Source: an uncultured virus (IMG/VR IMGVR_UViG_3300020049_005154) (taxonomy: Duplodnaviria; Heunggongvirae; Uroviricota; Caudoviricetes). From it: DNA of 64,000 nucleotides. Position numbers and translations under genes: made by a program. Shown one piece after another: positions 1 to 64,000 of the stretch; position 1 is the stretch's first letter; every line of letters starts with the position of its first letter. The stretch lies in the IMG/VR virus record IMGVR_UViG_3300020049_005154; one strand, given 5' to 3'. The notes below the pieces were generated by a model. It was given only the letters and a program-made list of their open reading frames with translations, was not told the DNA's origin and ran no database searches.

Positions 1-1
1 C

Positions 2-268
2 GCTACTAGCGGGAACCATAGTCGCGGTGGTGGCAATGGCAGCGAGTACAAGGATGCCGTCAAGGTTCTTAACGCATCCATCAACCGTATGGCTGCTAAT
101 CAGGCGCTCTACCCGACTCAGGATGCCGTTGTTGCTCAGCTTCAGGCTGACATCGGTACATTTGGTGCGGCTGCCATTAAGTACATCCTTGAAACCCAGC
201 CTAACCCCAGCGCGATTCTTCTTAAGTGGTACGGCCCCAAGGCCGACTCTAACGGAACCCAGGGATAA
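2..268 (+). CDS. Hypothetical protein, 5'-truncated by the window edge (frame 2: ...ATSGNHSRGGGNGSEYKDAVKVLNASINRMAANQ...DSNGTQG*)
   Basis: Frame 2 is open to TAA at 266-268, uses phage-typical codons and ends 5 nt before groES. The listed 27..281 ORF is probably its shadow. Confidence 0.6.
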   Translation, partial: ATSGNHSRGGGNGSEYKDAVKVLNASINRMAANQALYPTQDAVVAQLQADIGTFGAAAIKYILETQPNPSAILLKWYGPKADSNGTQG

Positions 269-273
269 TACTA

Positions 274-624
274 ATGCCTGAAGTCTTCACACCCGCTGAA
301 GGTAAGCTACTGATTAAGCCTGATAGGGTGCCGGAGAAGACAAAGGGGGGTATTATCCTCCCGGCCACAGCAGAAAACAGCCACCGTCCTCTTAGGGGGA
401 CGGTGGTTGCTGTTGGCCCCGGTATCCGTGATCCGCGCACAGGGCATGTAACTGAATGTCTGTATAAGGTTGGCGATAAGCTAGTCTACGGACGTTGGGC
501 TGGTACTGAAGTTAACTGCTCTGATGATAAGTATTTCCTTATCAACTCAGGTGACGTACAGGGCGTAGTTACAGGTGAACCAGATGAAGAAAACTTCGGC
601 TCATGGGGTACTTACATCCAATGA
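274..624 (+). CDS. groES: Co-chaperonin GroES/Cpn10
   Basis: Motifs P..GKLLIK...EKTKGGIILP, GTVVAVGPG, KVGDKLVYGRWAGTEV and YFLINSGDVQGVV match the GroES pattern. Confidence 0.95.
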   Translation: MPEVFTPAEGKLLIKPDRVPEKTKGGIILPATAENSHRPLRGTVVAVGPGIRDPRTGHVTECLYKVGDKLVYGRWAGTEVNCSDDKYFLINSGDVQGVVTGEPDEENFGSWGTYIQ

Positions 625-857
625 TTAAGCTAACTGAAGCTGCACTTGAGCACGGTACTTATCGAGGCTCTAAGGGTCTTTGGTCCGTCGCTATTTCAAA
701 TATCGGTACTGCCGATGCCTCAGACTATAGGGGCAGTATCTGCCTTAACGGCAATCATGTCCAATTCCTGAATGTTAAGGGTGCTACCATTCAGGGCGTA
801 GAGCGGCAGATCAATGAATGGATTAAGACTCAGTGCGAGTCCTATCTAAGTGAGTAA
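621..857 (+). CDS. Hypothetical protein
   Basis: ATGA overlap with the groES stop; tightly coupled to the next gene. Confidence 0.6.
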   Translation: MIKLTEAALEHGTYRGSKGLWSVAISNIGTADASDYRGSICLNGNHVQFLNVKGATIQGVERQINEWIKTQCESYLSE

Positions 858-1482
858 AGGTGCCCGTGTCAAAGGCAACAAGTGGGAGCTAGGCACTGCT
901 AAGGGCTTTGCTAGCTGGCTACGTATCCCCATCCGCCGGACTCCTCTTTCCGGCGGATGGGGTAATGCCTCTACCAAGGCTGACCTTCTAACCCTTGAAC
1001 CTGATGCTGCTGATAAGTATGATGATCTAGTACATACCAGGATGGACGTATTCCGTAAACTGTTTGTGGAGTGCAAGGCGGTAGAGAGCATTGACCCTCT
1101 GCATTTGCTGACAGGCCAAGGAGTATTAGCTAACATCCTGATTAAGCTTGTGAAGAGTTCATCGGCTTCGGATACTTGCCCTGTTCTAGTGTGCAAGAAA
1201 AACTATCAAGAGCCCTTTGTATTGTTTGATATTAGGGGGCTTAGCTTGATTACTGAAGCTGATTACACTAAAGATAAGCCTAACCTTACCTTCAGATACA
1301 GGACTATTGAGTTTGCCTTCATCAAGCTAGAGTCTTTGTATCTCCTACCCCTACGGCCAGCCCTATGCCCAGAGTCTCCAAAGTCCGCCTTAACCAAAGA
1401 GCGTTCGGAGAAATCATTGACAGAGGTTTCTGGGTTGTTCCGTGTAAACCTACAGTTACCCCCCTCGACTACCAAGACATAG
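850..1482 (+). CDS. Holliday junction resolvase-like PD-(D/E)xK nuclease
   Basis: N-terminal KGARVKGNKWE, RRTPLSGGW, ADL and FVECK motifs are typical of phage Hjc-like resolvases. Confidence 0.8.
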   Translation: MSKGARVKGNKWELGTAKGFASWLRIPIRRTPLSGGWGNASTKADLLTLEPDAADKYDDLVHTRMDVFRKLFVECKAVESIDPLHLLTGQGVLANILIKLVKSSSASDTCPVLVCKKNYQEPFVLFDIRGLSLITEADYTKDKPNLTFRYRTIEFAFIKLESLYLLPLRPALCPESPKSALTKERSEKSLTEVSGLFRVNLQLPPSTTKT

Positions 1483-2237
1483 CTCCTCAATGTAAGCCGC
1501 TGGCTTGCTATGTTGGTATCCCTCTCAGCCCTACATTAGTTACTCGCCTAGGCGGAAGACTAGACCGCGTAAGTAGTTACTATAGGCAACTGTGCGAAAC
1601 GTACTGCACAGGAAGGAATAAGTATGCCCCTAAAGGCATCAGGCATATAGCATACAACAACATACGTTATTTGAATATGGGGGGTCAAGATTACACTAAT
1701 GAATTCTGGTGCCTGATTGACAGGGTATTGGCTAGTAGCATAGAGCACGTAGGCGGTAGGATACCTAGAGAAGAGAATGATCCTATCATATCCTTCCGTG
1801 GCTGCTCTATGAAGATGATACAATACACAGCAGGATTTGCTGTACCCTCTGTGTTCTTGTATCCTGTAACGCTAATACCTTGGTCGTGGTATACATCTTA
1901 CTTCATAGAATGGTCATGCTTGGAAGAAGCATACAAGGAGCCATGCTTAGACTATTTGAGATTCTGCCCTGATGCTCCTTCATTATACGCGCGAGGAATG
2001 GTAGGCATAGACTTAGCTACATATGCGGCGCACAGATCAGCAGGGCTCACACAAGTAACCAGGTACAGAGGGCTGCTAGACGCTGTGACAGGCAACATAG
2101 GTGAACGAGCACACAAGGTAGAGAAGACAGACTTTAGGAACATACTAGACTTAAGACCCGCAGAAAGGATAGTACATGACTTCAACAGTACCAGAGTTCA
2201 AAATCAATCTCTTTACGGTAGGACCGATCCCTCTTGA
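1365..2237 (+). CDS. Hypothetical protein
   Basis: 290-aa ORF filling the gap between resolvase and recombinase; overlaps both neighbours. Confidence 0.6.
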   Translation: MPRVSKVRLNQRAFGEIIDRGFWVVPCKPTVTPLDYQDIAPQCKPLACYVGIPLSPTLVTRLGGRLDRVSSYYRQLCETYCTGRNKYAPKGIRHIAYNNIRYLNMGGQDYTNEFWCLIDRVLASSIEHVGGRIPREENDPIISFRGCSMKMIQYTAGFAVPSVFLYPVTLIPWSWYTSYFIEWSCLEEAYKEPCLDYLRFCPDAPSLYARGMVGIDLATYAAHRSAGLTQVTRYRGLLDAVTGNIGERAHKVEKTDFRNILDLRPAERIVHDFNSTRVQNQSLYGRTDPS

Positions 2238-3369
2238 TAAGCCTTGGATCGGATATGCTAGAGTATCCACTAAGCGCCAGCATGAGCGTGGTATCTCTAT
2301 TGAAGACCAAGAGCAAGAGATAATCGCCTATTGCACTAAGCTGGGTATCCCTCTAGCTGGTGTGGTTAATGAGATTGCTTCATCTAAGAACATCAATGAA
2401 CGTCCGCAAATGAAGACAGTACTGTATGATATTTCCCAGAATAAGTATGCTGGTGTTATCAGTGTAGATATGAGCCGCCTTACTCGTAACGTCATTGACC
2501 AGCAAGTATTCATTGACCCGATCGGCAAGGCTGCGCGTATCAAGCTTACTAGGCATGAGTACAGAAATGCCAGTAGCGATGACTACCTAGCTAATACATT
2601 CAATGCAGTCATTGACCACAGCCAGAGGCTCAGGACTTCTATCGCTACCAAGAAAGCACTAGAAGCACATAGGCAGCAACGATACTATACACGCACCGGA
2701 TACGGTGTACCCCCGTATGTATACAGGCTAGAGGATTTGCCTAACGGTAAACAAAAGATGCACATTGATGACAAGTACAAGTTTGACTATCTACTAAACA
2801 GATACCTAGCTACTCTTGGGCTCCATATTGACCTGTGCGATGCTCTTACCTTTATGATGTCTGAGAAGGGTATTGGCAATATCACTGGTCGCCGATGTGA
2901 AGGCAGATTCACCTTACATATCGCGCTCTACTTTGAGCTTTTGCCCAAGGAGGAAGAGCATTGGTGCTTCCGGGTACGCAAGTACGATTACCGCCAATGC
3001 TATGACGCATACGACAAGGTAATCGAACAGCTTAAGCTGGATGGCAGGGAGAGTGAAGCTTGGAAGGTGCCGGTTCCAGAAACCAGGAACATTATCATTA
3101 AGCACTCTAAGACTTCAAGAAAAGCAAGGGCTAATTCAGAGGATACACCGTGGAGGAATCAAGTAGTTGCTTGGGATAAGGTCATTGAAGAGTTACCCCA
3201 AGCACTACTTGACGCTTTCATGCCATACTATCTAATCACTAACATCGCTCAATGCGCTAGGAAGTACAAGAAGGCTGCTTCCGAAGCTATAGCATTAAGA
3301 CCTATCTCTGCGAAGTATGCTGCTGCCGGTATGAGTCGAGTATCCGTGCCAAGGAGTCCTCAATCCTAG
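2176..3369 (+). CDS. Serine recombinase (resolvase/invertase catalytic domain plus a long C-terminal region)
   Basis: GYARVST(KRQ) catalytic Ser motif, SIEDQ, ASSKNINERPQM and DMSRLTRN. Confidence 0.9.
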   Translation: MTSTVPEFKINLFTVGPIPLDKPWIGYARVSTKRQHERGISIEDQEQEIIAYCTKLGIPLAGVVNEIASSKNINERPQMKTVLYDISQNKYAGVISVDMSRLTRNVIDQQVFIDPIGKAARIKLTRHEYRNASSDDYLANTFNAVIDHSQRLRTSIATKKALEAHRQQRYYTRTGYGVPPYVYRLEDLPNGKQKMHIDDKYKFDYLLNRYLATLGLHIDLCDALTFMMSEKGIGNITGRRCEGRFTLHIALYFELLPKEEEHWCFRVRKYDYRQCYDAYDKVIEQLKLDGRESEAWKVPVPETRNIIIKHSKTSRKARANSEDTPWRNQVVAWDKVIEELPQALLDAFMPYYLITNIAQCARKYKKAASEAIALRPISAKYAAAGMSRVSVPRSPQS

Positions 3370-3688
3370 CATTGTCCTGTAGCATACTCTGATACAGTGC
3401 ATCGTTGGTACTGATACTCTTATCGTTAGTTCTTTGATCGTGAAGCAGCAACCATTTCTGCATACCTACTAGCAGTTGATGCGTAATGATTAGTGACTCA
3501 TTAACTGCTACAAAAGACTGACTGTGTTCATTTAATTTTGTTGCGAACGTGGCGAAGATACGTTCATCTCGCTTATCTAGCCACGTCAGCAACAGCTTAA
3601 GGGCAGTACCGATAGCGGCAATTAGTGCTACGGTACTGCCCGTTCCTAGGGCTACTGTTCCAGGATTAAGTAAGTCTAAAGGCTGCAT
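3302..3688 (-). CDS. Single-TM membrane protein, holin-like
   Basis: N-terminal hydrophobic helix (TVALIAAIGTALKLLLTWL) followed by a coiled-coil tail; last gene of the late operon. Confidence 0.45.
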   Translation of the reverse strand: MQPLDLLNPGTVALGTGSTVALIAAIGTALKLLLTWLDKRDERIFATFATKLNEHSQSFVAVNESLIITHQLLVGMQKWLLLHDQRTNDKSISTNDALYQSMLQDNARIEDSLARILDSYRQQHTSQR

Positions 3689-3689
3689 G

Positions 3690-6600
3690 CTAGTTAAATA
3701 CCTCTCTATTAGCTATTTGAAATTCTCGGGCTAGTTTATTCTTCTGCTTGTTAAGCTCATCAATTGCGTCCTGCTTCTGCTTCCCTGTGAGCCGAGTATC
3801 TTCCCTAACCTTCTTAGCTCTCTCATTCAGGGCAGCTATACGCTTATTGACAGATAGCACTTTTCCTGCCAATGCTAGCTTCTCTTTGTTATCTTCCTTG
3901 AATTCTTTGGCTTGTTCATTCCGTCCAGTATCCTTATATTGCTGGTACGTATTATTGAGCCTTCTTACATCCTGCATCGTATCATAGAACTTGCTAAGAT
4001 ACTTCTCAGACCTAGGATCAGTAGGTGCTGTGATAGGTCTGATAGTAGCCCTATAAGCTAGTCCTGCTAAGCCACCACTGCTAGGAGCCTCACCAGGAAT
4101 AAACGGATTGAGCATAGCGTCCGTAGCTCCTAGGATATAGGCAGATGAAGTACCTAGGTATCCTCTCAGGAAGTGCTCCAGCCGCGCCGGGGATTCGAGC
4201 GCGTCGGGCACAAATGCCCCCACCTTCCCAAGCGTTTGCGCGACCGTCTTAGCCGTCTGGCTAGTCGCGGGGCCGTACTGCTCGCTCGGGATCAATTCTG
4301 CCTGTGCTGGCGTCACAATGGGCCTGTCCGTGAAGAAGGAGCGGTTAGCGAAATCCTCTACCAACGGCATCAATGCTTGCGGTACAGGGTTAACTTCTAG
4401 TGACTGCCCAACACCTGTAGCGTTCTGCTCTAAGAAGTGCATCAAGTCGCCCTTGTCTTCTCCAAAAAACAAACCAACCGCAGTATCGGCTAAGTTAGCT
4501 AATATAGAAAGCTCAAATGGCTTAGGCGGCATGAGGAAATCATGCCCCATTGCACCACCAAAAGGGATAGCCCAATAAGTTCTTTTCTGCCAATCCTCTA
4601 GCTTATCAAACTTTTCCCTGTTAGCTGTACGATTAAGAATCCCTAGCGCCACAGTGGCTATAGACATACCTAGCACTCTAGCTTTAATTCTAGACGCTTG
4701 TGCTGGCGTAACCATGTAACCCTTACCGCCAAGTGCAGCCCTAGTGGATTGGCTGAGGGCATCTAAGCCTGCAAGCCTAGGCTGAAGGAACGGGATCAAT
4801 GCTCTAGCTATCCTAATAGACTTCCAACCTGGTGTAAGGCTTCTATTAAGAAGCTTCCTAGCTGTCTCTATAGCGGCAGCTTCTCCTAAGCCTTCAGACT
4901 TAGCTCCCCTGTACTGCTGAAGGAATGAGGCTGCTTCCTCAGCACTACCAGCACGGTGCATCCAATCAGCCAAGCCGAATAACATCTGCTTCGGGCTAAG
5001 AGATTTCCGCTTACCATAGCCAAGTAGAGCCTCAGCCGTAGCTGTAGCCGAACGCTTGCCAGTAATGATAGAGTCCAAACTATCAGGTACAATATCATAG
5101 AAGCCGCCACCTAACACACCGGCAGCAGACAGTCTTAGTAATTCAGGATTTTCTCTAATAGCTCGAAACTGGTCCTGCACATATGAAGGAAAGATTTCGC
5201 CAACCGTTTGACCATAGCGAAGAAGCCCTGTATCCTTTCCGCCAGTGACTAGGAAGTTGTTAACACCCTCTCTAAAGAAGGCTCTCACTAGGTAGTCTGG
5301 CGTATTAACAACACCGGCACTGAGCACCCTCTTAGGAATGCCCATTAAGCGGATAAGCCAGTTAGACTCTTCCGGGCCTAGGTTCATCAATACATCCGAC
5401 AGCCCGTTATCGTCTACTTCATAGAAGACTTCCTTGCCCTTCTCGTAAAACTGTAGAAGCTTCTTGCCTTGGCCCTTAGCAAACTGGTCCTTAGCTTCTA
5501 GCCTCTTACCCATCCCTAGCTCTTCCATAGAAGTAGCCAGATTCCTTCTAGCTACATTCTCTAACCCAGCCCTATACATCTTATTGATCTGCCTAATAGT
5601 AGGCTCCAGGCTAGCATTATAGCCGCCCTTACCTTCCACAAACTCATCAATAGGAACCTTAAGAGGGCCAAGACCGCCCTTTGTCAATACCTTGTGCATG
5701 TCCTGAATACTAGCATCATCCTTAAGCTTGTCCAGACGGAAGTAATAATCATCCGCCGTATCGCCATAAGCATCAGGCACCATGCCAGTCTTAACGAGGA
5801 AGTCTATCGGCACCTTAGTAGACTTATCCCAATCAGCAGCTAGCTCCTCAAACTTGGTACTAATCTCCTCTACGGAGCGACCAGTCTTCCTAGCTACAAT
5901 CTCAGGATAAGTCCTAATGATGCTGGCAAGCTTAGACCTCTGAATGTCGGCAAGCTTGCCAGCATCCTGCCTAGCAAGTAGGCGCTTAGTGGGCACATAG
6001 ATTTCAAAAGCCTGCTTGGCTACAGGACCGATCTGGTTAAGCTCATGCACTATCTCCCCAACAGACTTTACCTTAGCTTGGGGGTTAACCTCATTGAACG
6101 GTATCGGCCTACCATTAGCATCAGCCGTAACGGGAGAGACTAGCAGATTAGTATGGGCAATAGAGGAAGCATTCCTTGCCATATGTATAGCGGCAACAGC
6201 AGAAGTCTCTACAGGCTTATCTATGCCCTGCTCTGCATACCTTAATTCATTGATGTCCGATAGTAGAGCCTTCTCTACCTTCAGCCCAAAGTTCTTATCT
6301 GCTACTGCCTTGAACAATCCCCTAAGCGTAAGCGGAGTATGCTTCTGCTCTCCGAACACATCAGATGCCTGAGCAAGTAGCTCTGCATCTACGTTACTAG
6401 GGAGGGCCATACTCTCCATGTCCTTCGTCCAGCCATCAAACACTTCAGGCGAAGAGATAAGGGAGTCGGTAAGTAGACTATTACCAGAGGGGAGAAGGTT
6501 AGCAGCATCCCTAGACTGCCTCCAAATAGCTCTAGCCTTATCCTCTCCCCCATACAAAGACTTAACAAATTCCCAGAAGTCTCTCATGTATAGCTTAGTG

Positions 6601-9600
6601 TATGCTAGCCCTCTGCCTAGCATACTATTCATATCATGCTCGCCGAAAGAATTAATCTCATGTCTAGCTAGGTTATCAACAAACCATTCATCGGGGTTCG
6701 TAAACCTATAGAGGTCAGCTAGCTCATCGGAAACATACTTGATATTAGTAGGCTTCTTGTAGTAGCTCTTAAGCGCGTCAATCCTACGCTGAATCCTAGC
6801 CTTAGCCATAGGATCAGTAGTCTCTTTAAGCAGTCCCTCATACTGCCCTATGGTTTCTACCAAGTCCTTCACATACCCATGCAGTGCTTCCCGCCTAAGC
6901 TTGGCAGGAAGGAACTTAGCAATAGGATGAAGGAACTCATGGATAGCGCCATACAGATCATTCTCAGACAACTTACGGGAAATAGATATGAGATTCTGGG
7001 TAGGCGAATAGAGCCCCTTCTGGTCAAGCCTAGAAGAGAACTTAACACCTAACCCATCCATTACAGGGGCTAGATGCTTGACTAGATTAGTAACAATACC
7101 CGCCTGCTTGTCAGATAAATAGCCGGTAAGACGCTCTCTTTCAATAGCTTCTAGTATCTGGGCAGAGCCCCTAGATACTGTATCAAAGCTATCTTCAAGA
7201 ATATCCCTAGCAAGCTGACCCTGATAAGCACGAAGGTTCTTAGACTCTTCCGGCGATAGCGGTAGAGCTAAGTCTGTGTCCTGTACTTCACCTTGGGGAA
7301 AAGGGTCACGAGCTTGCTTAAGAATAGCAGTCTTCGTTTCTACCTCCGCCGGAGGAATGCCCTGCTCAGTCCAACGCTTGTTAGCTTCGTCTATCCGCCT
7401 ACTAAGCTCGGCATCTACTGCATTACCTCTAGCAGCACCCTCAGTATCAGCAGCCTCGTTGAGAGCCTTAAGTAACTGAATGCCGGGCTCATCGCCATAC
7501 TGCTTCCTGATACCGATAGCCTTCTCGGCCCTAGTGACAGCAGCTTTAGCAGATGCAGAACTACGTAGGCTTTCATCTAACTGCTTGCCGATAGTCTCTC
7601 CAAACTTATTCCACACAGCCCAACGCGCTTCACTGGCCAAATCGGGGCTACCGCCTAGCCAGTCGTTAGCAACGAAGGATGTAGTAATAGCATCTACCAA
7701 GTCCTTCTCTAGCGTATCCAGCCTAGCAGCATGTTTATCTCCTGCTGCCCTGAAGTTCTTACGTAGGCTATTAATCTCTGCTGCTGTCTTGCCTCTAGAG
7801 TTAATCAGCCGCTCAAACCTAGCCTTGACTCCAGCCCAATCGGCAGCGATCTTACCCTTAGCGGAATCATACTGCGCATATAGCTCACCAATAACCCTAG
7901 CCTTACCTTCAACAGACTGCACCTTACGGGATACAGCCTCGCTAATGGTAGGCGCATCCTCCATGATCTTTGCAGACTCGGCAGGATTAAGTGCTGCCCT
8001 GGTAACAGCAGCTTCAACAGGTGCAGTACCTTCAGCGATAAGCTTCTCTGCACTGCTCTCCGCTTGTTGCTCCCTAGCTATAGACTCTGCACGCCTATCG
8101 TCTGCTAGGTCTTGCAGAGCTTTCTGCTTAGCCGCGTTAGCCTCTCTACGCTTAGCAAACTCTGCTTCCGTTTCATCCGCTGCCCTGATAATCTCCTTAT
8201 CGGCTTCAAGCTGAGCCATCCTAGCTTTTGCTTTAGCCACCTCAGCAGCAAAATCAACAGGGGGCTGGTTAAGCGCAGCAGACGATCCAACACTACCCGG
8301 AGGCACTATATCCTTAGCAACAGCAGGGTTAGCAGCGTTAACACCGGGCACAACTAGCCCAGGCTCAGGTGCCTGAGTAGTAGGATCAAACATATCCGGC
8401 GCTACCATATTGGCAGGTACATCTGGACCTTGCGGAGTACCTCTAACAGCCTCTAAATTCTCAGGTGTGTTAGCTACAGGCTTAACCCTAGGCTCAGGCA
8501 GATCAAGATTTAGCTGTCCATCCTCTGCCTCAATCTCTTTAGAGGCAGCATTGATGATAGCCTCCGTACCGGGAGCCGGAGTAGTATTAGCAGATAGCTT
8601 GTTGTTCTTAAGTTCTATGCTAAGAGTTCGATGCCCGTTAGCCTCCTTACCGAGAGTAGCCTTGGTAACATAGACTCCTTCTAATTCACCTTTAGCTCTC
8701 TTGGTATCTATGGCAGACTTAGCTATAGACAGTGCTGCCTGCTGCTTCAATCTAAGAATGCTGGCAGGTACACCTTCACTACGTATAGATACGTCAACTA
8801 CGGCATTGCCGCTATTATTGACTTTAGCTACCTGATTATCAATTGCATCGACTATAGACTTAGTATACTGTTTCCTCAGATTATCCTTAGCCTTTTTTAC
8901 TTCGGGCTTCTTAGCAGCATTTGGGTAAACAGCATCATAATACTCTTCCGCGTACCTGCCTATATCAGCAGCTTTATCTATAGATACTGTACCATCAGGC
9001 GCATCGAAAACTATTTCCTCAGTATCGGGAGCCAGAGGAGCATTAAGGGCTTCCTTCTCTGCCTTGTCAGCAGCAGCTTTACCTGCCTCTGTCTTTGCTT
9101 GCGCCCTACGCCTATTGATCTTGTTAACTTCAAAGTCGAAATCATTAGGAACATTAGTAGCCTTATTCATGCTCCTAAACTCAGCAGCGTTAATGATAGC
9201 AGGTAGGGCTACGGCAGTGCCTAGTTCTTCAGGCGTGGGGCTACGGCCCTCCGCCGCAGCTTGAAGAGTGACACCACCAACACTAAGCATAGCATCTTTA
9301 GCAATGATTTCTCCTGCTAACTTCATATCACCAGAGCGTAGAGCACCCTTAAGTAGCTCTTGACTGGCTTTGGGTAGTTCCTTAAACAATTCCCTAGCGG
9401 CAGCATCTCCGCCACCCCTAGTAGCTTGAAGGATACGCTGGGCAGATTCCATAGCAGCAGCAGTTTCACCGCCACCCATACCGCCAGCAATACCCTCAGC
9501 AAGTATGTTAGCATTCTCGGATAGGGCAGTAGATAACGGCTGCTTGGATGCAGAGACTACTTCCCTAGCCTTCTCGCCAAACGCCATTATCCTAGCCAGT

Positions 9601-10268
9601 GCAGCTTTCCTAGCTACACTAGACATGATACCGCCAGAAGCAGCATTAATAGCTATACCAGCAGTGGCAGGGATATCTTCCTTGGACAGGTTGCCCGTCA
9701 GAGCGCCACCGGGAATGCCTGTGGTGGGCAACGCTGCCGCAACGCCGCTGAGAGCCGCAGTTGTACCGCCAGCGAGCCCTAGAGCCGGTCCAGCCATCGC
9801 CACAGGCACAGCCGCACCGACCGCCCTTGACACACCTTCGCCGATCCCATACAGCGTAGAGGGGTCTTTGCTAGCTTCCTGTGCGGACCTAGTATAAGGG
9901 TCCGTAAACAGATTGACAAGGGGCACTAGGTCTGATGCAGCGCCAAGAATGGGAGACTTAGTAAGGTCAATAGGGTTAGCCGTAGCCTGGTTGATAGCTT
10001 CAGGCAATTCTCTAAAGCCTTGCTCTACTGCCCTATCAGGTAGCCCAAAAGTAGTGCCCTCATCATCAGACATAGGATCGAATCCTACTGCCTGCTGAGT
10101 AGCCTTGGCCCTCCTAGTAGCCTGTGCTTGCTGTGCAGCACCTAGAATATGCGGGTACTTCCTACCCACAATTTCTATAGCTTTACTCTGCCTCTCATCA
10201 GGCCCATTAGGACCGATAGAGTTATAGAGGTCAAAGAACTTCTGGACCTGAGTAGGTGAAATAGGCAT
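3690..10268 (-). CDS. Large polyvalent/internal virion (ejection) protein with a zincin HExxH motif and an LPD38-like C-terminus
   Basis: 2192 aa and Ala-rich. AIHEFLHP...DEWFVD zincin-like motif. C-terminal IPFLQPRLAGLD, DWQKRTYW, PKPFEL, ANRSFFTDRPIV and SPARLEHFLRGYLG match the LPD38-type pattern. Confidence 0.8.
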   Translation of the reverse strand: MPISPTQVQKFFDLYNSIGPNGPDERQSKAIEIVGRKYPHILGAAQQAQATRRAKATQQAVGFDPMSDDEGTTFGLPDRAVEQGFRELPEAINQATANPIDLTKSPILGAASDLVPLVNLFTDPYTRSAQEASKDPSTLYGIGEGVSRAVGAAVPVAMAGPALGLAGGTTAALSGVAAALPTTGIPGGALTGNLSKEDIPATAGIAINAASGGIMSSVARKAALARIMAFGEKAREVVSASKQPLSTALSENANILAEGIAGGMGGGETAAAMESAQRILQATRGGGDAAARELFKELPKASQELLKGALRSGDMKLAGEIIAKDAMLSVGGVTLQAAAEGRSPTPEELGTAVALPAIINAAEFRSMNKATNVPNDFDFEVNKINRRRAQAKTEAGKAAADKAEKEALNAPLAPDTEEIVFDAPDGTVSIDKAADIGRYAEEYYDAVYPNAAKKPEVKKAKDNLRKQYTKSIVDAIDNQVAKVNNSGNAVVDVSIRSEGVPASILRLKQQAALSIAKSAIDTKRAKGELEGVYVTKATLGKEANGHRTLSIELKNNKLSANTTPAPGTEAIINAASKEIEAEDGQLNLDLPEPRVKPVANTPENLEAVRGTPQGPDVPANMVAPDMFDPTTQAPEPGLVVPGVNAANPAVAKDIVPPGSVGSSAALNQPPVDFAAEVAKAKARMAQLEADKEIIRAADETEAEFAKRREANAAKQKALQDLADDRRAESIAREQQAESSAEKLIAEGTAPVEAAVTRAALNPAESAKIMEDAPTISEAVSRKVQSVEGKARVIGELYAQYDSAKGKIAADWAGVKARFERLINSRGKTAAEINSLRKNFRAAGDKHAARLDTLEKDLVDAITTSFVANDWLGGSPDLASEARWAVWNKFGETIGKQLDESLRSSASAKAAVTRAEKAIGIRKQYGDEPGIQLLKALNEAADTEGAARGNAVDAELSRRIDEANKRWTEQGIPPAEVETKTAILKQARDPFPQGEVQDTDLALPLSPEESKNLRAYQGQLARDILEDSFDTVSRGSAQILEAIERERLTGYLSDKQAGIVTNLVKHLAPVMDGLGVKFSSRLDQKGLYSPTQNLISISRKLSENDLYGAIHEFLHPIAKFLPAKLRREALHGYVKDLVETIGQYEGLLKETTDPMAKARIQRRIDALKSYYKKPTNIKYVSDELADLYRFTNPDEWFVDNLARHEINSFGEHDMNSMLGRGLAYTKLYMRDFWEFVKSLYGGEDKARAIWRQSRDAANLLPSGNSLLTDSLISSPEVFDGWTKDMESMALPSNVDAELLAQASDVFGEQKHTPLTLRGLFKAVADKNFGLKVEKALLSDINELRYAEQGIDKPVETSAVAAIHMARNASSIAHTNLLVSPVTADANGRPIPFNEVNPQAKVKSVGEIVHELNQIGPVAKQAFEIYVPTKRLLARQDAGKLADIQRSKLASIIRTYPEIVARKTGRSVEEISTKFEELAADWDKSTKVPIDFLVKTGMVPDAYGDTADDYYFRLDKLKDDASIQDMHKVLTKGGLGPLKVPIDEFVEGKGGYNASLEPTIRQINKMYRAGLENVARRNLATSMEELGMGKRLEAKDQFAKGQGKKLLQFYEKGKEVFYEVDDNGLSDVLMNLGPEESNWLIRLMGIPKRVLSAGVVNTPDYLVRAFFREGVNNFLVTGGKDTGLLRYGQTVGEIFPSYVQDQFRAIRENPELLRLSAAGVLGGGFYDIVPDSLDSIITGKRSATATAEALLGYGKRKSLSPKQMLFGLADWMHRAGSAEEAASFLQQYRGAKSEGLGEAAAIETARKLLNRSLTPGWKSIRIARALIPFLQPRLAGLDALSQSTRAALGGKGYMVTPAQASRIKARVLGMSIATVALGILNRTANREKFDKLEDWQKRTYWAIPFGGAMGHDFLMPPKPFELSILANLADTAVGLFFGEDKGDLMHFLEQNATGVGQSLEVNPVPQALMPLVEDFANRSFFTDRPIVTPAQAELIPSEQYGPATSQTAKTVAQTLGKVGAFVPDALESPARLEHFLRGYLGTSSAYILGATDAMLNPFIPGEAPSSGGLAGLAYRATIRPITAPTDPRSEKYLSKFYDTMQDVRRLNNTYQQYKDTGRNEQAKEFKEDNKEKLALAGKVLSVNKRIAALNERAKKVREDTRLTGKQKQDAIDELNKQKNKLAREFQIANREVFN

Positions 10269-10269
10269 G

Positions 10270-11721
10270 TTAGTTTAGCACCAAGTCAAGTTCTTCATCG
10301 CCACCATCGCCATCAACCGAAACACCGCTACCACCACTCATATCAGATATGCCCTGCTTAAGCCCAGCAACCGCATACTGATACATAGGATCATTAGGGG
10401 CAATAGCCATAGCTGTAGCAACAAACTCTTCAGGGGTAAGGTCTTGATTATTCTGCCAAGCAGAGTACCAATTCTTAACAGCAGCAGGAATGGAATTCTG
10501 AATCTGCTTAAGCTTAGGCAGAGCTAGTTCAAGGGAGTCAGTCCTGATATTGCCCTTCTCGTCCATGTTTTCTGCGATAAGCCTAGCCGCAGAATCAGGA
10601 GAGATACCATACTTTTCAGCAATGCTATTAGCCGTAGCAGCAGGTGCGTTGAACTGCACAGGCTGAGGCTGTTTGAGATTAGCTACCTGAATGTTGGTAT
10701 CTCTGTTAATCAATTCCTGTATCACATTATTTACAGGTGGCGCTGGCACAGCCGCTTGTGCGGCAGCTATACGAATCTGCCTATCTCTATCTATTGCTTG
10801 CAAAGCTTCTTCAGCACCAGTGCGCCTAGCGTAATCACTGCTCTGAAGATCGCTCTGTAGGATACCTCTACGGAATCTTTCCATCTCCGTTTCAAACCCG
10901 GCATCGCTGACGCCCTGCACCATACGCCTATACAGGCCAGCGTTTCTACGCTCTTGGTCCAAAGCATCCTGGATACGGCTATCGTCTACTCTAGCGTTAT
11001 AGCCAGCATCTAGTTCCGCGGCCCTTTCAGGACTCATATCGGGGCCATAGATATTTGTCTCGTCTTCCGACGAATAGGCAACAGGACTACTAAACGGATC
11101 GGTAATATACTTGTTAAGGCTCATGGTGCCAATAACAGACATGCCCGGTTCGTGCGCCGACTGCATACTAGTAGCCGGAGCGGACGATATATTGAGTGCA
11201 GGGCCATTACCGCCACCATCTACAGGAATAGCAGGATTCTGAGAAGCTGCTACTTGTACGCTACCGGGATGCTGTTCGCTAACATCAACAGGAATAGGCG
11301 CCCTAGCTGCTTTAACTACTGGGGAATACTGCCTAGTGTCAGCAGCAATATCTGCCATCAGTCCTGCATCAGCAGCTTTACCGCCAAACAGCAAATTCCT
11401 ACCGGCATATTTAGCTCCAAGCAAAGCATCGCTTGGACCTTCAAACGCTGGGGCTATACCTGCTCCAACATTAGTTACTATATTGTCAAGCAGCCCCACA
11501 AAACCCTTATTGTTAGTAAAGGCGCCTAACACGTCGGGAGACCTATCGAAACTATGCGGAACTCCCCCCGGCCCTCCGGGGTAATTGTAAGGATCGTTCG
11601 AATCAAACTGAATACCGCTCTGCTGACGTAAACGCTTACGCCTTTCCTGCTCCGCCCTATCTTCAATATCTTGGGCAGGTATGCTTCCAATGTTGCCTAC
11701 GCGATTAGAGATTATGGGCAT
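10270..11721 (-). CDS. Putative internal virion/ejection protein
   Basis: 483 aa, low-complexity A/P/Q-rich; sits directly upstream of the largest virion gene, as in podovirus ejectosome trios. Confidence 0.5.
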   Translation of the reverse strand: MPIISNRVGNIGSIPAQDIEDRAEQERRKRLRQQSGIQFDSNDPYNYPGGPGGVPHSFDRSPDVLGAFTNNKGFVGLLDNIVTNVGAGIAPAFEGPSDALLGAKYAGRNLLFGGKAADAGLMADIAADTRQYSPVVKAARAPIPVDVSEQHPGSVQVAASQNPAIPVDGGGNGPALNISSAPATSMQSAHEPGMSVIGTMSLNKYITDPFSSPVAYSSEDETNIYGPDMSPERAAELDAGYNARVDDSRIQDALDQERRNAGLYRRMVQGVSDAGFETEMERFRRGILQSDLQSSDYARRTGAEEALQAIDRDRQIRIAAAQAAVPAPPVNNVIQELINRDTNIQVANLKQPQPVQFNAPAATANSIAEKYGISPDSAARLIAENMDEKGNIRTDSLELALPKLKQIQNSIPAAVKNWYSAWQNNQDLTPEEFVATAMAIAPNDPMYQYAVAGLKQGISDMSGGSGVSVDGDGGDEELDLVLN

Positions 11722-12404
11722 TAGTATCTCCTCATGCCTGCACTGTATCTAGGACCACTACCGCCAAACAGCCTAGAGTATGTATTACGCCTAGTACCTG
11801 ATGCTGTACCATACCTAGAACTCGGCTGACCTATAGGGCTAGCATAACCAGAACCGATACGATCTAGGTCAGTAGCAGTATTAATCTCAGATTCTAGCTG
11901 CATCTTATAGGGCAGTAGCGCAAGCTTCTCTTGCAACTTAAGCTGGTCACGGGCAAGATCATCCTGCCTACGACTAGACTCCATTTCAAATAGAGTCTTG
12001 GAAGCATCAAGCGCAGTACGGTCAGAAGATTCCAATGCACCAGCCTGAAACTTCTCTTCATCCGATAGCATGTTATCTCTGGCAGCTACGCCCCTAGCTC
12101 CACCTAGAACCCTAAGCAGTGCAGACCTAGCGCCACCACCGGCTGTACCTTGGCCCTGGCCTGTCCTAGCCATGTAGTCAGTACCGCCCTGTACACCAGC
12201 ACGATACACGTCAGCGTAAGTCCTGTTAGCACGGGCCTGTATAAGAGGATCAGAGGCTACCCTTTTGGTAGCCTCTGCGCCGTAATCCCTAGTCCTATAT
12301 TTGTCTTCGTAATCTTTATAGACTGACTTACGAAACTTTTCATCCTTGGTATTGTAATTACTACCACCCTTTAGGGTCTTAAGCACACTAGAGGTAGGAT
12401 ACAT
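11721..12404 (-). CDS. Putative internal virion/pilot protein
   Basis: Gly/Ala-rich 227-aa ORF, translationally coupled; first of the three ejection-type genes. Confidence 0.45.
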   Translation of the reverse strand: MYPTSSVLKTLKGGSNYNTKDEKFRKSVYKDYEDKYRTRDYGAEATKRVASDPLIQARANRTYADVYRAGVQGGTDYMARTGQGQGTAGGGARSALLRVLGGARGVAARDNMLSDEEKFQAGALESSDRTALDASKTLFEMESSRRQDDLARDQLKLQEKLALLPYKMQLESEINTATDLDRIGSGYASPIGQPSSRYGTASGTRRNTYSRLFGGSGPRYSAGMRRY

Positions 12405-12694
12405 TAGGGTACGGCTCCTTTGGCAGCTAACTGAGCGGCATCAATCACCAGTCGCCCCGATGCGTCGATATAGCCAGAAACGGACCTGCCCCTAGCGGAT
12501 TCCACAGTAGAAGCATCCCCTGAAACAGTCCACTGTAGCTGTTCATCCCCTGCTGCTGTCTTAACCTTGTTATAGCTAGCACTCACATCTTTAGTGCTGC
12601 TATACTTAACTTCTCCAGTAGCGGGGTTGTAGCTAACAGTAGTGCGAGCACAGCCGCACAGAATAACGCAGATGAAAACGATTAGAGACTTCAT
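12404..12694 (-). CDS. Lipoprotein (possible o-spanin or superinfection-exclusion protein)
   Basis: Probable start MKSLIVFICVILCG-C with a lipobox and SD AAGGA; the upstream part of the 148-aa ORF is a shadow frame. Confidence 0.7.
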   Translation of the reverse strand: MKSLIVFICVILCGCARTTVSYNPATGEVKYSSTKDVSASYNKVKTAAGDEQLQWTVSGDASTVESARGRSVSGYIDASGRLVIDAAQLAAKGAVP

Positions 12695-12710
12695 AGTAGT
12701 ATCCTTTAAG

Positions 12711-13364
12711 TTAGGGTGCTTTCTCTTTATGCCCGCTAAATGCGTGAATGTATCCAGAGCCGCCAGACTTCTGAATCTTAACATCGAAATCAGTACCGGC
12801 AAAGTCAAACGCAGTATCAACTCCAGTAGTAACATCAGAAGGATCGTCACCTACGAACGAAACAACCCACCTACCGTCAGTACCATTTATGTACACTACA
12901 CGGATTATTACATCCATCGTAAGAGAGCCATTGACAGCAGTGTGCGTAGCTACCGTAGACCCGTTGATAAAAACATCTGTCTGATCTGAGGTAGTCTGAG
13001 AAGTAACTACAGCCTTAACTAGAACTTCATCGCCTTGTGCAGCTAAAGTAGTCGCCGGTACAGTACCAGAAACGCCATCGTCCATGCTGGCACCAACTAC
13101 GTCCGTAAACAGCGTAGTATAGTCCTGATCGCCGCCAGCGGCAGCCCAAGTACCATCGCCCCTCCAAAACGTAGTAGAAGACGCACCAGTACCGGAATCA
13201 AGGTTAGTAACAGGAAGATTACCGGATACATCTGAAGCTAAGGCAACTGCCCCAAACGTAGGAGCACCACCTGCATTGCCGTGGAGGCCGTATGGGTCCT
13301 TCTTCTTCTCGCTGCGCATCTTGCGCCACGCGGACACAAGGCTGGAACTGGCGACTCCGGGCAT
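12711..13364 (-). CDS. Orphaned tail-fibre C-terminal module fused to a new short N-terminus
   Basis: SD GAGGAG precedes ATG 13364 (MPGVASS...KKKDPYG), which runs in frame into [14 protein letters not shown]...[24 protein letters not shown] repeats shared with the upstream fibre. Confidence 0.65.
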
Positions 13365-13464
13365 GGAAGCGGCTCCTCTGTTGACGCTGCGGGTGGATGC
13401 CACGGGGCACCGGGGTTGGTCGAGGGTTTCTCTGCGAGCGGCCGTCACGTTGGGTTGTCAAGGA

Positions 13465-15252
13465 TTATCCAGGCCGGAAATACTGCTCCTGCCACAGTCC
13501 AGAGGTGCTGTCGAAGATTAAGAGCCCCTGCGAATACTGCGTATAGGAGCGGGACGTGACGCCAGCGGCGAGCTTGATGTTGCTGCCCGCGAGAGTGGCA
13601 TTGTCCTGAATCACGACGCGGTTCGCTCCGATCTGCATAAGATACAATAACTGCCCATCGACACCATCAGGAATTGTTGGAGTCGAGGTCAGTGTGATAT
13701 TCCCCCCACTCGCGTTGTTCATCTTCACTCGGGGGGACGCATCGGGGTCAACATCGTCGCCCGCCGCTGTAATAGCCTGTGTGTTTGCAGTTACAATGCT
13801 GCGCTTGGAAGCTACCAAGTTATCAGAGAACGTGTGTGCGCCTGTCCAGGTAGGGACAATAGCTGGGTCGATTGCATTACGACTGTCCGATTTCTGCCAC
13901 GTCAAGGCAGAGCCATTTATAGCAGTCATGCCGATCAGCCCGGTTGGGGCTGCCGACGCTAGGCTATTTGTCAACGAGCCAGCGGACAGGGAAAGATTAG
14001 TGCCAACTGTAATCTCTTCCACAGCCCCCGTACTCGCAGTAGTACGGCCAAGGAGCCTAGCAGTATTCATCGTCATTCCGGCGCTCGTGTAGGCTCCTCC
14101 AACCGATGCGCCTGGAAGCGTGCCCGTCACGTCGGCGCTCAGGGACACCGCGCCGAACGTCGGTGCGCCTCCTGCGTTGCCGTGGAGCACAGTAGTAGTA
14201 GTACCTAGACTGCCCACAACCGTAGGCGCAGCACCAGCACCACCGCCTAGGACAAGACGATTAGCAGTAAGCGCAGCCGAAGAAGCCCAAGTAGAGGACG
14301 AAGAGAAGTACGGGATACCGCCGCTAGTACCAGCAACAGTCAAAGCAAGCGTTCCGGCAGTAGTAATAGGTGAACCGGAAACAGCAATAAGCCCACCAGT
14401 AAAGGTCTGGGCTACGCTAGTAACTGTACCGGAACCGCCAGAAGGTGTGGCCCAAGTACCATCTCCGCGCCAGAACGTAGTAGAGGATGCGCTAGTACCA
14501 GAGTTAAGGTTAGTTACAGGCAGGTTGCCCGTAACATCAGTACTAAGGTCTATGATGCCGTCAGAGCCGGACGCAAGAGCAATGTAGCCGTCACCGTCTG
14601 CCCAAATCTGAGACCTAGACCCCGTAAAAGCAGCCGGAGGAGTAATAGCTAAACTGGAGGGTCCGGGCCTAGTAATAGTAATATCTGAATGACTGTATGC
14701 AGTATTAGTATTTATACCGCCGCGCACAGTAAGCCCAGCGTTAGTTACCTCAGAATTAAGCCCCACAAGCCCAGGATCAGTAACCAGAAACGAAGGGGAG
14801 GACTTATTAATCTGCAAGTCTCCCGTAAGAGGATCATTAGTAGTATCAAGCCTAAGATATACACCATCAAGACTGGGCACTAAACCACCAAACAGATCAG
14901 ATGCGTCAATCTTCTTAACTACCGTATCCGTAAGGTTGATTAGCACATAATCAAATGTGGCTTCTTGGGCTACTGTATCTACCCTAAGAGTGCCCGGAAC
15001 CTGAATGGCGCTACCATCGGTAGTAATGTTAGCTACTACTGTACTGGAGCCATTCTCAAACTGCACATCTCCGGCAGAGCTAGTGCCAGATAGGCGGATA
15101 GAAGATGTCTCAGTGCCGCCACTAGACTTAACCTTAATAGCTCTAGTATCAGATGCTGAGAGGTTGCTGGATAGAGACAGTACAACGACTGCGACCAGAG
15201 TCGTTAGGGCTAGAGAGCCGCGTACCAATAACCTGCGCGTAGATGCAGCCAT
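13465..15252 (-). CDS. Tail fibre/receptor-binding protein with an apparent N-terminal signal peptide
   Basis: G/T/S-rich repeats ([26 protein letters not shown]). Start MAASTRRLL has GGAG 9 nt upstream. Confidence 0.8.
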
Positions 15253-15733
15253 TTTGAGGAACTCCATTAGCATTAGCTATTTTAGAATAGTCGTCTGTTA
15301 CATTGCCATTCAGGTACAGCCAAAACAAAGGTGTTGCGTTAGTACCATCTCCAGGATTAACTGATACTTCTGTATCGTTAGCTACTACTGTAAGATAAGC
15401 TCTATTGCCCACAAGCTTAGAAACAATATGAGTAGCTGCATTGCTGTCGGCAGAGGCTATCCCGTACTGAGCGCCATTGTCATAGTAGTATACTGCTTGA
15501 CCCTTCTTAGCCAGTATAGTGCCATTATTTACTACTAGAAATTGGTCATTGCCTTTCATTATCTCTTCAGCTTGAACTATCTGGTTTTCTAGTAGTCGCC
15601 GCATTTGCTCTAGCTTATTAATATGGTCAGCCCATTGTGTAGACTTACCTATCTCTGGCATGTTTATATCAGAACTAAAGGACAGCAGTACGCCAGTATG
15701 CCTAGGATTCTTTCGCTTAATCTCGTTAGCCAC
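15149..15733 (-). CDS. Putative tail/structural protein
   Basis: 194 aa: coiled coil followed by a beta-rich domain; lies between the nozzle-like gene and the fibre. Confidence 0.55.
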
Positions 15734-18700
15734 CTAACTGCTCCCTGTAATAGACGTTAATTTCTACAACAGTAAGATGCGAGTTAGGGGGGTGAATGCC
15801 GCCAAAGATACCGGACTGAGTTACGTTCATCTCAGTGATAGTAACTAGCTGGTCAAACCTAAGCTCATCTGTAGTAGACCTAAGATATAGCTCATAGTCG
15901 AAAGCTATAGGAGTGTTAGGCGTACCTGCTGAGTTTCTAAGGATGAAGTAGTACGGCCACTGGAACGCAGACCCAGGCTGTAAGCCGTCACTAAGCTTAG
16001 CGTTGATCCTCTCGGCCCTAACGCTCTTATTCGGCGGGGCAGCTATCATAATAGGCAGCAGCAATCTCCATTGCCTAGCGCCAAAGATCACACCGTAAGA
16101 TACAGCAGGATCGTCAGATATTGTCCAAGTGTTCTCCGGCCTTAGCAGAAAAGCAACTTCGCCAGTAGAGCCTGCCGGGATAGGGCATCTAGATATAATT
16201 TCCGCTAACTCAAAGAATCCAGTAGAGTCTATCTTAGCTAGGAAGACACCTGATTGCAGGTATTGCTCCCAGCCAGACACATCGAAGTCTTCTTCGTCAA
16301 CAGAACTAAGCACAATTACTGGCTTGCTCAGAGAATCGTCAACGAAGAACTCTGCTGTAACGCTATCGAAATACAGGTTATGGTTGTTGATTCTGCCGTA
16401 AGTATAATTGTTGGGCTTGAACACAAACAAGAATCCACCTGCACCGGCTAGCATATGCTGCTTGCCATCAGACATCATTACAGAGCACATAGACTCTGCA
16501 TCGCCGTAGCCGTACAGCGTGGTCCATGTTTGCTTCTTAACATTATAAGCTAGCAGGTTATTCTGCCTAAGTCTAATGTCGCCCCAGACTACAGTTTTAG
16601 GATCAGTATTACCTGTACCGGAGGAGTCAATGACAATATCTGTTCGCATATTGTTCATGCGGAACGGCCTAGAGTCTAGCGCATAGCCTCCGAAGTACAT
16701 TACAGGCCCGTACTGATGTGAGTTATCTAGCGCACCATTAACATGTATAAACCCAGGAGAGTAGAACGTAGCAAACTTCTCTTGCTCTGAATCACGGCTA
16801 ATGAGGTTTACTGCGTTTAGATCAAACTGATAGATGCCCTCAGCACCCTGCCAATAGATGTTACTATACTCATCAGTAGCTAACGTAGGCGGACCAGCAT
16901 GGGTGTACCCGAACATACGCTTAGTAATCTGGCTAAACTCATTAGCAGTAACATCAAAGCCTACGGCATCCTCGAAAGTCTCAGGCTCTACAATGCTAAG
17001 ATTGATAATATAGATTTCATCCTTCTCACAGACAGCCGTTAGCTGGCCCTTGCAGAGCCCTACAGCGCGGATTCCTGCCCTCGAAATGATTGGCAGCCGC
17101 ATAGACGGAGCCGTACCCTCCCAATTGTCGGCGCGCCCTCCGCCAATGAATAGAGTCTGCTTGTCGGCTACCAGAGAGAACTGCCCATAGCCATTCTCGC
17201 CAGCCCAAGGGGATACCAGCCTAATCTTGTTAGTAGGATACCAGTTACCGTTAATGTAGGGGCTACCAGTATTAAGGCCATCAGCGAACCTATCTACTCT
17301 GATAATCTCACCTTCACCTTGGCCTTCTACTATAGCCCTATGGTTAATCATCCACCTATCTACTATGTTAGCCGCAGAATAGGTGCCATTAGGATTCTTG
17401 AAATAGAGAAACATACTATCAGACCATTTCTCTATCTGCCCAAATACCTGCTTCCTAAGCTCGGCTCTTAGTATGCTAGGATCGCTCGCAGCATTATACC
17501 TAAGAAGCGACCCCCTGATATTGGTAAGCTTAATTACTGCTGTGCCAGAAGAGTCTAGCACAGACAATATAGCCCTAAACTGCTCATAGCCTAGAAGCGG
17601 TATGTCAGTAAGCCCGCCAAACTCACTATACTGTGTACCGTCCGTGCGATACACGGTAAGGATTCTATTGTTAAGCGCAGCATATACTGTAGCGTAATCG
17701 GAAGGGTAGCCGTAGAATGTAATTTCCGGCAAAGAGTTGATAGCCAAAACAAATGGGTCAGTCTCTATCTGCTGCACCGGAGCGGTAGCAAAATAGACCT
17801 GATTAAGCATACTGGTGTAGTTATCAAACCCGGGCTGCCCCCACAAGATAAGCCTCTCTTGCTTACCATCATTGAGAGATAGCCCACCTATATGGCCGCC
17901 AAACGGCCTATTGTAAAACGGGAATATCTCAATATCGGACGCAGTAGTGCTGATGTCCCCATTGAAGATAATCTCTGTACCGTTAGTAGGCAGAGATTCA
18001 ATAGGCAGAGTAGAGACTACCCTGAAGCCGTCGCCTAGACTAGACTCCCGGATAAGCAACTGGATACAGTCATAATCCTCGTACTTAATATCGTCGGCAA
18101 GGAACCAGTATCCGTTAATGCCTATCTTATGGCTAGATAGCACCATGGAGTTATTATGTGCGAACCTAGCAGAGCCGCCTTCAGCTAACAGCTTAAAGTA
18201 TGCGTCTACTCCTGCTGTGCCAGCGCCCCAAGAAGAGCCATTGTATATCTTAATCTCGCCAACGAATGACCCAGCCTTGGTAGCCCAATCAACAGTACCA
18301 ACTAGATTAGCAGCAGACAGCACTAGCCAGTACGTACCGCCACTAGCTAGTGCGGCTACACCGTCAAAGATGAAAGTATAGTCAGCCCCGGTAGATACAT
18401 CTGTAAGGTCGGCTACACTAATCACCCTAGACGTATACATAGGGAACTGGGGGGAGCCGCCACTATCGTTATAGATACTAACCTTGATATTTCCGGTAGC
18501 CCCAGTAGACTTACGAAGTTTAAGCAGCGCAGCGCCGAATGTCTGCTCATTCTTAGACAGGGGCACAGCTAGGTTAGTAATAGTATTAGCCGTAGTAAAG
18601 CTCTGAGCTAGAAGCTGCTGAGTAGAAGTATTCAACGCCAGCCACGTATAGCTAGCAGAGGGTAGATTAGAAATCTCTACAGCAGGTGGCGGGTAGATAG

Positions 18701-19049
18701 GCGATATGTCAGAGTGCATACCATCCCTAGAGCGATACTTCCTAGCAGATAGTTGCACGTTGCCGCTAACACTACCGCCTGTATACAGCGTAGGCGACAG
18801 GTTATCTAGGCATGGCATAAACCCAGCGTAAGCCATGTAGGGCTTACCTAGGTCATCTGCGGGGGCTGAAGGGGAGGACTCTGGGCCTACCTTGTCCACC
18901 ACAATAGGGGCAAAAGTAGGAGTGCCGGTAACATGCCTACCTCTAACGGAGACATGATACGGGAAGAATTCAGTAGGCGCCTTGTCTAGTACAGCGCCAT
19001 TCTTATAGCCGTTAGGCTCTACTGCATTTGCCGGTAGGAAGTTGCTCAT
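15726..19049 (-). CDS. Large tail protein (nozzle/tail tubular B-like, beta-propeller-like C-terminal half)
   Basis: 1107 aa and beta-rich (IYWQGAEGIYQFD, LLAYNVKKQTWT); lies after the adaptor; contains an embedded AQSFTT...VSIYNDSGGSP...TYWLVL module. Confidence 0.6.
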   Translation of the reverse strand: MSNFLPANAVEPNGYKNGAVLDKAPTEFFPYHVSVRGRHVTGTPTFAPIVVDKVGPESSPSAPADDLGKPYMAYAGFMPCLDNLSPTLYTGGSVSGNVQLSARKYRSRDGMHSDISPIYPPPAVEISNLPSASYTWLALNTSTQQLLAQSFTTANTITNLAVPLSKNEQTFGAALLKLRKSTGATGNIKVSIYNDSGGSPQFPMYTSRVISVADLTDVSTGADYTFIFDGVAALASGGTYWLVLSAANLVGTVDWATKAGSFVGEIKIYNGSSWGAGTAGVDAYFKLLAEGGSARFAHNNSMVLSSHKIGINGYWFLADDIKYEDYDCIQLLIRESSLGDGFRVVSTLPIESLPTNGTEIIFNGDISTTASDIEIFPFYNRPFGGHIGGLSLNDGKQERLILWGQPGFDNYTSMLNQVYFATAPVQQIETDPFVLAINSLPEITFYGYPSDYATVYAALNNRILTVYRTDGTQYSEFGGLTDIPLLGYEQFRAILSVLDSSGTAVIKLTNIRGSLLRYNAASDPSILRAELRKQVFGQIEKWSDSMFLYFKNPNGTYSAANIVDRWMINHRAIVEGQGEGEIIRVDRFADGLNTGSPYINGNWYPTNKIRLVSPWAGENGYGQFSLVADKQTLFIGGGRADNWEGTAPSMRLPIISRAGIRAVGLCKGQLTAVCEKDEIYIINLSIVEPETFEDAVGFDVTANEFSQITKRMFGYTHAGPPTLATDEYSNIYWQGAEGIYQFDLNAVNLISRDSEQEKFATFYSPGFIHVNGALDNSHQYGPVMYFGGYALDSRPFRMNNMRTDIVIDSSGTGNTDPKTVVWGDIRLRQNNLLAYNVKKQTWTTLYGYGDAESMCSVMMSDGKQHMLAGAGGFLFVFKPNNYTYGRINNHNLYFDSVTAEFFVDDSLSKPVIVLSSVDEEDFDVSGWEQYLQSGVFLAKIDSTGFFELAEIISRCPIPAGSTGEVAFLLRPENTWTISDDPAVSYGVIFGARQWRLLLPIMIAAPPNKSVRAERINAKLSDGLQPGSAFQWPYYFILRNSAGTPNTPIAFDYELYLRSTTDELRFDQLVTITEMNVTQSGIFGGIHPPNSHLTVVEINVYYREQLGG

Positions 19050-19860
19050 TGACTGTTTCGCCTGTGCAGCAAGAATCTATAACAGCATGGCAGTTAGTAC
19101 ACTCTACATGCCCATGCACATCTAGAGGTCTTGTTACATGGCTACACCTAGGACAGATAACCACTTTCCTCATCCTATCCTGGGCCATAACTGAAGCCAG
19201 CCTAGCAAACTTATCTTGCTGCTCTTTGTATATCTTAGAAGAATTACCTGAGTGCCTTCTGTAATAGTACAGAATCCTTCGCACCCGTACAGGGTCAGAT
19301 AGCTCAGCTAGACGTAGGCATAGATCATAGTCCACCGCATACTTGAATAGATCATTCCACCCACCAACTGCATAGAACTTCTGCCTATCTACTAACCTGA
19401 AATGGTGCGTAATGAATCTCTCTAGTAGTCTACGGTAGCTGTAATCTTCCTTGCACCTAGACCCTACGCACCTGTATTCGCCATTATCTTCTATGTCTGC
19501 ATGATCGGTATAGACGAAAGATGCTTTAGGTTCTTTCTCTAGGGCAGCTACACAAAGCTTAATCGCGTCAGCGTGGAGTATGTCGTCATCATCTACTACC
19601 CCGATGTACTTGCCTGCCGCTAACGCACTAGCCTCGATAAGGGTATCCGTAATGCCTGAGTGCTTCTTCTTACAGAGCACTAGTCTCTTGTCTTCAGCAA
19701 ACTGCTCTGCTTCTTTGTACGTTTGATCCGTTGAACCATCATCCACTACAATTAACTGGATATTTGTATGGGTACTCCTAAGCACTGACCCTATAGCCAT
19801 AGCAATATACTTCTCTGCATTATATGCTGCCATAACTATAGAGACAAGTGCGTTACTCAT
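19012..19860 (-). CDS. Glycosyltransferase family 2 with a C-terminal Cys-rich tail
   Basis: VSIVMAAYNAEKYI, IVVDDGSTD, VDDDD (DxD), GGWN..AVDYDLCLRL and YYYRRH motifs; tail CPRC...HGHVECTNC..CC. Confidence 0.93.
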   Translation of the reverse strand: MSNALVSIVMAAYNAEKYIAMAIGSVLRSTHTNIQLIVVDDGSTDQTYKEAEQFAEDKRLVLCKKKHSGITDTLIEASALAAGKYIGVVDDDDILHADAIKLCVAALEKEPKASFVYTDHADIEDNGEYRCVGSRCKEDYSYRRLLERFITHHFRLVDRQKFYAVGGWNDLFKYAVDYDLCLRLAELSDPVRVRRILYYYRRHSGNSSKIYKEQQDKFARLASVMAQDRMRKVVICPRCSHVTRPLDVHGHVECTNCHAVIDSCCTGETVNEQLPTGKCSRA

Positions 19861-20350
19861 AGTGGCCTGAAATGTATGGAGTACCTGCCCTAGTTACAGG
19901 GGTCTTGCCGCCCCAAAGCTCCTGATACACTGACACTACATGCCCTTGATGCCCTAGAAATTCCCTAGGATTGGCTACGCCTGTAAAGATAGTTTGAGTA
20001 AGGATGTCATTGTTGCCGTTAGAAGTCCAAGCAAACATATTACCTTTAATGTCTGGAATGCTTAGGATAACTAACGTCATACTACCGGGCTGAGAGTTAA
20101 GGTGGTCTACCTCATGCGTAGTTAATTCGTCTGCGTCAGAAGTAGCTCCGCCAAAAGGAGCCCGCTGCAAATACCTACTAGTAACGAAATCGCTGCCACC
20201 AGCAGATATGATAGTATTTCTATCTCCATCCAATACTGGCCCGGCGTCGTAACCTTCAATACCTTTAAGAAACAAAGTATTCTTATTGTAAGGGGAGGCA
20301 TCGGAAGCTTCTCCTCTAAGTAACTTTACGTTTCTAAGTTTGAGAGGCAT
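19853..20350 (-). CDS. Hypothetical virion-module protein
   Basis: 165-aa ORF coupled within the late operon. Confidence 0.55.
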   Translation of the reverse strand: MPLKLRNVKLLRGEASDASPYNKNTLFLKGIEGYDAGPVLDGDRNTIISAGGSDFVTSRYLQRAPFGGATSDADELTTHEVDHLNSQPGSMTLVILSIPDIKGNMFAWTSNGNNDILTQTIFTGVANPREFLGHQGHVVSVYQELWGGKTPVTRAGTPYISGHYE

Positions 20351-21333
20351 TAGAGTAACCTGTCACCATAGCCACCCCAGCCGAACGTACCCATAAGCCC
20401 CATCGCGTCAGTCTCCATACCATCCACTACAGGCATAGACTGCGAAGGGTCTTCGGTACGTAGCCAGTTAAGCCACGCTTCACGATGCTGCTGATACTCT
20501 AGCATAGCTTTCTCAGCACCGTCAAGGTTCCTAATCTGGATAGCGGCCATATAGGCTAGGCAGGTGTAATGCTCAGCAGGGAACCAAGGGAGGATTTCAT
20601 ATGAGGATGTAGTCAGCGGCAGCGTAGACCAAGCGGCAGCATTAGGTGAATCAGCGGATGCTACTACCGATTCCGTAAGAGAGCTACCTACCATAGCCGA
20701 AGTACGAGCAAACTGATTAGCCCCCGTACCGGCATAGATATGGACTAGCTGAGATACGTAGATATTGGGAGTATCGTCAAAGAACCCATTGATAGGTGCT
20801 GTATTTAGGAAGAACTCTGTATCCACAACACTATTAGCAGATGGGTGTGCGTAGTGCAGGGAGGGCATATTACGAATGAACCACATCCTAACACGATTAG
20901 GAAGCGGCACGTTACCCTGGTTCAAGACATAGAAGGAAGCCCCTCTACGTTCATACCCGTAAGCGGCACATCCCCTGCTCCTAGCCTGAGCTAATCCCAA
21001 TCGCCTAACCGTGCGAGCGATAGTACGCTCTCTGCTATTAGGCGCAGCGTTGTTGTTATTAGGATAAGTAATACAAATAAACTGACCCCCATAAAGAGGG
21101 AAAGAGCTAGAAAGCAAGCCTGTAGTAGCATTAAGTACTGTCATATCCACATAGTCAAGTAACTCAGAGCGTTCATACTGATTGCCCTCATTAGTCATCT
21201 GGGCATAAGCTCTATTTATAGCAGACAGTACCTTAGAATGACCTAAGAGGCTAGTGCTCGTTACCGAAACACTAGCCTCTTGAAGTATCTGCGGTATTAA
21301 TGTAATGACCATGTAGGGCAGGGTCATAAACAT
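20350..21333 (-). CDS. Head-tail adaptor (tail tubular A-like)
   Basis: N-terminal helix (VLSAINRAYAQM) and C-terminal FPAEHYTCLAYMAA...YQQ pattern typical of adaptor proteins; position after the capsid genes. Confidence 0.6.
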   Translation of the reverse strand: MFMTLPYMVITLIPQILQEASVSVTSTSLLGHSKVLSAINRAYAQMTNEGNQYERSELLDYVDMTVLNATTGLLSSSFPLYGGQFICITYPNNNNAAPNSRERTIARTVRRLGLAQARSRGCAAYGYERRGASFYVLNQGNVPLPNRVRMWFIRNMPSLHYAHPSANSVVDTEFFLNTAPINGFFDDTPNIYVSQLVHIYAGTGANQFARTSAMVGSSLTESVVASADSPNAAAWSTLPLTTSSYEILPWFPAEHYTCLAYMAAIQIRNLDGAEKAMLEYQQHREAWLNWLRTEDPSQSMPVVDGMETDAMGLMGTFGWGGYGDRLL

Positions 21334-21339
21334 AGTAGG

Positions 21340-21948
21340 TTACCCTAGTTCATTTATATTAATCACCGCATCTACGGCGCCTGTATTGAAGAAGGCTATG
21401 GCCTTATTGTGCGTATCCAGAAGCATAATATGACCAGTGTTGACCGGTATCGTTCTGCCGTAAATTGCCGACGGCTTAAGCCATCTAACGGCATTCGTGA
21501 TAACGGGAGTACCGACAGCAATCGCAGCAGCCCGTACAAGCCCTGCTGTGCCCGCTGGTACACCATTGCGAGGCTCTCGCCAAGGAAGATTAGTACCCCA
21601 ACCCTGGACGATGCCTCTGAATTGAACAGTGCCGCCACCATGAAGCTCGATAGGATTGTAGTACCCATCTAGCTTCGACTGATCTGCTACCTCAAACTCA
21701 TACAGAGCATCAGGACCAGACCTTAGTGTGACTGCACTAGTAACTGTAGTAAGGTCAGTAGTAACGGCAGTAGGCCAAGTGATAGCCTTGACCCCTGCCC
21801 CAGTAACCTCAATGCCGATACGCTTAACACAGTCGGTAATGACAGCGGACATATCAAACACGCCCACAGCACCAGCGGCTACGGTAAGCGTACCTCTAGG
21901 AATTATCCTAGTGTCTGCAAAACCGATCATGTCGGCGGTCTGAATCAT
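21340..21948 (-). CDS. Hypothetical structural protein
   Basis: 202-aa beta-rich A/V/T-rich ORF in the late operon. Confidence 0.55.
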   Translation of the reverse strand: MIQTADMIGFADTRIIPRGTLTVAAGAVGVFDMSAVITDCVKRIGIEVTGAGVKAITWPTAVTTDLTTVTSAVTLRSGPDALYEFEVADQSKLDGYYNPIELHGGGTVQFRGIVQGWGTNLPWREPRNGVPAGTAGLVRAAAIAVGTPVITNAVRWLKPSAIYGRTIPVNTGHIMLLDTHNKAIAFFNTGAVDAVININELG

Positions 21949-21958
21949 TTAAGTAGCC

Positions 21959-22498
21959 TTAGTTAGTAAGCTGGAAAGGCACAGATACCTTAGCAGCACC
22001 GGCAGCACCGGCATCAGTAACAGCCTTAGCCATAGCCGCTGCGCCTTCTTCGATAGTGCTATCAACCTTATCCTGCTTACCCTTAACAGCCTTAGCCGCA
22101 CGTTCGCGTTCAAACTGCTTCTTCTCTTCGTCCGTGAGCATAAAGTTAGAGTTGTTAGCAATCTGTTCATAGATAAGCTGATTAGGTGCGCTAGCCTTAG
22201 AGCCGTCCTTATTGCGGAACGTAAGCCAAGGATAGGCGAATTCAGGGTTCTCAGTAGCGTACACCCAAAGCTGGACATTGGGGGTAGACCTACCATCAAT
22301 CATCTTAGTAGGGCCAGCAACAACGCAGAAACGCTGCTGCGTAATGCCCTTGAAGTCTAGCAGCTTGTTAAGCTCTGCATTGAACTTCTCGTACTGGTTA
22401 TTATCCCCAAGTCCGGGGATGAATGGCTGAGCCCAAGGCCAGGTAGTACGCCAAGAGTTATCGCCAAGCGGAACAGAGATTCGTCCATTTGCGCTCAT
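21959..22498 (-). CDS. Hypothetical protein
   Basis: Probable start MSANGR at 22498, immediately after the upstream stop. Confidence 0.6.
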   Translation of the reverse strand: MSANGRISVPLGDNSWRTTWPWAQPFIPGLGDNNQYEKFNAELNKLLDFKGITQQRFCVVAGPTKMIDGRSTPNVQLWVYATENPEFAYPWLTFRNKDGSKASAPNQLIYEQIANNSNFMLTDEEKKQFERERAAKAVKGKQDKVDSTIEEGAAAMAKAVTDAGAAGAAKVSVPFQLTN

Positions 22499-22499
22499 G

Positions 22500-23318
22500 T
22501 TAATCATCGCTCTCTTTAACAGTATGATTGTAAACCGATCCGCTAACCATTTCAGTAGAAGGATCGGACGCATTAAGGTTGCTAGTAGCAAGCCACCAAC
22601 GCATACGATCACCGGCAGCTAGCGCAGTAACGCCACCTGTGTCAAGAGGCGGGGGATTCCAACTGAAAAACCTAGGGCTGAAGTAGTTAGAAAAGTAGGT
22701 AGCATCTACTGTAATAGAGCTAGAAGCAGGACCAGTAGCGTCTAGGAACTCCATGCAGCCAATATCCTGATAGCGAGAAGGGCAGCCCCAAACGAAGAAG
22801 CCCCAAGGATTAACGTCTAGCAAGTCGCCGGACTCAATATCATTAGTCTGGGTAATGTAGACCTTAATCTCTGGGGTAGCAAGGAACGGGATAGAGCCAT
22901 ACAGAGTACGAACATTAGTGCTATGGTCTGTCTCGTCAAACCAAAAGACTTCAGTAGCAGTAATGTTTCCAACTGCCTTGCCTACAACAGTAAAGACTGG
23001 CGTAGAGACAGTAGAATCATCATCAGTGAAATTGATAGCAAGAGTACGTGCGCCGGTAGTAGGAGTAATGGAAGATGCAGAAATCTGATCCCCGTTAACC
23101 TCAGAGCCAGTACACGTATAGTTAAGCAGAACACCAGTAGTATTAGTAGTTGGAATGTCATCTGACGCCCAAACTACAATCTCTGTCTGTGCAGCACCGA
23201 TAAGGCGTTCAATATCATTACCCGGTGTAGCAGACCACCCTCCCGCATTGCTGCGGGAGGGGGCCAGAGCCAACACCATAATGCACAGGAGAGTAACAAG
23301 TGCAGTAAGGTTACGCAT
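22500..23318 (-). CDS. Signal-peptide-bearing beta-rich protein directly downstream of the major capsid gene
   Basis: MRNLTALVTLLCIMVLALAPSRSNA-GG, with SD AAAGGA in a clean intergenic gap. Confidence 0.75.
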   Translation of the reverse strand: MRNLTALVTLLCIMVLALAPSRSNAGGWSATPGNDIERLIGAAQTEIVVWASDDIPTTNTTGVLLNYTCTGSEVNGDQISASSITPTTGARTLAINFTDDDSTVSTPVFTVVGKAVGNITATEVFWFDETDHSTNVRTLYGSIPFLATPEIKVYITQTNDIESGDLLDVNPWGFFVWGCPSRYQDIGCMEFLDATGPASSSITVDATYFSNYFSPRFFSWNPPPLDTGGVTALAAGDRMRWWLATSNLNASDPSTEMVSGSVYNHTVKESDD

Positions 23319-23339
23319 GTTAGTTAGAGTCCTTTAGGA

Positions 23340-24824
23340 TTAAACAGTCAGAAGCTCAGTCGGGCCAGTACCAAACGACTCACCGGAGGGAAGCGTAGCC
23401 TTAGCCATCGTATCCCTACGTCCAGCGAAGAAGTTAGCAATAAGGCCCATGACCATTTCATAGTTAAGCGTAGTCGGGATACGGCTGAAGTTAGTACCCA
23501 GCGGGTCTCCCGGAAGTGCGCCAAGCTCCATTTCAACGCAACGGACGATAGAGCCAGGATTGACAAGGAAGATGCGATTAAGAGGACACATGCTGTCCGT
23601 CATAATGTACATATTCTTGTAAATCTCGACTTCAATATCCGGGTCGATAACCTTGGGGAGTTCAAACGGGTTAATCATGTACTGACCAACGCCGCCAAAC
23701 GCACTAAGGCTATACTCTAGAGACTTGCGCACAAAGGGGTGCATAAGGACGACGATAGAATCGCGCATAGGGCGCTCGATTTCGTCGAACATGCTAGCCT
23801 GCATATCCTCCGGGACCACGTTACCAACCGTGGTAGGATTACGAGACTGCGTAACCCTAGCATAGATGGAAGACATAAGGCCGTCCAGCATCTTGAAGCT
23901 ACCCTTAACGCCGGAGGTATACGCCTGAACGAAAGACGTGTACTGGACATTAGTAGCAGCAGTCACCGGAATGTTAGCACCCTCATTACGAGGATAGTCA
24001 CCATTACCGATAATTTCATCAAGGCCGGAGAGGAAGCAATTGTTAGCAGCGGTGCTAGTAGTAGCCGCAACATTCATATTGCGGATAGCGATAATAGCAC
24101 CGATGGGGATAGTAAAGTTTCCAGTACCGTAGCCGGTAGTAGAGAACTTCGGGAAGGTAACGAGATTAGTACCCTGGCCCCAAGTAGTATTGCCGTTGTT
24201 AACGACAACACCATAAGGCGCACTGCCAGTAGAGGCGCGGGCAATAAGGCTACCGTCAGAGTCCAAAACGTCAAACTCAAAGTTGACGTGCATCTTCTGC
24301 ACATCTTCAACTTCAAGAGAGAAGTTACCCGTACCCGTAACAGTAAGGGAAGCCGTAACAGCCGTAACCTTACCATACTGGCCAGTACCGTAGAGGGCCG
24401 CAGAAAGCGACATAGCTACCGACTTAGCGATAGCATTACGCTTAAGGAGAAGCTGGCTAAAGTACAGGTCTTCGTTGCCACCGGCATTGAAATACTGATA
24501 CTGCTGCTCCGTAATCGTAACGCGACCGTAGAAGTTCTGCTGAGTAATAGCCGCGCTAACAGGAACAGGATCGTACTCGCCGATAGTGGCCATAGAGTTA
24601 CCACTATCGGGATTACCCATAGAGCCAGAGAAGCCAGAGACTAGACGCCACTGGTACTGACGACCCATAGGGCCAATAGACTCAATCTTAAACGGATCGG
24701 TTCCGTTAGAGAAGAACAGATCGTACAGCTTGCTATGGAAGCGGGCAAGCTGAGAGCATCCAGCCTGCCTAATCTTACGGGCTTCGTCGCTCCAATAGCC
24801 GGTAATGGGATTATAATTGCTCAT
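23340..24824 (-). CDS. Major capsid protein
   Basis: 494 aa, follows portal and scaffold, and is the most codon-optimised gene by eye. HK97-like features: FYGRVTIT, SAALYGTG, LSGLDEII, MTDSMCPLNRIFLVN. Confidence 0.8.
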   Translation of the reverse strand: MSNYNPITGYWSDEARKIRQAGCSQLARFHSKLYDLFFSNGTDPFKIESIGPMGRQYQWRLVSGFSGSMGNPDSGNSMATIGEYDPVPVSAAITQQNFYGRVTITEQQYQYFNAGGNEDLYFSQLLLKRNAIAKSVAMSLSAALYGTGQYGKVTAVTASLTVTGTGNFSLEVEDVQKMHVNFEFDVLDSDGSLIARASTGSAPYGVVVNNGNTTWGQGTNLVTFPKFSTTGYGTGNFTIPIGAIIAIRNMNVAATTSTAANNCFLSGLDEIIGNGDYPRNEGANIPVTAATNVQYTSFVQAYTSGVKGSFKMLDGLMSSIYARVTQSRNPTTVGNVVPEDMQASMFDEIERPMRDSIVVLMHPFVRKSLEYSLSAFGGVGQYMINPFELPKVIDPDIEVEIYKNMYIMTDSMCPLNRIFLVNPGSIVRCVEMELGALPGDPLGTNFSRIPTTLNYEMVMGLIANFFAGRRDTMAKATLPSGESFGTGPTELLTV

Positions 24825-24838
24825 GGTATTTTACCTTG

Positions 24839-26134
24839 TTAGATTCTAGGTGGTGTAGTAATCGGAGTTGCTCGTGCATTAAAACTTGTCATCGTTCGCT
24901 TGATGTCAGCTTCAGTCTGAGACTTAGCTATATCACGCAATGTACGACGCTCCAAAACCCTAGCGTTTTGCGTGCCGGTTGTGGGAGCGTTGGGCGGCGG
25001 GGGAGTATATGGCGTTGTGACGTTTGAAGCCCCAAGCGGTGTGGGGATCGAGGGAGGGGCCGCTGCGGGCGCTTGCTGCGTCGGCTCTGGGGTAACTACG
25101 GGAACCCCCGGAGATACTTGCGGAGCCATGTACTTACCAAGCAATGCAGCAGTATTAGCCTTAGCCTCTGCAAACACACTATTGCGCATCATCTCGGAAC
25201 CGTCATAACGATTACCGATACGATTCATAATAGTTTCAAGCTGACCGTCAAACACACTCTTGGCTAGTTGATACGCTTGCGGATCAACCTTATCAGTGCC
25301 GACTCTTGCTTGCGGGATTGTGTCAAATACCGTCTTAGCGACAATATTCTGTACCTGCCTCTCAATGCGCGCAGTAAACTCAGCTTCGCTCTTAGCTTCA
25401 AGCTGCTTAGCCTGCGCCTCAAACTTCTTCTCTTGAATCTCAAACTTCTTACCAAGCACTTCATTGTCTAGCTGTACCTTAACATACCGCTGTACTTCAG
25501 GACTATTAACATCAGGGTAGATATACTCATACGCAGTACCCTGGGCATTAAGAACCGGCCTAGCCTCATTGTCATACTTAATCTGCTTCATCTCTTCGCT
25601 AACTGCCTTGGCTAGCTCAGCACCTCGCGTAGCCCTAAAAGCGGATTCATCGAAAGCGAATGGATCAACAGCCGGAGCGGTAGACTTAACAACACCTTCA
25701 TTAGCTTGCGCTGCCAGGATAGCCGAAGCGCGCTGAATCTGCCTAGGGTCTCCGCTCTTAACCATGATAGCAAGAGCGTCGAAGAGAGGATCAGACATAG
25801 TAGGCGCATCAAGCGTCGGCGCCGTGGGCGCGGGAGCCGCCGCCGGAGGGGCTGGCGTGACCGCTGGTGCAGCAGAAGGGGCTGCTGCGGGCGCTTGCGC
25901 GGGCTGCTTGACGAAATGCCCTGTACGGCCTGCCGCGTAATCCGCCATAGTGGGGGCAGGATTAGGCACAAACATAACCTTCTCGCCGCTAGGCAATGTC
26001 TGCTCTAGCTGTGTATAGCTCCTAGTAGGCGCAACAGGGGCTACAGGTGCAACTACTGCCGGAGGGGCAGCACTAGCCACAGGTGCAACAGGCGGGCTAC
26101 TAATCACTGCATCGGCATTGTAAAACTTAAGCAT
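24839..26134 (-). CDS. Capsid scaffolding protein
   Basis: P/A-rich termini with a central coiled coil; lies between portal and MCP. Confidence 0.7.
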   Translation of the reverse strand: MLKFYNADAVISSPPVAPVASAAPPAVVAPVAPVAPTRSYTQLEQTLPSGEKVMFVPNPAPTMADYAAGRTGHFVKQPAQAPAAAPSAAPAVTPAPPAAAPAPTAPTLDAPTMSDPLFDALAIMVKSGDPRQIQRASAILAAQANEGVVKSTAPAVDPFAFDESAFRATRGAELAKAVSEEMKQIKYDNEARPVLNAQGTAYEYIYPDVNSPEVQRYVKVQLDNEVLGKKFEIQEKKFEAQAKQLEAKSEAEFTARIERQVQNIVAKTVFDTIPQARVGTDKVDPQAYQLAKSVFDGQLETIMNRIGNRYDGSEMMRNSVFAEAKANTAALLGKYMAPQVSPGVPVVTPEPTQQAPAAAPPSIPTPLGASNVTTPYTPPPPNAPTTGTQNARVLERRTLRDIAKSQTEADIKRTMTSFNARATPITTPPRI

Positions 26135-26154
26135 ACAGCTACCTCTATGTAGAA

Positions 26155-28365
26155 TTAGGCCATAGCCCTAACACGCCCAGACTGTAAACCGCCTTGGCGT
26201 GAGGTCTTTAGACCTTTAGATACCGCGTTTGCTTCAGCCGATATTGCAGCGGTCAGTACGTTACCTGCTGCCTCAGCCTGCATCTGCTCTGCCGTATCCT
26301 TAAGCTGCTGCTTCTTTGCAGCTTCAGCATTACGGCTTTCAGCCTCTTGGTGCATATCAAGCAGCAGCAGGGCTATCTGTCTTTGATCTTCAGTAGTTTG
26401 AGGGTTCTGCACAAACTTAGAGTACTGATCTATCATTATGTAGTGAATCATCCACTCTTGATACAGGACTTCTCCACTAGGCCCAACAACTATAGGCACC
26501 TTCTCAAATGCCGTACCTTGTGGCGTCTCTACTGGCTGCTCAGTCTGTACGACAGCAACCTTGTTAGTCTTGATAAGGGCTATGTTCTTGCTAGCCTGTA
26601 TCTTGGCGTAGGCTTCTACTTCAGGCTCCATAGCTCCGATATTGCCCGTAGCTGTGAAGTCCCTAACACGCCTACGCATAGCGTCAAACTCTGGGCCTTC
26701 AGCGAATAGGCCCATCTGCATAAGATTGGTAATTTGCTCATACCTATCTTCTGGAGTCTGAAGTCCGACAGGCTCAGGCTTATACTCGAAATCCGTCTCC
26801 ATCAAATCAGCGTCACAGTAGTCATCATAGTACGTAGTGCCATCAGGCAGTAGCAGATTGCCAAGCCTGGACTTATCGAAAAGACCAGAGTGCTTAGCAA
26901 GCATTACTTCCTTCTGCCTGAGAATACTATCAGCATTGAAAGTCTCTGTCAGTAGCGGCTGTAACTCTTGGGCATTACGCTTAATGGCTTCTTCATACGT
27001 GTCGTGTGCTGTACGCGGAGGAAGGATACCCTGCACAACAGGGTTAACCTTACCTAAACGGAATATCTCGGCAACCTGAAAGTCAAGCTGGCCTTGGAAG
27101 TACTGAAGCTGTCCGTAGTCTGCGGAAAGCCTTTGGGGAATACCTCTAGCCGGGTCAAACTCTGCAATGGTCGTACCCAAAGATGCAGTGAAGTTCTCCA
27201 TACGGCTGCCATGGGGCTTAAGAATGATGTCCTTAAGCATCCTCTGGTAATGTCGCATAGCGGCAGCACGCATCTTATTGATTGAACGCTGTGGCCTGAT
27301 AAGATCATCGCCGTGACCCATAGACCATAAGCTAGATGGCGTAGACCAAGAAGAGAACTTGACATAGGGGTGAAATGGAAGGTTGCCCTCCCCTCCTAGG
27401 TAGTAATCAAGGCCATAATTGCAAGTGTAGATGCAAGTCCAGTTGCCGTTAGAGTCAGCTTCCCAATAAGAGCAAAGCTTACCAGTCATACCCCTAGCAT
27501 CCAGCATATACCCGCGCTGATTGTTAGCCCGCTTATCATAACCATAAGCAGAATTGCCGGATACTGCCATCTGAGATAGGCCGATAGACCTGTAATCATA
27601 AGAGATAACAGGCGCTACCTGGTCCGGGTCGGCTCCAAACTTCTCAGCCAACATTCTGATAGTCTGGATAGGGAGGAACTCTACTACAGCAAATTGCCTA
27701 CACTGAGAAGGATCGTTAAAGTCTAGAACGCCAGAAGGGACCACAACGCAGCTAGAGTTAACGTCAACTTCCTTGATATGCCCCATCTTAAAGCGGGCAA
27801 GGTACTTATCGTTACCTACTTGCTCAACCCTAGCCGGGGATTGACCGTACTGATTGATAATTACATTAAGCTGATCTGCGTCGCAGTACAGATCATCAAG
27901 GGAGTCTTCATCTATCTCGCAACGCACAATGCTATCCGCCCTAAGAAGGGTAGCTAGCATCCTACGCTTGTCCTTAACGGGGCCACCATTGCGACGTTTA
28001 ACGTCTCGCGCAAATGCCGTAGTAAGGTTAGCGGAACGCTGCCTAGAAGGTAGCCCACTAGTAGTAATGGCAGTAGGCATATACTGCTCCCGAGTAAGCA
28101 GGGAGAGTACGGCATCGAATACTAGCTTGTAGTAGTTACGAATAGCGCCGCCGTCATTAATTACTTCCGGCTCACCCTTAACTACACCATCCACTAGATC
28201 AAAGAAAACCCAATGGATGCCAGTATAGAAGTTCTCGCTAATGATCGAAAGTGCTGTCTGCGTGGACTTAGAAGTATCCCAAGTAGTAACAAAGTTAACA
28301 ATATAGGATGGAATATCCTTGGGGTCCGAAGGCAGCGACAAAGGCACAGAGTACATTCTAGACAT
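26155..28365 (-). CDS. Portal protein (P22/podovirus-like)
   Basis: 736 aa after TerL; HPYVKF...SLWSMGHGDDLIRPQRSINKM motif and Q/A-rich C-terminal helix. Confidence 0.85.
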   Translation of the reverse strand: MSRMYSVPLSLPSDPKDIPSYIVNFVTTWDTSKSTQTALSIISENFYTGIHWVFFDLVDGVVKGEPEVINDGGAIRNYYKLVFDAVLSLLTREQYMPTAITTSGLPSRQRSANLTTAFARDVKRRNGGPVKDKRRMLATLLRADSIVRCEIDEDSLDDLYCDADQLNVIINQYGQSPARVEQVGNDKYLARFKMGHIKEVDVNSSCVVVPSGVLDFNDPSQCRQFAVVEFLPIQTIRMLAEKFGADPDQVAPVISYDYRSIGLSQMAVSGNSAYGYDKRANNQRGYMLDARGMTGKLCSYWEADSNGNWTCIYTCNYGLDYYLGGEGNLPFHPYVKFSSWSTPSSLWSMGHGDDLIRPQRSINKMRAAAMRHYQRMLKDIILKPHGSRMENFTASLGTTIAEFDPARGIPQRLSADYGQLQYFQGQLDFQVAEIFRLGKVNPVVQGILPPRTAHDTYEEAIKRNAQELQPLLTETFNADSILRQKEVMLAKHSGLFDKSRLGNLLLPDGTTYYDDYCDADLMETDFEYKPEPVGLQTPEDRYEQITNLMQMGLFAEGPEFDAMRRRVRDFTATGNIGAMEPEVEAYAKIQASKNIALIKTNKVAVVQTEQPVETPQGTAFEKVPIVVGPSGEVLYQEWMIHYIMIDQYSKFVQNPQTTEDQRQIALLLLDMHQEAESRNAEAAKKQQLKDTAEQMQAEAAGNVLTAAISAEANAVSKGLKTSRQGGLQSGRVRAMA

Positions 28366-28804
28366 CCTTGGTTACATCCCTTCCCATAGCTTGTGCCCTA
28401 GCGTGTAGGTGCTGGCCTAAGTTCTCTACTGACGGCAAATGCCCCGTATCGTAAAGAGGTACGGGGGTAGGAGGGGCTATGTTAGGTGCAGACGGCATAG
28501 CGTAGTTTGAAATTACATCCTCTACTCTGGCAGGAGGTACAGGTGTATTAGTACGCTCTACTGCCCTTAGAGCCTCTGCCCCGAATGCCTGCACCATCCT
28601 GGTCTGTTGAAGCACTATATTATCTAGATGCTTTCGCTGCTCTTCCATCATCTTCTGGAATGCTTCAACAATGATGTCAGTGTTACGAGAAGGATTAAGG
28701 ATTTGTTTGGCTACCTTGGCAACAACAACTACAGCCGCCACTAGGGCGGCTAGAGCAATGACGCAAAACCCAGTCATTAAATAGGCTGTTAGGTTTGAAT
28801 CCAT
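28358..28804 (-). CDS. Membrane-anchored hypothetical protein
   Basis: N-terminal TM segment (FCVIALAALVAAVVVVA); lies between TerL and portal. Confidence 0.65.
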   Translation of the reverse strand: MDSNLTAYLMTGFCVIALAALVAAVVVVAKVAKQILNPSRNTDIIVEAFQKMMEEQRKHLDNIVLQQTRMVQAFGAEALRAVERTNTPVPPARVEDVISNYAMPSAPNIAPPTPVPLYDTGHLPSVENLGQHLHARAQAMGRDVTKDV

Positions 28805-30909
28805 TATATGCTTTCGTTGCCGTAGCTATCAGACGTGTCCATGTTCTCCTTGACCGACCCCATTGCATTAAACGCGCCAATCCTCAAAGCGCGCTCGTCC
28901 GGGAACTCCCGCAAAGCCTCTTTCTGCGTGATTTCCCCTTCTTTTCCATCAACTACATTGATCTTATTGGAGTGCCAGCACCGGAGCGCCAACGCAATAA
29001 CGCCGTCATCTTTAGACTTAGGGGACTCTTGCCCCTTCTCCAGAGCCTCATAGTAAACATGATTATCTTTAGGCTTCTGGACGAAGTTCTTCAATTGGTT
29101 GAAGATAATAGGCGAACGTATGATAGTTCTCTTGGGATTATATCTATCATTAGACTTGTTGGCATAGGAGTCTAAGATGAAATTGCGTAGGTTATTAACA
29201 AGCTTACCTTTCGTGTGCTTAGTAGACGAAAAGCCTAGCTTGTTAGTCGATCTACGGTTAACGTCATTAATGTCAAACTCACGGAAGATACGCCAAGAAG
29301 GATAGCAGTTGCTATGGATAAGGTGCTGAGACACAGGGGCACCTAGCACGGCGTTAGCTTCTTCGCAGAAGAAGGGTAGCCTAATATCTACCGCTGCTTG
29401 CGCCTGTAGGCTAGTATACCCACAGAACTTCAAGATTTCAGTAACATTCCTGCACATAATGGGGAATGGGTCTTGGGACTGGTATTCAAGTACCTGCTCC
29501 CCCGTCTCATCATCAAACACTACAAGATAGCTGTAGTCGTACATATCACCAGCGTTAGACCCAATAGTACCAGCCCAAGGGTCGAAGCCGGAAGACAGCT
29601 TACCGGAAGTATCCCAAGGATACTTATAGATTCTAAGCCAACCAGACCCGTCACGCTCTAGGCTAGCTACACCTGAAGCACCTACTCTAAGGTAGCCCGT
29701 AAGGATGGGCTCCATGATAAGGGTCTCTAGCCATTCAAAGCAATGCACAGGTATAACTGTCTTGACACCAGAGCCAGCTACAGCTTCCTTGGGATCAAGC
29801 GGATACTCTGTAGCAAACTGCTCTTGCGTTCTATAGGTATCCCCCTGTAGAGGCTTAACCATACCGACAGGATAGAAGATACCAGCCTCTAGCTTAGCTC
29901 TACGGAATGCTAGATGCTTAAGAGCTTGAATCTCCAAATCACTAGCAGGAATATGATTCCTGAAATGGTAGGAGTTAAACATTATCTCTACGCAGCTTTT
30001 CTCATAATCATCTAAGGTATCTTTGAAGTCAGACCAATGAACGCCGGGGCATAACTCAGCCGTATTCAGACTGTCCATGAAGTACGGCAGGAAGATAGCA
30101 ACGAAGCTGGACAAGAAAGGCTTGTATCCAGGCTCCCATATATTGCAGCCACCTTGGAGAGCCCAACCCTTTTCAAACCTATGAGAAAAGTAGCCTGAGC
30201 CGCCCTGCTCTGCCGTAGACTCGCACATAAGCTCTGCGGACTTGACTCGAAACAGTGTAGCTGTAAGAGCATGGACCACGGCATCAGGGTCATCATAGAA
30301 GTCTACCTCTGACATATGCAGAAGCAGGCAACCCATACCACGGACTTTATCAATGCCCGTACCGTTAGCTGTGGTAAAGAAGAAGCCAGAAGAATATAGC
30401 TCAGACTGTGGATCATCCGAGCGAAACGTAATGCTATCCTTATTACTGGTCTCAATAGGCACAACCACATCTAGCGGGAACGAATTACGGTAGATGTCAT
30501 ATAGCTCTTTATTGATGCGCAGAGCGGTAGGCTCACGCTGAGCGATAACAGCCACCTTAGTACCTGAGCGAGTGATACACCTAGACAGATACTTAAGCAG
30601 AGTGTCTGTAGTAGCCCCTACACGGCGCCCCTTAAGGATAGAGAAGTTATTAGCGATGCCCTTATTGTGGCACTCAAACCTAGCCCTGTCAATATACCTC
30701 TGGACTAAGGACGGCCTAAAAGGAATGACGAGAGTAGGGGTCTCCCCATTCTCGTCTATATTCTCCTTCAGTGTGCCTTGGGTGTCTGATACGTGCGGAG
30801 AGACTATATTGTAGTATCCGCCGTATCTGAGAGTATCTGGCCTACGGCGTATCTCTGCCCACTGATTACGCATTAATACTAGGGCGGACGCTCTATCTCT
30901 ATCGGTCAT
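28804..30909 (-). CDS. terL: Terminase large subunit
   Basis: Walker A-like LKGRRVGATT, Walker B LLHMSE, coupling motif EST, EYP, and RNase H acidic motifs GFDP, DYS and DDGVIALAL. Confidence 0.93.
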   Translation of the reverse strand: MTDRDRASALVLMRNQWAEIRRRPDTLRYGGYYNIVSPHVSDTQGTLKENIDENGETPTLVIPFRPSLVQRYIDRARFECHNKGIANNFSILKGRRVGATTDTLLKYLSRCITRSGTKVAVIAQREPTALRINKELYDIYRNSFPLDVVVPIETSNKDSITFRSDDPQSELYSSGFFFTTANGTGIDKVRGMGCLLLHMSEVDFYDDPDAVVHALTATLFRVKSAELMCESTAEQGGSGYFSHRFEKGWALQGGCNIWEPGYKPFLSSFVAIFLPYFMDSLNTAELCPGVHWSDFKDTLDDYEKSCVEIMFNSYHFRNHIPASDLEIQALKHLAFRRAKLEAGIFYPVGMVKPLQGDTYRTQEQFATEYPLDPKEAVAGSGVKTVIPVHCFEWLETLIMEPILTGYLRVGASGVASLERDGSGWLRIYKYPWDTSGKLSSGFDPWAGTIGSNAGDMYDYSYLVVFDDETGEQVLEYQSQDPFPIMCRNVTEILKFCGYTSLQAQAAVDIRLPFFCEEANAVLGAPVSQHLIHSNCYPSWRIFREFDINDVNRRSTNKLGFSSTKHTKGKLVNNLRNFILDSYANKSNDRYNPKRTIIRSPIIFNQLKNFVQKPKDNHVYYEALEKGQESPKSKDDGVIALALRCWHSNKINVVDGKEGEITQKEALREFPDERALRIGAFNAMGSVKENMDTSDSYGNESI

Positions 30910-31472
30910 TAGAATAGCTTAGCTGCTGAAATGATGGCTTCATGGAATTCCTTACAGTTATCCATCTCTGTATGCTTAGTATCTTTCACTACAGTTTCCC
31001 TATACGACTGGTTAAGCGTACTATGGACCTTGGCGCCATAGCCAGTAGGCCAAGTACCCTCTTGCCTGAATAGCTCCGTATGCTGGACGTTGCGAGGGAT
31101 AGGGAAAGGAAAGTACTTACGCACTAGAGGTATCCTGCCAGCTATGGCAAATGGCCTACGTACAGGGTCGGATACATAAAAGGCAGGTACGCGCATCTCT
31201 GCAATTTCCTCACAGAAATTGAATGCCGTACATCCGCCCCAGGAATAGCCATACAGTAGTACTTGCTTAGCACCCCTACCTCTAATGAAAGAGGCAAGGT
31301 GCTGGATGTCATGGTCCCACAGATACGGGGTATGTATCATTACACCAGATAGCTTAGCAGCCCAGAGTCTATCGAATATATCGAAGATTCCGCTCTGCTT
31401 AGCTATCTCTTCTTGCGGCTTCTGAGTAAAACCGCAGAAGCCTATGATGTGCTTCTCAATTATGGTAGGCAT
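30909..31472 (-). CDS. Alpha/beta hydrolase (G-x-S-x-G)
   Basis: LLYGYSWGG nucleophile elbow, SDPV, and a C-terminal HTEMD histidine. Confidence 0.8.
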   Translation of the reverse strand: MPTIIEKHIIGFCGFTQKPQEEIAKQSGIFDIFDRLWAAKLSGVMIHTPYLWDHDIQHLASFIRGRGAKQVLLYGYSWGGCTAFNFCEEIAEMRVPAFYVSDPVRRPFAIAGRIPLVRKYFPFPIPRNVQHTELFRQEGTWPTGYGAKVHSTLNQSYRETVVKDTKHTEMDNCKEFHEAIISAAKLF

Positions 31473-31473
31473 A

Positions 31474-31881
31474 TTAGGGGACGTAGTAGAGGATCGTAAC
31501 TCGCACTGATCCTGCCGTAGCTGTACTAAGGTTATGCGAAGCCGTAGCTGCCGCCCTAAGAGTACTGGCAGGCCAGATAAGACCGTTTCCGATAGCTACA
31601 CTACCTACCTGCGGACCTGTAGCTGTAAACACATCTAGGTCTGCTGTAAGAGAATCAGTATCTCCTACTGCGCCAAATTGAATATCGTAAGCGGAGATTG
31701 ATCCGCCTGTAAATTCAGTAAGGACATTGATAGCAAACCCTACAATAATGGCACCAGTAGGAATAGCTAGACCTGTATTGATTGTGTTAGTTGTAGCGGC
31801 TGTAGCAAAATCCGCGTAACCTAGAATAATGCTAGCTTGCAGTATACCGCCACTTGTCAGCGGATAGTCATTATCAAACAT
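31474..31881 (-). CDS. Small beta-sandwich structural-like protein
   Basis: A/T/G-rich (IPTGAIIVG...TAGSVRVTILY), resembling phage decoration or spike-base proteins. Confidence 0.55.
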   Translation of the reverse strand: MFDNDYPLTSGGILQASIILGYADFATAATTNTINTGLAIPTGAIIVGFAINVLTEFTGGSISAYDIQFGAVGDTDSLTADLDVFTATGPQVGSVAIGNGLIWPASTLRAAATASHNLSTATAGSVRVTILYYVP

Positions 31882-32410
31882 CTTCTTTATCCTTTGGTTT
31901 GATTATCTCGAAAGGTACATCTATCACATCTGGCGACTTGAACTTGTTAAGGAAATCCGCTACTAGCTTATCTGGTTGACTAGCTAGTAGCTTCTCCTCT
32001 TTCTTGGTTACTTGCTGAGTAACAGTAGTAGTAGTTGTAACTTTCTCTACATTACTTACTTCAGCTTTAACTGCCTTTGGCATGCGAGCTACTGGAGTAG
32101 AAATCTGTACTTTAGTGCCTAGAACTAAAGCTGCTGCTTTAATGTTGCCAGCTAATGCTTGTTTGCGCATACTTCCATTGATGCGCTCAATGATCCTATA
32201 CTCTAACGTCCAACAACATTGAGCATAGTTTTCATCTAGTTCTCTTGTAGCATTATGGCGCCTAATATCTACACAGGCTACGTCACATGCTGTATCCCAA
32301 TTAGGTCCATCGTCACTACTAAAATGGTTCTTCAGTAGCTCCTCCATGTTAAACAGCACATTTTGCTGTTCTTCTATGGATAAATTGCCTATGATGGTTA
32401 TTGGGTTCAT
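31874..32410 (-). CDS. Terminase small subunit-like protein
   Basis: SD AGGAG; HTH-like region followed by KQALAGNIKAAALVL; first gene of the late operon. Confidence 0.55.
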   Translation of the reverse strand: MNPITIIGNLSIEEQQNVLFNMEELLKNHFSSDDGPNWDTACDVACVDIRRHNATRELDENYAQCCWTLEYRIIERINGSMRKQALAGNIKAAALVLGTKVQISTPVARMPKAVKAEVSNVEKVTTTTTVTQQVTKKEEKLLASQPDKLVADFLNKFKSPDVIDVPFEIIKPKDKEDV

Positions 32411-32832
32411 CAGATTTCTCCTATTTAGCATGTAGAGAAATTCATGCCATTAGTGAATTATTGGTACGTAGCTGGTAGATATAGCTCTCCATTATATCTA
32501 ATGATTGTCAGTATGCCAAATTGTTTAGCATTCTTAGCTTCAATAGCTCTGATAGCATCTGACGATGCCGGTAAGGATTTCTCTTACCGATGTCACATAC
32601 TCTGTTGGTCGTCGTCGGCATGCCGCTGACGCTGCCGACTCCTCCAGACTATGTGACGGTTTTAAGGATAGCTGTTGATTTGTTAGCTTCTAACGTATCA
32701 ACGCTAACGCATACGCTTCAACTGTGCATCAAATCATCAACAACAAATGAATCAATGTCGCTATGCGACAAGTAAGGTGCTAGTCGCACATATCGAAGCA
32801 AACTGTTCTATCCCGCGAGCACGCGCGAGGCG

Positions 32833-32861
32833 AATAGACAACAGAACCCTGTTCCTGTCAA
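32833..32861 (-). promoter_or_regulatory. Sigma70-like promoter for the late operon
   Basis: TTGACA-17 bp-TCTATT on the minus strand with an upstream A-tract. Confidence 0.55.
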
Positions 32862-33025
32862 TGGGAATTTTTTGGGCATCTACAGCACTGATTTTCCTGG
32901 ACTTGACTTCTCTCGAAACGGAGAGGAATTGACTGATCTGGGCTCCCGCGTTCGTGAAATTACTGTGAAACCTTGTCACAGTTGAACGGTCAATCAAGGG
33001 TCAAAATAGCACACGAAAATACCTC

Positions 33026-33054
33026 TTGACGCCTAGGCGGGTCTGTGCTTGGCT
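33026..33054 (+). promoter_or_regulatory. Possible promoter for the ncRNA/tRNA operon
   Basis: TTGACG with an upstream A-tract, but only a weak -10 (TG-n-TTGGCT). Confidence 0.35.
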
Positions 33055-33067
33055 TCAATCAAGCTAT

Positions 33068-33198
33068 GCAGATAGCTAGCAACAGTACGCAACGGACAAG
33101 GCTTAGGCCACGTAAGAGACGGTTACAGTGAAACCTGTGGCCGTACACAGCAATCGTGGATGGGTAGTGAGTGGTTGACCGGTACTGTTGCTTACTGC
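33068..33198 (+). ncRNA. Putative rod-shaped ncRNA abutting the tRNA-Gln 5' end
   Basis: Nested stems 33078-88/33182-92 (11 bp), 33108-12/33155-59 and 33119-28/33135-44 (with G-U pairs), capped by a TGAAAC loop. Confidence 0.6.
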
Positions 33199-33273
33199 TG
33201 AGAGGTAGCCAAGAAGTAAGGCGCTGGACTTTGGACCCAGCTATCGTTGGCTCGACTCCAACCCTCTCAGCCA
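33199..33273 (+). tRNA. tRNA-Gln (anticodon TTG), CCA encoded
   Basis: Acceptor TGAGAGG/CCTCTCA+GCCA, anticodon arm CTGGA-CTTTGGA-CCCAG, T arm GTTGG-CTCGACT-CCAAC. Confidence 0.9.
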
Positions 33274-33435
33274 AATCTTCAAGGGCGTATCTAGTTAAGG
33301 TTGGTCGCTTAGCTAGATTGCGATGCAAGGCAAGTCCCCTCCTTGGCCCGGTATGGGGACAATCTTCAAGGGTCCGCGCCTACCTCCTCCTCGGCGGCTC
33401 TATCGCAAGCATCCTACTTGTGGCCCGTATAGGAT
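33274..33435 (+). ncRNA. Two tandem three-way-junction plus pseudoknot RNA units
   Basis: Both units start with AATCTTCAAGGG (33274, 33361) and show covarying P1, P3 and loop-to-3' pairings. Confidence 0.55.
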
Positions 33436-33439
33436 AGAT

Positions 33440-33474
33440 AAACACCCCCGGATCACTCCGGGGGTGTTTGTTTT
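33440..33474. terminator. Bidirectional intrinsic terminator
   Basis: Perfect 13-bp stem AAACACCCCCGGA-TCAC-TCCGGGGGTGTTT, followed by GTTTT, between convergent units. Confidence 0.85.
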
Positions 33475-33700
33475 ACTTCCTTGGTAGGGCTGCTCTTACA
33501 GCACAATCCTTAGCTTCTAGTAGCTTCCGTAAACACCAATAGGTTTCAGCGTCTTCGATGTCGTTACCAGCATTCTTAGCTACGCTACAAGCTAGCTCAC
33601 AGAACGGCTTACTGATAGCCTGGAGCTTACTAGGTAGATGCTCGTATGCGAAGAATTGCAGGATCGGGTAAGTCTCTAACAGTTGAGCGTCGATCGACAT
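33473..33700 (-). CDS. Small helical-hairpin phage protein (possible Acb2/Tad1-like nucleotide sponge)
   Basis: FFAYEHLP..LQ.ISKPF.ELA...E....LRKLLEAKDCAVRA is a widespread phage motif; the sponge assignment is inference. Confidence 0.6.
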   Translation of the reverse strand: MSIDAQLLETYPILQFFAYEHLPSKLQAISKPFCELACSVAKNAGNDIEDAETYWCLRKLLEAKDCAVRAALPRK

Positions 33701-36700
33701 TATCGAAGCCTATCATTCAGTTTAGAGAGGTCAACCCTAACCTCTTGTAGCCTATCTAGAATCTTCCTAATCTTGCTGTCGATAGGGCTATTAGCGGCGG
33801 GAGTACCGCATACTTGTTCTTGTGGCCTAGCTGGAGTATCGTTGAACAGCTTATGTTCGATACTAGCCGAATATCCTTCAATCTCTGATAGATTCTGGGG
33901 GATGAGATCTAGAGTAACGTCAACGGTCTGCGGGCCTTGTGTTGGCGGCAGTGTTGACGGAGGTCCAAAATGCGTCATGCTAGTTATTCCTTTGTGGTGA
34001 GCTTGAATAGCTCTATTTGGTCCTTAATTCCATACTTCTTCCAGATTGCGTACAAGCTACTGCCCTTCTGCATCTTCACTGTGCTACCATCTTCGTAATA
34101 GAAAACCTCCTTTATCAGAGAATAGCGGCTAGCTCCTCCAAGTACCATCTCACTTAGCTTAATGATGGACTCTTGGCTGAGCTTCTTACTGTTAGGGTGG
34201 TGAGCTACTCTATTGTTGCCAGACATTAGTAGTCTTCTGCTGGAGGGTGGGTGTAGTCAATCTTATTAGGTGTATTCCACGTAAACTTAGGATTGCCGCT
34301 TTCATCAGAGGTATATCTACCTACCTTTACTCTTGCTGCCTCCTTCTGAATATCCTCTTTGCCCCAATTACGGCCCTCGCCACAGCTTATAGCACATGAT
34401 ATAGCCCATAGGACGACAAAAAAGAGTGTTATTGCTGCCCTAGCTTCGTTATCCATATCAGTACTTCCTTTCGTGGTGCGTAAAGTTGTCTCATTGCTGC
34501 CAGTTTGATGCCTGAGCACTGCGCCAGATTGTCACAGTAAAGCCCACTTTCCTAGTGTTTTCCTGGGTTGCCAGATCGGCGCTAGTGCTCCAAGTCTTCT
34601 AGCCTGAATAGCTTGGTTTCTATCTTAGCGCAATTGTTGTGCATGTAGCACATAAACTCAGCATCGAATTGTGAGCTTACGTAAGCTACAGGCGCGCTGC
34701 CACAATAGACCCTGTAATTGCTGCCATCTACTCTGTATTCCCAATCGCCTAGAGTAGAGGCATTGTATAGGCTATTAAGCACTTCCGCAGTAGGTGCTCT
34801 CTTTTCAAAGGGGTTCATTTCCTGTAGCCTTTCTTAGCTAGTCGCTCTACTGGTCTAATTGCCTTCTTCAACGCTTCGTACATGTGGTTAAGTGAGGCTG
34901 CCTTAGCCATATCGGTATTGCTGTATGGCTTAGTCTTTCCTAGGCAGTCTAGTTCCATGTTAGCATACCTTAGTGTGATTTTGCCGAAAGCTGTAGTGCA
35001 GTCTGGCTTGCCCCACACATAGGCTCTAATGTAGCATAGTCCTCCTAGGTGGGCATCTAGGTATTCTACTCCTTCTTCATCTAGGGATTGTTTCCACATG
35101 GCGGCTCCGCTAGGGTACTAAGTTTCTGTAGCAGTGTAACAACATTAGCAATACCTTCTCGGCAGACACAACAAGCTCCCCCGAAGGTAGAGCTTTCCTT
35201 TAGCTTGATCTGGCAGATACCTGTAATAGTATCCCCCATGATAAAGATGCTGTTGAAGTACCTATTGCTCTTGTACTCTACAACGTGCATGATGATTTCA
35301 ATACCATGCTCGGATACAGTAGCATTGTAAACGCTAGCGCCGTCTTCACTGATACTGTCTGACTTAACCCAGTTGCCTACCTTTAGACCCTGGCTCTTGT
35401 AGGCCGGAGCCTTCTCTGATGCCGATGTGGGCCTATTCTGGTGGATGGGTTGTGGCGGTCTAGGTTCGGGCTGTGTGACCTTCCTAGGGGCTGTCTGTGC
35501 CGGTGCGGGAGGCTTGATAGGAGGAGCGGGGAATGATCCTGTACCTGCCTTGCCTTGCGCAACCGTAGCGGGCAATGTAAACGTAGGCTTAACCACTGTA
35601 GGCGTAGCTACAGGATGGCTCTTGATTACGGTAGGGCCAATAGCCCCAATGCTGAATAAAGGCTTAGCTTCTTCCTTCTTAGGCTCTGGCAGCTTAATAG
35701 AGGGCAGATCAATCTTGAACACTATTCGATCCTCTCTTTAAGCTTTAGCTCTTCCAAAGCCTTATAGGTAGCTTCAATTCTAGCTAGGCAGGCTTCGTAC
35801 CCCATCTCCATACCTCTAAGGATGTAGGCTTCATCTACATCAGCTAGCGTAATGTTAGCCTCTTCGCAATCCTTGCGAGTAGTATTATCGAACACCTTAC
35901 GGCAATACTCTTCGATACCTTCTTTACAGACTTCAATCGTCTTTTCCACGGGCTAGCCTTTCTAGTGTATTGGTTAACCTAGCTGAGAATGTTTCAAAGC
36001 AATCTTTGCACCTGATGGGCTGCTTAGATACTTCATAGGGTGGTTGCTTCCTACAGTCACAACAGGCTCTAGCTGGCAGCAGCTTAATCTCCTGGTTCTT
36101 GTAGTACTCAGTTATTTCCTTCTTAGTGCCCTGCCTGTGGCAGATAGATACGTACACCGACCTGCCTCTACGTAGTTGCACTAGATACCATTTCATTTGT
36201 GCTCCTCGAATACTGCTAGCTGTCCTTGTGCTTCTTTGAGTAGCCCCTTAAGCCAGGATAACCCATGTTCTCTAGCTGATAGGTGATTCTCTGTAGTTCC
36301 TTCAGCTAGGATAGTCTTCTTACCTGTAACGTCCACTACGGTAAGTACCCATTCATTGCCAGCTACATGAATCTTGAAGTTACCTAGAGTAAGGGAGGAT
36401 ATATCCCCTTCTGTGAGCCATTTCTTGACTACTGGATCAGATTTGTGTTTCATTTGGGGTATCCTTGCAGAAGGCTATCATAGCTCGCTTATCTTCTTCG
36501 CACTGCGGACGAAGATGCACACCGTACACTCCACCGAACACTACAAACTTGATTCTATCCCATAGTTTGAACTTAAGGGTAGTGTTGATGAAAGGATCAG
36601 GTACTTCAGTTACTCCTACCACTATATTGTTCCAAGTAGTGATTACGTTGAATTTCATAGCCGGATTCCTTTAGTAGCTTCAGCCATACTTGCCATTCCT

Positions 36701-37127
36701 GGTAGGCTTCTTAGTAGCGAATGATTCACGCCTACGGTTGGCCTTAGCCTTTGCGTTACCTTCTGCTCTTAGCTCTTGCAGTATACCAAATGCCCTACTG
36801 CACTCCATGTTCCATTTAATGCTAGCTTCCTCGGCTTCTACCCATAACTCTTCACAACGCTTATGGTATCTAGTAGCGGCAGCTAGCTTACTGGCGCTCC
36901 ATTCCTCCTTGAACGTACCTACTCCGCTATATCGGCCTAGGCTAGTACAGATAGCGCGTGTGCTAGTAAATAGGTCTAGCATCATCTTAGGGCAGTCAGT
37001 AACAGTACACTCCTCCAACTCCCCTGTGCGTAGACTGTACCTATACCACACGCTGCCGATAGCTAGTGTAGTCTTGCTACAGCCTACAGGATCGCTAGTA
37101 TGGTTGTTCTTATCTGTAACCTTAGCT

Positions 37128-37307
37128 TTACGTGTCCTCATCTTCATCATCCTCCGATAGAAGTTCTTCATCATCTTCGATATGTGCATCGTTCCACCCG
37201 CTCTGCCATTCATCAAAGTCAGCAGTGGTGTTAGCATAAGGATTACTGCTAAACTCCACATTATCGAAATAAGCTTGCCAGCCTTCATTGTATGGATCGT
37301 TAGTCAT
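37128..37307 (-). CDS. Rmf/CrpP-like small protein with an acidic tail (59 aa, absent from the ORF track)
   Basis: MTNDPYNEGWQAYFDNVEFSSNPYANTTADFDEWQSGWNDAHIEDDEELLSEDDEDEDT fits the Y..G..A....(C/N)PY......W..GW..A pattern. Confidence 0.65.
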   Translation of the reverse strand: MTNDPYNEGWQAYFDNVEFSSNPYANTTADFDEWQSGWNDAHIEDDEELLSEDDEDEDT

Positions 37308-37919
37308 GGCGACCGCTCCAATCTATGTGCATACAGCTGCCGGAGAATTTTACCCTATACCCTGCTTCAGTTAGTGTCTCGCAAACATCCCACATACTAG
37401 CCTTGTTGATAGGCCCAGCGTATATTGATGAGGGTATATCTACAATAATTATAGACTGAAGGCCCCTGTTTGCCCATTCCCTAATCATACTATCAAGGTA
37501 GTCTAACAGCCTATTATTCCTATCTTCCTTAGTAGTTGCTAACTCTAAAGCTTCTTTAGCGGTAATCATTTCGACCCCCCGAAATGAATTAGCATAACGT
37601 CATCCCTATATTGTACCCTGTACCCCAAGCTTTCCAACTTTACGCCAATATCCGCATGAAACTCACTATCTGTGAATTTACTGTATCGTCCATGCAGGGC
37701 TGCTGTGAAAAGCCCTACAGTATCACTTCCGCGTGTAGCAAAATATCTAATACTGGCATCCAGGAAATCAAGTATACTAGCTACCGTAATATCCTTTTTA
37801 GACATCCTAGGCGCATTAGGGTCTTTAAAGTCATTCTTAATGGCGTTCATCATAATAGCATCGCGCTCTCCCGGTGTAAGCAGTTCCCTTAGTTCTAAAG
37901 CTTCTTTAGCGGTAATCAT
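37300..37919 (-). repeat. Tandem paralogous genes 37566-37919 and 37300-37569, both starting MITAKEALEL
   Basis: Identical TCTAAAGCTTCTTTAGCGGTAATCAT at both 5' ends, and a shared LD.LD..IR..A.RG...L...GYRV pattern. Confidence 0.85.
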
Positions 37920-39021
37920 AGCATCTTCTTTCGTGTCTTGTCGATTAGTCGTTGAATCCTATCTCTCTCAGCCGTTAGTTGCTCAATCCTACCTGCAAAC
38001 ACTTCTTCCTCTGTCCTGAAGTACCGCATATGAAACTCATTAGCGTATACGTTAACAGTGTAATCAGGGCGATCATCCCTGAGTACGATGGTATCATATC
38101 GTTCAGAGGGGTATATCTTCACCACCTGGACTACTTCACTCCTCCTAACAATGCAGTTCCTATCAAGACCAAACCAGATACTACCCACATCAGGCAGTAC
38201 TGGCTTAGTCCCATACTTGTCTTCATCGCTTGGTTCCATCTCTGTATCCTTTGGGTATTGCATCTCGTATAGCTTAGCATACCTATCTGCAAAGTATTTA
38301 GCTATCGTACTATCTGTTTTAATCTTTTGTTCTGGACTCATCATCTTCTTCATCCTTAATGAGTTCCATCTGTTCCTTAGCCTTCATCTTCTCTATCTTC
38401 TTCAATTCATCTACCTTCCTTAATCTATGTCGTCCTAGGTTCTTGTTCTTAGGCGGTACAGCATCCATCTTACGTCGTTCCATAACTCACCCCTTAGCAA
38501 TGAGTCTGTACCCTACGTACAGAATAATCATCAGCACTACAGCATGTACGTACCAGTCGAAGTACTTGAATACGTAATCTACCATCTTACCCTTCATTAT
38601 CTCCTTAAACCTTGCTACAGTCATCGTTAGCTCCTTCTGTGGTAAACCCAGTAATACCTAATGCTCTCATTACTTCCGGGCTATTAGATTTACCCGCATT
38701 AAAGAACTCTAACCTACCATTAACTATCTTGATATACAGAGATACCTCACTATCCGCGAAGTCTATAGCTACAACATCTCTGTCTGGCTGAAGTCTATTG
38801 ATATGTTCAACAGACTTACCGATGAATGCTTTAATCGTCATGCCTTCCATCTTCATATCCTCTAGGTAGCTTCAACTCACCTTCCCGATCACCCTCTCAC
38901 ACCTACCCACCACAGGGCAAGGGGAATCGTAAGCCCTCATCCCACTGATTTCATTGCACTTACGAAAATAATCCATACCATTCTACCCTGAAGGTCAGCA
39001 ATACAAGAGCCACGCCGCCCA

Positions 39022-39454
39022 GTAAAAGCTAAAACCGGACCCTGGAGGGGGGTAAATCCACTCCATCTTTAATAGGAAGCCACTACTAGCATACCTTTTA
39101 CCTGTATCCACCGCATAAACCATATCAAATTACCTATATTCTCGTTACACCTGTATGAAAATCACCCCGTAAAAGCTAAAAGTGGACTCCCAAGAGGGGG
39201 TAAACCCCTTAAAATTCCATGCGGATACCCATTTTCATGTAATAGTATAGCATTTAAGTGCATTTTCAGCTAAACTCATGGAATTTTAAGGGGTTTGGAG
39301 TAACAGTGAAGGGGAGCCCCTAGGGAAATCCACTCCCATATCCTGTTACTGGGTGCTAATAGAGAGGTTTAAGGGGTATTGGGTACGTACAGAGTTGATT
39401 CGTTACGTAGTATTGCATAATCCGTTACGTAGAGAGTTGATCCGTTACGTAGTA
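39022..39454. repeat. Direct and inverted repeat cluster
   Basis: GTAAAAGCTAAAA...GAGGGGG(G)TAAA twice (39022, 39169); perfect 20-bp inverted repeat 39202-21/39277-96; CGTTACGTAG three times in 39391-39454. Confidence 0.85.
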
Positions 39455-39697
39455 ACATACACTGGCCTACTAAAAAATTTTGGAAAAATTTGCTATACTC
39501 GCAATAAAGACCGGAGGTTACAATATAGGGTCAACTAGCTTGCGCCGGAAACCCAAAGGGCAAAGGGAGCGTGCAAATGAACCGTGGTGGGGTGCCTAAT
39601 CTAATCACCACTAGAGATAATGGTGAAACCTAATTAGGATAGCTGGAGCGGTTTTGCTTATCTTATATATGCTAACACGTTTGGTATTATACAAATA

Positions 39698-39726
39698 ACC
39701 ATACAAATTGAGCACTATAATGTCAA
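39698..39726 (-). promoter_or_regulatory. Strong sigma70-like leftward promoter
   Basis: TTGACA-17 bp-TATGGT in an AT-rich context. Confidence 0.7.
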
Positions 39727-39782
39727 GCAATTTACCTTGATGCACAGAAAATGTGCAGTGCACAAAAACAGTGCAGTCATGG

Positions 39783-39907
39783 TGTGCGGATTTCCGCACA
39801 ATCCCAACCCTTCCCTTTTTGTGTAAGGATTTACCTAATTCCATGCGGATTTCCGCACAGTGTAATCACTTACCCAAATTGCACACCTTGTGTGCGGAAA
39901 TCCGCAC
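39783..39907. promoter_or_regulatory. Three palindromic operator-like sites TGTGCGGAWWTCCGCACA
   Basis: Copies at 39783-39800, 39844-39859 and 39891-39907 (third copy inverted). Confidence 0.75.
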
Positions 39908-40537
39908 TAACTCCTGGCGCGTGGTTCCCGCTCCCTTGATCGTCTCCCCCTCTTGCAGCCTGTCCCGAGTCCATCCCTAGTCGCTCGCATCAACTCCCCG
40001 GATGCGAAACTAGCCTTTCCCTGTGCCCTCCCTTGCCCGTTCTCCCCTCTAGTGCTGTCACTCATGCCTTGCGCATCGAAACGCCTAGGAATCGCCTAGA
40101 ATCACGTTTCCCGCTTGTGCCCTATCTTTTCTTGCTTGATGCATCAATTTACTTTATGGATGCTTGACGCTATTAGGGTTAAGGCATGACGATTCCCCTT
40201 GCCCTTTGAAGGCATTAGGTGTCCTATCCCCGCAAGCATAGCGTATGATCAAAGTAAAGTATCGCTAGGCTACGGTTTAGGTTCCAGACTTCGACCGTTG
40301 CTCTTTGACATTTAGCCTTTCGCGCTTCGCCCGCCGCACGGATGCACGCGGCACGGGCGGATTGGGGACTCTTTAGACCCCTTGCGATTGGTGACGATAG
40401 CTTTACAGGTCAACCCTTGGACTTGATGCCTTGACGGTCAATCAAGGTATGAAGTCTTAGGGTTGACCTAAGAGACTAGTTAAGTGTGAGAACGCTTGAC
40501 AGTCATTCTCCCGCTTATAGCGGAAAGGACTAGTATC

Positions 40538-41254
40538 ATGACAAACGCAACGGTTAACTCCAATAACGTCGTTGCTCAGGTTGAAGCGATGGAGCGTTCG
40601 GTTAATCCCGCCCGCACCATTGGTTCCCTTACTGGACGTGTCAACGCTACGGGGCTTGGCTTCAAGGCTGATTCCCGCATCGGAGACTCGGCAGTGTTCG
40701 GAGCGTTGGACTCGGCACGCGAACGCTATGCGATGGAATTCCGTTCCATTCATGGTGCGGACGTTCCCGACGAAATCATCGCCTCGAATTGGGCAATGGC
40801 GGTTCGGGATAAGAGCAACAAGGCATTCTACCCTGTTGCTCAGGCTAGAGCCGTCGATGAAGCTATCGCGGCCAAGGCTGTCAATGCATCGGATGATCCC
40901 AATACCCCTACTGGAAAGGTTAGCGTTTTCAATCGCTTGAATAAGGCGATTAAGACGCTCTTTCTGAAGGTGACGATTCAGGTCAACGGGAAGGATAAGC
41001 GGGTTACGGTTTCGCCCGCTGAATGGCTTCCACCGAATCACGCGAACGCTCTTCGCCCCCACTTCACGGCGATGAACCTTTCGATGGGTTCTGTCAATGC
41101 CCCTTCCGATATCGCGAAGGGGATGGACTTCGCGGAAGCGTTCTTGCTCGAATTCGACTCCCGTAGCAAGGAAATCCGCGAATGCGCAACGGCATTCAAG
41201 GAAACGGCTGAGGAGAAGGGGTATCTCCCCCTTGAAGGTTTCAACGCTGAATAA
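40538..41254 (+). CDS. First rightward (early) hypothetical protein
   Basis: SD GAAAGGA before MTNATV; strongly biased codons. Confidence 0.75.
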   Translation: MTNATVNSNNVVAQVEAMERSVNPARTIGSLTGRVNATGLGFKADSRIGDSAVFGALDSARERYAMEFRSIHGADVPDEIIASNWAMAVRDKSNKAFYPVAQARAVDEAIAAKAVNASDDPNTPTGKVSVFNRLNKAIKTLFLKVTIQVNGKDKRVTVSPAEWLPPNHANALRPHFTAMNLSMGSVNAPSDIAKGMDFAEAFLLEFDSRSKEIRECATAFKETAEEKGYLPLEGFNAE

Positions 41255-41367
41255 TCTAACGGGGTATGGGCTAGGGGAGTTTTCCCCTTGCCTTACGTTG
41301 GACCTGCAAGGCCGAAGCCGGACGCTTTCGCAAAGCAGTGCAATCCTACGAAAAGGAGTGCCTTCCA

Positions 41368-41496
41368 ATGCGCTACAACGAGCATAGTGCCATCGTAATC
41401 CTCATGGCCTTGCGCATGTACAAGGGCGGAGATCTGACGATGGCCGAGTGCAAGAGGTATGCACTTCAATTCGTGAACAGGAGGAGTGCATTATGA
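41368..41496 (+). CDS. Small 42-aa protein (MRYNEHSAIVILMALRMYKGG...)
   Basis: SD AAAAGGAG; followed by hairpins and a terminator. Confidence 0.55.
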   Translation: MRYNEHSAIVILMALRMYKGGDLTMAECKRYALQFVNRRSAL

Positions 41497-41552
41497 GCCC
41501 CGGAAGGGGCTTACGCCACCACACACCAAAGTGATGCTGACGACGACGGCAC

Positions 41553-41595
41553 AGCCCCTACGCGCTAGTTCAGGCGTAGGGGCTTTCTGTATTTT
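41553..41595 (+). terminator. Terminator-like hairpin with GCTAGTTCAG loop
   Basis: AGCCCCTACGC/GCGTAGGGGCT followed by TTCTGTATTTT. Confidence 0.65.
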
Positions 41596-41720
41596 GAGGG
41601 GTCGCGCCAATAGCTTACCCGAGACCGAAAGGTCGGTGGAAGCTGAAACAACTAAACGAGGCAGTGGTGCCGTCCGATCTGTGACGACAGACAACCGGTA
41701 GTACCCTCGGGCCCCTCAAA
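41593..41720 (+). ncRNA. Putative multi-stem structured RNA
   Basis: Closing stem 41593-603/41710-20; inner stems GCGCCA/TGGTGC, AGCTT/AAGCT, GACC-GAAA-GGTC and TCTGT/ACAGA. Confidence 0.5.
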
Positions 41721-41940
41721 CTCAACCCCAGAGAGGTGAGCCATGGACCAGAATCAAACGGAATTGGAGGAAACGGCTGAGGAGAAGGGGTATCTCCCCC
41801 TTGAAGGTTTCAACGCTGAATAATCTAACGGGCGGGAGCGCTAGTTTAGGTTCCCGCTTGTTCTAGTGCTCCCTTATAGGGGTTGCTAGAACGGGACACG
41901 TTTTCCCCGTTAAGTCCAAGGATAAAGAAAGGAGTCCCCG

Positions 41941-42756
41941 ATGGGACATTATTTGCACGTTAACCTTTCTTCGCATTTCCCCTCAAGTCCTTACGAAAGA
42001 CAATTCATTCGCAACGTGATTAGCAATTCACGCTCGGAAGAGAACAAGCGCGCCGATAGGTTATTCGGCCTTGCTTGTTCTTACTTGTCGATTGATGGGG
42101 AATTGATGGGACTCTCCCTTATTCGGGGCGGAATTAGCGCCCTGATTGGGGGAGTTGTCGTTAATAGGACAGTCACTAGCGCGAAAGGGGGAATTTGCTT
42201 TAGGCTTCCCTTGAACGCTAGGATTGGACCTAGCAATGGGGTTTCTACTCCTCTTGACCATTCGCCCCTTTATGGAGCGTGCAAGCCTTCCCCTAGACAT
42301 TCAAAGCGGGAAGAGTTAGCGCGCTTCAATAACCGGGTATGGGCTAGGGGAGTTTTCCCGTTGCCTTACGTTGGACCTGCAAGGCCGATGCCGGACGCTT
42401 ATCGGGGGAACGTGATTGATAGGACTCCCGTCAAGCCTCGCGCATCGGCTAGCCCACTTTCAATGCCGATTAGGTTTCCCGGTTTAACCCTAGCGGGAGG
42501 CACCATCATTGAAGGAGAGGCTTGGATTCAACACAACAAAGGCGTTGACAGACTCCCTTATGTCCCTACTCCCGAGGAACAAGCGGAGTTTGATAAGAGG
42601 GAGTTTCACAAGCCTGAAAAGGCCAATGGACCTAAGTTTGGTCCGGGCGGTAAAGGTTCCCAACATTCAACGTGGTTGTGGCGATGCGAAGAAAAGAAGA
42701 GAGCACACAAAGCGGCTTACCGTGCGAAGCGTAAGATTGCACGCCAAGCCAAGTAA
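41941..42756 (+). CDS. Early hypothetical protein with a basic C-terminus
   Basis: SD AAAGGAG; followed by a terminator. Confidence 0.7.
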   Translation: MGHYLHVNLSSHFPSSPYERQFIRNVISNSRSEENKRADRLFGLACSYLSIDGELMGLSLIRGGISALIGGVVVNRTVTSAKGGICFRLPLNARIGPSNGVSTPLDHSPLYGACKPSPRHSKREELARFNNRVWARGVFPLPYVGPARPMPDAYRGNVIDRTPVKPRASASPLSMPIRFPGLTLAGGTIIEGEAWIQHNKGVDRLPYVPTPEEQAEFDKREFHKPEKANGPKFGPGGKGSQHSTWLWRCEEKKRAHKAAYRAKRKIARQAK

Positions 42757-42759
42757 GCT

Positions 42760-42803
42760 AACCCCAATTGGTCCCTTAACCGGGATTGATTGGGGTTTTT
42801 TTT
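42760..42803 (+). terminator. Intrinsic terminator
   Basis: AACCCCAATTGGTCCC-TTAACC-GGGATTGATTGGGGTT followed by a T8 run. Confidence 0.85.
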
Positions 42804-43235
42804 GTCCTATTTGGAGCCTGGAAATTGGCTTCAATTGAGACTGTTTACAGGTATAGTGCTTGTATTGCTATGCCCTAGAGTAGTCTCAAAACCCTGGAGC
42901 AATCCACAAGGAGAAGAGAAGATGAATTTCGATCAGCGCCGTGCCCTCTCTACGCTCAGGACCGACTTCCCCAAAGGGGTTAATTTCGCCATCCTCCGCA
43001 TGATGCTCAATCCCTCTTACCGGGAGGCTAATACGCATGACCCTAACTTTCAGCACCCTGGAATTGTGGCACTGGCGGAAGTGTGCCTCCCGTATCAGGC
43101 AGTGGAGCACCCCAGCGGCAACTTCACGGTGAAGTTTGAACAGACGGATAGAGTGCTCAGGGAGTGCAAGAAGCATGTCAGAGTCAATAACATTTACGGT
43201 GAGGAGATGTAATATCCTCGCCAAGTAATCAATCT

Positions 43236-43277
43236 TAGCCCCTCATGCTAGTATAGGTGAGGGGCTATTTTTGTTTC
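43236..43277 (+). terminator. Intrinsic terminator with GCTAGTATAG loop
   Basis: TAGCCCCTCAT/GTGAGGGGCTA followed by TTTTTGTTT. Confidence 0.8.
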
Positions 43278-44478
43278 TAGTAGAGAAGTAAAAACCCACA
43301 AGGAGAAGGATCATGCGGGTCAAAACGGTATTTACCGTAGGTAGAAGCCATACTCATTTTGTACTAGATAATGGCGTAGAATACCAAGTGTATTATGTCT
43401 GCCAAAAGGGTGGTGAAGAGCTTAAAGTAGCAAAAATAATGCAAGATTACCCTGGTCTGAGTATCTTGCCAGACATGGACCCAGAAAAGGAGATTATACT
43501 AAATCTTTACCTTGCTCTGCATACGGCAAATACCGGACTAAGTACTCTAGGCTAGGTTTCAACCAATCCACAAGGAGAATGACCGTGAGCAAGAGGGCAA
43601 TCAACCTTTGCGACACCGTTGTTGCTGTCGTCATCCTAGTTTTCTTGCTGCTAGTGCCCGGTAGCATTGTTGTGCTGCACTGTTTCTAATAGAGAAGTAA
43701 AATCCACAAGGAGAAGAGAAGATGAAGACTGAATTCTTCTTGGATGAAATACTGCGCATTGACCCTTGGGGTTATGCTGTATGCTACACCCACCACGAGA
43801 AAACCGGCGTAGAGAACCATATGTGTAGGTTTAATTACATATGCAAGAAGGGGCAGTTCGAGATAGTTAGAGGGATTTGGTGCAATAATAGAAGAGATTT
43901 TCTTTTGTTGTTGTCGTGGTGGACACATTCCGGCTGGCAGTACTACCCTAGCTAACAAGGAGAAAGGCAGTGAAGACGCCAATAGTTAAGCTTCGTTTTC
44001 CTGTTGTATTGGGGCCATTTCGTACCCTTTTCACCGAAGCGACAATACATAAGGGGTACTACGGCCCTGGATGGCATATCCAAATAATGAACTCCACAGA
44101 ATACGGCCCTCGCGGGTATGTAACTAGGTTTGCTTCGCGTATTGAGAAGCCTAACCGTCGCCCTAAGCTGTGGAATGGGCTGGTTCCTGTAGGGTGGGCT
44201 CGCAAACGCGACGCGCTCACTGTACTATTGGCGCTTGGCACTGTAGTTGATTACGTTTGAAACAAAGTTTCAACCCACCCCACAAGGAGAAGGATCATGC
44301 ACGGAATTAGTACTGAAGTAAAGTACGTAGGAGAGGATGATTGGGGCCGCAAGCTATACAGAACAGAACATGGCAATACCCTAGTCGATGTGGATGGAAT
44401 GCTGTATACACGTACACCAGACTATGATGAGCCATGTTCGCCTACTGGTATCAAAACCCCAACAGAGTAAGTTTCAGA

Positions 44479-44700
44479 CAACCATCCTAGCGTTGCTCTC
44501 GCATCCCGCAATGGGATAACGCAACGATCAGTATGCCTAAAAGCCTCTAAGGGTAAGGCTACTAGGATGGTTGCAAATAGGACAAGGAGAAGGGTTCCCG
44601 CCTTACCCTTCGCAATTCCTCTAGCGGCTCTTCTCCTTGTCCTAATCTTCTACACAGTGTTGTAATATGCCCTCTAAATGAGGGTGTATTAGAGCACTGT
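44479..44700 (+). ncRNA. Putative three-domain structured RNA with an 11-nt inter-domain pairing
   Basis: Stems 44479-90/44562-73, 44578-92/44630-44 and 44663-74/44680-91; 44549-59 is complementary to 44600-10. Confidence 0.65.
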
Positions 44701-47700
44701 TGCTCTGCATTCCAACGAGGAGAAGTAAGATGCCAAAGAAGCTACCTGCTGGGTTTAACGCCAAAGACCAGCTAAACAACTTCTCAGCTACAGTAGAGAT
44801 GATGTACGACAACATTAGAAGCATAGAGCAGTTGATTGCTTCTTGCGATAATGAAAGAGCAAAGAAACACAGGTTTCTTACGCGAGAAGAGAAGCTTAAG
44901 TTTATGCGCGAAGCATTTGGTACAGCTATCACAAGAATCAACTCTCGCCCCGAGGAGAAGTAGGATGGATAACCTAACGATCACTCCAGAAGTAGATAGG
45001 CCCAATGAAGCTAGCTTCGATAACCTAGAGCTAGCTTTTGAAGCCATCTTCGCTTTTGAATTTAAACTTGAACCCATTTGCAGTTGTGGTAAACAAGGCT
45101 ATAATTGCCTTGTACATCCTCGCGAGGAGAAGTAAGATGAATGATAGGCTAACGACAATAGAGACCTCTAATCTGAGCTACATTAGAGGGCTGCTGAGAG
45201 CAATTGAGCACGAGAAAGAAGCACTAAAAGAAGAAGAGATTGCGTGTACGCAAGAATGGGAGAAGTACCATCCAAATGACAGACTGAAACTTAGCTGTAT
45301 TAATCTAAGTAAACGCATATCGGATGTAGATAGACGGTGGCATAATCTAAACGAAGCTAGAGAGTATGCGATTAGCTATATGGAAAACCCTGACGGCAGT
45401 AAGATGTTTCAAGACCTTATCGACAAGGAAAATCTCTAACAACCTGCAAGCTAGCCCTTTCCTTAACTGGATAAGGGCCTTCTTGTGCGCTGTTAAATCC
45501 AATGAGGAGTAACTGAGATGACAGAAGTGTTAACCATTCTATGCACGGGTAGGCATGTGCGGCTGTATAAGGACAGCAATAACAACTTGGTGCTATCTAG
45601 GACCAAGAACTATCCCCGCATATTTCATGGGGATGACAATGAGGAAACCAGGGTGCGGGAAGTCTTAGCTGATTTGCTAGCGATTCCCGTACTTGAATGG
45701 GTCTATCCCGAGGAGATTGGGGCACTGACATGTGGAGAAATCTTCCTCTACTTGCCAACTAATGAGATGTTCTGGCATCGTTCGTACGAAGTACAGTGTA
45801 TTTCAGAAGAGCTAGGACTAGGCAATGACGTTGTGCTAGTCAATGCCGACAACTGCTAAAGGAGAAGTAAGATGAACTACAAGCAAATGGTAGAGAAGTA
45901 CAAGAAAGAACTGTATCAAGTGGAGCAAGTTATCTACAATAAGGAGAATAATACTCCTGAGCTAGATAAATGCAATATGGCGTACCATCGCGATTTGTGT
46001 GCGCTCTACCGGGAGAGGTGCAATCTACTGGTGCTTATCTGCGCATTTTCCCACATTAATCTAGATTCAGCAAAGGAGAAGTAAGATGTATCAAGTAACC
46101 GGCGGCGGTAGAAAAGGATGTCTAATCCCTAGGAAGTTTAGGAGCTATGTTAGGGCTGCCGACTTTGCAATAAGTCAAGCTAGGAAGCACAACTATAACG
46201 TACAACTATGGGAGAGGCTGCTTCCTAAGACCATTTTGCATAAGGAAGTATGGTTCGTTACTAGGTCTTGGGAGTGGGATATATGTACAGGACTATTGCT
46301 GTACAGTGCGGTAATAGTAGATGGGGTAGAGAAGCTTAAGAAGTCAAGACAAGAGGCAGCAGATAGGCATAAGGCTCTGCTGAAGACTATTATAAGGAGG
46401 CGGTAACATGGGCAGATACATCCAAGGTCCAAACACAGGTAAGGCTGAGCACATCATCAGGACACACAAGGCAGAGCATCTTAAGTTTCCGCCACCCGAT
46501 TTCAGTCATATCCCTGAAGGTAGGGCATTGATTGTGGTGTGCGAGAATGGCCTGTTTGATGCTGCGGCATACTGCTATGACGAGGTTGAATTCAAGGCTT
46601 TCGTTAGACCCGATGGCAGGTATAAGAGCTATCTGCTAATCGACAAGGCACTAGCAGAACAACTCACAAAGGATCAGTGATATGTCTCCACAAGTTGGCC
46701 AATTGATGATTTACGAATCGCGATTTGGGCGCGACTGCGATGCGCTTGTGCGCGTAAAGTCTGAGCATCCAAAGGAATTTAGCTCCGGTAATTTCTATGT
46801 TGTTGAAAATCTTGGAGAAAATATGGCTACATTCTCAGTAGAAGCATATGAACTTATTGACCCTGTAGAGTATTTAGCTAAGATGGCAGTCATTACGGCC
46901 CGTTGGGCATCATGGAAAGAAATTCTAGAAAAGGATCAGTGATATGTATTCACCTGCTGCCATAATTAATACTCTTCCGCCACCGCCAGTAGTAGTTATC
47001 ATGTATTGGTGTGGATTAATCTACCTAGTGAAAGCGAGTTAACATGGACAACGAGACTGAGTGTGAGAAGTGTAAAGGATCGTATGTGATATTCGTTCAG
47101 CGTGTGGGTAGGCTAAGCTTCGACCCAGAAATATGCCCATGCGCACTCTCACTATCATCGTACCAAATTGCTGAAGAGCTAAAGCAGAGAGGAGATGCGC
47201 TAGAAGCATATCCGGCTTTGCTGAAAGCTTGCGAAGATTTTGTATCAAAGGTAAAGGACTACCAAGACGGTAAAATCAATCTTCGGCTAGACGACTTCTG
47301 CTTTAGAGCTAAAGAAGCTATCCGAAAGGCTAGGAGAGTCAAATGAGAATCATCGTAAGCAAGGTTAAAGGCCCGAAGAAGATTCCTAAGTTGCGTACAT
47401 TCTACGCAATTGTAAATGCGGGTACAGGTGTATGCTTAGACCAAGATGGGTGGACGCTGCACTGGACTCTGAAAGAAGCTAAGGAGCACCTGAAGACTGC
47501 TCGGGATAACTATGCTGCTGAAAAGATGGTCTGTCTATACAACATTTTCCGACTTACCGCAGTCAAGTCCACACTCATCAAGGAGTACCAAGATGAATGA
47601 GCTAGGAGAGTAGCATGTACTTCGATAGGTTCGACATTTGCGAAGCGTATTACCTCTATGCTTGTGAGTGGCATAAAGGTCAATGGTCCGCTGAATACAG

Positions 47701-48415
47701 GATATTTGGCAGGTTGAACAACATGGGCTTCAAGCCTAGTCCTGTACTTAGCAAGAAATCGCTATCAGAGAACGGCAGAAGCATCTTAGCCAACCTAATT
47801 CGTAGGACACGACGCGGTGAAGTAGTAGTGAAAGGCCGTTGAAGTAAGAAGCACACTCTCAGAAAGGATTAGCACAATGGCTAATCAGAACACAACACGG
47901 CTTCGCAAGGCAGAGCAGCAGAGGGCAGGCGCAAGTCGTCGCGGGGACGAAACCCAGGCGAGCGCCCATCAGGGCAGCGTTGACCGCCAGAAGCGGGCAC
48001 GGGGGCTGATGCTGGCCTTCCACAACGGGCTCCCGCATGGCGTGGATCGCTCCAGTGCAGGTAATGAGTTCCGTCGCGACTTTCAGCCACTTAGCTGCAC
48101 CAATCTCCCGAATAGGTGACTAACATGAAGAAGGCACGTAAGCGGTACTCATGGGGCCGTAAGATGCGTAGGGATAACACGTATGTTAAGGGGCGAAAAG
48201 ATATTGGTGCCATTACAGGTCAAGTATGGGCAGAAATTAAGTACGGATTTCCTACTGTCCGCGCAACAAAGCCAGCTAGTAAGTAACACTTTGGGCATCT
48301 AGGTTCCTACCTCTCTCCCGATATTCCGTGCGTATTGAAAGCCTAGAAGCACGGCGGCTACGGTATCCGATAGACTACTTAGATGAAGATATGTTAAGTA
48401 GTCAGCCGTAACTAT

Positions 48416-48487
48416 AGGCGCGTAGCTTAAAAGTAAAGCATACGTCTTATACACGGATAGATGGTGGTGCAACTCCACCCGCGCCTA
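48416..48487 (+). tRNA. tRNA-Ile (anticodon TAT), CCA not encoded
   Basis: Acceptor AGGCGCG/CGCGCCT, D arm GCTT/AAGC, anticodon arm TACGT-CTTATAC-ACGGA, T arm GGTGG-TGCAACT-CCACC. Confidence 0.75.
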
Positions 48488-48511
48488 AATCACTTTAACT
48501 GCTAAGTCTGC

Positions 48512-48590
48512 GCCGGAGTAGCCCAACTGGCAGAATGGCAATGTGCTTAAAACACATGAGTTGCGGGTTCGAGTCCCGCTTCCGGCACCA
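48512..48590 (+). tRNA. tRNA-Leu (anticodon TAA) with a short variable loop, CCA encoded
   Basis: Acceptor GCCGGAG/TTCCGGC+ACCA, anticodon arm ATGTG-CTTAAAA-CACAT, T arm GCGGG-TTCGAGT-CCCGC. Confidence 0.9.
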
Positions 48591-51558
48591 CCCAAACACT
48601 TTAGCAGTAAAGCAGTACCATCCCACCAGTAGGAGCAGTACAATGAGTAGTTACAACGGGCTTAAGGTAATGGAAATAGGGTATGCTAGTGCTAAGACTA
48701 GCATTCTTGCCTTTCAGACGATGGGAAAGAAATGGAGTAATCGGCCTGTAGTATGGGACCGCAACGGCAAGGTAGGAATTGTTAGCCTAGCTCCAGTTAA
48801 GGGGAAGTGAGATGAAGAGCCAACGCCAGCTATACCTAGATTTGATTGATGAAACTGTAGCATACTACTACGATGCAGACCTTAGACCTATTCCTAGGCG
48901 CAGGTCTTTTGATGAGACTAAGAATGAGTGTATGTACAAACATGGTGATAGGCGGTGTGCTGCTTCCAGACTATTGCCGGATGTTGGTTGGGTTGAGGGA
49001 TATAGTTGTGACTCTTCCGGTAATATAAAGCTAGCCGAGAAAGCATTAGCTAGCAGAGGCATTTATACAATAGACGAAAACAAGGTTGGCATAGCGCACC
49101 TCCTTAGACTCATTCAAATAATCCACGATGTGCCTGAAGAGGTAGAAGAGAATATCAGAACAGCTAAATTGCACGCTAACTATCTGTCAGACGAGGTGGC
49201 TGAAGATGCTAGTAAGATTACTTAACGACATTCAAATTCTAGGTATGGGCCACCCTGAAGCATTCGGTACTAAGGGTAAGGCATACCAAGCAACAGAAGC
49301 TAACAACCTTCCGCAAGGAGGATACTTCTTGTGCCTAGAGCCAAGGGGTGATTGGTGCCATGTGGATAAGGAAGATGGGGAAGTAGTTATTCCAGCTAGC
49401 TTTAATCTACATTGTCCAATGTGTAATATGAAGTATACTGAATTCCTGCCTACAATGCGCAACAATAGGGGAATGGGGCCGGGCTGGTGTGAAAGAGTTA
49501 TAGCCTTTGAACAGATACATAGTAAGTGTGGAACTATTGACGATTTTAGGCTAGACTTACCTAGAGGCAGGGGAAAGGCAGCAGAATGACTATTATAATC
49601 CCAACACACTTGCATGTTTCAGGCAGAGATGCTCTACTGTTTGAAGCATACACTGAAGAGATTAAAGGATGGGTGCGGGAAGCAGCAGAGAGTATTGGTA
49701 TCCAGCCTAGTTCTCTAGAGATCGCCTACCGCAAGCGCCCAGGTATGTGCGATGTACTCAGAATAGAAGCAGAATTACCTGAGTGTGTGCTTGTACAGCT
49801 ACAGAGTATCGTTACTGCCCGCAGAGATAGGCAGACTAGGGCAATGGAAGTATTCACCCTAGACAACTCACCGCATGAGGTGGTCGCAGAATGAAAGACA
49901 CAACCATTGAAGAGTTGGAGAGGGAAGGCTATGAGGGCTCAGATGTGTCACTAGACATTGCCCTATTTGAGTACGGCCTTATATGGCTTAATACCAAAGA
50001 GGGTAAGACTATATTCATCTATGCTCTGCCGCATACAAAAGAAGAGCAGGCGCATACCTATTACGATAGGGCAGAGTTTGACACAAATACCGATGTATAT
50101 CATGAATGGAATTGGGCTGAGTGGGATAACCTGTTTATTTATGCAGGTATCACTAAGGCTCAGTACGATAAGTTAGAATTTCACGATAAGGTGTATCTTC
50201 TGCATAGCTTCTACGGTTCTGAGGAAATCTTTGGCAGCACCTATTGGCATGGTGCTAAGATTCCAGACCCAGATAATCCCTATCCAGAGGAGAACGAAGA
50301 TGAATGAGCTACAGGAAGAGCGACAACAATGCTATCGTAAGCCGCCTAAGCGTCAAGATGTATTGAATTTCCTTGAACGACTAAGGGGAGTAGTTGATCT
50401 AGATACAACGTATGAGAATAGCGAAGTAGTGGAGGAGTGCTATACTATGCGCTGGACAGAGCAAACTACTGGCAATAGGGTGAAGCTAACCACCTTCGGA
50501 TGGCTGTACTTGAAGGATCAACTACTCAGAGAGGTAGAATTCTATGCCAATCAATAAGTGGGCAATCGAATTGTGGGTTGAAGCATTGCGATCTGGTGCT
50601 TTCTATAGCATTGAAGAAGTTAAAGCAGAAGCGCAGAGACTAGCCGACAAGGAGAAGGAAGATGTTTGACGAAGCAAGAACAGTGTATGACGGTGATAGG
50701 CGTAAGCGGCAGATTACAAACATGACTATCACAGAGCGTAGACTTGAACGTATCCGTAGAATGGAAGTACGACACGCAATTGGTCAAGCTATCTATGCAG
50801 GACTTAAGAAGTGCTGGCACTATAAGTCTATCACTGAAAGGGTCAAGCCATTCATTAAGGAAGAAGTAGAGAAGGTGCTGAAGCCCGAGATGAATCCTAT
50901 TGTGTATATTCACGGCGACGATATACACGTATGGTGCAATCAGGAAGAAGCTTGCGAGTATGGCAATCCAGTACGCGTACCCTACCGAACCAATTACTCA
51001 CTTAGCCCTGATGCGTCACTTACTTGGCAAGAGTATGTTGATAAGTATAAGTATTCATGGGACTACACAGATCGTATTGCTAGAGAGAAGAAGTTGATGG
51101 AGAACGACAGTAAGCTTAGCCGACTATCGAATGATGTAGGTAACATCCAATCAGACGCTAAGCTTAGAGTAGCCAAGTGGCTAAGTATTAGCCCAGATAA
51201 AGTAGATACTTATGAAATGCAGTGTGATTATCCTCTGCTGTTTGGCGCACCACGCAACCCTAGAAAGTACGGAGCACTATGATGAGTCACATCAAGCTAG
51301 AGTCAGGCAGGTTCGGATGGGATTATTACATCATACAGTGTGACGCTGATGGTAATGAACGATATAAGTATAACGAAAAGACAGGTGTAGATGAGAGAGT
51401 AGATATACTAATTCAAACGGATACAGATTATCCTAGTATTGCATCTATGTTTGGGTGGGATGGAGAGGAGTCAGATATTGCAGAGGCGCAAGAGTATCTA
51501 GATGACAATGATGGAATGATTGTTGAAGACCCAGGATATTTCGACACGGAGAATTAAG

Positions 51559-52071
51559 ATGAACGAAGAACACGACGACACGCAGCAGGAACTTAGTTCC
51601 TCTGATTTGAAGGACTTGCTAAATGATTGGAGGCAGCAGGGGTATGATCGAGGCTATAACATTGCGGGCTATCAAGAGGCACCTGTCTACGGGTATGACG
51701 CTAAAGGCGTACAAGACTGTAACATTGGGCGTGTAGAAGACGAATCAGATGCAGAAGAAGTATTTCTTAAGATGTGTTTCGATGCTGAGCAAAACAACCG
51801 CAGCTTCTCTCCCTTTGAGTTTGTATGTAGGGAAATCAACGACCACCCTTATCGCGATGAAATCTGGGAAGCATACGAGGAAGGTATTGATGAAGGGTTT
51901 CAGGAATACTATCAGCAAAACGTGAAACAGGAAGTGCTAGATAGTATCGAAGAGCATGAGCAGGAAGAGCTAGAAGATGAAGACGATGATGGTCTAGAAG
52001 ATGATGAAGAGATTGAAGATGAAAATTCAGAAGAAGATGATGGGGACATCGAAGGTACAGAAGGAGACTAA
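51559..52071 (+). CDS. Very acidic protein (candidate DNA mimic)
   Basis: D/E-rich throughout, with an almost pure D/E C-terminal tail. Confidence 0.65.
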   Translation: MNEEHDDTQQELSSSDLKDLLNDWRQQGYDRGYNIAGYQEAPVYGYDAKGVQDCNIGRVEDESDAEEVFLKMCFDAEQNNRSFSPFEFVCREINDHPYRDEIWEAYEEGIDEGFQEYYQQNVKQEVLDSIEEHEQEELEDEDDDGLEDDEEIEDENSEEDDGDIEGTEGD

Positions 52072-52251
52072 CATGGACGAGAAGACGGTAACATTCAAGG
52101 TTGCGTACCATAGGCATGATGCTAACTGTAGAGACTTAGTTAGGGTAACTATTAGAGTTAGTGCTGATGCGTATAAGCGCGAATTAGCTATCTGTCAGGC
52201 TATTCTAGACGACATGAGCGTTAGCTACTCATACCATGAGGTAGAAGACGA

Positions 52252-52866
52252 TTGAAAGTCCTAGTAGCGTGTGAGTTCTCAGGGGTAGTCAGAGAAGCCT
52301 TCCGTAAACGGGGGCATGATGCCTATAGCTGTGACTTGCTACCTACTGAGATACCGGGTAAACATTATCAAGGGGATGTGCTAGAGATATTAGATGCTGT
52401 ACAGTTTGATCTAATGATAGCACATCCCCCATGTACCTACATCCTCAATAGTGGGTGTAGGTGGCTGTACAGAGGAGGGGCTAGGTACAACGCTAACGGT
52501 AGAGAAAATGAGATTGACCCTGTAAGATGGCAAGCTATGGTAGATGGCGCTATCTTCTTCAAGAAACTATTGAATGCCAATGTACCTAGAGTGTGCATAG
52601 AGAACCCCATCATGGTATGCTATGCGAAGGACATTATAGGTGTAGAGCAGAGTCAGATCATACATCCTTGGGAGCACGGACATGGGGAGTTAAAGTCTAC
52701 CTGTCTATGGCTTAGAGGGTTGCCGCTGTTGAAGCCTAGCAATATAGTAGAAGGTAGAGAGCCCAAGGTGCATTTCATGGGCAAGAAGAAAGGTGTAGAT
52801 AGAGGCAAGGAAAGATCAAGGACTTACCAAGGCATAGCTGACGCTATGGCATCCCAATGGAGCTAA
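52252..52866 (+). CDS. Phage DNA cytosine methyltransferase-like protein
   Basis: KVLVACEFSG, DLMIAHPPCT (PC catalytic motif), IENP and RSRTYQGIADAMA.QW. Confidence 0.8.
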   Translation: MKVLVACEFSGVVREAFRKRGHDAYSCDLLPTEIPGKHYQGDVLEILDAVQFDLMIAHPPCTYILNSGCRWLYRGGARYNANGRENEIDPVRWQAMVDGAIFFKKLLNANVPRVCIENPIMVCYAKDIIGVEQSQIIHPWEHGHGELKSTCLWLRGLPLLKPSNIVEGREPKVHFMGKKKGVDRGKERSRTYQGIADAMASQWS

Positions 52867-53547
52867 TGAAAATGAATAAGCCAGTAAAGTTGAACGATGA
52901 TCTAGTGCTAATAGCTTGGGGCTTAGCACAACTTCATACTAGTAAAGATGGGTCAATAGGCTTACTAGTAACAGAAGCGATGGATGGCAGCAATAAATGG
53001 CAGCTTAACGAATGTGTAAATAATGTAGAGTATAAGTATTGGCTGAACAAAGCTACTGACGGTAATATGCCTAAACTTACAGGCCCAGCTAGGCGTAGAT
53101 TGAAGATACGCTACATGGAGTGGCTAGACCAATGAGAAAATTCAAGGGGTATGTAGCTACTAACACAGTAGGCAGTGAGCAAGAGTTTGAGTTTGAAGTA
53201 GATGATACAGATACACAGAAAGTAATAGATAATCTATTCGAGGAAATGGTATGGGATAACATTGAAGCTACCTATTGGGAGGTAGATGACAATGGAGATA
53301 GAATCGACCAAGATAATCCATGATAAGCAAGCAGGATTCTGGGGCATCGAAGGTGCGAGAGCTAGCACCTTCACAGTATTCAGGATAACGCTGAATGGTA
53401 AAACAGTGTACGATGCAATCAGGACTAATTACGATACAGATACAGAAGAAGTATTGAATAAGCGCGCAGAGCAGATGCTTAGTCTGTGCTACACTTGGAT
53501 TCAACACAGAATGATTGAAGCAACACAACTACTTAAGGAGAAGTAAG

Positions 53548-54720
53548 ATGGGTACTAACCTGATGGACGCACATAGGCAGTGGGCAGAGCGGGCTGATGA
53601 TGAGCGATTTGAAACGCTTGAAGAATTGATCCAAGCAACTACTTACCATAGGCAGTGCGCTGTTGAAACCCCTAAGTTTAATCTACAGAGTGTGCTGTTT
53701 GAACACTCTGATACAGGGGAAGAAGTGGAGATTGTTTCTCCTACTGGTAATCGCGGACAGTTTACGCACTATGCTTTCGACCAGATGGCAAGGCGCGTTG
53801 GTGCTCCACCTAACTATCTACGTAAGCTGGATGCCAGGGTTGCGGCTGTGTGCCTTAACAACGGCATTCGTAATCTTGATGAGGATAGTTCTACTGCTAA
53901 CCTACTGTGGCATAGGAATGGTGGACTGAAGCTAAGGGCTGCATTGTCTGATACCTATTCGCGCATCCATAATAATACTGTAGCTGAGGCTGTCAGGGAT
54001 AGGTTCTCAGGTAATGGCTGGCGTGTTCCACCTGCCCGCCCAGCTACCGCTAATGCTACAAGGCAGCGTAAGGCTACGGCTGCGGATGTAATTCTACAGG
54101 AGGAAATTGGTGGTGCTATTATCCGGGAAGGTGACATCATTAGTCCCGCTGGATTGTTTGCCTCAGACCATGACTTGTTTATCCTGATGGTTAACCCAGA
54201 ACACAGGATTCAAGATGGCTCTGAGTATGGGCTTATGCCTGGATTCTTTGTGGAGAACTCAGAAGTAGGTGCTGCTGCACTATCTGTTACTACATTCTAT
54301 CTGCGTAGCGTTTGCGGAAATTTAATAATCTGGAATGCTGAAGATGTTAAGCGGCATAGGGTGGTGCATCGAGGCAGCAACGACATCAATAAGTTCTATG
54401 CACATCAGGACGCTATCAATAACTTCATTGGCGTACAGGCATCTACTGTGGAGAGCAGGATTAACAAGCTATCTACCGTTGAGATTGGCAAGACTGCATC
54501 TGAAATTGCAGGTATCCTGCCTATCAAGGTTCGAGGATTGTCTTCTAGCCTAGTCAGTGAAGCTTACATCGAATGCGAAAGGACGGAGAACTGTAATCCG
54601 CGTAGCCCTTATGGTATTGCTCAGGGTTTGACAAGGCTTTCTCAGAACACGGGATACATGGATAATCGCGTAGGTGCTGATGTTCTTGCAGGTAAAGTTC
54701 TTGAAGCATACGACTTCTAA
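53548..54720 (+). CDS. DUF932-family protein
   Basis: QWAER.DDERF, THYAFDQMA...GAP..YLR.L, LRAALSD.Y.RI, FASDHDLF and NSEVG...VCGN..IW. Confidence 0.85.
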   Translation: MGTNLMDAHRQWAERADDERFETLEELIQATTYHRQCAVETPKFNLQSVLFEHSDTGEEVEIVSPTGNRGQFTHYAFDQMARRVGAPPNYLRKLDARVAAVCLNNGIRNLDEDSSTANLLWHRNGGLKLRAALSDTYSRIHNNTVAEAVRDRFSGNGWRVPPARPATANATRQRKATAADVILQEEIGGAIIREGDIISPAGLFASDHDLFILMVNPEHRIQDGSEYGLMPGFFVENSEVGAAALSVTTFYLRSVCGNLIIWNAEDVKRHRVVHRGSNDINKFYAHQDAINNFIGVQASTVESRINKLSTVEIGKTASEIAGILPIKVRGLSSSLVSEAYIECERTENCNPRSPYGIAQGLTRLSQNTGYMDNRVGADVLAGKVLEAYDF

Positions 54721-55096
54721 GGAGAAGAGCAATGGCTGAAGCTAAGCTACCGTTGATGAGTGCAAGCTATGCGGCACTTGCTGTGTTCACAAGGATGGAG
54801 CCACTAGGCGAAAATAGAGAACAGTCTTGGCATGTGCTAGCTTCTCTGGTACTAGTAGGGGCAGCTAACGACATGGCTGAAGCCGGAGAACTATACAAGA
54901 TAGGCTTAAAGTTCCCTGAAACTATCTCTAACCATCCACACTATCAAGAAGCAATGACTGTATTGAGGGCTTTGCGCAAGCATATAGACAAGGCAGAGCT
55001 AGAAGAAGCAATCAACATGGCTAGGTTGTGTGGGCTGATGAAGTCCAGCGACTCGTTGAACTAAGTCTAATGAAATCAACAAGGAAAATAATTCCC

Positions 55097-55133
55097 TTGA
55101 CTTGTTGGGCGAGGGCGTTGTATAGCCCTCGCC
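55097..55133 (+). promoter_or_regulatory. Sigma70-like promoter overlapped by a hairpin
   Basis: TTGACT-18 bp-TATAGC with an upstream A-tract; GGCGAGGGC/GCCCTCGCC inverted repeat flanks the -10. Confidence 0.5.
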
Positions 55134-56280
55134 TTACCTACTTGAAAGGAAACATTGAATGAGATGGCAATTTGTAGGGTCAACGCAAGCCCCTAAATGG
55201 GCTGTAGGACTAGACCCATACGGCATTACTGCGTACATTACCGCCGTCGCAAGTTGGTGTATTGTACCGGACATCCGAGGGGATGAACAGAGAGCATGTG
55301 TTAAATACGTTGCTCATATTGTTACAAGTTTTGGCGGAATAGAATCATGCGTTAGAGCGGAAGAAGCAAATACTAGTAGTAATGTTATCATTCTTCCCAA
55401 GAGACTCATTGAATTTGACACCTTTGGACAAGCTGCTACATGGTGCTATAACCATCTAGAGTGGGAGCTTTCACGCAGAACTGAAGACTTAAATCACGCG
55501 ACAGTAGAACTAAAGAGTTTCAACTACAAGAGTAACGCAACCTACCAAACTACAGAGGATAAGACATGACAGACCTTGAACAGCAGACACTACGCAATAC
55601 ATTGATTGCAGTATTCCGAGACCCTAACACTGGCAAGAATGATCTAATGGCTTTCCTTAGATCGTGTTGCGTTATCATGTATGAACGGTTCGGAGGAGCA
55701 TTAGAGAAGGTAGCCCTAGGAGAACAGCTACAAGCACTGTATGCTAATGACCCTGAAGTTAACGATGTTGAGCTATCTCTGCTGATTGCTAAGCTTCAGG
55801 CTATCAGGTACAAGAGATTCAATGGCGTTACTGCTATTGTGTTTACCGATCTAGTCAAGAATAGGAAGCATACCTTTACTGGTGCTGAGGCTATCCTTAT
55901 TCGTCAGCAGTTGTGTGGTATTCCTGACGATGTAGATACTGTGTTCCTTACAGTAGAGAAGACTCCTGAAATTGTAGAGAGTATGCTGCCAACACCATCC
56001 ACACTAGGAGCATTAGGATGACTAAGGTCACTGCCACTATAGAGTTTGAAGTATTTGTACCGCCCGGATGGACTTATGAAATGGTCTTAGATTATGTAAA
56101 GTCTGGTTCAGCTATTGTAGACTTGCCAAAATTGGAAGACACCGGACCTTTAATTACTATCGCACCAATAGTACACCATGACGCCGTTATCTTGTTGCGC
56201 AACGTAGTTGTGGAAGTACCGCTTGAAGGTATCCAACCAGGATAAGGAGCATTAGGATGAATGACGTAAATAGTAGTACT

Positions 56281-57005
56281 CAGCCCGCGCGCTTCCGCGT
56301 CGGCCAGCGCGTCGTCTGGAGCGAGCTAGTCGTCTTTATCCCACGCCGCATAGTCGAGAAGTGGACTGGCAGCGTCGTGTCTGTGGAGGAACTGAACTTC
56401 TTTACCGTCAGGCTTGATGCCGGTGGAGAACAGCTCTGTCACGAATCCGAACTGGAGCCCGCCGATGCCCACGAATGAAACCCGCGCGCCGGAGCGGTGC
56501 CCGAGGTGCGGAGCCAATCCGCCAACAGGAAGCGGGACACAGGGCGGCGTCCGTGCCGTCTCTTTCCCGTGCGGATCGGCATGGAGGGAGGACGGAGACA
56601 ACTACCAATCGGCGGGCTGCATCCGTGCCGAGCGCGACGCCCTCCTCGCGCGGCTCGCCGAACTCGACGAATTGCTCGAAGGGCTCAGCGAACTCGCCCG
56701 CGACGTTGAGGAGCAGCACGCCGAAGCGCTCGCCCGCCGGATTCTGTCCCTTGTGACGGAAGCGAAGATGGGTCACGCCGAAGCGCTCGCTTTCGAGACG
56801 AAGCAACCGGGCGGGATTCCGAAGCGCATCGCGGCGAAGGTTCAGACGATCCACGCGGCGATTGAGGAACTCGGAACGCTTCGCGCCGCCGCAGCCGAGG
56901 CAACCGCCCGATGAACTCGCCCGCCCGCTATTGGCCGACTCGCCCCGATGGAACGAACAAGACTATTCGCGAAATGACACGCGCCGAACAAGACCGCGAA
57001 GGAGA
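56281..57005 (+). other. GC-rich horizontally acquired segment (genes 56257-56478 and 56465-56914)
   Basis: Abrupt switch to GC3-rich codons, with near loss of the TAG/CTA bias. Confidence 0.8.
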
Positions 57006-57021
57006 TAACTAACCCAGGATA

Positions 57022-58536
57022 ATGCACACTATCCACATCTACAATAACAGATGTCAGTTTATAGATGCTGACCAAGTTAAATTCTTGACTGCGTGGAAGC
57101 TATACCATGCAGGCATTACTCCGTATAAAGACAGACACTTTAGGGAAACTACTAACAGGAAGAATGAAGCTAGCGGAGACCCTAGGCGTATGCCGTTGAC
57201 AGTAGAGCTAGTAACTCCTCCACCTATCTGCACCTTTGGTCTAGGTATGCTGCATGGTATTGTTACCAAGATACTTGGACCAAAGAATGTGAAGGTAATT
57301 GATAAGAGGTTGAAGCCTGCTAAGGTATACGATTGGGAATTCAACTTCCCTCATACGTTCTACCCTAAACAATCAGAGGCAGTTAACAGTTTCCTAAATT
57401 CATGGATGGGTAAAGGAGTACTACATTGCGCTTGTTCTTCTGGAAAGACCCCTATGGCTGGGGCTATTACTGCTACACTAGGGGTACCTACAGCTATCTT
57501 TGTAAATTCTGCACAATTACTTAGACAGCTTAGAAAAGAGTTTGAGAAGTTCTTTGAGACGGAGGTAGGTATCCTAGGTGATAGCGAGTACGAATGGCAG
57601 CCTATTACTGTAGTGTCAGTAGACACCTTCATTGAGTATCTACATAACCCTATTGACACACCTAGAAATAAAGTAGCTAGGATGGTGCATGAGTTAACCA
57701 AGCTAGCTATACATGATGAATGTCATAGAGCTACGTCTGATACATGGAATGAGTGCGCTATGGCTCTAGAGTGCTACTACACATTAGGACTAAGTGCCAC
57801 ACCTACTAAGGGGTGTGCTGCTAGGGATAACAGGCTACTGTCCATGTGTGGGCATGTGCTAGCTAAGATTACAGATGAAGACTTGCAAGCAGTAGAGAGG
57901 AATGCACCTACCTATGTAATCTCTATTCCTTGTAGTTCTCCTAGACATCTGTTTGATAGCGATAAACCTAGCTGGATACTAGATAAGCCACTACTCACTA
58001 ACAACATTACTAGGAATGACATCATAGCGGAGGTAGCCAAGACATGCGAGAATGCTGGGCTACGTACACTAATCCCTGTTGATTTCTCTACTCATGTGGA
58101 TCAGATACAGGAAGCATTGAAGAAGTTTAGGGTGCGTAGTGTGGCAGTAACGGGGAAGATGAAAGTCATTCAAAGGAATGCCGTAATTCAGCAGCTTAAA
58201 GAGCTAGACATTTCTACTATCGTATCTACTAGGGTAATGGATACCGGCATTGATATACCTGAGCTAGCTGTAGTTATTGACGCCGGTAAGAAGTCTGATG
58301 CTGTTACTACAGAGCAGACTAAGGGGCGCATCAAGCGTAAGAAGCCAGGAGATATTTACAATGTAGGCTTCTACATTGTGATTGCTGATACTACTCATGG
58401 TGCTCTGATTGGCAGGCACAAGAAGATTATCAAGACATTGCAGAATGATACTACCTGTACATTCCATACAGTGCAGTCTATAACAGAACTTAGACAATTA
58501 ATTTCAAATATCCTAGGAGTACATGCTAATGCCTGA
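57022..58536 (+). CDS. Superfamily 2 helicase (UvsW/SSL2-like)
   Basis: Q motif YPKQ, Walker A CSSGKT, DECH, motif III LSATP, DTGIDIP and QTKGRIKR. Confidence 0.92.
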   Translation: MHTIHIYNNRCQFIDADQVKFLTAWKLYHAGITPYKDRHFRETTNRKNEASGDPRRMPLTVELVTPPPICTFGLGMLHGIVTKILGPKNVKVIDKRLKPAKVYDWEFNFPHTFYPKQSEAVNSFLNSWMGKGVLHCACSSGKTPMAGAITATLGVPTAIFVNSAQLLRQLRKEFEKFFETEVGILGDSEYEWQPITVVSVDTFIEYLHNPIDTPRNKVARMVHELTKLAIHDECHRATSDTWNECAMALECYYTLGLSATPTKGCAARDNRLLSMCGHVLAKITDEDLQAVERNAPTYVISIPCSSPRHLFDSDKPSWILDKPLLTNNITRNDIIAEVAKTCENAGLRTLIPVDFSTHVDQIQEALKKFRVRSVAVTGKMKVIQRNAVIQQLKELDISTIVSTRVMDTGIDIPELAVVIDAGKKSDAVTTEQTKGRIKRKKPGDIYNVGFYIVIADTTHGALIGRHKKIIKTLQNDTTCTFHTVQSITELRQLISNILGVHANA

Positions 58537-59115
58537 AATTATCTGGGCAATTTCAACATTGGTAGTTCTAACATGGTGCGTACATGCTATCATCTGCCAC
58601 AATAAAACATTCAAACACGGCATGACTATCGTTAAGTGTTTAGAAGATAGAGTTAAGCATCTAGAAGACGCTAGGAGTGCAGAGATTAAGCAAAAGATAG
58701 AAGATTGGAAGACCTCTAAGGGGCTATAGCATGAGCTATGATCCTACACCTTACTCATATAGCAGGCCCGGCGGTAAAGCTAAGTCTAGAAGTAAGCACA
58801 TAAAGAATCGAGGAAAGAACTATGCCAGTAGGAACAAGTGGAAAGAAGAAGAAGAAGGCATCGAAGATTACCCTTGTGTTTACGGCGAGCCAACAAGCAT
58901 TCGACGAATACTCGAAGACGGTAGCAGAAACAGAGAAGGGAAGTAAGAAGAAGAAGACTACAGTAATGTATATCCATACTGAGAATTTGTTTAGAGGGTA
59001 TGTGCCCTCTGAATGCAAGACAGTGTTCATTCATCCAGTACCGCTGTGGGTATATTCTGAGAAGTTTCAAGCAAGGCTAACATCATTCCAGATCAAAGGA
59101 CAGCAACATGCTTAA
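58523..59115 (+). other. Small hypothetical genes (58528-58729 with N-terminal TM, 58731-58946, and a 3' ORF ending at 59115)
   Basis: Coupled short ORFs between the helicase and the gene at 59108. Confidence 0.45.
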
Positions 59116-59722
59116 GACCCCTGTATCTCGTGAAGCTAGGGTTTGTGAGAAGTGCAAGGGCTTCATGGCTAAGGGCGAGAAGTACTACACATGGCAAGTT
59201 AGAATCTCTCATGGGCATTCAGTAACACATAAGCGTTGCTTGAATTGCAGGCCACGGCCAAGCGAGATGGCTTCTGGCAGGGCAGCAGAGATTCTATCGG
59301 CAGTAGAGTCGGCAGAAGATAGCATTAGTAATTTGCGCACTGTTGATAGAGATAGCAGAGATGTTGCTGATGTTGAAAACATTCTTAGTGATCTGTATGA
59401 TACACTAGAGGGCGTTAAGGATGAACTAGACGGCAACATCAGTAGCCTAGAAGATTCATTTCCTGGACATGCTAGGCTAGAAGATATGCAAGGTAAGTCT
59501 TCTCAGCTAGAAGAGATGATGAGCATAGTAGACTCAGCTAAGGATAACCTTCCTGAATATGTAGGGCTAGCAGTAGAGGAAGAAGAGCCTGACCCTGACG
59601 ACGAAGATGCCGAAGCAGAAGAGAAGGAGAAGATTGCGGAAGCTTGGATCGAAGCAGATGCACAATGGGAAGCTGTGCTTGATGCAGCACAAGAAGCAAT
59701 CAGCGAGGTATGCGTACCTTGA
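59108..59722 (+). CDS. Zn-ribbon plus acidic helical-bundle protein
   Basis: CEKC...KGEKYYTW...CLNC.PRPSE followed by an acidic coiled coil. Confidence 0.7.
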   Translation: MLKTPVSREARVCEKCKGFMAKGEKYYTWQVRISHGHSVTHKRCLNCRPRPSEMASGRAAEILSAVESAEDSISNLRTVDRDSRDVADVENILSDLYDTLEGVKDELDGNISSLEDSFPGHARLEDMQGKSSQLEEMMSIVDSAKDNLPEYVGLAVEEEEPDPDDEDAEAEEKEKIAEAWIEADAQWEAVLDAAQEAISEVCVP

Positions 59723-59882
59723 GCACGGCTGAATACCCTACAGGCAAATTTGTTATGCTGATACATCCTAAAGCTAGGACTGTACTGAGGGTAGCGTTTA
59801 CACCAAAACCTTTCAGGTACAGAGACTTGCTTAAGAGGCGGGCATTGAACAAGATGGCAGCTAAGTCAAGGAGGCGCAACCG

Positions 59883-60734
59883 ATGAACCTACTAACTAAG
59901 TTAAGGTACAAGATAGGGCATGATAGATACTACTCCATAGCTAGGAAAGTCTATCAAGCCCTATCATTCACAGCAATAGGTAGAGGATTTACCTGCAACT
60001 GTTGCGGTAAGTCCTATAGAACTACATGGTTCAAGGCTAAACTATGCCCCGGTTGCGGCAGCTACCCTAGGCACAGGCTGCTAGTAGCCTACCTTGCTAG
60101 GTATGAAGGGCATGGCGTTAGGCACATCCTACATGTAGCGCCTGAACCCTTCTTAGCTAAGACAATGAAGAAGCTATTTCCTGATGCAGTGTATGTGCCT
60201 ATAGACTTGAACGCTAGTAAGGGTACAGTACAGGCCGATCTATGTAGGCTAGAATTCCTGGCATCAGAGACCTTTGATCTAGTTATCTGTATGCAGGTAC
60301 TAGAGCATATACCTGATGACTACCATGCCATGTATGAGATAGGTAGACTGCTATCCCGTAGCGGTACGGCCATCATTCAAGTACCTATCGGTAATGAATT
60401 CAAGGAAGACTTTAGTATTACTGACCCGTACCAAAGAGAGCTAGCATTCGGGCAGTGGGATCATGTACGAGTATACGATAGTATTACTCTGGCCCGTAGA
60501 CTAGAACATACTGGATGGTTCGATGTAAGCTATCCTACCCATCGCGGCGATGATTGTATTGAAGGGTACATGACTTGTGAGCGTGAGAATCATGTGCCTG
60601 AATTAGAATACTTACTTAGACTGTACAGAAAGTACAGCACCTTTGAGCATGGCAAGCCAGATAAGGGTAGGTCTAAACACTACTACTGGAATTGCCCAAC
60701 TTGCCGTAGGCCAGTAGACTCGCCAATGAATTGA
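59883..60734 (+). CDS. Class I SAM-dependent methyltransferase
   Basis: CPGCGS.PRHRL, ILHVAPE, FDLVICMQVLEHIPDD, IIQVP and FGQ.DHVRVY. Confidence 0.9.
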   Translation: MNLLTKLRYKIGHDRYYSIARKVYQALSFTAIGRGFTCNCCGKSYRTTWFKAKLCPGCGSYPRHRLLVAYLARYEGHGVRHILHVAPEPFLAKTMKKLFPDAVYVPIDLNASKGTVQADLCRLEFLASETFDLVICMQVLEHIPDDYHAMYEIGRLLSRSGTAIIQVPIGNEFKEDFSITDPYQRELAFGQWDHVRVYDSITLARRLEHTGWFDVSYPTHRGDDCIEGYMTCERENHVPELEYLLRLYRKYSTFEHGKPDKGRSKHYYWNCPTCRRPVDSPMN

Positions 60735-61729
60735 GGCTAGCGATGGATGATGTAAGAGAGAAGATACGTAAGCTGCAAGCATTGGCAGATAATACAACTT
60801 TCCCTGCTGAGAGGAAGGTTGCGCTAGATAAGATCGCACAACTGAAGGCTGCTAATCCTACGGTCGATACTACACCTAAAAGTAAAGCTAAACCGCGTGT
60901 TGATAACTACGCCTACAACGATTTTGGGTACGCCTCTTTCAGGGAAGACCTAGAACGAGAGCTTAAGCGGGCTAGGGCTAAAGTTGATGCAGAAAATGAA
61001 CGTAGATATAAAGAAGCTCAGAGGGAGTACCAAAGACAAGCTGACAAGGAGAGGGCTGACAAGGAAAGATACGACCAAGCGCCTATTTCCATTACAGGCT
61101 GGCAATGGAGTAAGGGAGTGCGGCCACCGTCTGACTACGTTCCGATCAGCTACTCCCACACACTAGATGAGTACAGATTTGTACATAAGTCTAAGTACAA
61201 TAAAGCACATGAAAACAGGCCATATATTGCACCTACCTGGGGGCCGTGGGCTGAGGCTGCTAAAGAAACGCCTAAAGAAGAGCGCAAGGATATGTGGATT
61301 AGCTATGAATTCTATAGAGACCACAAGAACTTAATACCTGCTGACTACTTCCCTGAATGGTATGACATACCTAAGAATGCTTGGGTGTTTGTACCTAAAG
61401 AACGTAGAGGTATTAAGGGCGCTCCTATCAATGCCTTTGAAGCTACCTGGTTCCCGGACAGCATAGAGCCGCCCGATATTAGTATAACCAGAAATGCTTA
61501 CGAAGATGGCAAGAGAGCACCAGACGGGTACGAATATTACGAGTATGACGCGGCCAAGGAAATTGCTACATTCAGGCACAAGAGTAGGATGCCTAAGAAA
61601 GCACCAGAGCCAGCTAAGCCATATCAATCCTACACTAGCTACACTGGCAAATATACTGACGGCCCGGTATTTAATGTGGATATGCTAGATGAAATGCTTA
61701 GAAACTTCGCTAAAGTGAATAAGCCATGA
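60731..61729 (+). CDS. Hypothetical protein with a DUF2786-like N-terminus and internal aromatic repeats
   Basis: REKIRKLQALA....FPAER..A..K; three I(S/T)...(W/Y)....P.(D/G)Y.P..Y......F..K-like repeats. Confidence 0.6.
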   Translation: MRLAMDDVREKIRKLQALADNTTFPAERKVALDKIAQLKAANPTVDTTPKSKAKPRVDNYAYNDFGYASFREDLERELKRARAKVDAENERRYKEAQREYQRQADKERADKERYDQAPISITGWQWSKGVRPPSDYVPISYSHTLDEYRFVHKSKYNKAHENRPYIAPTWGPWAEAAKETPKEERKDMWISYEFYRDHKNLIPADYFPEWYDIPKNAWVFVPKERRGIKGAPINAFEATWFPDSIEPPDISITRNAYEDGKRAPDGYEYYEYDAAKEIATFRHKSRMPKKAPEPAKPYQSYTSYTGKYTDGPVFNVDMLDEMLRNFAKVNKP

Positions 61730-62457
61730 ACATAATCCCTAAAGAAGCAGTACTAGGATTTGCTTTCGATAAGGATATGTATATCCGGGACTCTAACAAA
61801 GAGTGGGATGTCTTTGTTACTGCTTACCCTCACGGCATAGATAGCTTCAAGGTACTGCTAGTTGATAGAGACCCAGACCTGCTTGAATACTTCCATGCCT
61901 ATAACCTATGCAAGATGTTCTATAGGCTGCAAGAAGCAGATGATCCGGCTAACAAGTACATACCGACTAAGGTAAAGAACTTGTTTAGCAAGCACATGAA
62001 ACAATGGAGATTGCTTGGCGAGCTTCTTGCTACCAAAGGGCTCCCCGCTGCGGGATACCTTAAGGCACAGATTAAGTACCTACCTAAAGACAAGTGTAGA
62101 CCTACTGCATTACTGTCTGCTAATGCCTTAGAGAGATGGGAAAGATACAAGAGAACTGAGCTAGCTAAGGTAGTACTAAGCAAGGATAAGGAAGAAGCAC
62201 TACGTAAGCTAGCAACAGAAGAAGATGCTGACCGCAGTTATAGGTACTATGCCGGAGAGAGGTACTTCCTCTGGCTTAAGGGTATGGTCAAGGGCAACAT
62301 GACAGATGAAGAGCTTATCTGGAATGAAGTCCTAGCTATCTCCCCCGATTACCTCATTACTCGTACAGAGTTTACAAGCAACTATGTTCCTGGAATCCAT
62401 CCCCTATTAGACAGAAGGGTGAATGAGGCTATGATACGTGCAAGAGCCACTAAATAA
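61726..62457 (+). CDS. Hypothetical replication-associated protein
   Basis: 243-aa ORF directly upstream of the DnaB-like gene. Confidence 0.6.
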   Translation: MNIIPKEAVLGFAFDKDMYIRDSNKEWDVFVTAYPHGIDSFKVLLVDRDPDLLEYFHAYNLCKMFYRLQEADDPANKYIPTKVKNLFSKHMKQWRLLGELLATKGLPAAGYLKAQIKYLPKDKCRPTALLSANALERWERYKRTELAKVVLSKDKEEALRKLATEEDADRSYRYYAGERYFLWLKGMVKGNMTDEELIWNEVLAISPDYLITRTEFTSNYVPGIHPLLDRRVNEAMIRARATK

Positions 62458-63775
62458 ACCTAGCGTAGTAGAAGGCACCTATGGGGCTATGATGCTTACG
62501 CTAGATATGCAGCGTAAGATATTAGCCCTGATATGTAGAAGGCCAGACTTCCTCCCTAGATTTGCCTCCATCGTTAAGCCTGCTTACTTCTACCCTTCAG
62601 AGATTAGGGTTGACATATGCAGACTATGTATTGAATACTTCAACAAGTATAAAACAGGGCCAACACCTGATGCAGTAGCTCAAATGATTACCACTATGGT
62701 AGTCAATGACTCGGAGAAGTTTAAGATTCATCAAGCTTACTTCGATGAACTTAACCTGCTGGTAAGCTACTCACTGATTGAAGAGCAATTCATTACGGAT
62801 ACAGCTATCACCTTTGCTACATCCTATGAACTATACATGGCAGGTACTAAGCTCAGAGATGTACTGATGAAAGGAGACTTGGCAGGGTGCAGGAAGGTAC
62901 TGCCCATGTTCCAAGAAGCTTCAAGGATTGGGCAGGACAAGAAAGATATTGGGTCTAGGTTTGCAGATGGTGCATGGATTGACACTCCCCCTAGGCATGG
63001 TATTCTTCCCACCATGCTCCCTACTCTTGATGGCTACCTATGCGGCGGGCTAGCAAGAGGAGAAATGGGAGTCATAGCAGCACCAATGAAAAGGTTCAAA
63101 TCTGGTGCTCTGATTAACATAGCTATTGCTGCTATGATGTATGCCGGGTACACAGTAGTACACCTTACAATGGAGCTAACCATACCAGAAGTAGAGGATA
63201 GGTATGCTAGGGCTCTGTTGCGTAAGTTTAGAGGGGTGCATACTGCTGATGATATGCGGCAAGGGCTTAATGATCTACTGGCTAAGCATAAGGTAGACTT
63301 GATTACTAAACACTGGTCCATTGGTACAGCTAAGCCAGAACAAATCAAGGACTACCTGCGCAACCTAGTAAGCATTGGTGCTATCGTTCCATCAGAGGGT
63401 AAGCTGCTAATCATTTGCGATTACCCTGGCTGTATGTACGAGGACAGAGGCAAAGGTCAGAATAGAAGCACCAATATACAGGATAACTATAGAGCTATGA
63501 TTCAGATAGCTCAAGAGTTTAACTGCCCTGTATGGTGCGCAGCACAGATGAACAACGATGGCTTCAGGAAAGAAGTTACCGACCAACAGGACCTAGCTTG
63601 GTGTAAGGCCATAGCTGCCGATGCTCATGTGATCCTAACACTATGCCAAACTAAGGATGAGTTTGAAAGAAAAGAACTACGTATCTACACAGCAGTAGTT
63701 AGAGCCGGTAAGATGTATCAGATAGTTAAGATGATGTGCGACCCTGAAACTACGTGGACATGGTTTGAAGCATGA
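62438..63775 (+). CDS. DnaB/T4 gp41-like replicative helicase
   Basis: TLDGYLCGGLARGEMGVIAAPMKRFKS, HLTMEL, IICDY, PVWCAAQMN and IAADAH. Confidence 0.9.
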   Translation: MQEPLNKPSVVEGTYGAMMLTLDMQRKILALICRRPDFLPRFASIVKPAYFYPSEIRVDICRLCIEYFNKYKTGPTPDAVAQMITTMVVNDSEKFKIHQAYFDELNLLVSYSLIEEQFITDTAITFATSYELYMAGTKLRDVLMKGDLAGCRKVLPMFQEASRIGQDKKDIGSRFADGAWIDTPPRHGILPTMLPTLDGYLCGGLARGEMGVIAAPMKRFKSGALINIAIAAMMYAGYTVVHLTMELTIPEVEDRYARALLRKFRGVHTADDMRQGLNDLLAKHKVDLITKHWSIGTAKPEQIKDYLRNLVSIGAIVPSEGKLLIICDYPGCMYEDRGKGQNRSTNIQDNYRAMIQIAQEFNCPVWCAAQMNNDGFRKEVTDQQDLAWCKAIAADAHVILTLCQTKDEFERKELRIYTAVVRAGKMYQIVKMMCDPETTWTWFEA

Positions 63776-63993
63776 AACGATACGATGTATATTACGATAG
63801 TATGCAAGAAGATGTCGAAGGCAGGTATGTAAAGTATGAAGATGTCGAAGCCAAACTGCGCGCATTCGATATGCTATACGAAGCTGCTAAGAATTGTACT
63901 GAATATACTGGCGAGAGTAAGTTACTAGAATATGCAGAGCTTAGCTCTATAGTTAATGATGTTCGTAATATGAATCTGCGAGACACAGAATGA
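63772..63993 (+). CDS. Small phage protein (G.YVKYED motif)
   Basis: MKRYD...MQEDVEGRYVKYEDV is a common small phage family. Confidence 0.65.
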   Translation: MKRYDVYYDSMQEDVEGRYVKYEDVEAKLRAFDMLYEAAKNCTEYTGESKLLEYAELSSIVNDVRNMNLRDTE

Positions 63994-64000
63994 TTGAAAT

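Follow-up and report, generated by a model that had tools for sequence, protein, structure and literature searches.

The window analysed here, a stretch of 64,000 nucleotides from an uncultured Caudoviricetes virus (IMG/VR record IMGVR_UViG_3300020049_005154), belongs to a novel tailed phage and encodes a large terminase on the minus strand (28804-30909, PHROG 2). The terminase is surrounded by a block of minus-strand ORFs that is almost devoid of family matches and presumably codes for structural proteins. Small minus-strand genes occupy the region from 33.5 to 41 kb, and the early or replication genes are found on the plus strand from approximately 41.9 kb onwards. A near-consensus sigma-70-type promoter (TTGGCA and TATAAT separated by 17 nt, 11 of 12 matches) is located on the minus strand at 32491-32519 and points towards the first gene of the terminase/structural block. 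Other proteins encoded by the phage include a GroES-like co-chaperonin, a serine recombinase whose N-terminal domain is of the resolvase type, and a protein of 2192 residues that carries an LPD38 domain; the coordinates for the three are 274-624, 2176-3369 and 3690-10268.

Two minus-strand genes, 31874-32431 and 33473-33700, flank a region of approximately 1 kb without a supported ORF, which contains tRNA-Gln, two structured units, referred to as U1 and U2, and an intrinsic terminator (Table 1). As both neighbouring genes are located on the minus strand, tRNA-Gln, U1, U2 and the terminator constitute a separate plus-strand unit, and tRNA-Gln is presumed to be the first element of a small transcription unit. 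There is no gap between the CCA end of tRNA-Gln at position 33273 and the start of U1 at 33274, and the terminator hairpin begins 4 nt past the end of U2. The terminator is also positioned just beyond the stop codon of the convergent minus-strand gene 33473-33700 and therefore probably works in both directions. None of the three ORFs overlapping U1 and U2 had a PHROG or Pfam match, and no promoter was recognised upstream of tRNA-Gln by a simple scan.

Upstream of tRNA-Gln, at 33078-33192 on the plus strand, a perfect 11-bp long-range stem (AGCAACAGUAC/GUACUGUUGCU) closes 93 nt containing an internal 10-bp hairpin. This element, which is of the stem-closed spacer type and stops 6 nt ahead of tRNA-Gln, is presumed to be a second structured element of the same transcript; an Rfam search of the 780 nt upstream of the units, including this element, gave no match. 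The window codes for tRNA-Ile(UAU), tRNA-Leu(UAA) and tRNA-Gln(UUG), with a tRNA site given at 48415-48590 on the plus strand. The same Ile/Leu/Gln trio is adjacent in Agathobaculum phage AB434P2, whose tRNA-Gln is 80% identical to the one described here. tRNA-Ile of our phage is, like tRNA-Gln, followed by AAUC.

A preliminary description of this DNA had reported two units with one architecture and different sequences in the trailer of tRNA-Gln, and all helices that it had listed were found by sequence inspection at the positions shown in Table 1. Both units open with the identical 12 bases AAUCUUCAAGGG, and the window contains the 12-mer AATCTTCAAGGG nowhere else than at these two unit starts. 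The shared fold consists of a P1 helix with a GGG/CCC core, a variable P2 hairpin and a 5-bp P3 helix, the loop of which pairs with a strand just 3' of P1, so that the loop-tail pairing of each unit represents an H-type pseudoknot. Since this architecture is common to both units despite their differing sequences, they are probably small non-coding RNAs made together with the tRNA.

Table 1. Positions of the tRNA, the structured units and their helices, and the terminator within the window
Feature	Position	Strand	Description or basis
tRNA-Gln(UUG), encoded CCA	33199-33273	+	ARAGORN; Rfam tRNA model, 55.6 bits
U1	33274-33360	+	Sequence; three-way junction and pseudoknot
U1 leader	33274-33282	+	AAUCUUCAA
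U1 P1	33283-33286/33346-33349	+	GGGC/GCCC
U1 P2	33289-33299/33308-33318	+	11-bp hairpin, one G.U, loop GUUGGUCG
U1 junction before P3; linker		+	UGCGAUG; GGUAU
U1 P3	33326-33330/33341-33345	+	CAAGG/CCUUG
U1 pseudoknot	33334-33339/33355-33360	+	Loop strand GUCCCC with GGGGAC
U2	33361-33435	+	Sequence; three-way junction and pseudoknot
U2 leader	33361-33369	+	Identical to U1 leader
U2 P1	33370-33374/33422-33426	+	GGGUC/GGCCC, one U.G
U2 P2	33377-33380/33393-33396	+	CGCC/GGCG, 12-nt loop UACCUCCUCCUC
U2 junction before P3; linker		+	GCUCUAUC; GUA
U2 P3	33405-33409/33417-33421	+	GCAAG/CUUGU, one G.U, 7-nt loop CAUCCUA
U2 pseudoknot	33411-33416/33430-33435	+	AUCCUA with UAGGAU
Intrinsic terminator	33440-33477	+	Perfect 13-bp stem 33440-33452/33457-33469, then GUUUUAC; repeat search and terminator scan
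U3, probable inverted diverged copy	44530-44621	-	Covariance model of U2 alone
U3 leader	44617-44609	-	AAUUGCGAA; sequence
U3 P1	44608-44601/44558-44551	-	GGGUAAGG/CCUUACCC; 8 bp, 10 bp with flanking AA/UU
U3 P3	44574-44570/44562-44558	-	GCAAC/GUAGC; 4 of 5 pairs, one A.A mismatch
Partner of U3 CU-rich stretch	44630-44642	-	GGACAAGGAGAAG; perfect complement of 44592-44580; blastn self-match, MFE
Partner of U3 P3 loop and flanks	44479-44490	-	CUAGGAUGGUUG; perfect 12-nt complement of CAACCAUCCUAG; blastn, MFE

The structural motif described earlier is genuine and exceeds chance by a wide margin. When the leader plus GGG was kept fixed and the remainder was shuffled with preservation of dinucleotides, the whole architecture was obtained in 1 of 20,000 shuffles for U1 and 2 of 20,000 for U2. 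In this test, an architecture was counted if a P1 with 4 bp or more was present at the leader, if a 5-bp hairpin lay directly against the 3' strand of P1, and if the loop of this hairpin formed a 6-bp Watson-Crick helix with the tail within 8 nt. A looser, unanchored descriptor matched approximately 12 other places in 128 kb (both strands), and the significance therefore lies in the anchoring and the tandem repetition.

The motif had also been described as covarying. This applies to the loop-tail helix and to P2 and not to P1 and P3, which are mostly invariant. Aligned on its 3' strand, the loop-tail helix has five pairs shared between U1 and U2, none of which is broken: two are unchanged C-G pairs and three carry compensatory double changes (C-G to U-A twice and U-A to A-U once). 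The P2 sequence is wholly replaced between the two units, yet a hairpin is formed in both. P1 (GGG/CCC) and P3 (CAAG/CUUG) are near-invariant, with the exception of one C-G to U.G change, and are thus uninformative on pairing either way. Real covariation is limited to the pseudoknot and the replaced P2, and it is a covariation between paralogues within the window. These pair counts were made by hand, since MAFFT alignments of the units were not structural. Three G.U pairs, in P2 of U1 and in P1 and P3 of U2, would be A.C mismatches on the other strand, which argues that it is the plus strand that folds. The leader is unpaired, and its 12 of 12 identical bases, compared to the heavy divergence elsewhere in the units, suggest that it is under selection, be it for recognition, for cleavage or for use as a 5' seed.

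For U1, folding energies of -23.3 kcal/mol for the three-way junction, -23.0 kcal/mol for P2 with the loop-tail helix and -13.1 kcal/mol for P2 alone were calculated. The junction and the loop-tail helix hence each add approximately 10 kcal/mol on top of P2, and the pseudoknot contributes roughly the same stability as the junction. Nested minimum free energy folding is weak, with z-scores of -1.46 for U1 and +0.63 for U2. In U2, a competing fold with an extended P2, which uses the GGG of P1, has a predicted energy of -17.4 kcal/mol, compared to -14.9 kcal/mol for the three-way junction without the pseudoknot. We regard the predicted thermodynamics as permissive and not decisive. From geometric reasoning, the linkers of 3-5 nt look short if P1 and P3 stack coaxially.

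A covariance model built from U2 alone and run on both strands without filters gave 111.8 bits for U2 itself and 20.8 bits for a site at 44617-44542 on the minus strand (U3), compared to 14.0 bits for the best unrelated match and 11.2 bits for U1. The P3 loop of U3, CAUCCUA, is exactly that of U2, and the helices differ from those of U2 by U.G to U-A and C-G to A-U changes in P1 and by a flip of the loop-closing P3 pair from G-C to C-G. A local P2 and a clean short-range pseudoknot are both missing from U3. A CU-rich stretch of U3 and GGACAAGGAGAAG, which is located just upstream, form a perfect helix of 13-14 bp, and the P3 loop plus its flanks (44573-44562) has its complement approximately 58 nt past the 3' strand of P1. 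The latter CUAGGAUGGUUG/CAACCAUCCUAG helix is a long-range counterpart of the loop-tail helix of U1 and U2, and the theme of a P1 combined with a P3 loop paired 3' of P1 thus recurs with a different spacing. Based on its covariance-model score and structure, U3 is a probable third copy of the units. By sequence alone it is inseparable from background: in nhmmer searches with single-unit queries, U2 matched U3 with an E-value of 11, and there was no match between U1 and U2. In a genome-wide local alignment, U3 was the top match for U2, just 2 points above noise, and a pairwise shuffle test (0 of 1000), which was run after the scan, is uncorrected for the search space.

U3 sits in a 260-nt gap between plus-strand early genes, to which it is antisense, and is not beside a tRNA. 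This gap folds very stably, with z-scores of -8.05 for the plus and -5.46 for the minus strand. Between 44465 and 44735, three interleaved perfect helices of 13-14, 10 and 12 bp are found in addition to a plus-strand-specific hairpin of approximately 20 bp. The plus strand also contains a 32-codon ORF (44567-44665) coding for a peptide that is first basic and then hydrophobic, and its start codon and Shine-Dalgarno-like bases lie inside the helices. The gap could contain a gene for a small membrane peptide together with its antisense RNA, or the CU-rich sequence could have produced an artefact. No Rfam match was obtained for the U3 region.

The compensatory pairs are seen between the paralogues U1 and U2; no homologue outside the window was detected when viral, metagenome and genome collections and a phage database were scanned with sequence patterns and proteins. 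The pattern scans demanded exact conserved motifs, and distant structural relatives could have escaped them. In IMG/VR, the leader plus GCAAG pattern matched at least 120 loci, none of them unit-like among the matches listed, and the leader plus CTTG..GCCCG pattern matched one locus, which was coding. A leader-free pattern of the 3' half matched 19 loci in the same collection, all coding or chance matches, and a U2/U3 consensus pattern matched one coding locus. The leader pattern was found at 33 loci in JGI metagenomes and 23 in GTDB genomes, which is about the chance expectation, and none of these had the fold. In the phage database, blastn at an E-value of 1e-5 gave two records, which matched the tRNA only, and at E-values up to 10 seven records with short chance matches. 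The phage itself has few relatives: its terminase has two, with 55-56% identity, among 5.8 billion clustered proteins, and neither single-protein and alignment scans of the viral, metagenome and genome collections nor tblastn against phages gave a further match. The stretch was found in two drinking-water DNA runs as identical short low-depth fragments without variants, and no RNA run was listed among the sequencing runs containing it. The modules may be private to this phage lineage, a view that we hold tentatively. As the observation comes from one uncultivated drinking-water phage and from paralogues only, it amounts to a lead rather than a family. As an orphan, the element represents a real but narrow novelty.

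Several sequence features could have pointed to a regulatory target. The P2 loop of U2 had been noted as anti-Shine-Dalgarno-like, and this is real as sequence, the loop being CCUCC-rich. Within the window, no targets above chance were found for the P2 loops of U1 and U2, and exact or near complements of the P2 and P3 loops occurred at chance level. U2 contains CAUCCUACUU, which is exactly complementary to AAGUAGGAUG in the ribosome-binding/start region of an early ORF beginning at 44965. Pairing of U2 with the translation start region at 44954 had a predicted energy of -35.9 kcal/mol, and 1 of 200 shuffles was as low, in what was one of 18 tests; in genome-wide scans, this start region was outside the top ten for U2. 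The leader is complementary, with one G.U pair, to CCCUUGAAGGUU at 41229 and 41798, where approximately 0.5 matches are expected by chance; CCCUUGAAGGUU corresponds to the PLEGF codons at the 3' ends of two paralogous small early ORFs on the plus strand. Once the size of the search is taken into account, the anti-Shine-Dalgarno loop, the CAUCCUACUU/AAGUAGGAUG complementarity and the leader/CCCUUGAAGGUU complementarity are all at chance level.

At least six early genes, the plus-strand genes at 44719, 44954, 45126, 45861, 46075 and 53537, have an identical 14-nt start region, GGAGAAGUA(A/G)GAUG, which as a further lead to a regulatory role likewise does not rise above chance. A second recurrent start type, CAAGGAGAAGG, precedes other early genes, for example those at 42906, 43298, 43706, 44282 and 50646. 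The two small paralogous ORFs contain a repeat of approximately 62 nt (41182-41240 and 41753-41809, 569 nt apart), which encodes their common C-terminal 17 residues, ETAEEKGYLPLEGFNAE, on the plus strand. This plus-strand coding repeat renders the long minus-strand ORF 40457-41368 doubtful.

We propose, with a probability of roughly one in three (0.35), that U1 and U2 are small RNAs which share a transcript with the tRNA, are released by cuts in the A/U-rich spacers and owe their stability to the pseudoknots, with P2 as the working arm. In this model, tRNA-Gln, U1, U2 and the terminator would be made as one tiny stand-alone plus-strand transcript. Host tRNA-maturation nucleases would then cut the precursor in the single-stranded A/U-rich AAUCUUCAA spacers, and 3' exonucleases would trim the products back to the pseudoknot in the case of U1 or to the terminator in the case of U2, so that compact, stable small RNAs remain. 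The scaffold of P1, P3 and pseudoknot would provide stability, and the variable P2, an 11-bp hairpin in U1 and a short stem with a 12-nt CCUCC-rich loop in U2, the specific function. We infer the co-transcription, the cleavage in the spacers, the stability and any action in trans, beside an architecture and a genomic context that can be read directly from the locus. Among the three functions that had been put forward for the motif, ribozyme, nuclease roadblock and small RNA scaffold, the last appears to fit the context best.

It could also be that the units are passive, that is, that they are folded trailers which guide or insulate the maturation of tRNA-Gln or block exonucleases, as an xrRNA-like roadblock or as a stop for 3' exonucleases, and have no function in trans. 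That the units lie directly behind the tRNA would fit such a role, and structured elements of a simpler kind are found next to tRNA-Gln both in the phage studied here (the 11-bp-stem element at 33078-33192) and in Agathobaculum phage AB434P2, whose tRNA is followed by a spacer of 92 nt with a closing stem of 15 bp. However, two elaborate modules would exceed the need of a CCA-encoding tRNA with a strong terminator, a passive role leaves the variability of P2 and the exactly conserved leader unexplained, and the probable U3 is not near a tRNA. For a roadblock, the closest precedent is the class 1 flaviviral xrRNA, whose three-way junction with a loop-tail latch (PK2; PMC8374639) is present in both U1 and U2 and which frequently occurs in tandem. 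The resemblance in topology claimed earlier thus stands for the junction and the 3' latch. As described in the same source, the class is also defined by PK1, in which the 5' end pairs into the junction to form an encircling ring, and on inspection a counterpart conserved in both units was not found: UUG, a possible partner for the leader's CAA, is available only in U1, and nothing in the U2 junction GCUCUAUC is complementary to the leader. A conserved base triple and resistance to 5'-3' exonucleases are further hallmarks of the class. The units further differ from flaviviral xrRNAs by their DNA phage context, a bacterial host and the absence of sequence likeness. The suggestion of a nuclease roadblock is therefore unsupported, and a purely passive role as a whole seems to us rather unlikely.

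A new small self-cleaving ribozyme, which would cut in or beside the leader and thereby free the tRNA, U1 and U2 without proteins, is distinctly less probable still, although the size of the units and their pseudoknotted fold are typical of small ribozymes and the leader is found exactly at both unit boundaries. In addition, U1, U2 and U3 have unpaired positions in common, namely AAU....AA before P1, AU before P3, CA at the opening of the P3 loop and UA after P1. At gathering thresholds, Rfam models matched only the three tRNAs in the window and nothing on the units, in agreement with the earlier proposal that the motif would be new, and a permissive search of 33150-33500 with E-values up to 10 gave no ribozyme or riboswitch family on the plus strand. 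The sole twister match (11.2 bits, compared to a gathering score of 37.6) is on the minus strand inside the tRNA. Twister ribozymes have two pseudoknots, T1 and T2, and conserved loop nucleotides. The units are similar to them only in part, with elements corresponding to P2-P3-P4-T1, and do not possess T2, a P1 partner or the conserved loops. The CUGAUGA/GAAA core of hammerhead ribozymes, including the permuted types (PMC10085705), is absent from the units, and there was no Rfam match for this class.

Phage tRNAs are known to be flanked by self-cleaving theta ribozymes, the tRNA-associated minimal HDV-like ribozymes of gut phages, for which a catalytic C as the first base of J4/2 and a tRNA at most 5 nt from the cleavage site are described in PMC10879173. 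With these, the units have in common a structured, pseudoknotted RNA straight downstream of a phage tRNA, a P3 that is followed directly by the 3' strand of P1, and a pairing between loop and downstream sequence at the position of P1.1. However, the HDV-like strand order is P1-P2-P3-P3'-P1'-(P1.1)-P4-P4'-P2', whereas that of the units is P1-(P2 hairpin)-P3-loop-P3'-P1'-tail, and on inspection no strand 3' of P1' pairs with the P1-P3 region. Neither unit has a P2 formed with the 3' end, a P4 or a J4/2 segment, which bears out the earlier reading that they lack the catalytic J4/2 C; they are not theta ribozymes. Their P1 of 4-5 bp starts 9 nt after the CCA, and no HDV-type Rfam model matched at E-values up to 10. 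A cut 9 nt beyond the CCA would not produce a mature tRNA end, and the unpaired junctions are poorly conserved, with 3 of 7 positions in the junction before P3. The proposal of a candidate ribozyme has gained no indication of catalysis. On a bolder reading, the units could represent a new class of RNA device made from a tRNA precursor, either (a) a ribozyme cutting at AAUCUUCAA/GGG or (b) paired riboregulators with a common 5'-terminal seed, made by tRNA 3' processing, and interchangeable targeting arms; we consider this a long shot.

It is highly improbable that U1 and U2 are derived tRNA-like structures, that is, remnants of duplicated tRNA genes without the D arm, which would be retained because RNase P acts on them or because they serve as decoys for factors that bind tRNA. 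P1 would map to the acceptor stem, P2 to an anticodon-like arm and P3 to the T arm, and P3 indeed abuts the 3' strand of P1 as the T arm abuts the acceptor strand. In both U2 and U3, a stem of 5 bp carries a 7-nt loop, the stacked pairs of U3 number 7+5 as in a tRNA, and CUAUCG is found at the variable-loop/T-stem boundary in both tRNA-Gln and U2. Against this, ARAGORN and the Rfam tRNA model matched the true tRNA-Gln only, and the relaxed mitochondrial mode of ARAGORN gave noise and nothing on the plus strand of the units. When compared with tRNA-Gln, U1 and U2 were no more similar than expected by chance (886 and 687 of 1000 shuffles, respectively, were as good), and the similarity of U3 was marginal (26 of 1000, uncorrected). 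The T-loop pattern is also absent from the loops. Equally improbable is a small duplicated element at the DNA level, or a neutral repeat, without RNA function: the probable U3 has the opposite orientation and its region is rich in perfect inverted repeats, but the G.U pairs point to one strand, neutral DNA would not be expected to show interleaved complementarity maintained by compensatory changes, and the units lie between a tRNA and a terminator.

Compared to known small RNAs, the best non-tRNA Rfam match was the alphaproteobacterial sRNA ar14 (RF02344), with 23.7 bits and a gathering score of 58.8. The likeness consists of a hairpin with a CCUCCUCC loop and a terminator further downstream, and the match uses an alternative U2 hairpin together with the terminator, skipping P3 and the pseudoknot. 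The units do not belong to this family. Type III antitoxins of the ToxI type consist of near-identical tandem repeats of approximately 35-45 nt, with a terminator and a toxin gene downstream. In contrast, the units are 75-87 nt long, their likeness is confined to the leader and a few motifs, and no plus-strand gene follows the terminator.

Small RNAs are released from tRNA precursors in other systems, for example 3'ETS-leuZ of E. coli, the tRNA-miRNA transcripts of murine gammaherpesvirus 68 and, likewise, the species 1 and 2 RNAs of the T4 tRNA cluster. The processing we propose for U1 and U2 follows the same principle, in which a non-tRNA RNA is carried on a tRNA transcript and freed by tRNA-processing nucleases; it is putative here, and the units have no sequence or structural relation to these RNAs. 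If U1 and U2 are indeed stable regulators or ribozymes, they would represent a new biogenesis route or a new catalytic fold, and their compact scaffold, in which one arm can be exchanged, would lend itself to the engineering of RNAs. The spacer of phage AB434P2 is plainly stem-closed and has neither the three-way-junction architecture nor the sequence of the units. Functional RNAs are increasingly found beside phage tRNAs, theta ribozymes and other structured spacers among them, and U1 and U2 would be a structurally distinct further kind, in which a pseudoknot-locked three-way junction is duplicated with a swappable arm on a predicted tRNA transcript.

Follow-up and report, generated by a model that had tools for sequence, protein, structure and literature searches.

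The 259-base gap at 44471-44729, which separates a 57-aa gene (44297-44470) from a 77-aa gene (44730-44963) in the DNA analysed here (64,000 nucleotides in all, referred to as the window), may act as a cis-acting translation lock on a small membrane-peptide gene, with an mRNA layout like that of type I toxins; we assign this reading a probability of about 40%. As a transcript, the gap is most simply understood as an internal, heavily self-paired part of a rightward polycistronic early mRNA, because its anti-leader arm is locked in a stem, its 11-bp long-range pairing is marginal, no promoter or terminator of its own was found and its helices are not followed by U-tracts. Probably it is not a free antisense RNA.

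The gap lies in a block of early genes with repeated translation leaders

The window comes from a phage-like contig for which very few relatives are known. Long open reading frames of structural type occupy the - strand from 1 to 39000, including a 2192-aa protein with an LPD38 domain and a glycosyltransferase, and a serine recombinase gene is located on the + strand at 2176-3369. The region 39000-40500 is non-coding and rich in repeats; operator-like palindromes of the phage are found at 39784-39907 and differ in appearance from the element in the gap. From about 40540 onwards follows a rightward block of tightly packed small genes, the majority of which bear one of a few near-identical translation leaders (families D1, D3 and D14). 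The leader word AAGGAGAAG occurs 13 times when 0.72 occurrences are expected, a number reached in 0 of 100 shuffles, and its complement is found on the + strand once, in the gap. The evident intrinsic terminators of the operon, at 42760-42805 and 43238-43276, both carry a U-tract. The 57-aa gene immediately upstream of the gap (+ strand) has the canonical leader CCCACAAGGAGAAGGATCATG and ends with a stop codon 9 nt before the first helix of the gap, while the Shine-Dalgarno (SD) sequence GAGGAGAAG and the AUG of the downstream 77-aa gene occupy 44717-44732 on the same strand. The structured element is placed exactly where the leader type changes, with ACAAGGAGAAG leaders upstream and GAGGAGAAGTAAGATG leaders downstream (families D3, D1).

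Three domains and a long-range pairing are predicted on the + strand

The predicted fold of the + strand contains the three domains described in the original prediction, and the coordinates of the whole element were correct. Domain 1 (44479-44573) is closed by P1, a 12-bp stem between 44479-44490 (CAACCATCCTAG) and 44562-44573, which encloses two hairpins: a stacked inner hairpin at 44491-44526, composed of 44491-44496/44521-44526 and 44503-44507/44513-44517, and a weak hairpin with G-U pairs at 44535-44559. Domain 2, or P2 (44578-44644), is a perfect 15-bp stem (44578-44592/44630-44644) that reaches 17 bp when G44593-U44629 and G44594-C44628 are counted; the SD half of the leader, ACAAGGAGAAGG, forms its 5' arm, and the corresponding anti-leader with anti-SD, CTTCTCCTTGT, its 3' arm. 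The pyrimidine-rich P2 loop of 33 nt (44595-44627) contains the anti-SD-like 11-mer GCCTTACCCTT (44600-44610; P(unpaired) 0.81), and we could confirm that it is exactly complementary to AAGGGTAAGGC in domain 1 (44549-44559), which itself holds the SD-like motif UAAGG at 44554-44558. Domain 3, or P3 (44654-44700), is a long hairpin of 8 + 12 bp (44654-44661/44693-44700 and 44663-44674/44680-44691), amounting to about 20-21 bp with three G-U pairs. None of P1, P2 and P3 is followed by a U-tract.

The fold of the + strand RNA was calculated at -106.6 kcal/mol, compared to -68.7 +/- 4.8 kcal/mol for 200 dinucleotide shuffles, of which 0 of 200 were as good (z -7.9), and 44461-44700 ranked first among 1063 sliding 240-nt segments taken from both strands and corrected for GC content. 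Perfect helices of at least 11 bp arose in 8 and of at least 12 bp in 1 of 1500 mononucleotide shuffles of the gap; the real gap holds three perfect helices, of 15, 12 and 11 bp. The - strand folds at -101.1 kcal/mol (z -6.1). G-U pairs account for seven of the 81 predicted pairs. Their counterparts on the - strand would be A-C mismatches, which favours an RNA with the polarity of the + strand, on which the early genes also lie. On these calculations, the gap region very probably corresponds to a structured + strand RNA.

The individual helices differ widely in predicted strength. P2 is worth -28.6 kcal/mol, and the leader copy within it is calculated to be unpaired with a probability of 0.00-0.01 and to cost 18.0-22.9 kcal/mol to open. 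Among 37 GGAGAA sites it is the costliest one, at 22.9 kcal/mol as opposed to 1.3-11.9 kcal/mol for the 19 sites that are linked to a start codon. Opening the 3' arm of P1 would cost 17.1 kcal/mol. The 11-bp long-range pairing is statistically unusual and, as modelled, thermodynamically marginal, with a duplex energy of -18.2 kcal/mol against about +10.2 kcal/mol for freeing both partners, before any pseudoknot penalty.

The element matches no Rfam family: Rfam 15 returned only three tRNAs at the gathering threshold when the whole window was searched, and within 44200-44900 it gave, at E<=10, four sub-threshold chance matches to miRNA and snoRNA families with 16-22 bits, where the gathering thresholds are 60-90. 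A blastn search with 801 nt and with 7.9 kb against phages and plasmids yielded no match, and exact-pattern scans of viral contigs returned 0 loci each with P2, the 11-mer pair and the top of P3 as patterns. When genome contigs were scanned for the 11-mer pair, 12 loci were obtained (in a Bacillus, a Leptolyngbya, an Atopobiaceae MAG and archaeal MAGs), all of them unrelated palindromes with dissimilar flanks. At the protein level, exact window proteins including the 57-aa protein are recorded on six JGI/IMG contigs, the longest of 76,193 bp, and the 701-aa window protein has two relatives, P0007 and P0008, with 55-56% identity; the 77-aa downstream protein retrieved itself alone among 5.8 billion clusters. 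Scans of viral, metagenome and genome collections that were anchored on the 271-aa protein, the helicase, the 641-aa protein and the 77-aa protein, or on an alignment of the 701-aa protein, revealed no confirmed relative.

P1 and P2 are predicted to pair the halves of an apparently split leader with their antisense copies

The original prediction overlooked two features of the gap, a split leader and a 32-codon hydrophobic open reading frame. The 5' end of the gap (TAA GTTTCAGACAACCATCC) can be aligned to the first half of the canonical leader found at 43553-43570 and 44264-44281 (post-stop GTTTCAACC..ATCC of the leaders at 43556 and 44267); this 5' half of the canonical early leader, at 44471-44487 on the + strand, overlaps the 5' arm of P1. 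The second half of the canonical leader is matched by the 5' arm of P2. One leader, GTTTCA..ACCATCC / ACAAGGAGAAGG, has seemingly been split by about 94 nt (44488-44581), and deletion of 44488-44581 recreates ATCC/ACAAGGAGAA, matching the leaders at 42901, 43566 and 43701. As had been noticed before, the repeated leader in the P2 5' arm is not followed by a start codon: the next 20 nt contain no ATG, GTG or TTG. The start position expected behind this copy (44597) is in frame with the hydrophobic reading frame, for which the chance is 1 in 3. The 3' arms of P1 and P2 represent the antisense of the two leader halves, and each of them is located just downstream of its own partner. The resulting order, antisense of the 5' half followed by anti-SD, points to two cis hairpins and not to one continuous duplex with a target leader.

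A hydrophobic reading frame starts within P1

The reading frame, ORF32, extends over 32 codons on the + strand from an ATG at 44567 to a stop codon at 44663-44665, which falls into the 5' arm of P3 (44567-44665 in total). Its AUG is held in the 3' arm of P1, the SD-like UAAGG precedes this AUG by 8 nt and lies inside the 11-nt element, and the anti-SD CCUUACCCUU, which is the partner of the SD-like AAGGGUAAGG, is part of both ORF32 and the P2 loop, the 11-mer at 44600-44610 corresponding to ORF32 codons 12-15. The encoded peptide has a basic N-terminus with four Arg residues, followed by 22 uncharged hydrophobic residues that run to the C-terminus. With a hydropathy of 2.54 in a 19-residue Kyte-Doolittle scan it ranks fourth among the 298 short ATG-initiated frames in the window, and its size and shape (below 60 aa, hydrophobic, one predicted membrane helix) are those of a type I toxin. 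A second small hydrophobic frame of 36 aa, with the same leader type, is found in the same operon at 43579-43689.

We asked how readily such a frame arises from the sequence constraints of the hairpins, in statistics that were computed post hoc, once ORF32 had been spotted. When all helices and the composition were preserved, 1 of 5000 shuffles gave an ATG-initiated frame of at least 25 aa and equal hydrophobicity. With the P2 arms fixed, an ORF32-like frame appeared in 105 of 20000 shuffles for ATG and in 245 of 20000 for any start codon, and with P2 fixed and local shuffling of the loops in 85 and 162 of 20000, respectively, so that these two sets of structure-preserving shuffles produced one in 0.4-1.2% of cases. 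The character of ORF32 is partly a by-product of the hairpins, since a purine arm reads as Arg and a pyrimidine arm as Leu in one of the three frames. Its codon-usage score of 0.076 is mildly coding-like, equally high values being reached by 15% of 138 wrong-frame ORFs, and is similar to the scores of the neighbouring 36-aa hydrophobic frame and of one accepted small gene. The peptide had no family match at E<=10 in Pfam, NCBIfam or PADLOC, only chance-level scores (0.80) in a protein atlas, and 0 matches among 1.84 billion protein representatives, a result that says little for a peptide of 32 residues; as a called gene, ORF32 is absent from the protein collection.

The ORF32 AUG is predicted to be unpaired with a probability of only 0.00-0.01 in the full RNA. 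This value increases to 0.34 without the 5' arm of P1 and to 0.56 if domain 1 lacks its 5' half. In silico, the frame has the sequestered SD and start region of a toxin mRNA, with the AUG paired and the SD-like site within the 11-bp complementarity.

A model for translational locking of ORF32

In the model that we favour, P1 and P2 would be formed by the halves of one split leader, each of them paired with its antisense copy, and the third, 11-bp pairing would link the SD-like AAGGGUAAGG to CCUUACCCUU in the P2 loop. Together, these helices would bury the SD-like site and the AUG of ORF32, and the full-length polycistronic RNA would give rise to no ORF32 peptide; an endonuclease that removed either the 5' arm of P1 or, in domain 1, the whole 5' half would then expose the AUG. 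P2 might in addition serve as an anti-SD/anti-anti-SD pair for the 77-aa gene at 44730: a P2 3' arm whose 5' partner was lost or occupied could capture the SD of that gene. The calculated probability that this SD is unpaired is 0.44 with P2 intact and 0.05 without the P2 5' arm. We infer that the RNA is made, that ORF32 is translated, that its peptide is toxic or active at the membrane, and that a trigger unlocks it.

Scans of 43679-45076 revealed no sigma-70-like promoter and no intrinsic terminator on either strand, although the promoter type of the host may differ, and no site with an extended -10 pattern was present in 44300-44900. On the - strand of 43679-45076, no antisense antitoxin, promoter or terminator was found. 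Several points speak against a translation lock: the proposal draws on a single sequence for which the searches retrieved no homologue of the RNA, of ORF32 or of the flanking genes, the peptide matches no toxin family, its codon usage is only mildly coding-like and part of its character is imposed by the hairpin, ORF32 is not a called gene, its shuffle statistics are post hoc, no antisense antitoxin was found in the region scanned, and P3 together with the 17-bp P2 exceeds the structure that a lock strictly needs.

Alternative explanations

A possible but doubtful alternative is that the gap constitutes a non-coding processing or stability module of the early mRNA, in which RNase III-type sites or exonuclease barriers separate the blocks of ACAAGGAGAAG-leader and GAGGAGAAGTAAGATG-leader genes and ORF32 is incidental. 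The element coincides with the change of leader type, has no detected promoter or terminator of its own, and contains three near-perfect helices of about 20 bp, namely P1 with the coaxial hairpin (18 bp), P2 (17 bp) and P3 (21 bp). Taking about two turns of near-perfect double-stranded RNA as the mark of an RNase III site, P2 with 17 bp, P3 with 8 + 12 bp and P1 with its 12 bp stacked on a 6-bp helix are all of this kind, and for icaR mRNA it is documented that RNase III acts on an SD:anti-SD duplex formed in cis (PMC3868564). However, such a module leaves unexplained why the AUG and the SD-like site of ORF32 coincide with P1 and the 11-nt element, why a frame that arises in only 0.4-1.2% of structure-preserving shuffles is present, and why the 11-bp long-range complementarity exists. 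A variant in which the start-less SD acts as a STAB-SD fails because this SD copy is buried (18.0 kcal/mol) and would stay with the upstream cleavage product.

The precise split of the leader, in which removal of 44488-44581 restores ATCC/ACAAGGAGAA, could also be a trace of evolutionary debris, that is, of a hydrophobic-peptide gene whose leader was broken by an insertion and whose inverted repeats stem from template-switch (quasi-palindrome) mutation, with little or no present function. We regard this as unlikely on the whole. The canonical position without a start codon would fit it, as would the perfection of all the long helices, which is what young repeats would display, and the fact that no relatives of the gap were detected. 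On the other hand, four long complementarities plus P3 within 259 nt are many for an accident, the G-U pairs in P3 and P2 speak against simple recent DNA copying of those helices, ORF32 is still open and has its ATG, and early regions elsewhere in this DNA are tightly packed.

The original prediction had proposed a conformationally gated RNA that represses or decoys the whole set of leader-bearing genes. In such a scheme, freed anti-leader segments (GGAUGGUUG and CUUCUCCUUGU) would shut off the early leaders, or the buried leader copy would titrate a leader-binding factor. Part of the premise is borne out by the sequence: the antisense of both leader halves is present, and the P2 3' arm is antisense to the ribosome-binding sites of many early genes; the complementarity extends over at least 11 nt in five of them (13 nt in two, 12 nt in another and 11 nt in two more) and over 9 nt in a further ten. 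The anti-leader word is moreover uncommon on the + strand of 40500-64000, where CTTCTCC occurs once and CTCCTT twice and AAGGAG is found 29 times, and the strongest duplexes with leaders have energies of -22 to -23 kcal/mol. The c4 RNA of P1, a phage RNA that acts on targets of its own operon (PMC8198154), provides a precedent. The regulatory claim itself found no support in our calculations. The anti-leader lies in a stem and not in a loop, with a P(unpaired) of 0.01 and an opening cost of 18.4 kcal/mol, and its cis partner, with 17 bp, outcompetes any trans target, with 11-13 bp. When net energies (duplex plus target opening plus RNA opening) were computed for the 37 GGAGAA sites, pairing was unfavourable at 19 of the 19 sites with a start codon, with values from +0.8 to +18.0 kcal/mol. 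Nor does the proposed gate open anything, as the 11-bp pairing engages the P2 loop and leaves the stem closed. Furthermore, the order of the anti-leader pieces does not suit uninterrupted pairing with a target leader, separate transcription signals for the RNA were not found in the regions scanned, and Rfam detected neither c4 nor any other family. Among the papers listed by one search of an open-access library, none describes a phage transcript that is antisense to an early leader of the conserved kind. All in all, we consider a gated riboregulator or decoy rather unlikely.

A bolder version, which we hold to be very unlikely, would make the gap a self-caged global shut-off RNA. Being antisense to both early-leader halves, it would stay inert until a nuclease, RNase III for instance, cut P2 or P1 at a set time, and would then silence, or mark for cleavage, all ACAAGGAGAAG-leader genes, while serving as the mRNA of the membrane peptide as well.

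Finally, the interleaved palindromes might act as DNA, as a site for protein binding, origin function, recombination or cruciform extrusion, and here the good fold of the - strand, the nature of the three helices as perfect DNA palindromes and the use of the same 11-mer arms in ordinary hairpins by unrelated genomes would fit, but G-U pairs improve the + strand RNA fold by 5.5 kcal/mol, iterons or repeated half-sites are absent and the element is present in a single copy in the 64-kb window, which makes this most improbable.

Several further candidates were rejected. An intrinsic terminator is ruled out, as P1-P3 lack a U run and none was listed by the terminator scan, and a STAB-SD or polypurine 5' stabiliser does not fit a start-less SD that is present but buried in a duplex and located on the upstream side. 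There is no reverse transcriptase nearby that would suggest a retron ncRNA, the three tRNAs that ARAGORN reports in the window all lie outside the gap and thus give no indication of a tRNA- or tmRNA-like element, and the single copy in the 64-kb window, of which only leader words of up to 13 nt recur, is unlike a MITE, REP or Correia-like repeat. A HIP1-rich cyanobacterial signature is missing, with 0 occurrences of GCGATCGC. Both the 13-nt identity of CTAAGGGTAAGGC at 49270-49282 and a complement of 15 out of 17 positions at 42802-42818 are at chance level.

Implications

If the gap does lock ORF32, a temperate phage would be silencing a toxin-like peptide in its early operon by means of its own leader and with no visible antitoxin RNA. 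This would extend the mRNA locking known from type I toxins to an operon-internal, antitoxin-less form and would offer a compact natural case of SD/anti-SD double locking. Were the global shut-off RNA real, it would amount to an RNA-based early-to-middle switch over the whole early-gene class. Under either reading, the gap would hold a clean, strongly folded and uncatalogued RNA in a lineage that, judged from the collections searched, appears to be almost without known relatives.

Comparison with known systems

RNase III hairpins are located between the early genes of the phages T7 and SP82. The gap resembles these T7-type and SP82/SPO1-type hairpins in having intergenic hairpins of about two turns in a polycistronic early mRNA, yet differs in that three of them stand in tandem and are connected by a cross-domain pairing. 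With STAB-SD 5' stabilisers, which are characterised by an SD-like purine tract without a start codon (PMC7509114, PMC3997798), it shares exactly such a tract; in the gap, however, this tract is double-stranded and, relative to the hairpin, positioned where it could not protect downstream RNA.

The c4 antisense RNA recognises its targets by pairing through its loops. Like the c4 RNA of P1 and P7 (RF01695) and the CI RNA of P4, the gap element is encoded in an operon of complementary sequences, but it matches no Rfam model and, while the c4 motifs are exposed in loops, the anti-leader of the gap is buried in a 17-bp stem. For P1, PMC8198154 describes repeated complementary elements, which include a ribosome-binding site, in the same operon as the targets.

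In the icaR mRNA of Staphylococcus aureus, cis pairing between an anti-SD and the SD joins the 3' and 5' UTRs, blocks initiation and creates an RNase III substrate (PMC3868564). Both systems involve anti-SD:SD pairing in cis on one mRNA. In the gap, though, the SD in the long duplex belongs to a start-less leader copy and not to a gene, the pairing is local (across a 33-nt loop) whereas that of icaR runs from end to end, and a second SD-like:anti-SD pairing of 11 bp would serve ORF32.

Anti-SD/anti-anti-SD platforms such as translational riboswitches and ermC-type attenuators have the same three-part logic, represented here by the P2 5' arm, the P2 3' arm and the SD of the gene at 44730. No recognisable ligand aptamer or stalling leader is present in the gap. 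Its default state would be very strongly ON, given the -28.6 kcal/mol of P2, so an active trigger would be needed.

The model that we favour gives the gap the layout of type I toxin mRNAs, for instance aapA1/IsoA1 of Helicobacter pylori and yonT/SR6 and bsrG/SR4 of Bacillus subtilis. According to PMC5416894, most of these mRNAs sequester the SD in a stable duplex; metastable anti-SD hairpins that act during transcription and activation by processing are also described, and AapA1 itself is a peptide of 30 aa encoded by a 250-nt mRNA whose translation needs processing; prophage-borne modules are known as well (PMC5848175, PMC6563280), such as yonT/SR6 on SPbeta (PMC5848175). The gap shares with them a putative peptide of roughly 30 aa that has one hydrophobic helix, a very stable predicted mRNA fold of about 250 nt, intramolecular pairing of SD and start codon with an anti-SD inside or beyond the reading frame, the expectation that processing would be required for activation, and a temperate mobile element as carrier. 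In contrast to these systems, neither an antisense antitoxin RNA nor a promoter or terminator was found for the gap element, and ORF32 has no similarity to any toxin family, its toxicity being only putative. The element also lies in the same orientation as its neighbours inside a polycistronic early operon, and the lock that we propose would be made from a split copy of that operon's own leader.

Transcription context and neighbouring elements of the early region

At two places in the early region, 42760-42805 (16-bp stem followed by T8) and 43227-43276 (GCCCCTCA...TGAGGGGC followed by T5), there is a clear intrinsic terminator with a U-tract, so genes near the structured RNA would have to be reached via read-through or re-initiation. 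Another small hydrophobic ORF of 36 aa, with an upstream signal of the canonical leader type, is located at 43579-43689 on the plus strand. Its hydropathy of 3.14 ranks first among the 298 short ATG ORFs of the window, and it is absent among the called genes of the protein collection. With a calculated opening cost of 6.3 kcal/mol for its leader, this ORF is predicted not to be locked.

We also found an exact 13-nt copy of CTAAGGGTAAGGC at 49270-49282 (+), inside the gene at 49206-49589, and hence the 11-mer in the loop of domain 2 is complementary to the mRNA of this gene too. An identity of this length is no more than expected by chance (BLAST E 0.2).

A 140-nt unit comprising the 3' end of a gene and the sequence downstream of it is duplicated at 96% identity (41188-41327 versus 41757-41832 plus 42330-42400), and the second copy is interrupted by a 497-bp insert (41833-42329) that is flanked by TAACGGG and TAACCGG and contains the start of a 271-aa ORF (41941-42756). 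The stretch 42001-42360 ranks second in structure among the plus-strand stretches of the window, and no match to this region was found in Rfam.

The divergent non-coding region contains three copies of the palindrome TGTGCGGAAATCCGCACA (39784-39907), which look like the operators of a genetic switch and are consistent with a temperate phage. Two 29-nt repeats (39384-39454), a perfect 20-bp inverted repeat (39202-39296) and a 28-bp inverted repeat directly upstream of the first early gene (40407-40469) were also detected.

Composition, tRNA genes and distant protein relatives

Across the whole window, CTAG (497) and AGCT (480) are in roughly twofold excess over the 248 expected, while GGATCC and CTGCAG are each absent (13.9 expected for each) and HIP1 (GCGATCGC) does not occur. 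All three phage tRNA genes, Gln-TTG (33199-33273), Ile-TAT (48415-48488) and Leu-TAA (48512-48590), read A-ending codons.

The 206-aa protein encoded at 50662-51282 (+), possibly a palm protein of the cyclase or polymerase type, weakly matches the second palm domain of Cas10/Cmr2, with a score below threshold (E 8e-4, 19.9 bits versus a cut-off of 27). The sole hints to lineage or host come from the distant relatives of the 390-aa DUF932/phrog_1362 protein (53548-54720, +), whose only phage-database relatives, at 26-33% identity, belong to phages of Mesorhizobium, Microcystis, Erythrobacter and Synechococcus and to a record from human faecal samples that is listed as Bacteriophage sp.
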